From: Takakia lepidozioides | Taxonomy: Eukaryota > Plantae > Bryophyta | Reading direction: 5' to 3' | DNA: 64,000 nucleotides | Assembly: GCA_030704615.1 (NCBI GenBank) | Contig: CM060732.1 | Span: forward strand, 27,962,001 to 28,026,000 | In this document: in pieces, positions 1 through 64,000 of the stretch | Layout of the letters: every line of letters begins with the position of its first letter | How positions within the stretch are numbered: the stretch's first letter is position 1 | The notes under the pieces: model-generated | The model's input: the letters and a program-made list of their open reading frames with translations, nothing else | Told to the model about the DNA's origin: nothing | Databases searched by the model: none | Made by a program: the position numbers and the translations under genes

Positions 1-165
1 GATCATCGCTTGGTCTTCAATCGCACATGTCCCAATTTTTTAAAGTATATAGATCAAGAGGTCGGGTGCAACGAGAGCCCCATCATTAATCGCCTGCGTG
101 CAATCCATGATCTTCAATTGAGTATCCATGGCGTTGAGCTCCCACCAGCTAGACCTTGGATCACT
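1..165 (-). repeat. Diverged relic of the 3' UTR of a related element
   Basis: About 30-110 aligns by eye with about 580-660 (minus strand GATTGCA..GGCGA.TAA.GATGGGGCT..TTG.ACCCG.CCTCTTG.TCTATA..GGGACA). Confidence 0.55.
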
Positions 166-490
166 TGTCAACACCCCAAGCTATGGGGACTCCACCCCAC
201 AACAACCTATCCTCCCTTCATAAGCATACTCAGCTTCTAAAGCATGAAGGAGCTGCGCGACTGCCGCTCTCGTGAAGATAAGACGGGTCAGGTGTCAAAC
301 TAAACTTGACACCTGATTTAACACTTGACCTAAATCCAAGTGTTAAATACAAATAACTAGCTTTATTCTAGCTAGTTTCACACTGTGCTTATTTAACTTG
401 ACAGCTGTCGTGCGCATACGTATCGCTACACAACTACATCGCTGTCCAAACCACACCACACATATATGCACAATAAAGTAGTCTGCCACA
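166..490 (-). repeat. Candidate 3' LTR of the DNMT-gypsy element
   Basis: On the minus strand it starts TGTGGCAG (490) just after a purine tract and ends GTTGACA (166), giving TG...CA. 172-407 recurs nearly identically at 25376-25645. Confidence 0.6.
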
Positions 491-491
491 A

Positions 492-502
492 TCGCCCCCC
501 TA
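492..502 (-). other. Polypurine tract (PPT) of the DNMT-gypsy element
   Basis: Minus strand TAGGGGGGCGA immediately upstream of the TG that starts the candidate LTR. Confidence 0.55.
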
Positions 503-749
503 GCTGGTGGATAGGTCCCTCTACTCCAGATAGCTACAAGATGTAATAGCCACAGCCGTACTAAGTCCTCTATCACTGTCCCTATTGTACTCAAACTCTA
601 TAGACCAAGAGGCCGGGTACAAGAGTAGCCCCATCGTTAGTCGCCGTCTTGCAATCTGTGAACTTGAGCCAGGACCTCGTGTGTTCAAGGTCTCCTAGTA
701 GCTGGGCCTTGCGTTTCTTGTTAGCCTTCCATGGTTGTATCCACTCCCA

Positions 750-2206
750 CTATCCAATGCAATGTGGACATAACCAATCCCCATCCGGAACCATCTCAAG
801 AGGTGGAGTCAAGCATCCCATATGCCAACCTCTAGAGCATCGATCACACACCAGCATGGTGGCTGCCCCTTTAGCAGACCCACACAACATGCACCTCAAA
901 CCTGCAGATACCACTGCCAGGTTTGGGTCAATCCTGCCATCGACATTCGGAAGGTGACATGGCGCACAATTACGCACATGGTCCTTCCAAGTTATGCCAT
1001 CCCGACCCTCCAAGACCAAGACGCCTGAGGGCAAGACCTCTCGAACCCTCAAAATAACACGTCCTGCAGTCACATCCAGGGTCGTAGGAGCAGTCTGCTG
1101 CAGATAGACATAGTCACCAGGGTTGAATCTCCGAACCCCAGGACGATAGCCCCCACCACGTATGGTAGCATACCTCAACGTATCACGGTGTTGTGCAATG
1201 GCAAGGTTCTCGAAAGCCATGGGCATGACTCTTCTTGAACAACTCTGCACGCTGCTCACATGCACGTGCCCACACGTCCGGATCGTCAAGGTTAAGAACT
1301 GTAGCAGCTTCTCTGCGAATGGATGTAGGCAAATCCGGCTCTCGGCCAAAGAGAAGAAAGTATGGTGAGAAGGAGGCAAGTGATGCTTGCTTGCTGAACC
1401 TGTAGCCCATGGCTAACCAGGGTAACTGAAGGTCCCAATCTCCTAGGTGTCCCTTCTGCAAGCCATACTTGCGCAAACCCCTCTTTACTGTCTGAACAAC
1501 TCTCTCTGCCAAGCCATCGGCCTCAGGATGATCCCGAGAAGTGGTGCGGTGGTCTATCAAGGCCTTGTCACACAAAAACTCCCCCAAGAACTCTCTCCCT
1601 TGGTCCGTGAGTACCTCAGCTGGAGCACCGAATCGGCTAAGCACACAATCCAAGAATGCATACGCAGCTCCCTCACTAGCCTTATCAGGCAATGGAACCA
1701 ATTCAATCCACTTGGAGAAGTGCTCCACCATCACCAACACGTACTTGTTGTGGCGCATGGTCAGTGGCAACGGCCCTGCGAAGTCAAGACTCCACTGTAG
1801 CCCAATCCCATGATCGGAAGAGGGTGCAATTGTGGAGTAGGGGCGTTGAATGAAGCACGCACCCTGTCACACACCATGCACCTAGCCACAAATTTGTGCA
1901 CCTCTGTGTGCATACCACGCCACCATACTGCCCCTGCAGTAGACTATGAGTGCGTCGCACCCCAAAATGCCCCAACTCCTCATGGGCATGCCGCACTAAC
2001 CGTGCCCGCTGTGTTGGGTGAGGCACAATCCTCACTCGACCATCCTCCCACACTCGGAGCAGGTGTGTCCCCTCCCACTTGAACCTTTGGCTCGTTGTAG
2101 GATCCGATCCCTCTCCTTGGCAGTCACAGTGGCTGCATGTCTCCAGTGCGGAGGTAGTCCAACACAACTGAATCCTCATGTATATCTTTGGCGCCACCTT
2201 GCTCAT
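750..2206 (-). pseudogene. Integrase (H2C2 zinc-binding + DDE core) with C-terminal PHD finger (759-893), frameshifted
   Basis: HEELGHFG..C; VEHFSKW, LTDQGREF, ADGLAER core; C4HC3 CMLC..CDRC..WHMGC..WLCPHC. Confidence 0.92.
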
Positions 2207-3780
2207 TGCTGGCCTCAGGGTCCTCAGACACTTGATCTACAGTCATCCCTGTTGCAGGTCCAACCTGGCCTTCCGCTGCCAAGATACACAGAAATGCAGA
2301 TGCATGCCATCCGGGCACCATCTCCTCGTCCGTCTCACCATGCCACCGAGCTCCAGTGTCATCCTGCTGGCTCGTGCATGGATTGCGACTCAACCCATCT
2401 GCATTGCGATTGACCAAACCCGGTCGATGCACCACCTGAAAGTCATACTCTTGAAGGATGAGTGCCCACCGTGCAAGCTTCCCCGTAAGCTTGTCTGACT
2501 CCATCAACCACTTGAGTGGTTGGTGATCCGTGACAAGGGTGAAGAGATTGCCGTATAGATAGCACCTGAAGTGTGCCACGGCCCACACTGCAGCTAAGCA
2601 TTCTCCCTCATATGAGCTATACTTAGACTCTGCAGCATTGTTCGAGCGGCTAGCATAAGCCACTACGAACTCTCTTCCCTCATCATCCACCTGTGTGAGC
2701 ACCGCTCCAAGCCCCAGCATGCTCCAATCTGTATGCAGCTGAAAAGGACGCCCCCTGATAGGTCGTCTCAAGATGGGCGCCGAGGTCAACCTCGCCTTGA
2801 GCTCTTGAAAAGCTTGTTCTTGCTCATCTTCCCACTGCCACTCCTGGTCCACCTTGGTCAGCTTGGTTAGAGCCTTTGCAATGGCACTAAATCCCTTAAC
2901 AAACCGTCTGTAATAGTTTGCTAACCCCATGAAAGCTCGAACTCGGCTCACATCCGTGGGGCGTGGAACCTGTGCAATGGACTCTACCTTAGTCTGCTGT
3001 ACCCCCAATCCTCCAGGATATATCATGTGACCCAGATACTCAATCTGGTTGTGGAAAAACTTGCACTTGCCCGGATGTAACTTCAATCCGTGCGTCCTCA
3101 AGCGCTCAAATACCCCCTGAAGGTGTCTCTCATGCTCCTCCACCGTAGCACTAAAGATGATGATGTCATCTATGTAGCACCGAGCAAACTCCACCCCTGC
3201 TAGAATCCTGTCCATGACTCTTTGAAACTCAGCGGAGCGTTTTTAAGCCCAAATGGTAAGAACCGCCACTGGTATAGGCAATCCTTCCCGTGCTCATTGA
3301 TCCCCCAGAATGCCGTCTTTTGCTTATCCGCCTCCTTGATCGGCAACTGGTGATATCCGGATCGTAAATCCAACGTGCTAAAGACCTTGGAATGCCCAAT
3401 GGCATCAAAGATCTCCTCTGGTGTCGGCATGGCATACCTATCGGACTTGGTCTGACGATTTACAGGCCGGTAATCACCGCACATACGTCTCTCTCCGTCC
3501 AATTGCCATAGACATCCTTCTTGGCTGGCATCACTGTGGCTGAAGCATACTCTCCACCAGAGAGCTCCACCAAACCTGCCTCCCAGAGATCTTGAGTCCT
3601 CATCTGAATCAAAGACCTCTCCATGTCACTGTATCTATAGGGTCTCCGAAAGATTGGCGTGTCAGTGGCCAACTCAATACGGATCTCTTGACCCTTCAGT
3701 GCTCCCAAGTCCTTCAAACTGAAGGCAAAGCAATTCCTGTAAGCCCTCAGGAACCGCCGTATACGTCGTCTCTCTCCTCC
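2124..3780 (-). pseudogene. Reverse transcriptase + RNase H (Ty3/gypsy), frameshifted
   Basis: [33 protein letters not shown]; RNase H HTDWS, GECLA, TDHQPL, ADGLSR. Confidence 0.95.
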
Positions 3781-4159
3781 GGTGACAATGGGTCCAATGT
3801 CAGGCTCCCAATTGTCCTCCGTAACTGCAACCTTAAGTCCAGTGGCTTAGAGGTAGAGGACGCGTCCCGTGGTTGCTATGCTGCAACCTCTGAGCAGTAC
3901 TCCCTTCCTGCTCAGTCAATGACAAGGCCTCATCCTGCCCCATCATCTCATCATTGAGAACCTCCTCATCCCGAGAAGAATCCCCAACCTCATCCATCAC
4001 AGCTGCCTTGGCTGCCAATCCCTCTGAACCTCGAGCACCTCCCACGTGTGCCATGGATGTCTACACCCCGTGGTCCTCACCGCTCGCCCCCACTCGCGCC
4101 TGTACCGTCTCGGTAGGCAGAGAGACCGTCAAGGGAAGTGCACTCCGCACTCTACGTTG

Positions 4160-5110
4160 CTCAGCCATAGCCAAGCTGATAATCCAGGTCAAGCAATTGA
4201 GATCCATTGCTTGCCCCAACACCTGACGACGTGATGCCTCAGAAAGAGAAGGCACCGCCGTGGTCCCAGTGGAAAACCCATAGCCCGCTCTCGCTCGTCG
4301 GCATTAGGCTCTAACTGTTGCAACTGAGCATCCCACAAGGCCAGGTCCACCATCCCGAAAAGCATGGGATCCTGGGAAGCTGAGCAGTGTAGGTAATGCT
4401 GCTCGTGGTTGACCCACCCTGTTGACCACTGCCAAAGGCGAACGGTCATCGTGTCTCACACGTTGAGACTGCCTCCCTGTGTCCAAAATGCCATCCACGG
4501 TGAGGTGTGCTGGCCGCTGCACCCCATCAAATGCACGCTTGAGCAGTGCGGGTGGCATCAAGTTAGTCCACCATAGCGTGGACGATGAGCCCGTGACCCA
4601 CTGCAGCTGCATCCAAGCACTGCTGACCCAAGCCACGACCGGACTTGATGCACACTGGCCATCACCCTGGCCCGAGAATCACCCATCAGTGGCACATTCT
4701 CCAAGATGTATGCTGGAGATACAGCTTGATGAAGCTGCAAGTGGCGCAAAACCCGCACCATCTCCCAAAACAGACCCGTCCTCGAGTCTCGCAATCCATT
4801 GCCATGCCCGGCTGATGAATGCCCTTGGCAGGGCCAACCTGCCACTACAGATCAATGGAGCCAACCTGCTCCAAATCCTGCGCCCCCAGCAACGAAATGT
4901 CTGCTGGCAAGGCTTGTTGGTATCCACGAACTGCAGACACTGGCAACAAATCAGGGTACTGCTGTACCAACTGAGCAACATGGCGCAGTGAGACGCGTCG
5001 TGCAGTCTCATCCCTCTCCACATACAGGTAACGCCTTACCCGCACACCTGCCTGTAGCACAGCAGCCAATCCGGTGCTGATCCCGCCAAACAAGTCCAGA
5101 AGGCAATGCC
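4160..5110 (-). CDS. C5 cytosine DNA methyltransferase, DNMT3-like, inside retrotransposon pol between protease and RT (split by single-base frameshifts)
   Basis: Motif I LDLFGGISTG (~5070-5099), II YLYVERD, III PADI, IV AGWPCQ (Cys codon 4828-4830), VI ILENV (ENV at 4693-4701), VIII AHRPRxWWTN (4562-4590), IX ERERAMGFP (4270-4296), X RRQVLGQAMD (4202-4231). Confidence 0.9.
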
Positions 5111-5489
5111 TTCATCCGGATACTGCCACACAAGGTGTGGTATCCAATGGTGACAACTGAGGTGGTCCTGGTGCAATACCCACTCTCCTCCTCTCTCCTG
5201 ACGGTACAAAGCCTCTACCCAGCTTGTTGCACCCGTCCATCAGCAGCCTGCTGCAAATCCTTGCTCGTACCCCACAATGGAGTGTGAGCAACCATGGCAG
5301 GCAACTCCGCCATACCATGCATGTCATCCTGCTCTGCTGGAGGTGGCACATCCTCTGCATGGGCATTGCCTCCAGCAACTCTCCAGGCCAACTAACTGCA
5401 GCTGTAAAGGCGGCTAGTGTTGGCATCTTGCCCCGCTGGGCAGCCGCAACCCCCAATGAATGTCACAGGGAGCTGTGCACGGCGACCAT

Positions 5490-5860
5490 CCCTGACTGCC
5501 ATCCAGGCCTGTAGGATGCTGACTCCTCCCAAAAGTCCAGGGTGAAGCCCATGGGGTATAACACTGCCCCACCAACGAGGACATCGTAAGAGACCGCGTC
5601 TGTCACAATGGCCTTGGCTCGCATCACTGAGCCATCTTAGGATGATCCGGCTGCAGTCTAATGGCCAACTGATGCCGTGTCATGCCCCGAGCCTGCTCTG
5701 ATCCTCCCAGAGATGTCTGTATCTGGAAAGGACAAGGCTCCATATCCGCCTCCATGAGGCCCAAACCTGCAATAGCAGCTCTGCCCAACATCAGTGGCTG
5801 AGCTCCCGAGTCCAACAAGACCCGCAGTGGCCGGTACTTCTTGCCTGCCGGTCCACTCAA
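5490..5860 (-). pseudogene. Retroviral-type aspartic protease
   Basis: VLLDSGAQP catalytic motif, then YDVLVGG..LYPMGFTLDFW in a shifted frame. Confidence 0.85.
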
Positions 5861-6181
5861 AGTGAAAATGCCTCCTGGTTGTCTAACAAGACAACTCCAG
5901 GTGTCACCATGGCGCGCTCAAGGCAGCTGCAACTTGCCATGGCGCAGCCGTGGCAGTCTTGACCCTCAAATCCGAGGATCCCTCTGCCACTACACCTTCC
6001 ACTAACTCCGCAGAAGATGAAGTGACCTCCCCACTCTCACAGAGTGTTGCTGCTAGTCTGAACACTGCAGCTGGTCTTACCCCCGGCGTCGCAATCATGG
6101 TTGCCGAGAACAGTGGGGCTTGACACACAGAGGTGGCTGCCCCCAACAACACACCGGCTGCACTAGCCTTGGCAGCAGGTG

Positions 6182-7862
6182 TCAGTGCTGCACGTGTAGC
6201 TCTCCCCAATGGCATAGTAACCTCCGCCTCGGTAACAGTCGGGCGAGAACTAGGTGCCATGGATGGCGTCGACACTGTCTCCGCCAAGGTGAATGACTGA
6301 GGCCCCTCGCCTGACGGCTTGCCTCCCCACGTTGTGGATCCAACTCCACCTCTGCACCTCGTGGCTCAGGAACTCGTGCTGCTCCTCGAGTCACGGCTGC
6401 AGCAGACTCCACCTGCTCTAGTGGTAGTGCTGCTCCGCACATGAATCCCATGCCTCCCATATCTCCTCCCTCAGGAGCAGGAGGTGGACCATCCCGCCTG
6501 GGAGCCGGTACCGCCTGAGCTGTAGCCATGGCAGCGAGCCTCTGCTCTAGCTGCTGAAGCCGGTTGGCCATGCCTTGGTCAACACCCTGACCTCCGCGTC
6601 CTTGGCCATGTTGAGCTTGCCCTTGGCCTGCACCTCGTGCCCGACCACCTCGTCCTCTCTGGGCTGGTCCACCTCGCCCCGGCCACCATTGTTCCCTTGG
6701 AACTGGCCTGGGCGCAACTCAGGATGCAAGTCATAACACTGGGCATCTCCATGCCCATACTTGCCACAATGCCCACACTGCAACTGTGCAGGCTGTGCTT
6801 GTGCCGGCCTTTTGCCACTCTCTGGGCAATCTCTTTTGACATGGGGTCCTCCACATGTCCAACATATCACCCCTGGTTGCTGTTGGCCTGCAAAAGATGC
6901 CACGGGCCTCTGCACCTGAGGTCCCCTGTAAGCTCCATGGAACTTGGGCTGGGCAACCTTGCCCCCCTGACCACGCTGTTGGGCAGTCCCTTGTGCCTGT
7001 GGGCTGGCAGCTGCGCCTCGTGCAGGCATGTCCTTGCCAAATCCAATGTAACAACTCGCTCCTCCACCATGTTGAGCTCAATCCGCTCAGCCAGCAGAAA
7101 CACATCTGCTAATGTGGGTTGGGCTGCTTGTAACAGGGTTGCATCTCGCACCCTTCTCTTGAGCTCCTTGTCCAGAATTCCATACCAAAACTGGATTGCC
7201 TGAGCTTCAGTAACCCCTTGGGTCACACTTATCAAGCGCCTCATACGAGTGTACGCCTCTCGCAGGCTCTCACTGGGTTTGCGCTGGAAGTCTTGCAAAA
7301 CTTCGCAGCTTCTCTGTCCGTACACCTTGGTAGTTCCTCCGCAACTCCTGGAAGAACTCCACCACCGGGTTGAATCTAGGCACATGTGTTGTAGTCGTGG
7401 CAGGAGGAGTAGTAGCACCTTTTGAACTGGTACCACCTGCAGAAGTACCGGCACTACTTGCTCCACTACTAGTGCTGGCAGTGGGAGATTTGGTACTGAT
7501 GCAGCTACTGGTCGCGTCGTGCCTCGAGTAATGGAGACGTAGTCAGGTGACCAATACATCCTCCACTCCTCAATCCTGCTTCATGTCCTCGCCTGAACTC
7601 GTGGTAATCGTCCATAGGCGGGCCTTCCAAATGCTGGAACAGTCCCTTCCACGCCATGAATGGGGTGAATAGCTGTGGATTGCGCATCTGCTGCAAATCA
7701 CACCAGCTGTCGACTCCTGGATAAAGTCATCCAACTCGATTGTGCCCACAGCTCCAGAGTACCTACGAGGCCCCTTGGTAGCTCCATACATCTCCTCCAT
7801 GTCGTCCCACAACAATGGCGAATGAAACTGCACACCTGTTGATGAAGCCTCCGAGTCTGTGT
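6182..7862 (-). pseudogene. gag (main part) with two CCHC zinc knuckles
   Basis: YSGAVGTIELDDFIQE, FQRKPSESLREAYTRM (retrotrans_gag-like); CWTCGGPHVKRDC and CGHCGKYGHGDAQC. Confidence 0.85.
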
Positions 7863-7867
7863 CTGAC

Positions 7868-8542
7868 TGTCGCGCACCTCACTTCGGTAAGCTCCCCTTC
7901 AAGTCATAGTTACTCGCTTTGATGCGCGGGCCACTTGGCTCGGCTGCTCACCGGGATAACGGTCCCCTTTGCTCCCAAAACCCTCCACCTTTTGGCCTAG
8001 TGGAATTCCCTTTGGTAGATGGCAGTCCGGAACAGCTCCTCTTTGGTCGCTTTCCGGCTCGCTCGCTTACTCACTAGTTTTTGGTCACCAACGGGCTTGC
8101 ACCGTTCTCGGGGTTACTACTCCCTTATATATACTTCTGTAGCTGTCCGCGGGGGTTTCACAACCAGCCATGCCATTTTATGGCGAACCACACGAAAACC
8201 CTCGACTCCCGGTGATGAGTCGCGGTGAGTCTTGGCCCACTCACCACGGCCCCTATGGACCGTGATGAGTCCCAAGACTCCCCACGACTCCCACCACGAG
8301 GTCTCCGCCCCCATGGTGAGTCCTATGCCACCCCCACTAAGTCCCGCTAAGCTACCACCACCCTTTGTGGAGCCACCCCCACCGCAACCCGGTGTCCACC
8401 TAGTGAGCGCCTCCGCCTCCTTGAGTGCCTTGGGCACTCAAGGGTGCTTCAGCCCCCCATACCTATCGCTGCCGCTGCCCCACCACAGGGGCAGCCCCTC
8501 ATGTGTCCCGACCCCCTGCCCTCAAGGCAAAGGGCCGCGACA
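7868..8542 (-). repeat. 3' LTR of outer chromovirus
   Basis: Homologous to 20859-21585; preceded on the minus strand by purine-rich GGTAGGGGTGTG (8543-8554). Confidence 0.93.
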
Positions 8543-9447
8543 CACACCCCTACCAACAGGGAGTCGATGTCCTCATCGACTTGTCCATTTTGTAGAAACG
8601 AACATCCAAGTTGTGGCGTCCCACATCAAGGAGTTTGTTTCCGTACCATGGCGTCCCATGGCAAAGAACCAAACCCCACACTTGACTCTACTCTCCACTA
8701 GCTAGTTCGGCCGACTTCCTCCAAGTCCCGGCCAAGGGTGGAGCCTCCCAGCTCCTCCCAGTGCACTCTTCTTGGCCTACTTCAAGGCCAAGGAACGATC
8801 CTCCCCGAGGATCGAATCGCCTTACTGCAACAACATTGCTTGCGACCGCTCATGATGCCGCTTTTGGCATCACCTTGAGCAAGGGTTCACCTGGAACCCT
8901 CTTTGACTAGGAAGATAACCTTGAACCAACCGTGCGCCCCAATCACTACAATTGGGTCCGCCTTGGAATGCTGGCCTGAGGTACGGGAACACGCCGAAGC
9001 CGCACTACGACTTCGTCCCGAGGCTACACGATTATAGTACGTGAACGGAAGCACGTAGCTTCCGCGTTAGCCCGCACTACAAGGCAACCCCCGGTAGCGC
9101 AGTTATAGTACGCGCACGCGCCAGGTGCGCACTAGCACGTGAACTCCCAAAGAAGGCGCAAGTTTCCTTGCCCCTTGGATGGGGGTCACCCGATTTCGGC
9201 ACTACGCAAACACACGATTAACCCAATTTACCTCTCCCACTTTTGTATAAGCTAGCATGCATTCTACACACTAGCCAACCACACCATGCATCACCATTCC
9301 AAACAAAATAGGACGCACAACATTTGGAACCCATTTCCTTTATAACAAATTTTTGTACAATACAAGTTTTTGCAATCGGATTCCTAAGCTAGCTAAGCCG
9401 GGCTAAGCATGCATTTCCTCCCCCACGCTCCAAGGTTGATGTCCCCA

Positions 9448-11336
9448 TCAACGCTTCTTCCGCTTTTGAGGTCGCCCTTCGAAAGCTGCAACCGCCTCGG
9501 ATGCGTTTCCCATTTCTGAGGCACGCACCCAAGATGCCTCCACATGATGATAGCCCTTCCATTTGACGAGATACTCCGTTTCTCGGTTCTTGAACCTCCT
9601 CGACTTAAGTATTGCCTCCACCTCGTACTCAGGTTCATTTTCATGATCCAACAGCATAGGTGGCGGACGCAACACTTGATGCCGATTCGGACGCGCTTCA
9701 TCTTTGAAGTAAGGCTTCAAAAGGGAGACATGGAATACTGGGTGCACCTTGCTGTTTGCCGGCAGCTCCAATTCATACACATCCTCATTCATAACCTTCC
9801 GAATGCGAAAGGGTCCCGCATACGGAGGTACGAACTTTGGACTCACTTCCGGAGGTAGTCGGAAATTCTTGATGTTCAACCAGACCTCTGTGCCTGCCTC
9901 AAACTTCACTTCCCTCCGCTTTCCGATTCGCCTGCCTTTCATACCGTTTCCTAGCTTTGGCAATGTTGTACTTTGCGAGCTTCAACAAACGCTCGCGTTC
10001 TTCCAGTACCGCCGCTACTGCCGGTTCCTCAACGTCCTGGGCGGCCCAACTTGTCGGCACCAGAGGTGCTTTTCCATAGACCAATACGAAAGGGGAAACT
10101 CCCGTTGCGGAGTGTTCTGTGTTATTATAACAGAACTCTGCCGCGTCTAAGTGTTCCACCAGTCTGTTTGGTCTGCCGACACGTAATTCCGCAAGATCTG
10201 CTTCACTACGGAATTCACTCTTTCTGTTTGGCCGTCGGTCGTAGGTCGGAAGGCGGTGCTCATCTTCAGCCTCGTCCCCATCTTCTTCCAAAGTCCCTCC
10301 AAAATTTACTCGTAAACTTTGGATCGCGGTCCGAGACAATATCCTTCGGGACTCCATGATGCTTTAAGACGTGGGCGAAGTAAAGTCGCCCTGTCTCCTG
10401 CGCCGTTGCCCTCTCCTTGGTGGGATGAAATGGCCCATTTTACTGAACCTATCCACCACCACCATGATTGCATCGAATCCTTTTGACAGCGGCATAGCAG
10501 TCATGAAATCCATCGAGACGCTTTCCCAAGTCCCTCTGGAATCGGCAAGGGTTGTAACAGCCCCGCTTGCTTTTTGTACTCGCTCCGGTTTTGTTGGCAT
10601 GTGGTGCATGTCTTGACATACTCCTCTGCCTCCTCCCTCAGTTTGGGCCAGAAATACTCTTTCTTCAAGAGTGCCGCGGTGCGCTTGGCTCCGCCGTGGC
10701 CCGCAAGCGGGCTATCATGGCATTCTCTCAAGAGACTATCTCTGATCCCTCCCTTCGGCACGTAGAGACGCTTTTGCTTATACCGGAGCAGTCCATTTTG
10801 CAAGTGGAACTGCGATTTAACCCATCCTCAAGTCCTGCATCACGGACTTCGCCAGCTCATCCTTCCGGCAAGCCTTCCGGATCTTCTTTGGAGCGCCGTC
10901 TCGCCCTTGTACACCAACAAGAGCTGCTGCTTTCTACTTAAAGCATCGGCCACCACGTTGTCCGTCCCGGTTTGTACTGGATATCCACGTCGAACACTGC
11001 CAAAGTATCTTGCCACCTAAGTTGTTTTGGGGACAACTTGGGCTGCGTGGCAAAATACTTCACCGTGACATTGTCCGTGAACACCTTCACTGGGTTGGAA
11101 CCAACATAGTGGCGCCAAAGCTCAAGCAGTGCCTTCATCTCTTTTCGTGCGTCGGCCACCGTCGCTCACTTCATTCAGTTTCTTACTTTCGTAAGCCACT
11201 GGACGTCCATCTTGCATAAGAACACCCCCAATCGCGAAGTCCGACGCATCTGTATGATCTCGAACGGACGATCGAACTCCGGGATTTTCAAGACTCGAGC
11301 TTCGCTTCAATTCAGCAAAGCTTGGCCATAAAGGTG
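9448..11336 (-). pseudogene. Outer chromovirus RNase H - integrase - chromodomain, frameshifted
   Basis: HTDASDFAIGG, CHDSPLAGH, VDRFSKM, HPVFHVSLLKP; chromodomain EYEVEAIL..YLVKWKGY..SW. Confidence 0.92.
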
Positions 11337-12047
11337 ACCCTTTGGCTTGAGGGCAGGGAGGTCGGGACTCAAGAGGGCTGCCCCTGTGGTGGGGGCAGTG
11401 GCAGCGATAGGGGGGCTGAAGCACCCTTGAGTGCCCAAGGCACTCAAGGAGGCGGAGGCGCTCACTAGGTGGAGCCCCGCACACCGGGTTGCGGGGGTGG
11501 CTCCACAAGGGGTGGTGGTAGCTTAGCGGGACTTAGTGGGGGTGGCATAGGACTCACCATGGGGGCGGAGACCTCGTGGTGGGAGTCGTGGGAGTCTTGG
11601 GACTCATCACGGTCCATAGGGGCCGTGGTGAGCGGGCCAAGACTCACCGCGACTCATCACCGGAGTCGAGGGTTTTCGTGGTGGTTCGCCATAAAATGGC
11701 ATGGCTGGTTGTGGAAACCCCCGCGGACAGCTACAGAAGTATATATAGGGAGTAGTAACCCCGAGAACGGTGCAAGCCCGTTGGTGACCAAAAACTAGTG
11801 AGTAAGCGAGCGAGCCGGAAAGCGACCAAAGAGTGGGGAGCTGTTCCGGACTGCCATCTACCCAAAGGGAATTCTCCTAGTCCCAAATAGGTGGAGGGTT
11901 TAGAGGGAAGCGAAGGGGGACCGTTATGTCCCGGTGAGCAGCCGAAGCTCCAAGTTGGCCCGGCGGCCAGGTTGGGAGTCAGGCGCGCGCATCAAAGCGA
12001 GTAACTATGACTTGAAGGGGAGCTTACCGAAGTGAGGTGCGCGACAC

Positions 12048-15000
12048 TTGGTATCAGAGCTTAGAGTTCAGTACGCGATCGTCCTTGGGATTGGCCTCAT
12101 CATGGGGTCGGGCAAGCCGAAGCGAAAGCGGAACGGCCCAAAAGATGATGATCCCGGTGAGCCCGATGGGGGCGACGTGTCACCGAGGCGGCCGTTTGAG
12201 GAAGCGATGCATGTTTCCGAAAACGAGGCCGCTCAAGAGCGGGAGGAATCCGAGGAGTCGGAGCCCGAGGAATCCTTGAGAGCTCCGACAAACCAAGAGA
12301 TGCCTCCCATGCCGGCAGCCTTTTGGGAAGGGTTGTTGGCGCAGTTTGGCGGGACGTTGAAAGACGTGTTGAAGGCGGCTAATGCCACTTCCACTAAGGC
12401 AAAGTTTAAGGTGAAGCCTAAGGAACCCGGCACCTTCGAGGGCGTCCGAAATCGGAAGGCACTCAACACCTGGCTCTTGGAGCTAGAGCAGTACTTCCGG
12501 GCGGCCAAGTTGAGTGACGAGGATCGGGTGGAAGTGGCTCCCACCTATTTGAGGGGCTATGCTCAACAATGGTGGCAGAAACGCCTTCACGACCGAGGTC
12601 CAAGCCGGAAACCTTGAACTGGAGTGGGTTCAAGGAATTGATGAAGAGACAGTTTGTGCCCCTCAACGCGTCCTGGCTTGCCCGGGACAAGATGAGGAAT
12701 TTGAAGCAAACAGATGACATTCGGGGGTATGTCCAGCTTTCAATGTGCTGTTGCTCGAAGTCGCGGACATGGCAGAACCAGAAATGGTCTTCAACTTTGT
12801 GGCGGGACTGGCCCCATGGGCCAGGCGGAAGTTGGAGGAGAAGCCACCCAAGACTTTGAACGAGGCAATTGAGAGGGCTGAATGTTTCTCGGATGTCCCT
12901 AGGGGTGAAAGACAAGGCCGTACGGAGCTGAACCACAAGAAGACCGGCGGGAAGGTGACTCCTTCCGACCGGAAAAGAAGTGGGATAGGCCACGCGGCGA
13001 CAATGGGCACGTGGAAATCGAAGGGAGGGCCTTCACACGTCAAGGCGGCACCCGGTGCTTCGAAAGGAAAAGCGGGTGGAGCGGCTTATGGCGGACAGAA
13101 GGCGACCTTTGATGGAGTGTGTTTCAATTGCGGGGAGCCCGGGCACATGGCCAAGAAGTGCACGAAGCCCCGGCAATTGAACATGACTCGGGCGACCACG
13201 GAGCTGTCGGAAGATACCATCAGTCGCTTGGTGGAAGCGGTGGTCGCCAGGACTTGCAAGGTAGGCAAATTTTTCTTGTGAGTTGTATCAGGAAACTGGC
13301 GCCTTACGAAAAGGGAGTCAGTTATTGTTCGTGGATGGGATAATATCCGGAACTAATGTGTCGTTGTTGGTGGACACAGGAGCGTCGCACTCCTTCATGA
13401 CACCGGCAACGGCACAAAAGCTGGGACTCCCGACAAGTGACGTGGGGGCCTCTATTGAGGTGCGTTCTGCCAAAGGAGAACCACAGTTGGCGACAAGGTT
13501 GGCGTTTGATGTTCCTCTTCAACTGGGGAGTTGGGAGGACGTGAGAACTTCACCATCTGCGAGATCGATGGAGTGGATCTCATTTTGGGGATGACCTTTT
13601 TGAGCAAATCCGGAGCGGTCATAGATGGCCGCAAGAGAGTAGTCACGCTGCCATGTGGGAATGGTGGCGAGGTCTTACGAGTGTCGGAAACGCCCAAATC
13701 CGTGGAGGGCGAATAAACCTTCTGTCAGCAAGGGAGTGGGCCGTGGAGGAGGCACACGAGCCCCAGTTTTTGCTTTACATTAGAGAAGTGAAGGAGAAGG
13801 CGATGGGGAGCCGAGCCCAGATTGGATCAAGGGATTTTGGAGAAATACCAGGATGTGATGCCGGAGGATTTACCAAGCGGCTTGCCACCGCGAAGAGGAG
13901 TTGACCACAAGATTGAGGTGATACCGGGATCGGAACCGCCTGCCAAGGCGCCCTACCGGTTGAGCCACAGAGAGTTGGTCGAGCTGAAGACTCAGCTCAA
14001 GGATCTAATGTCAAAGGGGTACATCCGGCCGAGTAAGTCACCTTACGGAGCCCCGGTGCTATTTGCAGACAAGAAGGATGGGACGCTGCGGATGTGTGTC
14101 GATTACAGGGCTCTGAATAAGGTGACTATCAAAAACCGGTACCCTTTGCCAAGGATCGACGACCTCTTCGATCGGTTGGCAGGAGCGAAGTATTTCAGCC
14201 GGATCGACTTGCGCTCCGGCTATCATCAAATTCGGGTGGCGGAAGGAGATGAGGAGAAGACCGCGTGCAGGACAAGGTATGGTTCATATGAGTTCTTGGT
14301 GATGCCTTTTGGGCTCACCAATGCACCAGCGACATTTAGCACGCTGATGAACAGCCTTTTTCAGGAGTGGTTGGATGACTTTGTGATCGTGTACATCGAC
14401 GACATCTTGGTGTACTCGAAAACAAAGAGGAGCACCTGGAGCACCTCAAAAGGGTGTTCCAAAAATTGCGGGAAGGGAAGCTGTACCAAAGCTTCAAAAT
14501 GCGAATTCGGGGTCACAAAAGTGGAGTTCTGGGGCATGTGATTACACAGGATGGGATCAAAATGGATGACAGAAAGGTGAGGGCGATCTTGGACTGGGAG
14601 CCTCCGACTTCGGTCCCCGGGAGTGCGATCCTTCCTAGGACTCGCCTCCTATTACCGGAAGTATGTGAGAAATTTCGCCAAGATCGCGGGGCCGCTGTCG
14701 GACCTTCTGTGTAAATCCAAAGTCTGGGTATGGAACACTTTTGTGGCCAAGCTTTTGCTGAATTGAAGCAGCGGATGGCGGAAGCTCCAGTCTTGAAAAT
14801 CCCGGAGTTCGATCGTCCGTTTGAGATTCATACAGATGCGTCGGACTTCGCGATTGGGGGTGTACTTATGCAAGATGGACGTCCAGTGGCTTACGAAAGT
14901 AAGAAACTGAATGAAGTGGAGCGACGGTGGCCGACGCACGAAAAAGAGATGAAGGCGGTGGTGCATTGCCTTGAGCTTGGCGCCACTATGTTGGTTCCAA

Positions 15001-16640
15001 CCCAGTGAAGGTGTTCACGGACAATGTCACAGGAAGTATTTTGCCACGCAGCCCAAGTTGTTGTCCCCAAAACAACTTAGGTGGCAAGATACTTTGGCGG
15101 TGTTCGACGTGGATATCCAGTACAAACCGGGACGGGACAACGTGGTGGCCGATGCTTTAAGTAGAAAGCAGCAGCAGCTCTTGTTGGTGTACAAGGGCGA
15201 GACGGCGCTCCAAAGGAAGATCCGGAAGGCTTGCCGGAAGGATGAGCTGGCGAAGTCCGTGATGCAGGACTTGAGGATGGGGGTTAAATCGCAGTTCCAC
15301 TTGCAAAATGGACTGCTCCGGTATAAGCAAAAGCGTCTCTACGTGCCGAAGGGAGGGATCAGAGATAGCCTCTTGAGAGAATGCCATGATAGCCCGCTTG
15401 CGGGCCACGGCGGAGCCAAGCGCACTGCGGCACTCTTGAAGAAAGAGTATTTCTGGCCCAAACTGAGGGAGGAGGCAGAGGAGTATGTCAAGACATGCAC
15501 CACATGCCAACAAAACCGGAGCGAGTACAAAAAGCAAGCGGGGCTGTTACAACCCTTGCCGATTCCAGAGGGGACTTGGGAAAGCGTCTCGATGGATGGA
15601 TTTCATGACTGCTATGCCGCTGTCAAAAGGATTCGATGCAATCATGGTGGTGGTGGATAGGTTCAGTAAAATGGGCCATTTCATCCCCACCAAGGAGACG
15701 GCAACGGCGCAGGAGACAGGGCGACTTTACTTCGCCCACGTCTTAAAGCATCATGGAGTCCCGAAGGATATTGTCTCGGACCGCGATCCAAAGTTTACGA
15801 GTAAATTTGGAGGCACTTTGGAAGAAGATGGGGACGAGGCTGAAGATGAGCACCGCCTTCCGACCTACGACGGACGGCCAAACGGAAAAAGTGAATTCCG
15901 TAGTGAAGCAATCTTGCGGAATTACGTGTCGGCAGACCAAACAGACTGGTGGAACACTTAGACGCGGCAGAGTTCTGTTATAATAACACAGAACACTCCG
16001 CAACGGGAGTTTCCCCTTTCGTTGGTCTATGGAAAAGCACCTCTGGTGCCGACAAGTTGGGCCGCCCAGGACGTTGAGGAACCGGCAGTAGCGGCGGTAC
16101 TGGAAGAACGCGAGCGTTTGTTGAAGCTCGCAAAGTACAACATTGCCAAAGCTAGGAAACGGTATGAAAGGCAGGCGAATCGGAAGCGGAGGGAAGTGAA
16201 GTTTGAGGCAGGCACAGAGGTCTGGTTGAACATCAAGAATTTTTGACTACCTCCGGAAGTGAGTCCGAAGTTCGTACCTCCGTATGCGGGACCCTTTCGC
16301 ATTCGGAAGGTTATGAATGAGGATGTGTATGAATTGGAGCTGCCGGCAAACAGCAAGGTGCACCCAGTATTCCATGTCTCCCTTTTGAAGCCTTACTTCA
16401 AAGATGAAGCGCGTCCGAATCGGCATCAAGTGTTGCGTCCGCCACCTATGCTGTTGGATCATGAAAATGAACCTGAGTACGAGGTGGAGGCAATACTTAA
16501 GTCGAGGAGGTTCAGAACCGAGAAACGGAGTATCTCGTCAAATGGAAGGGCTATCATCATGTGGAGGCATCTTGGGTGCGTGCCTCAGAAATGGGAAACG
16601 CATCCGAGGCGGTTGCAGCTTTCGAAGGGCGACCTCAAAA
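12048..16640 (+). pseudogene. Inner chromovirus gag-PR-RT-RH-IN-chromodomain polyprotein, many single-base frameshifts
   Basis: CFNCGEPGHMAKKC, VDTGASH, YIDD, TDASD, H2C2 zinc-binding, DRFSK, chromodomain EYEVEAIL. Confidence 0.93.
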
Positions 16641-17528
16641 GCATTGATGGGGACATCAACCTTGGAGCGTGGGGGAGGAAATGCATGCTTAGCCCGGTTT
16701 AGCTAGCTCAGGAATCCGATTGCAAAAACTTGTATTGTACAAAATTTGTTATAAAGGAAATGGGTTCCAATATTGTGCGTCCTATTTGTTTGGAATGGTG
16801 ATGCATGGTATGGTTGGCTAGTGTGTAGAATGCATGCTAGCTTACAAAGTGGGAGAGGTAAATTGGGTTAATCGTGTTTGCGCAGTGCCGAAATCGGGTG
16901 ACTCCCATCCAAGGGGCAAGGAAACTTGCGCCTTCTTTGGGAGTTCACGTGCTAGTGCGCACCTGGCGCGTGCGCGTACTATAACTGCGCTACCGAGGGG
17001 TTGCCTTGTAGTGCGGGCTAACCGTTCACGTACTATAATCGTGTAGCCTCGGGACGAAGTCGTAGTGCGGCTTCGGCGTGTTCCCGTACCTCAGGCCAGC
17101 ATTCCAAGGCGGACCCAATTGTAGTGATTGGGGCGCACGGTTGGTTCAAGGTTATCTTCCTAGTCAAAGAGGGTTCCAGGTGAACCCTTGCTCAAGGTGA
17201 TGCCAAAAGCGGCATCATGAGCGATCGCAAGCAATGTTGTTGCAGTAAGGCGATTCGATCCTCGGGGAGGATCGTTCCTTGGCCTTGAAGTAGGCCAAGA
17301 AGAGTGCACTGGGAGGAGCTGGAGAGGCTCCACCCTTGGCCGGGACTTGGAGGAAGTCGGCCGAACTAGCTAGTGGAGAGTAGAGTCAAGTGTGGGGTTT
17401 GGTTCTTTGCCATGGGACGCCATGGTACGGAAACAAACTCCTTGATGTGGGACGCCACAACTTGGATGTTCGTTTCTACAAAATGGACAAGTCGATGAGG
17501 ACATCGACTCCCTGTTGGTAGGGGTGTG

Positions 17529-18169
17529 TGTCGCGGCCCTTTGCCTTGAGGGCAGGGGGTCGGGACACAAGAGGGGCTGCCCCTGTGGTGGGGGCAGTGG
17601 CAGCGATAGGTACGGGGGCTGAAGCACCCTTGAGTGCCCAAGGCACTCAAGGAGGCGGAGGCGCTCACTAGGTGGAGCCCCGCACACCGGGTTGCGGTGG
17701 GGGTGGCTCCACAAGGGGTGGTGGTAGCTTAGCGGGACTTAGTGGGGGTGGCATAGGACTCACCATGGGGGCGAAGACCTCGTGGTGGGAGTCGTGGGTT
17801 TTCGTGGTGGTTCGCCATAAAATGGCATGGCTGGTTGTGAAACCCCCGCGGACAGCTACAGAAGTATATATAAGGGGAGTAGTGACCCCGAGAACGGTGC
17901 AAGCCCGTTGGTGACCAAAAACTAGTGAGTAAGCGAGCGAGCCGGAAAGCGACCAAAGAGTGGGGAGCTGTTCCGGACTGCCATCTACCAAAGGGAATTC
18001 TCCTAGTCCCAATAGGTGGAGGGTTTAGGGAAGCGAAGGGGGACCGTTATGTCCCGGTGAGCAGCCGAAGCTCCAAGTTGGCCGGGCGGCCAGGTTGGGA
18101 GTCAGGCGCGCGCATCAAAGCGAGTAACTATGACTTGAAGGGGAGCTTATCGAAGTGAGGTGCGCGACA
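17529..18169 (+). repeat. 3' LTR of inner chromovirus
   Basis: TGTCGCGGCCC...GTGCGCGACA after GGTAGGGGTGTG; lacks about 80 bp present in the 5' LTR. Confidence 0.92.
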
Positions 18170-20857
18170 TGTTCCATGCCCAGACTTTAGATTTACACAG
18201 AAGGTCTGACAGCGGCCTCGCGATTTTGGCGAAATTTCTCACATACTTCCGTAATAGGAGGCGAGTCCTAGGAAGGATCGCACTCCCGGGACCGAAGTCG
18301 AGGCTCCCAGTCCAAAATTGCCTCACCTTTCTGTCATCCATTTTGATCCCATCCTGTGTAATCACATGCCCTAAGAACTCCATTTCGTGACCCCGAATTC
18401 GCACTTTGAAGCTTTGGCGTACAGCTTCCCTTCCCGCAACTTTTGGAACACCCTTTTGAGGTGCTCCAGGTACTCTTCCTTTGTTTTCGAGTACACCAAG
18501 ATGTCGTCGATGTACACGATCACAAAGTCATCCAACCACTCCTGAAAAAGGCTGTTCATCAGCGTGCTAAAGGTTGCAGGTGCATTGGTGAGCCCAAAAG
18601 GCATCACCAAGAACTCATATGAACCATACCTTGTCCTGCACGCGGTTCTTCCTCATCTCCTTCCGCCACCCGAATTTGATGATAGCCGGAGCACAAGTCG
18701 ATCCGGCTGAAATACTTCGCTCTTGCCAACCGGTCGAAAAGGTCGTCGATCCTTGGCAAAGGGTACCGGTTTTTAATAGTCACCTTATTCAAGGCCCTGT
18801 AATCGACACACATCCGCAGCGTCCCATCCTTCTTGTCTGCGAATAGCACCGGGGCTCCGTAAGGTGACTTACTCGGCCGGATGTACCCCTTTGACATTAG
18901 ATCCTTGAGCTGAGTTTTCAGCTCGACCAACTCTCTGTGGCTCAACCAGGGCGCCTTGGCGCGGTTCCGATCCCGGTATCACCTCAATCTTGTGGTCAAC
19001 TCCTCTTCGCGGTGGCAAGCCGCTTGGCAAATCCTCCGGCATCACATCATGGTATTTCTCCAAAATCCCCTTGATCCAATTTGGGCTCGGCTCTCCATCG
19101 CCTTCTCCCTTCACTTCTCTAATGTATAGCAAAAACTGGGGCTCGTGTGCCTCCTCCACGGCCCACTCCCTTGCTGACAGAAGGTTTATTCGCCCTCCCA
19201 CGGGTTTGGGCGTTTCCGAAACTCGTAAGACCTCGCCACCATTCCAACATGGCAGCGTGACTACCCTCTTGCGGCCATCTATGACCGCTCCGGATTTGCT
19301 CAAAAAGGTCATCCCCAAAATGAGATCCACTCCATCGATCTCGCAGACGGTGAAGTTCTCACGTCCCTCCCAACTCCCCAGTTGAAGAGGAACATTGAAC
19401 GCCAACCTCGTCGCCAATTGCGGTTCTCCTTTGGCAGGACGCACCTCAATAGAGGCCCCTACGTCACTTGTCGGGAGTCCCAGCTTTTGTGCCGTTGCCG
19501 GTGTCATGAAGGAGTGCGACGCTCCTGTGTCCACCAACAATGACACGTTAGTTCCGGATATTATCCCATCCACGAACAATAAGTGACTCCCTTTATGCAA
19601 TGCGCCAGTTTCCTGATACAACTCACAAGAATATTTGCCTACCTTGCAAGTCCTGGCGACCACCGCTTCCACCAAGCAACTGATGGTATCTTCCGACAGC
19701 TCCGTGGTTGCCCGAGTCATGTTCAATTGTCGGGGTTTCGTGCACTTCTTGGCCATGTGCCCGAGCTCTCCGCAATTGAAACACACTCCATCAAAGGTCG
19801 CATTCTGTCCGCCATAAAGCGCTCCACCCGTTTTTCCTTTTGAAGCACCGGGTGCCGCCTTGACGTGTGAAGGCCCTCCCTTCGATTTCCACGTGCCATT
19901 GTTGCCACGTGGCCTATCCCACTTCTTTTCCGGTCGGAAGGAGTCACCTTCCCGCCGGGTCTTCTTGTGGTTTAGCTCCGTACGGCCTTGTCTTTCACCC
20001 CTAGGGACATCTGAGAAACATTCAGCCCTCTCAATTGCCTCGTTCAAAGTCTTAGGTGGCTTCTCCTCCAACTTCCGCCTGGCCCATGGGGCCAGTCCCA
20101 CCACAAAGTTGAAGACCATTTCCAGTTCTGCCATGTCCGCGACTTCGAGCAAAAGCACATTGAAAGCCTGGACATATCCCCGAATGTCGTCTATTTGCTT
20201 CAAATTCCTCATCTTGTCCCGGGCAAGCCAGGACGCGTTGAGGGGCACAAACTGTCGCTTCATCAATTCCTTGAACCCACTCCAGCTCAAGGTTTCCGGA
20301 CTTGGACCTCGGTCGTGAAGGCGTTTCTGCCACCATTGTTGAGCATAGCCCCTCGAATAGGTGGGAGCCACTTCCACCCGATCCTCGTCACTCAACTTGG
20401 CCGACCGGAAGTACTGCTCTAGCTCCAAGAGCCAGGTGTTGAGTGCCTTCCGATTTCGGACGCCCTCGAAGGTGTCGGGTTCCTTAGGCTTCACCTTAAA
20501 CTTTGCCTTAGTGGAAGTGACATTAGCCGCCTTCAACACGTCTTTCAACGTCCCGCCAAACTGCGCCAACAACCCTTCCCAAAAAGTTGCCGGCATGGGA
20601 GACATCTGTTGGTCTGTCGGAGCTCTCAGGGATTCCTCGGGCTCCGACTCCTTGGATTCCTCCCACTCTTGAGCGGCCTCATTTTCAGAAACCTGCATCG
20701 CTTCCTCAAACGGCCGCTTCGGTGACACGTCGCCCCCATTGGGCTCACCAGGATCATCATCTTTTGGGCCGTTCCACTTTCGCTTTGGCTTGCCCGACCC
20801 CATGATGAGGCCAATCCCAAGGACGATCGCGTACTGAACTCTAAGCTCTGATACCAA
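18170..20857 (-). pseudogene. Outer chromovirus gag-ZF-protease (662 aa open) and RT
   Basis: [47 protein letters not shown]. Confidence 0.93.
20845..20856 (-). other. Primer binding site, tRNA-iMet
   Basis: TGGTATCAGAGC, 2 nt after the 5' LTR end. Confidence 0.92.
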
Positions 20858-20858
20858 G

Positions 20859-21585
20859 TGTCGCGCACCTCACTTCGGTAAGCTCCCCTTCAAGTCATAG
20901 TTACTCGCTTTGATGCGCGCGCCTGACTCCCAACCTGGCTGCCCGGCCAACTTGGAGCTTCGGCTGCTCACCGAGACATAACAGTCCCCCTTCGCTCCCC
21001 CACTAAACCCTCCACCTCTTTGGGCCTAGTGGAATTCCCTTTGGTAGATGGCAGTCCGGAACAGCTCCCCACTCTTTGGTCGCTTTCCGGCTCGCTCGCT
21101 TACTCACTAGTTTTTGGTCACCAACGGGCTTGCACCGTTCTCGGGGTCGCTACTCCCCTTATATATACTTCTGTAGCTGTCCGCGGGGTTTCACAACCAG
21201 CCATGCCATTTTATGGCGAACCACCACGAAAACCCTCGACTCCCGGTGATGAGTCGCGGTGAGTCTTGGCCCACTCACCGCGGCCCATATGGACCGTGAT
21301 GAGTCCCAAGACTCCCCACGACTCCCACCACGAGGTCTCCGCCCCCATGGTGAGTCCTATGCCACCCCCACTAAGTCCCTAAGCTACCACCACCCCTTGT
21401 GGAGCCACCCCCACCGCAACCCGGTGTGCGGGGCTCCACCTAGTGAGCGCCTCCGCCTCCTTGAGTGCCTTGGGCACTCAAGGGTGCTTCAGCCCCCCCA
21501 TACCTATCGCTGCCGCTGCCCCCACCACAGGGGCAGCCCCTCATGTGTCCCGACCCCTGAGCCCTCAAGGCAAAGGGCCGCGACA
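20859..21585 (-). repeat. 5' LTR of outer chromovirus
   Basis: TG...CA ends, adjacent PBS, flanking TSD. Confidence 0.93.
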
Positions 21586-21739
21586 CTGACTCTGCACTAG
21601 TTGAGGGTGGAAGTGAAGGTGGTCTGAAACGAACACCTCGTCTGGTGAACCCACTCTCACTGCTACTGCCTGTAGCCGTACTCCCCTCAGAACTTCTGGG
21701 TAACTCCGTGATGACACTCACAATGTGCACCTCCCCCAC
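21586..21739 (-). pseudogene. N-terminal part of the same gag, separated by the chromovirus insertion
   Basis: SGFTRRGVRFRPPS joins across the CTGAC TSD to SDTDSEAS..PLLWDDMEE. The uninterrupted version is seen at 25646-25993. Confidence 0.85.
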
Positions 21740-22248
21740 GTGACACTATAAGGCTCTATTACTAATTCTAATAATGACACGGGTAGGCACCTGCTGCAGT
21801 TTAAGGGTCATATTCCAATGGCTCAGGGCACCTGCACCTGCATCCACCGCAAGAACTCCTATGGTTGGCTGGTCATCAACCCAGCCTCACCATAGAAGAA
21901 ACACTGGTGGTCTTGCTGGTCATCACTCCAGCCTCACCACCGACAACATACTCTAGGATTGACCGGTGATCAAATCCGGCCTAATCCCTATGAAAGCAAG
22001 CGCCCACACAAAACCAACATGATGCACAGTCAAACATGCAGGTGTTGGGGGGGATCCAAACACAAGAAATCAAAACATCAACACCCCCACACCAAAATCC
22101 GGCTGCAATGCTATTCCTGCAGAATAGCCCAGCCCAAAACCCCGAACTGACTGGCCTCCACCAAGAGAGGCTTTGGCAACTACAAGTACAAGGTAATGAA
22201 AATAGTACAGAGATGGAGGGGAAGAATAGAAGCCCGACCAAGCAAGAT

Positions 22249-23007
22249 CTAATCCTGATCTATGCTATCAACTGCCAGACTTCTCTCAAAGCCTCGCTCT
22301 GCATGATGGTAAGGTGTAGGAGGTATATCTATGTCCAGAAACCTGCCACTAACCTTGTCCCAAGCTACAGTAGCTCGCTCTAACCAACCCTCCTCCTCTT
22401 TCTGCCAGGTAGAGACAAAGCAACACTCTGCTATCTCCCGCTCACTGAACACTAAAAAAAACAAAGGTAGGGTCTGATAGTCTCTCAACTCGAAAGCTTT
22501 GAGACGGTTGCGGGTGTCCTCATTGCAAATGACTGCATCTCCTTCAAACAGATTAAACTTGTCCTTGCTAATGAACCCCCGCTCGTGGTTGCCTTGTGCA
22601 GAGCGTGTCCGGCTGCAACGCTGTCTGATTGCACAAACTTGTGTAGCTCCTGCTCCTCTACTCCAGGACACCACGGCCTTGTGGCTGAACACCTTGGTAC
22701 TCGGGGCTGTCTTTGGCTGTGTTCCAAGCCTAGCTTTCACCCACTTTGGTATTTCACCTACAGCTGCAGAAGTGCTGGCTCCAACAGAGTTCTGACTGTC
22801 CAAGGCGATATTGAGGCCCTCAACGCCAACTACAGCAGTTTGTTGTCCACTGCTAATGCCTGACTCCCAATATGCGATCAACTCGTCCAACTGTTCTCCA
22901 CTCAAATCAGTCTGAGTTCCTTGGGAAACATAAATGTTGTCCCCTTGTGTGCACAAGCTAAGAGACGAGACTTGCCCTTCAATTACGTCCTCATTTCCCC
23001 CAGCCAT
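22249..23007 (-). CDS. Hypothetical 252-aa ORF upstream of gag inside the DNMT-gypsy leader
   Basis: ATG-initiated open frame on the same strand as gag; no domain recognised. Confidence 0.45.
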   Translation of the reverse strand: MAGGNEDVIEGQVSSLSLCTQGDNIYVSQGTQTDLSGEQLDELIAYWESGISSGQQTAVVGVEGLNIALDSQNSVGASTSAAVGEIPKWVKARLGTQPKTAPSTKVFSHKAVVSWSRGAGATQVCAIRQRCSRTRSAQGNHERGFISKDKFNLFEGDAVICNEDTRNRLKAFELRDYQTLPLFFLVFSEREIAECCFVSTWQKEEEGWLERATVAWDKVSGRFLDIDIPPTPYHHAERGFERSLAVDSIDQD

Positions 23008-25375
23008 ACAAAGAGGACATCCACAGATTTGTCTCTCATATAGACCAGAACAGGTTCTAGAAACAGAATTGTGGATCTTTCACGGCACACTCAAACTCTA
23101 AAAATTCCATAGATTTTTAGCAGAGTCCCAAAAGCAAAAACCAGATAGGTAGATTTCCCCTTTCTGCAGCTATCCCCTCAAAAACTGTGTCAAACGGAGC
23201 TCATATGACAAAGATATGGCCAAAGTGGCTCTGTAACTATAATAAATGACCTTAAATAGAAACAAATACAAAGAAAAACTATTTTCAATTGGTTCCCTTT
23301 GGTTTCCTGTTCCCATTTTTTATTTTTATTTTTATTTTTTCACTACAGTATAGTCACCGTTCCCAGGTGCCCATCGATTAATGCACCAACCAAATTGGAT
23401 TCACCAACGCAATGGTGTACGCTGATGCGATACATCTGATGTCAGCCGCCTGTCCAGTACCACAGATGGGAGGAGAGTAGCAAATCACACGCCCATCTTC
23501 CCCAAACATAGTATAATCCAGGGCTGAAGGATGCAAGTGCGACACTGCGCAGATCACATCATCTCCAAAGGGACAACTAGCTTGTGAAAGAGATGCTTGC
23601 AAACAGGAGTTCCTGGTGGCAGCCATAACAGAAGGCCCGCTCCCTTCTTCCCATTTGCCTCGGATAAATCACCAATCTCTTCAAACAGGGGCACCTATTA
23701 TCCTCTCCCGTGTATCTACACATTCCGGAGAAGCGGGATCAGTGTTGCCACATCCCTCGACAATATACTCGATATATTTGGTGAACCCGATGACCACCTT
23801 TGACAGGGCTCAACGCACTCATCCCAGGTAATATATTCCCATGTGTACTGTAGGTAGATGGTCATCTCAAGCTCATCGCCTTCAAAGCCCTCCTTCACAA
23901 CATAGCGCTTCCCATCTGTGCAGCACTAAAGGCCTCCCAGGTAACTTTCTGCTAAAGGATCTCCTTTGCGGTCCACAGCCACATTGTGAAGATCACACGC
24001 CAAATCCAGTAGCTGACTGCAAATTGTTGTAGCCTCTAATTCGGGTAAAATAATAAACACAACTGGATCGCTCAGGCACTGTCGACCTTATGGCAGTACA
24101 CCGGCCCCTAGCTTCTTCTTTATTTTCTACCCTCCTTTGTAAGGGTTAACACGGCACATGATAAGCTAGGGGCTGGAGAAGCAGTGCTGGAATCCATCTC
24201 ATGCTTTTAAAATGACGCCAACGTCAGCCCATAATTCATCACTCAGTTCCCTGCAACGGATTGTTGTCCGCTATAGCTCTGTGCCAGGTCAATAGGGATT
24301 ATGGGCTAAGGTAAACCTTGTGGGCTGCAGCCATTTGTGAGGCATTTAGTGACTGGTGGGGACGAGGCCCTTACACATTGTCTTTCTGTAGAGAACTTCC
24401 TCAAAATAGGTGTAAAAGATTTCAGAGAAGAATAGAAAAGAAGCAACCGACACTCACTGCACCCTAGTTTGTTGACGGCCCCCCGTGTGTCACAGCCGTG
24501 GACATTAAGAATCCATATCGGCTCGTAGCCCTCAGCAAGCACGGAAGGAGCTGCAGTCTCTTCAGCAAAGGGCGCGGGGATAGTTGACTTGGTGCGCCTG
24601 GTCTCCGCACCAACACCAAAGTACTGCATCAACGTCTGTCCAGCTGAGAGCTTCACGCCGGAGCCAGCAGCCTTCAAATGAGGCAGCGTGTAAGGTGGAT
24701 TGAGACGAAGAGTGCTTCTTCTCCACAGATTTCAGTAGCATCTCCTTATAGGTGTCTACATCATTGCTCGGTACAGAGAACTCGTACGTGATCCAGTGGT
24801 GCAGGTACACGTTGTTCAGAGGCATGACCATCCACAAACTCGTCCACAAACTCCGCATAGCAGTCCCTAATTCCCAGATGGCCCTTCGGAGCATCCACCA
24901 CGAAGTATTTGTTCTTTACGTCCCCAAGACTAGAACAATGCGGCGTCGCTGCTGGGTGGCTGGTTGCAGCCGCATCACTAATCGAACAACTCTAGAATGC
25001 TACCACAGCCTGCCCTGAAATCACCGCTCCAGTGGTCACCCCATTGGCCGCTTCCTCATTATATCCTCTTTCTTTATTGCTGCCACTTAATCCCCATTCT
25101 CAGATATATACACAGGTTGACAAAAATCGTAGCAACATCTCAAGCTTTCTGTTCTGCTCCACTCGGCACACCTAACCAGTCTAGCTGCAGGCTCCCCGTG
25201 ACCAAGCTACATTATAATAGTGCTTAAAAACAAAAACATCATATCTAGCTTAGCACTAGAAAACTAGATAGAGCTCATCCCTCTCGAGTGATAAGAAAAG
25301 CCAAGAACACAGTGTTGACACAAGAAACATGAAAACCAACACCATCACTCTTTAAAATAGTAGTCGAGCCAGGGG

Positions 25376-25645
25376 CACCCCAAGCTATGGGGACTCCACC
25401 CCACAACAACCTATCCTCCCTTCATAAGCATACTCAGCTTCTAAAGCATGAAGGAGCTCGGTCGCGCAGGCTCAACTCGAGAGAGATGAGCTGCGCGACT
25501 GCCGCTCTCGTGAAGATAAGACGGGTCAGGTGTCAAACTAAACTTGACACCTGATTTAACACTTGACCTAAATCCAAGTGTTAAATACAAATAACTAGCT
25601 TTATTCTAGCTAGTTTCACACTGTGCTTATTTAACTTGATAGCTG
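25376..25645 (-). repeat. Partial LTR-like copy (candidate 5' LTR of the DNMT-gypsy element)
   Basis: Near-identical to 172-407 plus a 34-bp segment between GAGCT repeats; lacks canonical ends. Confidence 0.6.
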
Positions 25646-26470
25646 AAACAGCCCCTTCCACGCCATAAAAGGCGTAAACAGTTGTGGATTGCGCATCTGC
25701 TGCAAATCACACCAACTATCAAACTCCTGTATGAAATCATCAAGCTCGATGGTGCCCACAGCTCTAGAGTACCGACGTGGCCCCTTGGTAGCTCCATACC
25801 TTTCCTCCATCGTATCCCACAACAATGGCACGGAAATGGTTTGCACCCTCGGCGAGAATCCTCCTAATTCTGAGTCTGAACCTTCTTCAGAAGACACTGA
25901 AGGTGAAGGTGGCCTAAACCGCACACCTCGTCTTGTATACCCACTAGTATCGTTGGTGCTCGTACCGGCACTCTCCTCAGCAACTGGTGGCACCTCTGTG
26001 ATAAAAACTCACAACCATACTTGTTGTAAACCTGTCTCTAATCCCCATTTCCACAAGGTAACTGGGTAGAGAACCTGTTGCGGCTTATGGCTTAAACTAC
26101 TAGGTTCGTGACATAAACCTGCACCTGCATTCACCGCAAGCACTCTTATGGTCTGCTGGACATCAACCCAACCTCACCATAAGAGAAACAATGATGGTCT
26201 GACTGGTCATCACCCCAGCCTCACCACCGACAGCACGCTCTAGGATTGACCGGTGATCAAAATCGCAACAGGCATTGAAACAAGCGCCCACACAAAGCTA
26301 ACATGGCACACAGTCAAGTATGCAGGTGTGGACGGGTTCCAAACACAAGAAAACCAAGACAGCAACTCCTCCACACCAAAAACACTCCACAGTGTCGCTC
26401 CTGCAATGACACCCTAGCCCAAACCCGGAGTGACTCTTGCCTCCACCTACGGAAAGGTTTTGGCCTACAA
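25646..26470 (-). mobile_element. Truncated relative of the DNMT-gypsy family (leader + gag N-terminus)
   Basis: YTRRGVRFRPPS..YGATKGPRRYS..ELDDFIQEFDSWCDLQQMRNPQLFTPFMAWKGLFQ; leader 26118-26460 homologous to 21830-22170. Confidence 0.85.
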
Positions 26471-27120
26471 AGAGGGTGAAAGGCTACAAGGAAGAGAGAC
26501 TAAAGCAATTCCTAATCCCAGCATGCCCTCATCCCACTACCCTATCTCCACACTCTCTGCTTGAACAATAGACAAGACTATCTTTTAAGGGTCTCTCAAA
26601 TAACTCTCCAGAAGCCCTCAAGAATATGTCTCTCAAACAATCTCACTAAGGCTCCCAATCCTTGCACAATGGGACTCCAAAACAGTATACCAAGGTCCCA
26701 AGAGCCTGCCAAAACTTAGCCCTCGAGGACCCCAAATAGTCCCAAACACAAGTCGCCAAAGACTCCTCAAGCTCGCCAAATATTGGCCTCCAAGGACCCC
26801 AAATAGTCCTCCAAAGATCTTGGACTTTGCTTGACTTTACCCTTATGGCCAGAGACTCCACACACAATGAACTCCAAATGGTCCTCCAAGGACCCCAAAC
26901 AGTCCTCCACAGACTCTTCATATGTCCCCATGTTCCCAATGCATTCCTAATGGGTTCCCAATAGATTCCCAAATTTCCCTAAGAATATACCATAGTATTC
27001 CCCTAGTATTCCTCTGGGCTTATACGTATTCCCCTTGTATTCCCCTTAGGAATAGCCATTTCCCCCTTGGAATAGCCATATCTCCTTGGCAATAGCCATT
27101 TCCCCTCTGGGGGAGCATAG

Positions 27121-29188
27121 GGGGACCGTTATGTCCCGATGAGCAGCCGAAGCTCCGAGTTGGCCCGGGCGGCCAGTTTGGGAGTTAGGCGCGCGCATCA
27201 AAGCGAGTAACTATGACTTGAAGGGGAGCTTACCGAAGTAAGGTGCGCGACACTTGATATCAGAGCTTAGAGTTCAGTACGCGATCGTCCTTGAGATCGG
27301 CCTCATCATGGGGTCGGGCAAGCCAAAGCGAAAGCAGAACAGCCGAAAGATGATGATCCCGGTGAGCCCGATGGGGGTGACGTGTCACCGAAGCGACAAT
27401 CGGAAGAGGCGATTCATGCTTCTGAGAGCAAGGCCGCACAAGGATGGGAGGAATTTTGGGAGTCGGAGTCCGAGGATCTTCCAGAGGCTTCGGCAGACCA
27501 ACAGATGCCTCCCATGCCGGCAGTCTTTTGAGAAGGGTTATTGGCGCAGTTTGGCGGGACGTTGAAAGACGTGTTGAAGGCGACTAATGCCACTTCCACT
27601 AAGGCAACATTTAAGGTGAAGCCTAAGGAACCCGGCACCTTTGAGGGCGTCCAGAATCGGAAGGCACTCAACACCTGGCTCTTGGAGCTGGAGCAATACT
27701 TCCGGGCGGCCAAGTTGAGTGACGAGGATCGGGTGGAAGTGGCTCTCACATATTTGAGAGGCTATGCTCAACAATGGTGGCAGAAACACCTTCACGACCA
27801 AGGACCAAACCCGGAAACCTTGAACTAGAGTGGGTTCAAGGAACTTATGAAAAGACAGTTTGTCCCCCTCAACGCGTCCTGGCTCGCCCGGGACAAGATG
27901 AGGAATTTGAAGCAAACGGATGACATTCGGGGATATGTTCAGGCTTTCAATGTGTTGTTGCTCAAAGTCTCGGATATGGCGGAACCGGAAATGGTCTTCG
28001 ACTTTGTGGCGGGACTGGCCCCATGGGCCAGGTGGAAGTTGGAGGAGAAGCCACCTAAGACTTTGGACGAGGCAATTGAAAGGGCTGAATGTTTCTCGGA
28101 TGTCCATAAGGGCGAAAGACGAGGCCGTACAGAGCTGAATCACAAGAAGACTCGGCGGGAAGGTGACTCCATCCGACCGGAAAAGAAGTGGGATAGGCCA
28201 CGCGGCGACAATGGCACATGGAAATCGAAGGGAGGGCCTTCACACGTCAAGGCAGCACCCGGTGCCCCGAAAGGAAAATCAGGTGCGACGGCTTATGGCG
28301 GATAGAAGGCGACCTTCGATGGGGTGTGCTTTGATTGCGGGGAGCCTGGGCACATGACTAAGAAGTACGCGAAGCCCATCAATTGAACATGACTCGGGCG
28401 ACCACATAGCTGTCCGAAGAGTCCATCACCCGCTTGATAGAAGCGGTGGTCGCCAAGACTTGCAAGGTAGGCAACTACTCTTGTGAGTTGTACCAGGAGA
28501 CTGGCCCCTTGCGTAAAGGGAGTCAGTTAATGTTCGTGAGTGGGATAATTTCCGAAACTAACGTGTTGTTGTTGGTGGACACATGAGCGTCGCACTCCTT
28601 CATGACACCGGCAACGGCACGGATGCTGGGGCTCCCGACAAGTGATATAGGGGCCTCCATTGAAATGCGTTCGGCCAAAAGAGAACCACAGTTGGCGACG
28701 AGGTTGGCATTCGATGTTCCTCTTCAGCTCGGGAGTTGGAAGGGCCGTGAGAACTTCACCATTTGCGAGATCGATGGAATGGAGCTCATTTTGGGGATGA
28801 CCTTTTTGAGCAAATCCGGAGCGGTCATAGATGGCCGCAAGAGAGTAGTCACGCTACCGTGTGGGGATGGTGGCGAAGTCTTACAAGTGTCGGAAACACC
28901 CAACCGAGTGGGAGGGCGAATAAACTTGCTGATAGCGAGGGAGTGGGCCGTGGAGTCCTGAGCCACACGAGCCCCAGTTTTTGCTTTACGTAAGACAAGT
29001 GGTAGGAAAAGTCGATAGGGAGCCGAGCCCAGATTGGATCAAGGGGATCTTGGAGAAATACCAGGATGTGATGCCGGAGGATTTACCAAGTGGCTTGCCA
29101 CCACGAAGAGGAGTTGACCACAAGATAGAGGTGATACTGGGATCGGAGCCGCCTGCCAAGGCGCCCTAACGGTTGAGCCACATAGAGT
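27121..29188 (+). mobile_element. Older chromovirus copy, 5' half (LTR 3' end to 27252, mutated PBS, gag-PR with stops)
   Basis: Homologous to about 11915-13975 with in-frame stops; ends at GAGCCACATAGAG(T). Confidence 0.9.
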
Positions 29189-31050
29189 GTTAACATGACA
29201 AAAAATTTCTTCGTTACCAACCATGGAGGTAGATTATAATTGAGCACCATGATGGGCCAGGTGGACCAAGAAGTGGATTTGGTGCCATAAGGATTGACCC
29301 CATCCAGTGCCAATCCAAGATGCAGATTTCTTGGATCTGAAGCAAAATCCGGCCATGTGTTGTCAATATGGCACCAAGCCTTACTGTCTGCAGCATGCCG
29401 GACCATGCCATCTGCACTTCTATGATTGTTGTGCCACTTCATGAGCTCTGCCAGCGTCTTAACTCGAAACATCCGTTTCAATCTAGGTATGAGAGGAAAG
29501 TATCGCAACACCTTCTTGGGCACCTTCCCACGGCCGTCCATGTATCGACGACTATGGCACTTGGGGCAATTAGCAGCCTTTTTGAGGTCTCCACGAAACA
29601 ATACACATCCACGCTCATAGGCATGGATCTGTTTGTATCCTAGACCCATCATGGCGATCATATTTTTGGCCTCATACTGCGATTTCGGCAAGGTGTTTTG
29701 TTTGGGCAAAATCTCCAGCCTCAACAATGAAAATAACTCATCCACAAATGCGTTGGTACATCTGTGAGTGGCGCAAGAATTGAGCAACATCAATGTGGCA
29801 GTCAATCGGTTGTGAACGCTCCCATCGTATAAGGGGATTTGGGACTCTCGCATGAGTTTTCCATGGTGAAGATCATTTGGCGCGCCTGCTTCTTCTCCGC
29901 CTATATTTTCCCCATCAGGCATTTCAGAGGGATTTGCGCCATTCTCAACAGCCTCATCATTGTCCAAGTGAAGGGCATTTGGGGCAGGTGTGGGATTCTC
30001 CCGGAGGGTATCTGATATTTCAAATGCATCTTGCACAGCACGGGCAATCTGGCCCGTAGCCCATTGCCGTCTTGTCCATCCAAATTGACGTCGTTTGCAA
30101 CACTCTCTAGGCTACATTCAGCCTCCACTTCAGAGTCGGATGTAATGTAGCCCTGTGAACGCAAATGAACTCATAAATTGGGATACGATGAACAGACTTT
30201 TTTCAAAACTCCCAGATTATGAAATTTCATTTAAACACTGTCATGTAAGCAAACACTTTGTAGAATTGCACTAGTTCAATACAGGTGAATGCTACAAGTC
30301 TCCCCGCACTTGCGAATCAGGAGACGAAATTGGTCGGCCACAGACTTCATTTCGAAGCAGCTTGTGGAGCTCAGACACAAACACAAATGAAAACTACTCT
30401 CATATAATACGGCAAAGTAGGAACACAGTTTTCATCGAAAAACAAAACAAACATACCCTCTGTGATAGAGGGAGACATCCCCACATACAGACAGCTATCT
30501 GCACAGACCAACAAAGTGAAAGCTCTCAACAAATATGCCCAAGTGGGCAGTGCGTTGAAGGCATGACACATGGCAACAAACTGCCAAAAGCCCAAAATGC
30601 ATATTGCCTTCACACATGGCAGTCAACAACGACCATGTAGTCATGACCCTGACTACATGACTCCAGTACAACCAATTGAAGAACACCACGTAGTTGAAAT
30701 GTCCATGATCCACGGTCATGAAGTCATGGACATGACTACTCTGACGCACTACCGACTACATGACTCCATCACTACGACTCCATGACTCCAATACATCCAA
30801 CGGAAGAACGACACGTAGTTCGGACTCCAGTCACTCCCACGACTGTCCAAAATGCGGACATGCGCGGGCGTGCTGCGAGCATGTCAGAGTGCGTGCGTCG
30901 TGCAAGGCGTACCGGGACTGTACACTGTCGAAGGTTTGGGTCCCTCCCATACTTTGTTAGGTGTTTTTTGGCCATCGGTAGAAACTGCGAGATCCCTCCA
31001 TGGCATATTTTGCAGTTGCACAATATTTTGCGGTGCCCTTGTGCAATGGC
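29189..31050 (-). pseudogene. CACTA/En-Spm Tnp2 transposase, N-terminal half (transposase-associated domain + Transposase_21)
   Basis: CNCKIC..KHLTKYG; LRYFPLIPRLKRMF, RHAADSKAW, LGLALDGVNP, STWP, YNLPPWL..KKFFVML. Confidence 0.9.
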
Positions 31051-31751
31051 ATGCGCCTCCTCTAGTCACCACAGTTTCTCATCTTTCCTGCACACACGGA
31101 GTCGTTGAGCTGTTAGCCGAAACCCCGCTCTCGTTGTATACATTGTACTTACACAGGGGGTGTGCAAGGGTCTTTGCAGCTGATGTCAGACTGCCATGGT
31201 CAGGCCCTCCCCGTGCGGTCCTCTGACTGCGTATGAGAAGCTAAGGGAGACCTGCATTGCTCGCAACAAAGAGGTTGAGGCGGAGTTGTTTGGTTCGCAC
31301 CCACTGTGAGTATACTGAGAGGCGGCTCACCCTAGTGTTGTGGCCTAAATCTCGCAGGAGAGCATTCCACCTCAACCGGAGTGCTCAACTGACCCGAATA
31401 CTTTAGTTTGGGGTTGTCAGACATCGCATTGCAGGGGCTTGTCATTAGGGTTTTTTTTTTTTAAATGTGAGAGGTCTACGGTTTAGCCTGAAATTGCCCG
31501 CATCCTTGTCTTTTGGGTTTACGAGTTTTTCTACATTCCCAGTGTTGGGATTGCATTGCTAAGTACACAGAATGATGGTTGTGAGGCGACGCCTGTCTCC
31601 ACACTATCATGGCGCACCATGAAGAGAGCGGGATTGGTTAATTTCTTCATGGGGCGAGGATTGCAGGCTTCTTGCTCCGAAACCAAAGCGTGCTTGCCGT
31701 CGACCTCCACTACCCACGGGACCACCCAGACGCAGTGGAAGGCTAGAAACA

Positions 31752-34700
31752 ATGGCCGACGAGGCACGACAGTATGTAGACGAAGACGAGGAGGAGGATT
31801 TGTTGTGTGTCCCTGCGGGCGAGCACACTGGCGATTCTAGCGAAGATATTCTTCGCCACCCAGCTCCTGCACCCTTGCTTCCCCAGAAACGCCCGTCGCC
31901 GGCAAAATCACCATCTGTAAGCACCTCCTCACTATGACGCCACATCTTCAGCATTTCTATGCATTCACATGCTCAGCATACCCATGAAGGAAGCATGCAA
32001 ATGTACAGAACGTGTCTGAGACTTTCTTAGCATTCCAGGATGTAAATGCACTTCCCACACAGAAGAGGTTGAAAGGTGGAAGCCACAGAAAATCTGGCAG
32101 TGGACGTGGCACAACTTTGAATGCAATCACATTTGGAAAGTTCTCACTTTGGGAATTTCACATTGGGGAGATGGCATTGCTAGAAAAATTGGGATGTAGG
32201 AAGGAAGGGATGCCCGAGCATATAGGCAGTGAAACCCCACAATGGGATAGGAAATCAACCCCTTTTGCTATATCTTCATCGTGTACATAGTTTGGGTTAA
32301 AGTCAAAGGCTCTTACTAAGAGGTTGATACATAGTGATGTTTCTGTTTACAACTAAAATGCAATGTCCATTCAAATGAGTCCATCTACCCACTGATGCAA
32401 GTACTTGTATGCACGCTTTGATACAAGCATGCCAATGGTTTTTGAGGTCTCCCCACTAGGTAGGCTTTGGAATTGGCCATGTAGATTTGGCTCAGCCCCC
32501 ACTTTTCTGAATGGGTAAACAGAAGTGTGGGGCACCTGATGAGTCTGAGGGGATGAGGACCTGCTCATAGGAGGATGAGTACAATCAAAGCTTTAAAATG
32601 GCAGGTGCACGGCGTTAATTTGTTCTAAGTTGCCATGATTTCATTTGAATGCTTTGATTGACTTTAATGTTTGAATTGGTTTTTATTCTGTGCAGGCCAG
32701 GAAGAGGCGAGCTTCCATCGAAGGCGCTGCAGCTGTGGTGGGCAGTCCATCGGGGCGGGGGTTGTTCAAACAAGTCAACCCTGCTACAAACAAGTCCCCA
32801 AGCGCAGAACGACCACCTCCACGACCTATTCCACAGTACCCTCCATACACACATTACCCACATGCCTACCCCACCCCCGATCAGTATGGCGCTGCGGGCC
32901 CTTACAACCCGCACATCCAATACAAGCCCCCTCCAGGTGGTTACCCACAGCAGCCATATGCCCATTCTCCTCCACCTATTCCCCCTTACCTCCTAGACCC
33001 ACATGCTTACCCGGCATCTACACGTCCACCATACGAACCTTTTGGGCCATACGGTGGGCGATACTGTCCCGCCCCCATTCCCCATGGCAACCCCCAGCTG
33101 CCCCACCACCTGAGGTGGCAAAGGAAGAGACCCCTATGACCAAGAAGGAGCGAGCTAATGCTTTGAGGCGGGCGAACAGGCGTGCCAGGGCAGAGGCAAT
33201 CCGAAACCATGATGCGCGAGACGAAGATGGACTCCCCCCTCAAGTGCTTCCGGTTGACAAAGCTGGAGAGCCCATTGGACCAGCACGCAATACCTGGCAT
33301 GCAGCCCTCAAAGGCCAGATGTGGCGTTTGTGTGACATGTCAATGCATATTGCAGCGCAGGATGAATCTGTCATTGAAGAAATATATAGGATTCTAAACT
33401 CTACATTTGCGTACACGCCACGTGGTCTTGACTATGAGCACATGAGGAAGACACTTGGCATTGCCTTGAAAACCCAAAGACACGAGATCCATGCAATGTA
33501 CAAGGCAGGCGAGGGGAGGCCTGCGCATCTGAAGGAAGCTCATTGGGACAGGCTGGTATCGTATTGGCAGACAGCAGGATTCAACGCAAAAAGTGCCCTC
33601 ATGAAGGTTGCAAATTCATCAATCAAGAAGCCTTCAAAAACAGGACGTGGTGGGAAGGCATCTGTTGAGGCTCGGCTTGTAAGTTCACACACCAGCCTTT
33701 TTGCCCTCTTTGCCTTGGCTGATTGTTGTTTATAATGTGAAACAGGCTAAGTCCTGGCAGAAGAGAGTAGAAAAGATTCTCAAGGACCTGGACCTGGATC
33801 CGCAAGTATTGACCCAGCTGGATAAATCTGACTTAGAGGCTGTAGTGTCTGAAGGCATGTCTGTTGCCATCTGATGAAAATGAAGTTAGGCAGAGAACTT
33901 CCCTGAAGTTGTTTCCAGTCAGTGACATGGGGGTGGACATCTTGGATGACCTCAAGGGTCTACCCACAAGTTGGAAGTAGACTGAAATTTAAACTCAGGG
34001 CAGGAAGCCTACCTTTGAACAACAAACAGAAGCAGAGAGGAAAGGGAGAGTGCAATTGTCCGTAGTGTGGGCAATCTGAAGACAATATTCATTTTCTGAT
34101 ACACTGTCCGGGGTTCTCTCACCAAAGAGACGTTGTCTTCAATTCAATCAAGGGAATTGTGCCTGTACCCCTGTTTACCAACTTTGAAACTCTCGAGGCT
34201 GAGCCAAAAGCCGCGGCCCTCCTGAGGCCTAGTTTTGGGGCAAATCACACCCAGCAGATTGATGCTTGTGTGAAGGGTTTTCTAGAGGATATCTGGAAAA
34301 CCCGGATTAAATCTTTATATGAAGGTAAGTCTTACTACCAACGTCAACCCCTGACTGAGGTAGGTTCTGTTCCTTTTGTTCCCGCTCAAACTGGGCGTGG
34401 GGTCAATGGCCAGAAGGCTACGGCAAACAACGTCTTATGAGTACAATGTATAATGGGGTGTCCATTTCCCCCATTTTACACCATGTTAGGAGGGAAGTAC
34501 GAAGTGCCACCAGGCTTTGTCATTGAATTCTCCAAATTATGTCCCCGGCAATCAGGTTTTTCTTGAAGGGGTGTTGCCTGTGGAGTGAACTAAAGTGTTC
34601 ATTCACCTTGTCGCAAGGTGCTTGTAGGCTTTTCTTTAAGGGGGGACCTGCCTTGGAGTACAGATCTGCTATATGGGTTGATAGCTCCAACCAGGCTAAG

Positions 34701-37700
34701 TCTCTAGAATCCATTCAAGTGGGGGTGCTTAAGGAGTGTATGTCAGCATGCTCCAAAACAGCCAATGTGGTTGTTCAGGGTGAGTTTGGCATTCCATCCT
34801 TAAGCTCCCGACGAGATGAATTCAAGGTCAGATGGTGGGGTCAGCTGCAACATATGCCCAACACCAGATATCCTAAGTTGATCGACTCTATATCTTGGAA
34901 ACAAGACCGCCCTGTCAAACAGGCTAAGTCCTGGCAGAAGAGAGTAGAAAAGATTCTCAAGGACCTGGACCTGGATCCGCAAGTCTTGACCCTGCTGGAT
35001 AAATCTGCCTTAGAGGCTGTAGTGTCTGAAGCCATGTTTGTTGCCATGAGATTGTCTGATGAAATGAAGTTAGGCAGAGAACTTCCCTGAACTTCTTTCT
35101 AGTCAGTGACATGGGGGTGGACATCTTGGATGACCTCAAGGGTCTACCCACTCTCGGCACTAGACTGAAATTTAAACTCAGGGCAGGAAGCAAGCCTACC
35201 TTTGAACAGCAAACAGAAGCAGAGAGGAAAGGGAGAGTGCAATTGTCCGTTGTGTGGGCAATCTGAAGACAATATTCATTTTCTGATACACTGTCCGGGG
35301 TTCTCTCACCAAAGAGACGCTGTCTTCAATTCAATCAAGGGAATTGTGCCTGTACCCCTGTTCACCAACTTTGAAAGTTGGGAGGCTGAGCCAAAAGCCC
35401 AGGCCTTCCTGAGGCCTAGTTTTTGGGCAAATCACACACAGCAGATTGATGCTTGTGTGAAGGGTTTTCTAGAGGATATCTGGAAAACCCGGATTATTGG
35501 ATTACTAGAAAACCCGGATTACCCGAACCTGGCAAAGTTGTGAAGTGGGTGGGGTCCTCATTTTACATACCAATCTGTAAGTGTGGATAGAGGAGGGTCT
35601 GATCAGAGTTGTCGTGCAATGATAATGTCAGGGCAGTATTTGAAACTGCAATAGTGAGAGTGAGTGTGAGTGTTAACATGACTTTTTGTGGTCATTAACA
35701 TAGGGTAGTGTTGTGCTGGTGATTACTCTTCTGCATTAGTTGCATTTGTCACTCAGCTCTCTGTATTACTGCAGACATAGTGACTAGGTTAGTGGCGCGG
35801 GGATACCAATATTGGTTGCATCCCAACAGTATGTCTAACAAACCTCTGTTCAATCACTGTTGTCACAGAATGGTATGTCGCTCGTCAGGTTGACCATGCT
35901 AGCATACTGAGCTGGTACATGACAAATGCAGGCAAAGGAGCGAGACCGAAGTCCATCGTTGCATGAAATCCAGGAAGGTTCATTAAGCAGAACATTAACC
36001 AGCGAGCGGATGGTGAGATCCACGTGATCATTCTTTCTCCCATTTTTTGTCGATTATTTTGTTCTAGGCATTTTCCCTACCAACGGCATGATGTTCTCAT
36101 GTTGTTCATGGACTTGCGTGGACCTGGCAGGAGGGGACCTCTGGGTATTCAGCAATTGCTGCAAAGTGGAGGATATGGAAAGAGCACAGGGTGCACAACA
36201 CAAAGATACGATGGATTTGAAGGCTACAATATCGCATGTGATGATGTACCAGAAGGCCATGGCTGAGAAATTTGGGATCAGCATTTCCTCACCTGCCTTA
36301 GTGGGCTCATCCATAGCAAACAGCTCGTGCATCGCTGGCCCTTCAGCCTCAAGACGTCTGGAGGACAGGTTTGACTTGCCTGGCATGTCACCAGGTAACG
36401 TCACTCCCGTTGATGCATTCGAGGATGATGTGCAGGTGGAGCATGTTGGCCCAGGTGGAGGGGACGACACCCCTACCAAGGAACTTACGCGTCCTCGTGC
36501 AGTTCTGTCACACTGTGCGGTAGTGGAGGCGCATGCAGAACTCCAGCCTGCTGCTGTCGCGGTGGGGGCATCTGAGACAACCCTGGACATTGACCTTGTT
36601 TCCCCGCGGGCAGATATTACCGAGCAACCCACGGTTGTCACTTCCACTCCCAACCTTCAATTAATGTCGGAGAATGTCGTGCACACAATAGTGGAGAAGG
36701 GCAAGCATTTGCTCATCCTAGATATTAATGGATTGTTGTGTGAGTGCGTCCATGTCGGGAGCGGTAATGCGTTTGTGGTTCCAAATGGCCTTGAGCACAA
36801 ATTATGTGGTAGCAAGATGGTCGTTGTAAGGCCTGGTTGCAAAGCTTTTTTGGACAAGTGTTTCGAACACTTTGAAGTGGCAGCATGGTCTTGTATGCAA
36901 CCACGTAACTTCCTACCCACAGTGGACTGGCTTTTCCATGGGCACCGTGACCTTGCATTCAAGTGGGATGGAGGATATTGTGAGCAGTCCACTGACATAG
37001 ATGGGAGCCCGCCCATGAAACCACGGTTTCTGAAGAACCTATCTACAGTGTGGCGGGACAACTGTGTCTGGAATCCTGAAACCACTCTTCTTGTTGACGA
37101 CACACCGCACAAGGGGTCAAAAAATCCAGCATACAGCGCCATTTTCCCACTGCCTTGGAGAAGTCGTTCTGTAGAGGCGCACAATGATAATTTCCTTCTG
37201 ACCAGCTTATGGCCCTTCTTGGAGGGGGCAGCTAAGGCTCCGAGCATTCCAGAATATCTCAAAGGGCAACCCACATTTGGGCAACAAGCTATCAGCCCTC
37301 GAGCCATTCAGCCTCGCCAGGTAACATACTTTGTAGTGTGGTACACAGTGCCAGACATTAGAGGCATTTTTGTGTGACTCCCTTGTGCCATTGCCAGCCT
37401 CATTTGTGCTTAAGTTGTGGCAGTAAAACATGTTGTGATAGAGTTTGTCAAATTACTGTCGCAGTGTCAACTGTAGGCATTGACAGTTTGGGTGCATCTT
37501 ATTGTGTTAGTGTAATTTGAGTTCCCAGTGTAGATAATATACATTTTTGGTGCTTGTTGGTTGGTTGTAGGTGCTTGGCCACAAACGAGGCCCCCCAAAT
37601 CAAAGGGCAGCACACCTTCACCCTTTGAGGAAGCCGACACCACTGATCCCTGATTCGCAGAATGGGGTAGGTGTATGCATCTGCTATTCTCCCCTTCCCA

Positions 37701-38096
37701 ACCTGGATAGACAAATTGTTATTAGCTCCTTGTAGACCTTGTAGACACAATACGTTCCACGATCCATGTTCCACAATTCTCATGCAATCTGCCATGTTTG
37801 GGCTGGGATGGCAGTTCGTGGTGGGAGACCATGTCAAGCTCATAGACACTGTTTCGCGATCAACAGCCGGATCTGGCCGCATTGCTGGTCTCCAAGGGAT
37901 GGAGGTGAGTGAAGGGTACCCTGTTGTGCCAGAAGGCTATGTGGCCATCCACATTGATGATGTCCGCATTCCCAATGCCCCTCTACCATATCACAACAAA
38001 TCCATGAAGCCTCATCACACTGAGTTGGGAGACACTGTAGGTTACATTACTGTGTGGAGTGACAAACTAGTGAAGACCTTGCAGACAAAGAGATGA
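31752..38096 (+). CDS. Multi-exon CACTA TnpA-like gene: Ptta/Transposase_24-like region, FCP1/NIF HAD phosphatase-like domain, Tnp1-like C-terminus
   Basis: HWDRLVSYWQT..KS..KTGRGG (~33540-33660); LLILDINGLL, VRPG, FEVAAWS, KNLSTVW, TLLVDDTPHK (36700-37270); VAIHIDDV..APLPY..LGDTVGYITVW (37940-38070). Exon model inferred. Confidence 0.7.
33738..35497 (+). mobile_element. Two tandem 3' fragments of a non-LTR retrotransposon within an intron
   Basis: ALEYRSAIW..LESIQ..GEFG; RLKFKLRAG; CPLCGQSEDNIHFLIHCP knuckle. 33738-34310 duplicates 34916-35497. Confidence 0.8.
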
Positions 38097-38459
38097 GGCA
38101 GGTCGGCTAGCATCGTGGATTTCTTGGGGATTTCCACCTGTGCCTCATCCGGATTTGGCAACTACGGTAACTTATAGTAGTGACAGTTTCTCTGAATTGA
38201 CTGTCCAATTTTGATAGCAATCACATGTTGGATTTTCTCATGCATGTTGTTGCAAACTTATGCCTCATTAATGAGCAATGTGGTGGTAGGTGGTATGTCC
38301 CCATTGCACACACTATGGTTGGTTATGTTGTTGCTGTTCATATGTGGTTGATAATGGTGATGCTGGATGGTGATGTTGCTGCTATTGTGGTCTTTCAGAA
38401 TTACGTATGTGCCACTTTTGTGCCTAAAGTCTTGCTGTATACATGATTGTGATGTTGTA

Positions 38460-38961
38460 TGGCACATGCACGTGGCACCCTATTGGCTGCCTCCGTGGCA
38501 TATCCACGTGTCCGTCTAGAGTCATAACCATGAGTACCGAACCCAATATGATACGTGTATGAGCATATTACATTCCGACACGTGACCCCCTAAGGTCCCC
38601 GCGCAGTTGGTCCTATGACTCCATATGCAGAACGTCCAGTCAAATGTATGTCTACGAAGCAGCACGTGAGGTTTAGAGGATCGTGCACGTGGCACCACCT
38701 GGGACTACAACGTCCTCATGGAATCCCCTGTTCATGGAATATACCGTACTGCGCCAGTCGTAGGTATGACTGGCAAGAATCCACCACAGCTCTCGAAAGT
38801 CCAGCACGTGGGCACACACGAACGTGGCATATGGTGTCCCCAGATGCTGCCACGTGTTCACCCCAAATTCCCCCCCATGAAGACATACATGTGACTGCGA
38901 AGCCCCGTCCCCCACAGTGACACGTGGCAATGATATGTCGCACCACGCGTTTCTTCTAGGG
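38460..38961 (+). repeat. CACTA subterminal CACGTG repeats and degenerate right TIR
   Basis: About 8 CACGTG motifs ending in CGCGTTTCTTCTAGGG, similar to the reverse complement (CCGCGTTTTTCCTCTAGTG) of the TIR at 58557. Confidence 0.6.
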
Positions 38962-39888
38962 TGGGGTGTGGTCATACCGTAGTTGGTTTGGTTCGAAGGT
39001 GGCCAACAGTGTCACACCCGGTGGAAATTGTAAGAGAGGGTGTGGGTTGTCTAATGACTGAGTATAATGATCGTAATGGCCGACGGAGAAGAGTGCGCTG
39101 CCTGCATGCGGGCCCATTGGAGAGCCTCGTGAGTAAGGGGTGGGGGGGTGGGGATGGGCAAGACCTCTACCCGTCCATGTGTGGTGGGTGGCGTGCCCGA
39201 TGGCTCCGAAGAGGCGGTCTCCGGGATGGGGCCTGGCAAATGATGTGAGTTCCATGGGACATATAAGTGGACAGCAGTAGTAGGATTGTCTAAGTTGGAA
39301 TGAGGTGATGAGTAAAGTGAGAATATCTTGGGGGATAGTGTTATGGGCTAGGGCTTGTGTTAGCTTGTACAATGATCGAGGTTTCTTGGAGGCCCCATCT
39401 TGGAGGTGACGATCGACAAGCCAACTAAGTTCAGTAGCGAAATCTTGGCGGGGTGGTTGTAGTGGGGTGTCGTTGAGGGGTATGGAAGAGTATTTGGTCC
39501 ATAGCCAGACTAATCTGTTATTGGGAATGAGGCCAAGGAAGCGGCCGTTGAGGGCATAGATGGTGGACATAGAGGGTCCTTTGCATATTGTGGGGGAGGA
39601 GTGCAGGATGTCTTCGTCAGGGTGTATGTTGGGGGCGGTACTACGTGGCTTGTGTATATGGCGGGCATCTTTGGGTTGGATTTGAGAGATATGTAGTTGG
39701 TGAATGTGTGCGAGGTAGTTAGTGTTGGTGCGTTTGTGAAAAGCGGTTAGAAGCATGAGGTTGTGGGCTGGGCTGGGCTGGGCTGAGCGCTCAAAGTGGG
39801 AGAGGAAGGGGCTGGTGTTCCATGCTTGTTCTAGCAGTGAAATCGTATTAGGGTACCCTGGGAAATCGGTTTGGATACTAATTCGCAT
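38962..39888 (-). pseudogene. Probable LINE fragment with a PCIF1/CAPAM-like (adenine MTase-fold) motif series
   Basis: SYYCCPLICP..DRLFGAIG..WTGRGLAHP resembles FASPLN..FGS.G..G..ANPP; recognised by eye only. Confidence 0.4.
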
Positions 39889-39899
39889 TTGTCATAGTA

Positions 39900-42850
39900 T
39901 TAGTGTTCGTGCACTTCGGGAGTGGAGGCAGGCTTGTGAGTGTAGGGACGGAAGGGACAGACTTGACTGATGGATTTATCTTTACTGTGGTGAGTCACCA
40001 AACAGCAGCAAACTGCGAGTGAAGAAAGCTGTAGTCAGTCCAACAGCGAGGGTACTGACCAGCAAAAGGAGAGCAAAAAGAAAGTAAAACAAGTTAGGTT
40101 TGAATTGCTACCAGGAGTAACTACCTCACTGCCAATACTGACAGCATGTGGGAAGAAAGGACAGAATTACCTGAGAGACAGAGGGATTATGGGCTTTCGT
40201 CTGAAGACTTTCCACGGAAACACACATGTGAGGCACAGTCAACTGATAACAGTGAGGGAAAAGGGGAGCAAGCAAAAAGACAGACGATGTTGAGAGAAAG
40301 TTGTGCCAAGGGAGGCAATGACTCACAGCAAGAGGATGGGGAGCATCACCAGCAGTTGGCAACCATGGATTTAAACGGGCCTGCACAGACATCAACAAAG
40401 GGAGGATTTTACTGAGAAAGGTGTGACACCAGCAAACTTGAAGCCAGCATTAGAGAAAATCTAGTGTAGTCTGAATCTGCCACAGGGAGAGAAAATTAGA
40501 ATGAGTAAAATGTCATATGGATTACCTGAGGAAGAAGGCATTAGTGAGCAGAGATTTCACCAAAGGAGCTGTTTTGAGAGTTCAATCTGTGAGGAAAAAC
40601 CAGCATGTCAACTTGAGATGAGAGGAAGAGAGCAATTCAAAGTGAATTTTTTTTAACAGCAAAAATATGAAGAAAAGGGCAGGTCAAGTCAGTTACTCAT
40701 AGAACAAGAGAAAGGCCAGCTGAGAGATGATCATGGAGAGGAAGACCTTGAGAGTTTGATTTGTAGAAGAAGGACACCAGATCACTATGAAAAAAGGGAA
40801 AGAGAGAATAATTTGATTGGACAGCAAAAGTGTGAGAGATCATGCAAAACTAGTGACATACCTGCAGGCCGAGCGAAAAGAGAGCCAGGTAATAAACATG
40901 ATGGGGTAAGCCTTGAAAATTTGACCTGTGGGAAACGAGAAAATCACAGTGAGAAAAGAGAGGAGAGTTTGGCAAAACCGCAAGACGAGACCATAAAAAA
41001 CAATGACTACTCTCAGCAAAAAGGGAGGAAGCTTCAGCAAGGGAAAACAAGGAAGGATGAGAAGCTGGAAGGCAAGGGCACTCATCTTCAGGAAACACTT
41101 CAGCAAAGCAGTGAAAGATCCAGCGAGGACGAAGCAACATGGATGTCTCGGTCAGTTTTTGCAAGATCATCAACGGGGAGAACTTGACTATGTGTTCACT
41201 TGGATATCTGGAAGGAGAACGGCTGGACCAGAACTGGTGACAGCAGGTCAGCATAACACCTATGCAAAGCAAGCAGAGCTGGAGGACAAAATTTGGGAGT
41301 TGGGAGCAAAACAGCATGGTCCCAACAAATGGAAACCTACTGGAGGAGAAGGGGCACAAGCTGAACAAGAAAAGAAGAAAGAGGGATTACCTCTTTGCGG
41401 GCTGATAAGGAGCAGTACCCGAGTGCAAGACCTGCACACCAACAAGGGAAATCAGCATGAAGCAAAAGAAAAACAAGACAAACAGATATGTGGAGTAAAG
41501 CTGGAAAACAGGGAAGGTCAACGTCAACGGAAGCCGACTGATGAAAAAGGAGAACAGATCAGAAGGGAGTCCTTATCCTTTTTTGGACTAATACGGAGCA
41601 TTACAGGCATCATTAACCTGCACACCAACAAAGGATATCAGAAGAGAGACAGATGGGAAAACAAAGAACCAAGTCAGCCAAATAGGGAAGCAAGGATGGA
41701 GCAAGAGGACAAAGTCTTGACAAAAGGAGACCTACTGATGGATTACGAGAGGCACAAGCTGAAGGTAAAAGAGAAGAAGGAGACTTATCTTTGACTGGCG
41801 GACAGATAAGGAGCGATACTGAAAATTATGATCTGCACACAAAGGGATTGCAGCAGCAAACAGAGGTAGAACTGGGGTCAAAAAGGGACCAGTCAGGAAG
41901 GGATGAAGCAATAGCAAGGGAGGTTCAGTCTTCCTGTCAGAAGTCACATCACAAAGAAGAACAAACAGATCCTGAAATAGTATCTTACAATGGTACAAAT
42001 GAAGAAAAAAAAAAGGAAACAAGACAACCAGATTTGGGAGTCTTCAGCAGGGCAGCAAATTACTAAATGGAGACCTGCGTATGGAGATCAAAACACACCA
42101 AAGGGACTCAAGTGGGTTGTCACCATGGAAGGAGAGGATGGAGATGGTCAGAAGGACTGGCGTGATGAGAGGGAGATAGCCAAGCTGAGAAGAGATGAAG
42201 AACTGAAAGACCAAGGTGAGGACCGACATCCACCACCAAGAAAGAAGGCACCTGCTGATACTGTCACCAATAAATTGTGCATATTTTGCAGGAGACAACC
42301 AGCATGTGGAAGAAAGAGAAGCATACCAGCAGCCGGGAGCTCACTTGACTTCATTACAACCATAAACATGGTCTTTACCAGGAGCCAAGGGGCAGGAACC
42401 CAGGAAGGGAAGGAAGCAGAAGTTGATGACACCTCTGAAACTGAGTCAAATGAACTGAACTCGAAGGAAACACCATCAGCAAACATAAACCTGTCACCCG
42501 CCTCCTATGATGAAGAAACTACAAATGCCTTGAGTCATGAAGGGACCAGCAATGAAGAAAAGCATGAGCAGTTGCGTACTGAGCCTCTGGCGATTCAAAT
42601 CAGCAGAAAGAAGGGGCTGATCACAAAACACATGCAGCTGGAGTTGTTAATGGCAGTTGAAGGTGAACAGAAGGAGGAAGAGGGCTGGAACAGCCTCAGT
42701 GATGAAGAACAAAAGGAGGAGACAATTTCTGATATTCTGGATGACATACAGGTCATGCACATGCTTACATTTGGTGAAGTAAATGAATATTTGGATTCCA
42801 AAGAAGCAAAAAGAGTGAGGAAGAGGGCCAAATCATACAAACCTCCAGTA
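39900..42850 (+). mobile_element. Degenerate purine-rich retroelement-derived sequence
   Basis: DILDDIQVMHML..EAKRVRKRAKSY resembles the gypsy RH-IN linker; ~200-bp-period module repeated at ~41390, 41580 and 41790. Confidence 0.4.
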
Positions 42851-43169
42851 TTACCAGAAGGATACACTGTAACTGGTGGCCATTCTGGAGCAACATTGTC
42901 TGCACCATAGGACTCTATTTCTTGGGAGATATCCCGGCGGCCCACTGAGGGTGTATTTGGATAACCATCTCCTCCTCTTGGGCCGTGCTGAACACCAAAG
43001 GGAGGAACTCTAACATCCAGAGTTTGTCGCAACCACTGCTGCTTAGTAAGTCCACGATAACCTGCAACAAAGTATAATCCTTGTGAAAACCCTTACTCCA
43101 AAACGAGTGTGTCGGCAACCAGAATTCCACATACAAATAATAAACAACCGTGAATAAGAATGGAGCAAA

Positions 43170-43262
43170 AAGACATCTATCCAATAAAGTAGCAAAGAGT
43201 CTACAAATCCTATCCAATAAGGCGGCAAAGAGTCTACAAAACCAATCCAATAAAGCAGCTAG
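43170..43262. repeat. 30-bp tandem repeat x3
   Basis: ATCCAATAAAGTAGCAAAGAGTCTACAAAT-like unit. Confidence 0.8.
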
Positions 43263-45364
43263 GAGTGAGACATACCAGGAGCAGGAGCAGGAGCTCGGAG
43301 GAATGCGTGCTTCAGGCCTGCGACAATCCCACCTTCTGTCCCACGTCGGGGGAAGTAATCCTCTGGGTCCCCACCCCAACGCTGAAAGCTAATAAGACCC
43401 GCAAGTATAACGCCCATTTCCTCAACATCAAGCCCACGCAGTCTCGAGAATTTCTCCTGCCAGCTGCCTCCACCCTGCGCCATGTTGTCCAGGCTGACTG
43501 ATGAAGGCCCCGGGAGAGCCACCGATGAAGTCAAACCCCAAAACCCTAAATCGCCCCACAGCCGTAGAATCAACCAGAAAGCAAGTAGCACTGAGGTTGT
43601 AAAGCTCTCAGTTGCCACGCGCTTCCACCGTTTCCACGTTCGCTCGTCTCTGCTCTGAGTCCATTCAATCAAAGGCCAGTCACACTGCTATTGCAATCTA
43701 CACCACATAATTCTCTTTTTTGTTACTAAGCTAGAAATCAGTCTATATGGCCATGGCGTCTCTCTGTCTTTTTCCAGTCCACTGACACGCTCCACTGATT
43801 CTCTTGGTCATGCACCGGTTGTTGCTAATCCAGAACTCTATAAAACGCATCGCTTCCATATCCACATCTCTTGCCCGTAAGTAGTGTTGACAAAAGGCAG
43901 TAGCGCGGATGCAATATGAGTCTCCACGATAGGTTTAGCCAGCCCCAACCGCCGTGTTTAATTTTAGCTAACCGCTCTGCTGTAGCCTGAGCTTTTCGCA
44001 AGACAGTGCAGCATGCAAATTGGCAAAACCACAAATGGCATCGCAGTTGGGCCATGTCACAGGAGCAGCTGAACCCTCCCCAATCAGCTGCTTTTTATCC
44101 ATCTACATACATTCATCCACCACGGACCAAACTTTATTATACATCCAAGTACTTGGGTTCATACATCCATTGAGAGTCCCATGGACTACGAGGAGATAGA
44201 TGACGTCCATTGAATCACAGGGATGAAAACTGAATGGATGTGTCCCTACGGACGATAGAGTGAGCTCATCCCTAAGGAAGCCTGTGCAGCCACTACAATC
44301 CTTTCCCACTTTTTTCATCCTCTCTTTCTTCTTGGTCCGCTTGTGAGAAAGGGGTCCATTGCGTGTTACACTTGAGCTCCCAGGAGGATTTTGAGAATGT
44401 CTCTCTAAATCTAGTCTGTTGTTTGTTGTGAATGTAGCCGCAGAGTACACAACATTGTTCACCAGTCTATGAGGGACTGGACGGTAGCTGAAAAGTAACT
44501 TCATTTTCCTCATCTCTAGAGTCTTTTGTGTTCAATTGAATCGGGGACCATGGGAGAACAACCCCCGGAGCCCATGGATGGGGACCGCGCGGAGTTTGAC
44601 AAGAACGATGATGCGAATAAAGACACTGCAGAAACCCACCAGTTGTCTGAAGGATTAGCTTCTTGTGCCTTTGAAGCCTGCCTCTTTGCACGTTTTTTGT
44701 CTGCAGCCTCAGAATGCACATCCCCTTGATGTGTGGAATCGTGATCATCACCATGAGGGGGTGTGAATGGAGGAGGACCACCATTAAAAGGGGGGCCTGC
44801 CCACTGCCCACCAGCAGTGGGACAAGGAGGTGCCCAAGTTTGGGCAACTCCTTGTACCCATGCCCCATTACCTCCAGAATTGGACCCACCTGGTATCCAT
44901 GACCATGTATTGGTTGTGGGTAGTGGGGCCATGGGCTGCTGCCAGGTAGGCGGTCCTTACTGCAGCCATGTTTGCCCGCCTGTGGACTGTACCTATGGCC
45001 CATTCGGGGCTTGTTGTACCCATGTCGTAGGTGGACTAGCAGTAGGAGCCACAGCCTGAGGTCCCCCTTCCTTTGCACGCTTTGATGCAGCCTAACACAA
45101 GCCCCTCCACCCCACATAGTTGGAACTTAGGGAAAAAAGGAAGTGGCATGGCAAAAGTTGAACCTGCATGCTAGCAATGAACGCATACAGACCTTGGCCC
45201 AAAGTGCCTTAAAATGTTTGGCATCCGATGCTGTGAATGCATGGAACGTCATGCTTTGGCAACCATGCAATGACCAACATCCATTTCCATATTAAAAAAT
45301 GTACCCTGCCTGGTCCAAAATACCCTCCCTCATGCATTCAGGGCCGACTCTAATGAGAGGGCAA

Positions 45365-45625
45365 AGTAGACTGAATTTAAACTCAGTGGGGGTAAGCCTA
45401 TCTGACCCACTGTCGTAATTGAAGAATCCATGACAAAACCAAGTTGTGTTGCAACTGACTCCCTCCTCTCTCTGAAAATCTAAACTGTCCGGGGTTTTCT
45501 AAGCAGACAGACCCTCTTGTCAAATCTACCAAGGGAATTCTGCCTGTACCTTTGTTGACCAAACAATGTGGGCGCGGGGTCAATGGGCACGGCAAACATA
45601 GGCAAACAACATCTTGGGAGTACAC
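45365..45625 (+). mobile_element. Short diverged LINE 3' fragment related to 33738-34440
   Basis: Shared GTAGACTGAA.TTTAAACTCAG, CTGTCCGGGGTT, CAAGGGAATT.TGCCTGTACC and GGGGTCAATGG blocks. Confidence 0.65.
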
Positions 45626-45838
45626 TCATTCTTACAAGTACAATTTCATGTTGAAAGATCTGACAAGAAAGTCTCGCTGCTTAAAAAAACGTTTTTCACT
45701 AAATCAATAAGTTGAAGAAGAGGTGCCATCAACACCACCCAACCTGCTAACTTCCAGAAATTCAACATGCAATTGACAGGGCCGAGTCTGATGAGAGGGT
45801 AAAACAGGCTGCAATACGTCATCGAAGAAGGTGCCCAC

Positions 45839-46421
45839 CTTATGGCCACCTCCATCCTAGCAGCATCGTGGAAGGACAAGTAACGCACATAGACGTCATG
45901 CTCCAAGGTGAACGAGAACTCCCTCCTCCCGAAAAAGGAGGGGGCCGCACCCTGGATGCTTTCCATCTGCAGACCCCACACATGCAAAATTGCAGCCCCT
46001 TCTCTCTTGAGGACAAGCCTTCTCAAATCATTGCTTCAAGTGTAAACGGCTGCTAAAAGTCACAGCTCGTAGTTATAACAGCAAAGAAGTGAAAGTGCGA
46101 CTTGTAACATCTACAGTTCCCGTACTAAAGTCATCCACTCCACTTCAAATTCCTACATGTCTCTGTATATGTTAAAAACAAATAAATAAAGAAACTTTGC
46201 TAAGTCCATGGAAAGCTCAAAGAGCTTATACAAAAGAAAGCAGGGTACAAGACAGAATGTTGGACACTGAACAAGGAGTCCAAACACAGCTACTCTAAGG
46301 TGGTAAACAAACAAACAAAGATGACAAACTCCCGAGTCATTGACAAAGACCACATTGTTTGGGAATTTACCTTGTCCATATGACAACCACTTGTGCATCT
46401 CTGTGCAAGGAAGCAGCCTTC
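45839..46421 (-). pseudogene. PRIM1: DNA primase small subunit gene fragment (two exons: 46371-46421 and 45839-45966)
   Basis: AG/GT-bounded exons splice to RLLPCTEMHKWLSYGQDGKHPGCGPSFFGRREFSFTLEHDVYVRYLSF, the conserved plant primase N-terminus. Confidence 0.85.
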
Positions 46422-46678
46422 CTGGTAGCACATCAAACACGTGAGCTCAATCTACGGGCCTGGAATGCGAAGGCACAAAAACAGGTGTTCGCAGCAACAT
46501 CAACAATAGCGTCTGAATGAGGTGGCAAAGAGACCTAGCAGCTCAAAATCATACCGGGCAGATCAGACGCATTGTGCATGTACACGCGCTGAATTCATGT
46601 GGAGTCGACTGATGAGATTATGCTGATAGACCAGACAAACCAATATGGGAGAAGACATAACTAGGTCTTTCAAAAAAT

Positions 46679-47605
46679 TCAACATACATTTAGGGACAAG
46701 TCTAATGATAGGGCAAAACATGTTGCAATAGGTCAAAGAAGAAGGTGCCCTCACCACCACCCAACCAGCTAACTTTAGGGCTTAACATGCATTCAGGGCT
46801 GATGTCTGATGAGAGGGCAAAACAAGCTGCAATAGGTTGAAGAAGAAGGTGCTCCCACCCCACCCAACCAGCTGACTTACAGACTTCAACATGCATTTAG
46901 GGACAAGTTTGATGACAGGGAAAAATAGGTTGCAATAGGTCAAAGAAGAAGGTGCCCTCACCACCACCCAACTAGCTAACTTTAGGGCTTAACATGCATT
47001 CAGGGCTGAGTCTGCTGAGAGGGCAAAAAAGGCTGCAATACGTTGAAGAAGAAGGTGCCCTCACCCCACCCAACCAGCTAACTTTAGGGTTTAACATGTA
47101 TTCAAGGCTGAGTCTGATAAGAGGGCAAAACAGGCTGCAATAGGTTGAAGAAGAAGGTGCTCCCACCCCACCCAACCAGCTGACTTACAGACTTCAACAT
47201 GCATTTAGGGACAAGTCTGATGACAGGGCAAAACAGGTTGCAATAGGTCAAAGAAGAAGCTGCCCTCACCACCACCCAACCAGCTAACTTTAGGGTTTAA
47301 CATGCATTCAGGGCTGAGTTTGCTGAGAGGGCAAAAAGGCTGCAATACGTTGAAGAAGAAGGTGTCCTCACCCCACCCAACCAGCTAACTTATAGAATTC
47401 AACATGCATTTAGGGACAAGTCTGATGACAAGGCAAAACAGGTTGCAATAGGTCAAAGAAGAAGGTGCCCTCACCACCACCCAACCAGCCAACTTTAGGG
47501 TTTAACATGCATTCAGGGCTGAGTCTGATGAGAAGGCAAAACAGGCTACAACAGGTTGAAGAAGAAGATGCCCTCACCACCACCCAACCAGCGTACTTAC
47601 AGAAT
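46679..47605. repeat. Tandem array, ~102-104 bp unit x9, two alternating variants
   Basis: AACATGCATT(T/C)AGGG...GAAGAAGGTGCCCTCACCACCACCCAACCAGC recurring at ~46679, 46782, 46886, 46990, 47092, 47194, 47298, 47399 and 47503. Confidence 0.92.
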
Positions 47606-47667
47606 TAACAATGGTCAAAAACTAGGTTTGTAAGACTCGTAGAAAAGGTAATGTGACTTACCTTGGA

Positions 47668-47699
<32 letters not shown>

Positions 47700-49619
47700 G
47701 TCTTAGGGATCCCATCGCCATCTTCTTAGCCTCCTTAGTGGGGGTGACAGTCCTAGCAGGCCGCTTGGTAGGAGTCATTTGTGGACGAGCTGGCTCAAAC
47801 TTGTCAGCACTATCCACGTCCTCCTCCTCCGCATTCTCGCTCTCTGGTGAGTAGTCTGCACTACGAGTCGCAGCACTATCCTCCTCCAAGTTCCTCTCCA
47901 AGTCGCTCGACTCCTTCTCCCCCACACCCATGTGAATAGGAGTATTTGCACTCAAACAACTACTTCTTCGCAATGGGCCGTTCCACACATAATGGGTTTT
48001 TCGCGAGGTGCTGTTTTTCTCTCTACAGTAGGAACTCGGATCACAATCGCAAGAGGGAGTCAGTAGTGTGTAAAAGCGACTTATGCAAAAAATGCGAGAG
48101 ACTGTGTGTGTAAGTAGAGAAAAAGTGAGAGACCTATCGCGACGTTGTCCATGTCCCGGGTTGCATCGGATGGTCCGCGTCCATCTAGTGGCGGGGATGG
48201 GATCTGGACACATTGTTTTTTTTCAAAATAAAAACTAGGGTATAAAGTAACCACTACCTTAGTGTCCATAACAACTGTTGATTGCTGACATGGCAGTCAG
48301 TGAGGGGCTATTGTAATCTAGGGACGTCATTTATGTAACACCAACGAGTTTGGCCCATGGCAACGCAGAGGAGGCTACGTTGGGCCAAGAACGAAGGGGA
48401 GCGCAATGCAAGTGTTACTTGAGCAAATGAGGAGCTGAGAATGCGAGCCAAACAATCAAGGAGGAGGAGAGCACTGCATGTAGAGTAGTGGACCGTGGAG
48501 ACTGCATTGACTTACCTAGGACTGCCCTTCTGTTGCCATTGTAACAACCAGGCTTTGTTCTCGGCTATTCTTTGGGCACGGAAGGCTTCGTATGCGAGCA
48601 TCCCATCCTCTTCTCTTGGGGTAAGTGACTCTTCTCCCCCACCATTAGCTTCAACAACGGCTCTTGCCAAATCGCCTCCAGTGTAATCGTTATTCTTGTG
48701 TTTTGTGTTGCGTTCACTATCTGCCATAGAAGGACTCTCGGCCTTTTGCAAGAATGGGAAGAGAGAGTATAGTACTACACCCTACAATGTCAACATTCAC
48801 ATTGATTGATGGCTTAGGCTGTAGGTACAAGCACATGAGAACAAATGGGCTGACGTTTGATGCCAAGAAGAGATGCAAGGAATGGGTTGGGCTGCTACTC
48901 ACCACCTTAAAGATATCCAAACTTAAAGCACTATACCTTATAGCTAGAAGTAGGGTCTGCTAGCTCATTAAATGAGTGGTCAAATCCGCTCCAAATATTA
49001 CTAGGAAGGTTGTTTGTAGATGACAACAGTCATATTTTTCCATTTTCTGCACTGTCACAGTCATACTCACTCTTTGTGTAGTTGTAAAGTAGAATGATGA
49101 CCTCTTAAACAATCACTCACAAAGTGGTTTTTTACAGTAGTGACAGTAGGTTGATGTAAGTCCTTCTTAGAGGCTTAGTCTATTAATCCTGATTCTCCCC
49201 CTCATACCAGGCAAGGAATTTGTTAGCATCAAGTCTAACAGAGCGGCTGCCCACCTGCTCCGGTGTCGAGAGCGTGACGATGCTCTTTGGCAACGTGAAG
49301 AGGCCCGATGTCGAGAGTATGGTATCAACAAGTGCACATGCCCAAGGGTGGAGGACGACCTGTCGCATTAGACAAAGTGAGAAAACATCTAATGGAGATT
49401 GGCAGATCCCCTGCGTTCAGATCCTAGAGAGGAGCAAGGAGGCATGCTTCTGACGATGAATGGGAAGAGGAGGCCTTGGAGGTCGGTCAGGACATAGCGT
49501 GTTGCTGGAATCGCAGGACAGCCTCACCGGACACATGGACAACTGGACATGAATGTTGAGGTGCAGCGCATGAAACCTTTCAGATCATAGACACACCTGA
49601 AATTGCAAATGGGGCAGAA

Positions 49620-50413
49620 GTGGAGTTAGATGATATAGTTGTTCAATGTGACACGAACACCCCAGAAGAAGCCCATGACCCAGTTGCGGGTGGGGACTCT
49701 CACAGTAATGATCCCATCTCATTGGAAGAGGCATGTCTACCTTTATATGAAGGTTGTAAATCCTCTAAGCTTGCAGCCACCATGCTTATAATGAATCTAT
49801 GCGCAACACATGGGGTTACAAATGGCTTTGCAGAGGAAATGTTCTCTTTGCTGCAGAAAACCTTGTTGCCACAACCAAATGTACTACCCACATCTTTCTA
49901 CCATGCAAGGACCATGGTGAGCAAGCTTGGGCTTGTTTATGAGAAGATCGATGCTTGCCCAAAGGGGGGTGTGTTGTTTAGGGGGGACTACAAAACTTCA
50001 GAGAGTTGCCCAAGTGTCAAAGCGCCCGATTCAAAAATGTGGGGAGATCCAAGGTACGTGTTAAGGTGCTTCGTCATTTTCCATTGATACCATGCCTTTT
50101 GCATATATATAGATGCTCTCTCAATTGCAGAATTAATGACCTGGCACAGTCGGAATGCAAGCAACGATGGCCTTGTGCGCCATGCAGCTGATTCAAAGGC
50201 TTGGAAACACATTGATGCTACTTGGCCCGACTTTGTAGCAGAGCCTCGCAATGTAAGGCTTGGTTTTTCTTTCGATGGAGTCAACCCGTTTGGTGATCTA
50301 AGAACAATTGCTGGTCAACATGGCCAATGTTGACGCTGGTATACAACCTACCTCCGTGGCTCACTACAAAGAAGTTCTTTGTCATGCTTTCTCTATTGAT
50401 TCCAGGAAAGCAT
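49620..50413 (+). pseudogene. Second CACTA Tnp2 N-terminal fragment
   Basis: LPLYEG, IDACPKG.VLFRG, RHAADSKAW, DGVNPFG, YNLPPWL.TKKFFVMLSLLIPGKH, then truncated. Confidence 0.88.
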
Positions 50414-52039
50414 AGGGGATAGTACCCTTGGGCATATCCAAATACCAACCCCCCCCCCTTCCCGGTGTTCCACACCCCAATCTTCCTCAATTGCAGGTGT
50501 GTACATGGAAGCTTGTTGAGCACCAAACTTCCAGGCCATCAGAAACTTGGGCTCAGCCTTAAGTCGATCACTCGGTACAAGCACAAATCTCATGTACCTA
50601 AAATAGAAACACATTCAAAGTTATTGTGGAGACAAATATTTATGCAACCTGTTCAACAATTGAACAAGCACATTAAGAAACATGTATATGCCAATGTACT
50701 AAAAAAATACTTGAAGCATAGACATTTTTTACTTACAAGGTGTATACACTATCCATGTACAATGCAATGGAAAGATGGTACCTGAATAAAATCCGTCTCA
50801 CCACCTTCTCCCCACCTGTTTGTTGTTCCCAATCATTGCCTCTGAATGGCCCCTTTGGCAATGAGAACTCTCTATGAAACAACTCATTGAAATGAGTCAT
50901 CTTCCATGTATCCATGTAGTCTCCCAGACTCTCACTCTCTCCTTCCTCCAAGGCAACATGAAATTGGCCAAGCTGAGTGGTGTACAAGGCAAACTGAGCC
51001 AAGGCAACCTTGCGAAGCTGCCAGAAAATACAGTCAGTTAAATAACTATGTTAATGTGTCATCAACAAAATGAATTAATTGCATTGAGAAGATAGTGATT
51101 GTATATGTACCTGCCACCAAAAAGTCCTTCTATTCAGCCAAGGATCAAGTGTTGGCCCATTGATAGGCCCGGGTGGAAAAAATTACGGTCGTGAAGTGTT
51201 TGGTCTCCATTCCATATATGTAGCCATTCCACCTTTTCTTCAGGATCCACCCGGGCGGTAGCAGTGTTCACCATTTTCTCTTGGGTCATTTCCTCTGATC
51301 CTGCCTTTACACGTGACCAATGCAGTTTAAGTTCTTGGAGAAACCCCTCTCAAAGGGTTGGATCAGCAATAGGAAGCAACTTCACAAGCTGACTCTTGTG
51401 TTGCTCCCTTGCTTTCAATCCAGCCTGTCTCATTGTATCTTCAAGGCCCTCTTGACTCTTTGGCCCCTCAGCAAGTTTGTAAGCTTCCCCCGCCATGCGT
51501 TGGGCCTCAACAATATCATGCTGCCAAAAGAACCAAAACAGTTCATAACATGAACCAGAGGTGAATCTTGTCTATGGATGCAAAGAATGAAACTTGGTTA
51601 AGACATGATGTTACCTTGTACAAAATCTCTGTCATTGCATGGACTGTCAGGTTATACCAAGTCTTTCCTGCTTTCTTGATGCATTCGACGTATTGCTCTT
51701 TCCTGAATACATTCTTCCATTCAGAGACAGGTGTAAGGCCAATCATATTGACCTTGCAAACCAAGTGCACAAATTTGGATGTAACATGTGCCCTCTCTGT
51801 TGCCCTGCACATATAAAATACGATTATTAGAAAGAAGATGTATATATGTACATCCATTGAGCAAGAACATGACAACATTGAACATGAAAGTAAATGAAGA
51901 ATAGAAAGGAAACTCACACATTCACTCCATCCATGATGGACCTAGTTGGATAGTCAACTAATTCCATGAATATCCTTGTCTTTCAAAGCTTACAACTTGG
52001 AACAGAATACAGGCCTGAGCATCCCGACAGAGGACCTCC

Positions 52040-53165
52040 GACCACCTACGCCGGCGCATATGACACATATGTGCAACCAACTCAAAATTTGACAAGATTT
52101 GAGGCCCTTGAAGAAATTTTTGCTCAAGGAGCTCCAAGCATATGCGCCGGCGCATACCATGGAAGGGAGGTTGTAGCCAAACATACAGGAGCACCTTGAA
52201 AGATCAAACTAGGCCTATGGAAGCATGTGGAGTTGTGGAGGTGGCAACGTAAAAGCTTTGAGATACTTGAATATTGTGATCAACCAAAATAGGGAAGGTT
52301 CCCCAAGCGTCTACGCCGACCTATGTGGCAGCCTCGATACTTTGGAGCTTACGTAACACAAGGAATATACAACAAAAAACCAAGCTCCAAGCATCTCCGC
52401 CGGCGGAGATGCTTGCATGAGGTTCCTGAAACCTAGGAGCTAAGCAAAAAAAGATTGTGCTCAATGGGTATGCGCCGGCGGATATGGCAGCCCAGCCCGC
52501 TCGGAGCATCAACAACTTATGAGAATGCGGAGAAACAAAAGAGATGGAAGGGGGGGAGAACTTCCTGAAATATGTGAGCAGCCCTGCTGCATGGGTCTGT
52601 GTTGACAGAGGTGGCAGCCTTGGCGCTTTGGAACTTCTGCAACACAGGGAATATGCAAAAAAAAGCAAGCTCCAAGTGTCTCCGCCAGCGGAGACGCTTG
52701 CAGGAGGTTCCTGAAACCTATGAGCTGAGCAAAAAAGAATGTACTCAATGGGTATGCGTCGGCGGATATGCCAGCGCAGCCCACTCGGAGCATCAGCAAC
52801 TTTTGAGCATGCGGAAAAACAAAGGAGATGGAAAAGGGGAGAACTTCCTGAAACATTTGAGCAGCCCTGCTGCACAGGTATGCGCCGGCGGATACGCCAG
52901 CCCAACCCGCTCGGAGCATCAGCAACGTATGCGCATGCAAAAAAATAAACGGGATGGGAGTAGAGGAGCACTTCCTGAGACATGTAAGCATCCCAACTCC
53001 AACGGTATGCGCCGGCGGAGGTGGCAGCCCAGCCCTTCTAAGCATCAGAAAAAACCAAGGGGAATGAGCTGTCTCCGCCGGCGGAGACGGTTGTGTGTAT
53101 GTGTGGAGATTCGCAAACTTGTGAGAGTTGAAGTGACTTAGGCATCTGCGCCGGCGGAGGTGCTA
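52040..53165. repeat. Dispersed array of about 10 palindromic CGCCGGCG-core motifs
   Basis: TATGCGCCGGCGGA / CTCCGCCGGCGGAG motifs roughly every 75-250 bp; perfect 28-bp palindrome at 52388-52415. Confidence 0.85.
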
Positions 53166-54383
53166 GATTAGGAGCAGCTTGGTGGGGCTTATGCGATGGC
53201 GCATATGCCTAAGTGCAGGTCATGAAAAAAACCAAAACTACAGCTTACTTTCTCCGTCCGCAGCTTGCCTCTACCACCACCACCACCAGCAACGCCTCCC
53301 CCTCGAGTGTCCTTCTTCCTCCCCATCGCCACAACAGCTCGTTGCCTCGGGGTGGTATAGTATAAGGCCGAGATGCGGCGCCTCCATCTCCTCTTCGCAA
53401 CGGGAGTCTCCAGGGTGTAGAGACTAGAGACGTGTTAAGTGCTTGTGTAGTTTGTGTGTGTTTGTTTGGGGGAGTGGCAAAGGATAATGTGCAAGTATAC
53501 TAGACTACGTTAGTGTAGTAATGATACCGGGTTAGTCATGTAGTAATGGCAACAAGTTTAACTGAATAGAAACAGTTTATTAACAAAAAAGTAGAGGTTG
53601 TTTCATTGAATAGAGCATGGCTTGTTGGTAAGGTTGTGGTGTATTTTCCACAAGGTTGCGGGTTCAAACCTGCCCCCGCCAAGGAGTGCGGGGGAAAAGG
53701 GGGGCGAGGTTAGCGAAGGCTAAGGCCAAATTGGCCAAATCTGAAATGTGAACCTTTTTTATACACTCTGGCGTTAGTGCTTTTTGGACTACATGGGTTA
53801 CACGTGGATCCTCAGAAGATGGTTGTACGATTGACATGTTACTTTGTGGCGGCGCCTTCATAATACAATATAAAGTAAGTGATAAAGTAACTAAATATTT
53901 TGTTATGGGTGTCTTAATCAATTTATTGGTTTTAGAGTCAATTGTCGCCACAAATACTTGTACTCATTACTCATACATGAGTAATCAAAGAACAAATCAA
54001 CATACATGTCATGGGATTTGATTGTAAATAAATTGTGTCGTCTAGTGTGTCAGTTCATAGTTGGACGATTAATCAACGATTGGTTGTAAAATAAATGGAA
54101 ACATGCAGAGCATTTATGTTTCATATGCTCATAAGAAGAAGGCAGTACATTGGATTCTAAGATCTCAACAACGGCGCCGTCGTCTAAAAATAGGGGATAG
54201 TCCATTTAGTTGTTTCTGTCAGAGAATAATATGGATGGAGCACATGCCTCAAAAAATTTGGACCTTCTGGATTGATGCTACACATAAGTAATGTAAGCCA
54301 TTTAATGTATTTGCATAAGGTCTTGCAAGATGTGCGCTTTCATTCATTTTGCATCTTCTCTCAAACTTTGAGGGCATTGCCAA

Positions 54384-57300
54384 ATGTCTACACCAAAATA
54401 TGCAGTGCTTTCATGTCCACCTGATGCAAAAGTGGTTCGTTATCCTTGCAATGGAAACAAGTGCATTATCCCAGAACCTTGGTTATGCAATAGATTCAAA
54501 CTTGTTCCGGGTTCAGTTTTTTTGGAGGATGATGGAGATGATGATGCCTCCACAGTGTTGCTTCCAGTTTTCAATGACGGCCAAAAGCAATGGGAGTTGT
54601 TTCCAGACACTTTCTCCAAGTACCGTGTCACAGGTACGAGCTATACACAGTCACATGATGAGAGGCACACTTCTATTGCAAGAAAGAACGATCAAGCTGC
54701 AACAAATGGGAGTTGTAAATTGAAGGAGGAGGTTGCAGATTCGGCGAGCTTGGGGTCTCATAATTCGGATTGTGTTGAGGTTTCTAAGAGTGTATTTTGT
54801 GGATCTCAACCTTCCTCATCTGCTCATACGGTCTTGCTTCACGACATGAAGCCTCGGAAAACTCCATTGGACAACACCACGTCTGATTGTTGCGAATCTG
54901 CGAGGGGTTTATCTTCATCTCCACGACTAGCAGGGGAGGCTACATCTGCATTTCCTTCTGGTGTGTTGTCCATTTTGAGTATCTTGGCCACTGCTCGGAG
55001 GAATGGATCAAAAGGAGAGCTTTCTACCTTGGACTATAGTCACATTCCAGTGCATCGTGTTCGGTGTCTTCCTCGAGCTTTTGATGGAAAAGTGATCCAC
55101 GAACTCCCCCCCGTGGTCAAACTACGTACGGACCGTGGTTCACAGTCCCTCCAAGGCATGGACCGCAAGTTTGATGGTCATCCTTGGTGCAAGACCAATA
55201 CCTACAATATGTCTGGTGTTCCAGATCATGTGAAATGTAGTAAGGTTCTTTGTGTTGGAAAGCTCATATGTCAAAGCAGCACTTGCCCCTTCTTCAAGAA
55301 AGAAGGAGAACGGAATGACCGCTATTGGGAAGGCAATGCAGACAAGGTGTTCATTGCAGGAGCCCAAGTTCCATTCAACCAGTTCAAGTGTAGTTTCTGC
55401 AAAGAAAGACCTTTCTGTGAGGCGCATTGTGGGGCAAGAATGTACTATGTCACAAGTTCCCTTCCAACATATACACGTGTTGCAGTTCACGTTGGGTTTC
55501 ATAACCATCCATGTGCCAAGGGCGAGAATAGAGAGGCTGCGGAAAATGCATCAAGCATGATTCAAGAGCACGTTCAGATGAAGCCATGGTCAACCCCGGG
55601 AGCTATTTCCTTGTCAATGGCCCAAAAGCTCTTGATTGATCGAGTTCTTGTGGCTGATGGCACAGAGACAGTACGTCTTGAGGGAGAGGCTTTGGAAGAT
55701 ATTCTTGAAGAGTTTGCCCATGTTTGTAGCCCCAATGTGAAAAACAAGGTCGCATCTGCACGTGTCAATTCCATCATGTCCATATTGGAGTTGAAGCGTC
55801 TAAGTACATACCATTTCATTCATAGCAATCTCCTTCCAGGCCAACATACTTCTCATCTCCCCCATGTTTTCAAGATGTCTGTTGCTGGTCCCGGGAGTGG
55901 TGTTGATCTTGTGCGTCGCATGAGTGAGGGGGATCTACGCACAAGTTGGGTAGTATTTGACCATGTCAAACGCATCAAGGATTGGACAACTCTTGCGTGT
56001 CATGTCTATGAACCATATGTCAAGCGAATGATGACCATTGCCATTTGCGATATGAAAACAGAGGATGCAGATGCTCAGGTGTTATTCTGGGAGATGATCA
56101 ATGAACAAGCAAAACTTGCTGGCTTGAACAAACCAAATTTTGCTGGCTTCATGGCGGATGCAGCAGGAGCAAATTGGGCTGCTGTTCGAAGGGTTTATGG
56201 ATCTGATCCCAATGTCCCAATGGAAGGTAAAGAAAGAACATGTTTATATCATTGGGCTGAGAGCCTCCGAAGACACACCAACGACTATATCTTGGAGGAC
56301 TTCCGTGAAAGGCACACTCAGCTCTGTTATGAATGGAAAGATAGTGCTACCTTGGAGGATGCTACAACCACATACATTGCAATTCGGGCTTGGTGGCTCT
56401 CTTCAGGAGCATGCACAGAAAAGAGTCTGCCAAAATTGGATTCATGGCTTGCATGGTGGCACTACAGATATCGAATGTGGGGCTAATGGATGAGAGAGGA
56501 CATGGATGTGGAGGCAGATGCAGATATGCCTACCACTAATTTGTCTGAGGCAGTCCATTCTGCTTGGTGGAAGACAGCAGGCAATGGGAAAAAAATGAAG
56601 GTGGATCTATATGAGGCCACCATGCATGACATGTCACGAGCTCTTTTGCAGCAGGCAACATTTTACAGGCACACCACAGGAAAACATGGGGGACGGGGCC
56701 CGACAAAGAGGAGCTCATGTTGCGTCAAGCAGCTAGATCTAATAGCCCAGCAAAAATGGGTAAGGTTGTATGTGGCATAGTAGCTGGACAACCATGCACA
56801 CAAGGGGGGTTCAATTGGAGGGAGACAATCGCACTATTCCAGTCAAACGCAAGTTAGGCGATGAGCATGGTGGGCCAAACGAATCTTGGAGGTGTGATAT
56901 GAATGTAAAGACTGTTCTAGTGCGCGCCACTGGGATGCCCATTCCACACCAACCATCTAGGTTTGTCAGCTCCAAATCAAGTCATGACATTCCTGGTTCT
57001 TCAACTTTCTATGAGACAAATCCACATGTTGCTATCCCTCCTCAGCCAATGCAATGGGGAAATCCAGTGAGAGAGACACAAGACTTTTCCGATGCATTGT
57101 TCAGGATTCAGCGGACAGGTCCTGCTTCCATGGTTCGTTGTTCTGCCTTGGTTGGAGTTTCCAAAGATAAATGCAAAGCGCTCATCAGGAAAGGTAAAGA
57201 AGTCCTGCACCTTGCTTCACTGGCAAGTTACTAGCACCGAACATGAAAGAACCAAAACTGCAAGTTTTTTGGTTTTGCCCCACAGATGTTTTGTCGTGTG

Positions 57301-57926
57301 TTGGAGGGACCGTGCCATCCTATTGCTTGGGAAAACCGGGTATACCTAACATGTGGCCTGTGAAGGTTGGAACCAACCTTACACAAGAAGAGGTGGACAA
57401 CTTGACCCTTGCAGGTTTTCGACTAGTCCATCCTCCCAACGTTCCTGATCCGAACTTTCCTGTGGGACCACTTCCAGTGGAACAACATATTCATCAAGGT
57501 GTTGTCCTTCCTGTGGGTAAGTATCCCACTACACGCTATGGGGTGCGCATTCGGCGTCGGGATCCGACTCCTCGACACTTGAGTCGCCAAGAGTCAGCGG
57601 AGACTCTTATTGCTGAGGTTCGTGGATTCAGAAACGTGCCTCAGCCAGGTTATGGGAGAATTTACCAGCTACAAACAGAGGGATCTACCAGAGCAGGATT
57701 GGTTTACAATGTATACATTGGTCAGTTTCCATCTTGTGATTGTCCCGACTTTGATGAGCTATCTGTCAAGAAGAAAAAACAAACATATCTACCTTGTAAG
57801 CACATGTACTTCATGTACAACGTGCATCTAGGATGCGCCGGGGCTTATGAGATCCACCAACCTTCCCTTAGCCAGTTAGAGGTTAGGGCTATGCTAAAGA
57901 AGGACCCTAGTTCAACTTCTCAGTGA
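54384..57926 (+). pseudogene. Mutator/MULE-like DDE transposase with Cys/His-rich (GCM-like) domain and SWIM zinc finger; one stop at 56484 plus frameshifts
   Basis: C..C..C..HNHP; FDHVKR, FMAD..ANW, CLYHW, TTNLSE; SWIM SCDCPDF..PCKH. Confidence 0.8.
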
Positions 57927-58556
57927 CACATGAAATGCACAAAAAAAGAACCTCCAACTTGTGCCGTTCATTTTCATGCATGTGACATGTAATTATCTTG
58001 TTACTACTTTATTCCAAACATGACACATAGCATTTGTTAGTACAAAAGTTCCTATTTTGGTTAAAATGGAACTTGTGTACCTGTCATACAAGTTTTCAAA
58101 TTATAGAACTACTTGGCATTACAAACAGACATGCAATGTGGTGGTTCCAAACATGACGCATATGCATTTGTTAGTACAAAAGTCCATATTTTGGTTAATA
58201 TGAAACTGTTTTCCTTGAATACAAGTTTGCAAACTATTACTTTGGCCAGGGATCTTGTATTCTCTTCAGTTTAAGGTGGTGCATTAGTTGGAGTTAGTGG
58301 TCACATGCATCTTTGACCATTGACTACTGATTTTGTTAGCTAAGATTTTTATTTTATTTTTTTCTATATACATATGATGTAACATTTGCATATGCAATAA
58401 ATACGTCGTATTCTATGTTATATAACTCCACTGCATACAATCTACAATGTGTGCATACAAATTTGTCACATGCATATATAATAAGGGATTTTGTGCATGC
58501 ATGCACGCAACCTGTGCATATGGAATAGCAACCCCCTTTGGCTTTTGTCGAGTTGA

Positions 58557-58880
58557 CACTAGAGGAAAAACGCGGAATAACCACTGGCCCTTTAACCACT
58601 ACTGTCTTTTTGCATTCTATAAACCACTAGTAACCACTTGCCAGTGGTTAATCCCAATGAAATGCTACGGTGGCATCACAGACAATGGTTGGAAGTGGTT
58701 TCAACCACTCGGTAGTCCACGTATAATAATTTGTTTTTATTTATTATTATTTATTTGATAATATATTTTAATTAGTAAATTTAATATTCCACGTGGACGA
58801 GTGTAGTGGTACATTGTGAGTTGTTATAGACACCTCAGTGATGGGAAGTGGTTGAAACCACTTTCTACTCCACGTGTAAT
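58557..58880 (+). repeat. CACTA left TIR and subterminal AACCACT repeats
   Basis: CACTAGAGGAAAAACGCGG followed by multiple AACCACT/AGTGGTT and CCACGTG motifs. Confidence 0.8.
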
Positions 58881-59060
58881 AATTCAAATTTGATTTGTGG
58901 TTTATGATTTGGAAATATATTTTAATTCATAAAATATAATATTCCACGTGGATGAGGACAGTGCACGTTGATCTTGAGTGGTTAAAGACACCTCATTGAT
59001 TTGTACCACTTTGATAGTGGTGGAGAGTGGGTGGTGAACAAATGGTTCCAACAATAAACT

Positions 59061-61944
59061 TTATTCTGAATCTGAAACATATTCGTCACCCTCTGAATCA
59101 CTTTGCTCAACTGGAATAGCAGTTGGTTGCACAAATGCCGCTTGAATGGTAGCCAACATAGCCAGGTCTTCTTTATTTAGAGCCGTGGCACCATCTAATG
59201 ACCTAGGTATTGGCTGATCTGATAAGGTAGACGGTGCCTGAAGGCCATCAAAATCTGCATTTTCTCCAATGACTTGGGAACTCATCCGAAAAGGACACTT
59301 GTTCAACTTGAGATGGAAAGATGAATGGCTGATCATTGGCAGGTAACATCCTCCCAAAATTTGCAAGTAGAAAACCATACGAATCCCGCTTCATTGTAGC
59401 ACTTTGTCCAATGAGGTTGGCCCTCACCCAAGCACAACGAAATACAATGGGGAGCACTCGTCCATAATCCAATTTCAAGATCTCTTTGATGACCCCAACG
59501 TACTCTAATGGTGACATGACTGGATTGAGATCATGCACACTATTTCTACTCTGTTGCTGGAAAACAGATGCAACTCCGGAATCAAAAGAGACAAGAAGAC
59601 GACTCTCCGTGTCATTCACTCGATAATGATTTCCATATGCCTTCATGCCACGAAATGAAGCTGATCTCAATGAGGGGGGAGTAGACAAATGAAGTACATC
59701 CGTATCCTCAGCACGTATGATCAGAGACATGGGCCTGGACTACACGGCGTATCCATACCGGTAGGGGTGGAAACTCTAACAAATGGGGAGGGTATGGCAC
59801 CGGAAGGCTGCGGTGACGTCGACGATTGGCACGCCACTCACGAGCACATGCCTCTCAGTCTGTAGTGAACTATGTCTTCTCTGTTGCATACTTTCTGTCA
59901 CAAAATGGCAACAAAAATGACACATGTTAATAATGAAGTGTTGCATTATTTTGCAGAAAATACCTAGCATGAATGATACTTTGAAAACCACTAGATGTGT
60001 GAGCAGAATGACTTGTAAATGAACATGCTCTTCCAAAAAGTCACTCACTTAGACATTTAGTTACTACAGAAGTGGTTATAATCACGATGAACCACTGACA
60101 TTTGTGACTTTGTGGGTGGTTGTATTACACTGGTGACAGTCACAATTGCCATTGAACTTGATATGAATAAGGTGCAATGAAAAGAAGAACTCATTGCACC
60201 CAATGAACCATCACATTGGTATTGTTCAGCACATACAAATGTGCTGCATCTCTCTCAGCTCCACTCATGTCTTGCTTTTTGCCGACACCTTCCAAGACCT
60301 CGTTCTCAACCCCTTCCTCCGCATTTGCATCCCAAATCCGCCGTTGATGGAGTATGGCTGCAGGATATATTCTTGATGAGGCCATGGGGTTTATGAGTGA
60401 GTATATGGCTTTGCGTAATTCCTAACGTATCCCTTGAGATCTTTCATGTAACGCTCCATGGGATACATCCACCGTGAAGACACCGGACCACATGTGTCTA
60501 GTTCATCTACGAGATGAACTAGCAAATGGGTCATGACATCAAAGAAAGAAGGGGGGAACTATTTCTCTAACAAACATAAGGTTATAGCAACATCCTCACG
60601 CAATGAATCTATTTCATTAGGGTCCCATACTTTGGCACAAATCCGGCAGACAATGCGACTCACACGCATAATGACCCCACGTGGGCCTGGAGCCATGCAA
60701 TGGCAAATACACATAGGTAAAATCTGTTGCATTAAAATGTGATAATCATGGGACTTCATACTCGTCAAATGTTTCCTAGACGGGTGTATATGTTTCTGAA
60801 ATGCACCTGCAAATCCCGAAGGAGTTTTAATAGCCCCCAAAGTATCAAGAAATATCGTGATTCAGCGGGAGTGAGTCGAACATACGGTGCTGTTGGTTTC
60901 ATGATACGTGAAGGGTTCTGTGGATCAGGCCGAAGCCACAAGTGATGTCTGATGCCAATTACCTCCATGCCGTTTCTCACCTTCACCGTGTCCATCCGTC
61001 CAAAAATCGTCTTCAACAAGTTTTCACAAAAATTCTTTTCGCAATGCATGGGATCCTGTAAGTAGCGTTGCAACAGATCCTGTAATTGGTGACACCATTT
61101 CAAGAACATTTCGACAAGTTGCAGTCCTATACAAGTCAGATTCCTTTATGAGCACTATATACTTCCATGTCTAAAGTGACTGTGATGCATGATAGTCCCT
61201 CCTCAGTGGTTCAAACAACTCATTTAGTGCATTATTAGCCTCTCAAGTGATGTCAACAACTTCCTAAGCATCATGGATACTACCTCTTACCACTCCACGA
61301 GTTATTAATGTGAAGTCTAAATTACATGCAGTACTGCTACTTTACCACTCGGAAAGTAAGAAGTAACCACTACAGGGGCACTACCTTTTCCATTTACAAA
61401 GAACGTTGAACTCAAACAAGTACAAATGCAGGGGGTACCTTCCAGTATGGTAAATCCCATAGGCAACTGCGCCTTTTGATACCATGAACCTTGGCTGGAT
61501 GAACTTCAGCATCAGGAAAAGCACGGGGGTCAAGGTCATAACCTTCAGCCTCAACACCAGCGGTCTCTTGTTCAACCGGTGTGAACGGATATGGCTTCGC
61601 ACGCATCTCCACCTGTCTATTGAAGTGTATGCGGTTCCTGCAGTATGGATGGGCCTGAGGGAGGAGCCTGCGGTGACCTTGATAGACAGTTTTGCCCAGA
61701 ACTTTAGAGTGTCTTGCATCTACATGAGGACCGCATACTGGACACCCTTTGTAGCCTTTTGTGACACATCGTGCAAGTAGGCCATAAGCAGGAAAATCGT
61801 GGATGCTCTACAATAGTATGGCTCGAGTATGAAGGTTCTCTCACCAACAGGTTTGCATATGTCATATGCCCGAACCCCCCTCCACAAAACAAGTAACTAC
61901 TCCATCAGTGGTGCTAACTACACATCTATGTGCTCACTTGTAAC
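59061..61944 (-). pseudogene. CACTA Tnp2 C-terminal half (end of Transposase_21, DUF4218- and DUF4216-like)
   Basis: [81 protein letters not shown]. Confidence 0.9.
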
Positions 61945-62705
61945 TTGGTCGAGCTGAAGGACCAACTCAAGGATCTAATGTCAAAGGGGTACATCCGACC
62001 GAGTAAGTCACCTTACGGAGCCCCGGTGCTATTCGCAAACAAGAAGGATGGAACGTTGCGGATGTGTGTCGATTACAGGGCTCTGAATAAGGTGACTATC
62101 AAAAACCGGTACCCTTTGCCAAGGATCGACGACCTCTTCAATCGGTTGGTAGCAGCCGGATCGATTTGCATTCCGGCTACCATCAAATCCGAGTGGCGGA
62201 AGGAGATGAGGAGAAGACCGCATGCAAGACAAGGTATGGTTCATACGAGTTCTTGGTGATGGCTTTTGGGCTCACCAACGCACCCGCAACCTTTAGCACG
62301 CTAATGAACAGCCTTTTCCAGGAGTGGTTGGATGACTTTGTGATCGTGTACATCGACGACATCTTGGTGTACTCGAAAACAAATAAAGAGCATCTGGAGC
62401 ACCTCAAAACGGTGTTCCAGAAATTGCGAGAAGGGAAGCTGTATGCCAAAGCTTCAAAGTGCAAATTCGGGGTCACGAAAGTGGAGTTCCTGGGGCATAT
62501 GATTACACAGGATGGGATCAAAATGGATGACAGAAAGGTGAGGACGATCTTGGACTGGGAGCCTCCGACTTCGGTCCCGGGAGTGCGATCCTTCCTAGGA
62601 CTCGCCTCCTATTATCGAGAGTATGTGAGAAATTTCGTCAAGGTCGCGGGGCCGCTATCGGACCTTCTGTGTAAGTCTAAGGTATGGGTATGGAACACCT
62701 TTTGG
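61945..62705 (+). mobile_element. Older chromovirus copy, continuation (RT fragment)
   Basis: Starts TTGGTCGAGCTGAAG, exactly the sequence following the 29187/29188 break in intact copies (compare 13971-13990); [14 protein letters not shown]. Confidence 0.92.
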
Positions 62706-64000
62706 CTTTGAGGTAGCCTATACTATATGCGCACACAAATGCATGCATATGGAGGAATGTATGCGTGCATACAAATTTTAGATATGCATAGGAACAATTT
62801 TATATGCACAACACTTAAATAAGGGTACCCAAAAAAAATAAAAAATTGTGATTCATCTAATCTTAGGGTCCGTAGTCAAAATATCAAAGGATGGAATAAG
62901 AATATTCTATATAGAATATTCCATATTCATTGTAGATTTTTCCACATGGATGAGTGTAGGAATGGGAGATGAACATGTTGCTTTTATGGCTTTCCAACAT
63001 GAGAAAAAAGGTCAAAAAATTAAAAAGTGACGAGGCACGGCTCCTTGTTAGATACAAATGGTGAAGGTACGGGCTCTTCCAATGGTGGGAGTCTAGTTTG
63101 AAGTTCAGAATGGAGCAATGCTAAGGGAATGCTAGGGAGCTTGACAATGCTAGGGAGCTTTGTTACATAGGTTTTGCAGTATCTATATATCTATCTTCTG
63201 AAACATTTTTATTTTACAAAAACATAATGTCCATCAGAGATAGAACCCACAACCTATCGGGTATCAAGCCTAGTTCATACCACTACACTACCCATTCAGA
63301 CTTGAAACACTAATGAAATGAAACACTAATGAGATAAAGATAGTCACTCTGTGTGTACATAAAATGCCACAATACTCATAAGGGTTGATCTTACTAATGA
63401 TGAAATTTGATAGTGCTGAAGTGCATGTCGAACTTACATTAAGGTAAAGGGATCTATGAAATGCAGTAGAGATCTATATACAAACTATTACATAGATAAA
63501 TCAAATGACAGGAAGATAACATGAAATCTGATTTCAACACCATGTCATTTGCCCCATTTGTTTTACCTTACACTAGAGAGAAATACATGTATCATAAAAA
63601 TAACAAAAAACTCGGACTGACAATGAGGACAATGTATTGTATATGTAATTTCTAATTACCTACATAACATCATCAGCTGATACTTCATCATCCGTGTCAT
63701 AAGCCTGTGATTCAGAGGCATACACATCCATGAAAGCCTCAACTCTACGCAACCTATCACGGATTGTCCAACAATAGCTGCTCTTCGGTCAAACAACAGA
63801 TCATTGGAAAGACCTACATCACGTTGTTGATGTATTGAATGCAAAGCTTGGGACTCGACATATGAAGGTAGATAAAACGATGAAAGAGGACTTTGGGGTA
63901 GACTATCGTAGATGGTCCGCACAATCCCATCACTGCATCACACATACATGTATACTTATGTTAACAAATCAAATGGGAATGGTTTGCTTTGCAAATAATA

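Follow-up and report, generated by a model that had tools for sequence, protein, structure and literature searches.

The window analysed here, a stretch of 64,000 nucleotides of Takakia lepidozioides (contig CM060732.1, positions 27,962,001 to 28,026,000), carries on its minus strand a decayed copy of a Ty3/gypsy retrotransposon family. The first open reading frame of this element (ORF1) comprises gag, a protease (PR) and a cytosine methyltransferase (DNMT). It is followed by an in-frame stop codon continued by CAA-C, and then by reverse transcriptase (RT), RNase H (RH), integrase (IN) and a PHD finger. The gag-PR-RT-RH-IN order of Ty3/gypsy elements was found in the window element as well as in its relatives. 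All features are summarized in Table 1.

Table 1. Features of the methyltransferase-bearing element, listed by position in the window
Feature	Position	Strand	Evidence or remark
Repeat A2, starts TGTCA, cut at 172	172..403	-	matches A1
Repeat B1, ends CGACA	406..492	-	B repeats of L065 and L072 share 77-81% with it over 47-77 nt
Polypurine tract; moss-type relatives have nearly the same one	493..510	-	
PHD finger at integrase C-terminus	750..900	-	PF00628 E 3.5e-11
Integrase: H2C2 finger and rve core, frameshifted	960..2236	-	PF17921 E 9.8e-5; PF00665 E 2.4e-11
Reverse transcriptase and RNase H, frameshifted	2400..3846	-	PF00078 E 1.2e-11 and 2.6e-15; PF17917 E 1.4e-36
Putative long stem-loop directly 3' to the stop codon	3760..3865	-	suggestive only
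Conserved stop TAG then CAA CCA, ending ORF1; candidate readthrough signal	3870..3878	-	junction comparison
DNMT3-type C5 cytosine methyltransferase domain, motifs I-X	4190..5111	-	five frameshifts; translation, PF00145, PDB, fold, frameshift-aware alignment
Aspartic protease, DSG motif	5636..5893	-	52% to Marchantia P0007; PF13650 E 0.012, below cut-off
gag, frameshifted, with capsid-like part and Cys/His knuckles	6305..7867	-	tblastn with Marchantia P0007; PF03732 weak, E 0.17
Nested chromodomain Ty3/gypsy block, unrelated, without DNMT	7868..21585	.	Chromo PF00385 E 4.9e-13
Leader and 5' end of gag	21586..22248	-	79% like older copy at 26117-26470
276-codon open frame in the family's leader, Cys-rich start	22249..23079	-	high depth
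Low-copy insert in 5' leader with SURNod19 host-gene fragment (24306-24731)	23370..25140	-	PF07712 E 1.8e-21
Repeat A1 (5' terminal), starts TATCA (relatives TGTCA)	25340..25641, lower end approximate	-	matches 172-407 at 87%

The nested block interrupts gag with a target duplication CTGAC, and the gag frame resumes at 21586. Sequencing depth was used only to separate repeated from low-copy stretches and not as a copy number. The leader was of high depth up to ~23200, as was the stretch 25340-25733, while the depth of the insert at 23370-25140 was far below that of the flanking stretches. The SURNod19 fragment in this insert is possibly a captured piece of a host gene. The open frame in the leader gave no Pfam match, no atlas match of at least 0.9 and no match in the 80 metagenome loci described below. 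Repeat A1 is embedded in gag sequence from an older related copy. Its reading as the far repeat of the same element is an interpretation, with the two ends lying 25 kb apart. Pieces of older DNMT-family copies (25642-26470 and 1-171) flank the element at both ends, so that the element may have landed in a member of its own family.

A search of the window for a canonical LTR pair found none. The repeats seen were A1, B1 and a cut A2 that is joined at 172 to the 3' tail (1-171) of another related copy; B2 lies outside the window. Positions 13-200 aligned to 565-750 with a score of 102 (best of 300 shuffles ≤36). Among the relatives, split repeats in the order A-coding-B-A-B with TG...CA ends were found in L024, L065, L070, and L072. 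A-coding-B only was found in L025, L027, L039, L051, and L062, and the other loci were cut by contig ends. A 4-bp target duplication was exact in L024 (TCTC) and L072 (CATA), had one mismatch in L070 and was unclear in L065. The family therefore has TG...CA ends, a polypurine tract and a short target duplication, the latter read in relatives and not visible for the window copy, but split repeats instead of the one pair of complete LTRs of Ty3/gypsy elements. Short inverted repeats were observed within terminal repeat A (288-348 and 353-374).

Other repeats were also recorded in the window. Several young chromodomain Ty3/gypsy copies (7868-21585, 27110-29188, 61945-62711) lie in part head to head, forming long inverted repeats. 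CACTA transposase fragments were seen at 29083-30111, 49560-50087, 59248-59739, and 61412-61807, two of them with Transposase_21 and DUF4216 matches. Together with the SURNod19 fragment and a 'plant metagenome' sequencing run that contains half of the sampled words, they point to a plant host, and the trees described below make a bryophyte likely. A 704-codon open frame without Pfam match next to a SWIM-finger frame (54372-56486 and 57198-57926, plus strand) possibly belongs to a Mutator-like element. Additionally, a 449-codon frame with a NIF/FCP1-like phosphatase domain (36028-37377, plus strand, E 2.1e-15) lies among transposon fragments, and an array of ~103-bp units spans 45339-47681.

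The first-pass annotation had placed a DNMT3-like cytosine methyltransferase between protease and RT on the same strand, and this assignment was confirmed. Six-frame translation of minus-strand positions 5111-4190 revealed the C5-methyltransferase motifs I, II, IV, VI, VIII, IX, and X in canonical order across several frames: DLFGG (~5096), YVERDE, WPCQ with the cysteine at ~4830, ENV (~4701), AHRPR (~4587), ERAMGF (~4290), and RQVLG (~4231). The domain lies between the protease (LLDSGAQ) and the start of RT. In the PF00145 search that had been proposed as a check, the piece 4558-4851 matched with E 1e-10 (42 bits vs a cut-off of 22), while the remaining three of the four DNMT pieces gave no match when searched singly. 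Frameshift-aware alignment located five frameshifts (near 5107, 4850, 4575, 4336, and 4272), no in-frame stops inside the window domain, and all twelve of the twelve motif residues checked. The window copy is thus decayed and cannot make the methyltransferase protein.

An unbroken natural relative, P0002, which is 81% identical to the window over the motif I-III piece, was used for further classification. Its best PDB sequence match was human DNMT3A (E 6e-12), followed by DRM2 (1.6e-4) and M.HhaI (~4e-3). A structure model of P0002 was built from a 60-row alignment (pLDDT 93), and every Foldseek match listed for this model was a DNMT3A, B, or C chain (best E 2e-18, TM 0.66/0.83). By its motifs, its sequence and the predicted fold, which was modelled for P0002 and not for the broken window copy, the domain is classed as a DNMT3-type methyltransferase. 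The CpG observed/expected ratio was ~0.5 in the element and 0.33-0.73 elsewhere in the window, the nested family excepted; the depletion resembles that of the surroundings and therefore says nothing about self-methylation.

A search with the motif I-III piece returned 74 longer proteins among 458 candidates. The full-length matches were mostly 63-84% identical, and the named ones came from Marchantia polymorpha, Calypogeia fissa, and Sphagnum. M. paleacea and Riccia sorocarpa were found in addition by a profile search (best 120 of 277 matches); over Marchantia, Riccia, Calypogeia, and Sphagnum, identity is about 65-85%. Hypothetical genes of Marchantia polymorpha, e.g. Mp4g09160 and Mp8g17980, represent gag-PR-DNMT frames that are unbroken; for five Marchantia gene ids, no paper was found. 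The DNMT served as the seed in all three homologue searches. Metagenome loci were likewise fetched by the DNMT (best 80 of 127 stretches), so that they cannot show how many family copies lack the domain, and among the loci long enough to show it, 50 of 55 have PR upstream of the DNMT, 43 of 52 have RT downstream, and 19 of 23 have the PHD. In sequencing runs of the host, contigs covered 30/30 bins in three runs and 29/30 in a fourth. Contigs of all four runs span the DNMT and its neighbours, and none of the 15 joints listed (98 further joints are unlisted) removes the DNMT alone. Judged from these loci, the DNMT is a feature of the family and not a peculiarity of the window copy.

Amino acid change in the DNMT was far below synonymous change. 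Between the window and 26 chosen loci, pN was 0.20 and pS 0.75, with synonymous sites saturated; pN was 0.15 in RT (23 loci) and 0.145 in the integrase (13 loci). Within the main moss-type family, in which dead copies decay, dN/dS was higher for the DNMT (0.55) than for RT (0.39) and the integrase (0.38), which weighs against the model given below. Among 200 distant full-length domains (<60% identity), the catalytic cysteine was kept in 197, the motif VI glutamate in 199, and each motif VIII arginine in 198. The low pN at saturated pS supports purifying selection on the DNMT. Retention of the domain across copies and species, conserved catalytic motifs and dN/dS<1, to which the checks of the first-pass annotation refer, were found, with the order PR-DNMT-RT in dozens of loci and several named species.

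The same data bear on two alternatives. As the window copy is heavily broken and nested with other elements, a host gene captured only once or a chimeric assembly could be suspected. The probability of either is practically nil, given the same order and spacing in dozens of loci of several named species and the contigs of four runs spanning the DNMT; homologues, locus order and selection results refute it. A second alternative is that the DNMT is retained not for DNA methylation but for another function, such as nucleic-acid binding or methylation of the RNA genome. It would fit with the domain of the Klebsormidium nitens element KnitGypsy-Dnmt3, which had no activity in yeast, a result its authors call inconclusive (de Mendoza et al. 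2018, PMC5890265), and with motif IV, in which the proline before the cysteine is replaced by glutamate in 82 of the 200 distant domains. However, the cysteine, the motif VI glutamate and both arginines are nearly invariant, and sequence and fold are closest to DNMT3 and not to DNMT2, which makes a role of this kind improbable.

Comparison of 44 distinct junctions between DNMT and RT revealed a stop codon at a fixed place in 41 of them (26 TAG, 15 TAA), in addition to the window. Of the other three, two have sense codons and one was not located. The stop lies ~13 codons before the RT match, and CAA-C continues after its position in all 43 located junctions (CAA CCC in 40 of 43; CAA CCA in the window and two loci). 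DNMT and RT matches share one frame in 36 of 49 loci. Only a single in-frame codon parts the two frames, and the sequence to either side of it has stayed coding. For comparison, background decay amounted to 78 stops in 8568 DNMT codons. One RT column has stops in 42% of the aligned copies, so that frequent stops can also arise by decay. The single open PR-DNMT-RT frame that the first-pass annotation had proposed as a test was not borne out. Of its description as an LTR retrotransposon with a DNMT "within pol", the order PR-DNMT-RT stands and the common open frame does not; the PHD finger after the integrase and the split terminal repeats are further features that it had not named.

At the protein level, the ends of 37 PR-DNMT proteins were compared: 25 end 62-186 residues past the domain, among them Marchantia and Calypogeia models as well as families only ~50% identical; 11 end within 32 residues of the domain and are probably truncated; and one runs on. 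The close outgroups P0383, P0088, and P0389 have PR-DNMT-RT in one frame, and the stop is therefore not needed for the role of the domain.

The broader readthrough consensus is CARYYA. Readthrough of a leaky UAG in plants requires that the next base is C, with CAA UYA given as the type I context (PMC2754532). With CCA or CCC as second codon, the context of the element departs from the CAA UYA consensus. The simplest reading of the junction is readthrough of a leaky stop. Alternatively, ORF2 could be made by reinitiation or by splicing, with the rest of the model below unchanged. Reinitiation would be allowed by an ATG that the moss-type family has at +7, two codons behind the CAA, and in Ogre elements a spliced region parts gag-PR from RT (PMC6317226). 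At the place of the ATG, however, L069 has GTG and the window CGG, and the gap of one in-frame codon, the coding sequence kept on both sides and the invariant CAA-C argue against both routes, which we regard as rather unlikely. For the possible stem-loop 3' of the stop, 93% of the cells were paired and 7 of 29 pairs were changed on both sides. As the structure was drawn from the same 10 sequences and its folding z-scores (-0.4 to -2.8) were within the control range, it is not counted as evidence.

The distribution of the family was also explored beyond bryophytes. With HMMER, 269 proteins at E ≤1e-30 were retrieved from 1.84 billion representatives. Among 356 proteins (near-identical members counted), 54 have the order RT-RH-DNMT-IN-PHD and 37 the order PR-DNMT. 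In chlorophytes (Chromochloris, Haematococcus, Cymbomonas), the DNMT lies after RNase H and before the integrase, whereas it follows the protease in Closterium and in K. nitens GAQ93235.1 (P0146). P0383 encodes PR-DNMT-RT-RH-IN-PHD in one frame, and in the RT tree the bryophyte group had its cluster representative P0269 as sister, with a support of 86. Some RH-DNMT-IN-PHD polyproteins (P0130, P0183, P0091) also have a G-patch or Tudor domain.

Trees were calculated with FastTree, for which every second unnamed RH-DNMT row was dropped, and with IQ-TREE for 35 rows; the DNMT trees did not include the Symbiodinium row. The window fell into a 100/100 clade with liverwort and moss-type rows, and the chlorophyte type formed a 99/95 clade. 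Element domains and K. nitens P0146 formed one clade (100/100) against an outgroup of two ant DNMT3 only, without plant host DNMT3 or DRM, which leaves the deep order and the position of P0146 unsettled. A relation to a Klebsormidium Gypsy protein is suggested by P0146, which shares both the domain order and the DNMT clade. L004, the only main-family locus in the trees, grouped with Sphagnum proteins. P0282, which also belongs to the clade, is probably a binning contaminant; its NCBI name assigns it as a cytosine methyltransferase to an Obscuribacterales bacterium MAG. RT identity between the window and liverwort copies was ~80%, which is high for such distant hosts, so that horizontal transfer among them is possible.

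Nearly all long relatives combine a PHD with the DNMT. The window PHD matched CHD4, PHF12, KDM5A/B, and ATXR5 in the PDB. The fingers of these proteins are readers of unmodified H3K4, a mark that is also read by the ADD domain of DNMT3.

From the sequence comparisons, which establish the identity and order of the domains, their conservation, the stop with CAA-C, the PHD finger, the split repeats and the wide range, we derived a model of how the element may work. At the end of gag-PR and before a probably leaky stop, the DNMT would be made and packaged with Gag, at coat-protein levels, and would methylate the cDNA in the particle; as a whole, this model is somewhat favoured. Readthrough of the stop at a few to tens of percent would likely yield the RT-RNase H-integrase-PHD part. 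Just as probably, the DNMT, fused to Gag-PR, would be cut free by the protease of the element and packaged. It is slightly favoured that the DNMT would then be in excess where cDNA is made and would set 5mC on it before integration. Guidance of integration by the PHD finger into chromatin with unmethylated H3K4 is an even call. A new copy might thereby arrive already methylated where methylation is normal, as camouflage or as self-limiting silencing.

The DNMT might also act in the nucleus and not in the particle. Excess ORF1 product would then methylate the insertion site or other copies in trans, and the PHD would place the integrase. The stop uncouples the DNMT from RT, leaving most of it not tied to the RT polyprotein, and the co-occurrence of PHD and DNMT would be in keeping with nuclear action. 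However, packaging is favoured by the fusion to Gag, the DNMT has no targeting domain next to it, and its place between RNase H and integrase in 54 proteins fits action on cDNA. Nuclear action has a small but appreciable chance. We consider methylation of cDNA within the particle the most probable, followed by action in the nucleus and, last, by a function that is not DNA methylation.

A broader reading, which we offer tentatively and regard as the less probable side of the question, is that of an ancient Ty3/gypsy lineage with a DNMT3-type writer and a PHD reader that predates the chlorophyte-streptophyte split. The writer would have moved between two positions in the polyprotein, and land plants would have put it before a leaky stop, such that particles loaded at Gag stoichiometry could deliver pre-methylated cDNA to H3K4-unmethylated chromatin. 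If true, the catalytic-plus-ADD logic of DNMT3 has been rebuilt inside a transposon, and Marchantia, a model liverwort, carries it.

The benefit that a transposon draws from a cytosine methyltransferase of its own has been a question since 2018. The earlier hosts were hard to work with, and the only Gypsy domain tested so far was the one inactive in yeast (PMC5890265). With the family in Marchantia polymorpha, methylomes, mutants, and reporters can be applied, and the conserved stop yields a concrete prediction on stoichiometry. The range over chlorophytes, Klebsormidium, Closterium, liverworts, and Sphagnum would make a single-species oddity a green-plant lineage. Furthermore, such copies can inflate DNMT counts in bryophyte annotations.

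In the literature searched, retrotransposon DNMT3 was found only in PMC5890265 and papers citing it (PMC12344493 and a 2026 preprint on EpiLTRs). Neither the range over land plants and chlorophytes nor the stop or the PHD pairing was found there, and supplementary trees and repeat libraries may hold bryophyte or chlorophyte copies. No such element is described in the available text of PMC12885004, PMC9985172, PMC10952607, PMC6317226, and bioRxiv 2021.11.30.470311; the words 'PHD' and 'methyltransferase' are absent from the main text of PMC6317226, which covers the REXdb lineages.

Several known systems share single traits with the element. Host DNMT3 proteins of non-flowering plants (PpDNMT3a/b) have a DNMT3-type catalytic domain with canonical motif order, but they carry a C-terminal DUF3444 and occur outside polyproteins (PMC6453930). 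Among the homologue matches listed, no plant host DNMT3 was present. The type I leaky stops of TMV and BNYVV similarly have UAG then CAA, but their second codon is UYA, whereas the element has CCA or CCC and its stop follows the methyltransferase at the end of gag-PR (PMC2754532). The EpiLTRs of Euglena and Cymbomonas also combine a cytosine methyltransferase and a chromatin reader in an LTR element; unlike the element, they have a chromodomain, DAM and a DNMT sister to DNMT4 (bioRxiv 10.64898/2026.05.21.726589). Their authors consider EpiLTRs distinct from streptophyte Gypsy-DNMT3, and the text of the preprint leaves bryophytes, Marchantia, and Sphagnum unmentioned. SymbioDIRS-Dnmt3 has a DNMT3-type domain in a retrotransposon polyprotein and split repeats, and its domains performed de novo CG methylation in yeast (PMC5890265). 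It is, however, a tyrosine-recombinase element of dinoflagellates, and the single Symbiodinium match in our searches (P0275) was weak (E 5.5e-9).

The closest system is KnitGypsy-Dnmt3 of Klebsormidium nitens, in which Gypsy domains are combined with an unrearranged DNMT3-related domain under purifying selection and, according to the legend of Fig. 4c, with DIRS-like repeats (PMC5890265). The element has in common with it the unrearranged DNMT3-related domain in a Gypsy polyprotein, the DIRS-like split repeats and purifying selection. GAQ93235.1, which we infer to be a copy of KnitGypsy-Dnmt3, has the same knuckle-protease-DNMT order and falls into the same clade. In KnitGypsy-Dnmt3, reported from one alga, the DNMT is ~37% identical to the land-plant type and lies in one ORF with RT and RNase H, whereas in the element a stop separates them. 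A PHD is unmentioned in the text of PMC5890265, while the element has one after the integrase. The element is probably a land-plant relative of KnitGypsy-Dnmt3 that lacks the one-ORF feature. Going by the sources above, the kind was known before from one alga, and its occurrence in land plants and chlorophytes, the stop codon and the pairing with PHD are additions.
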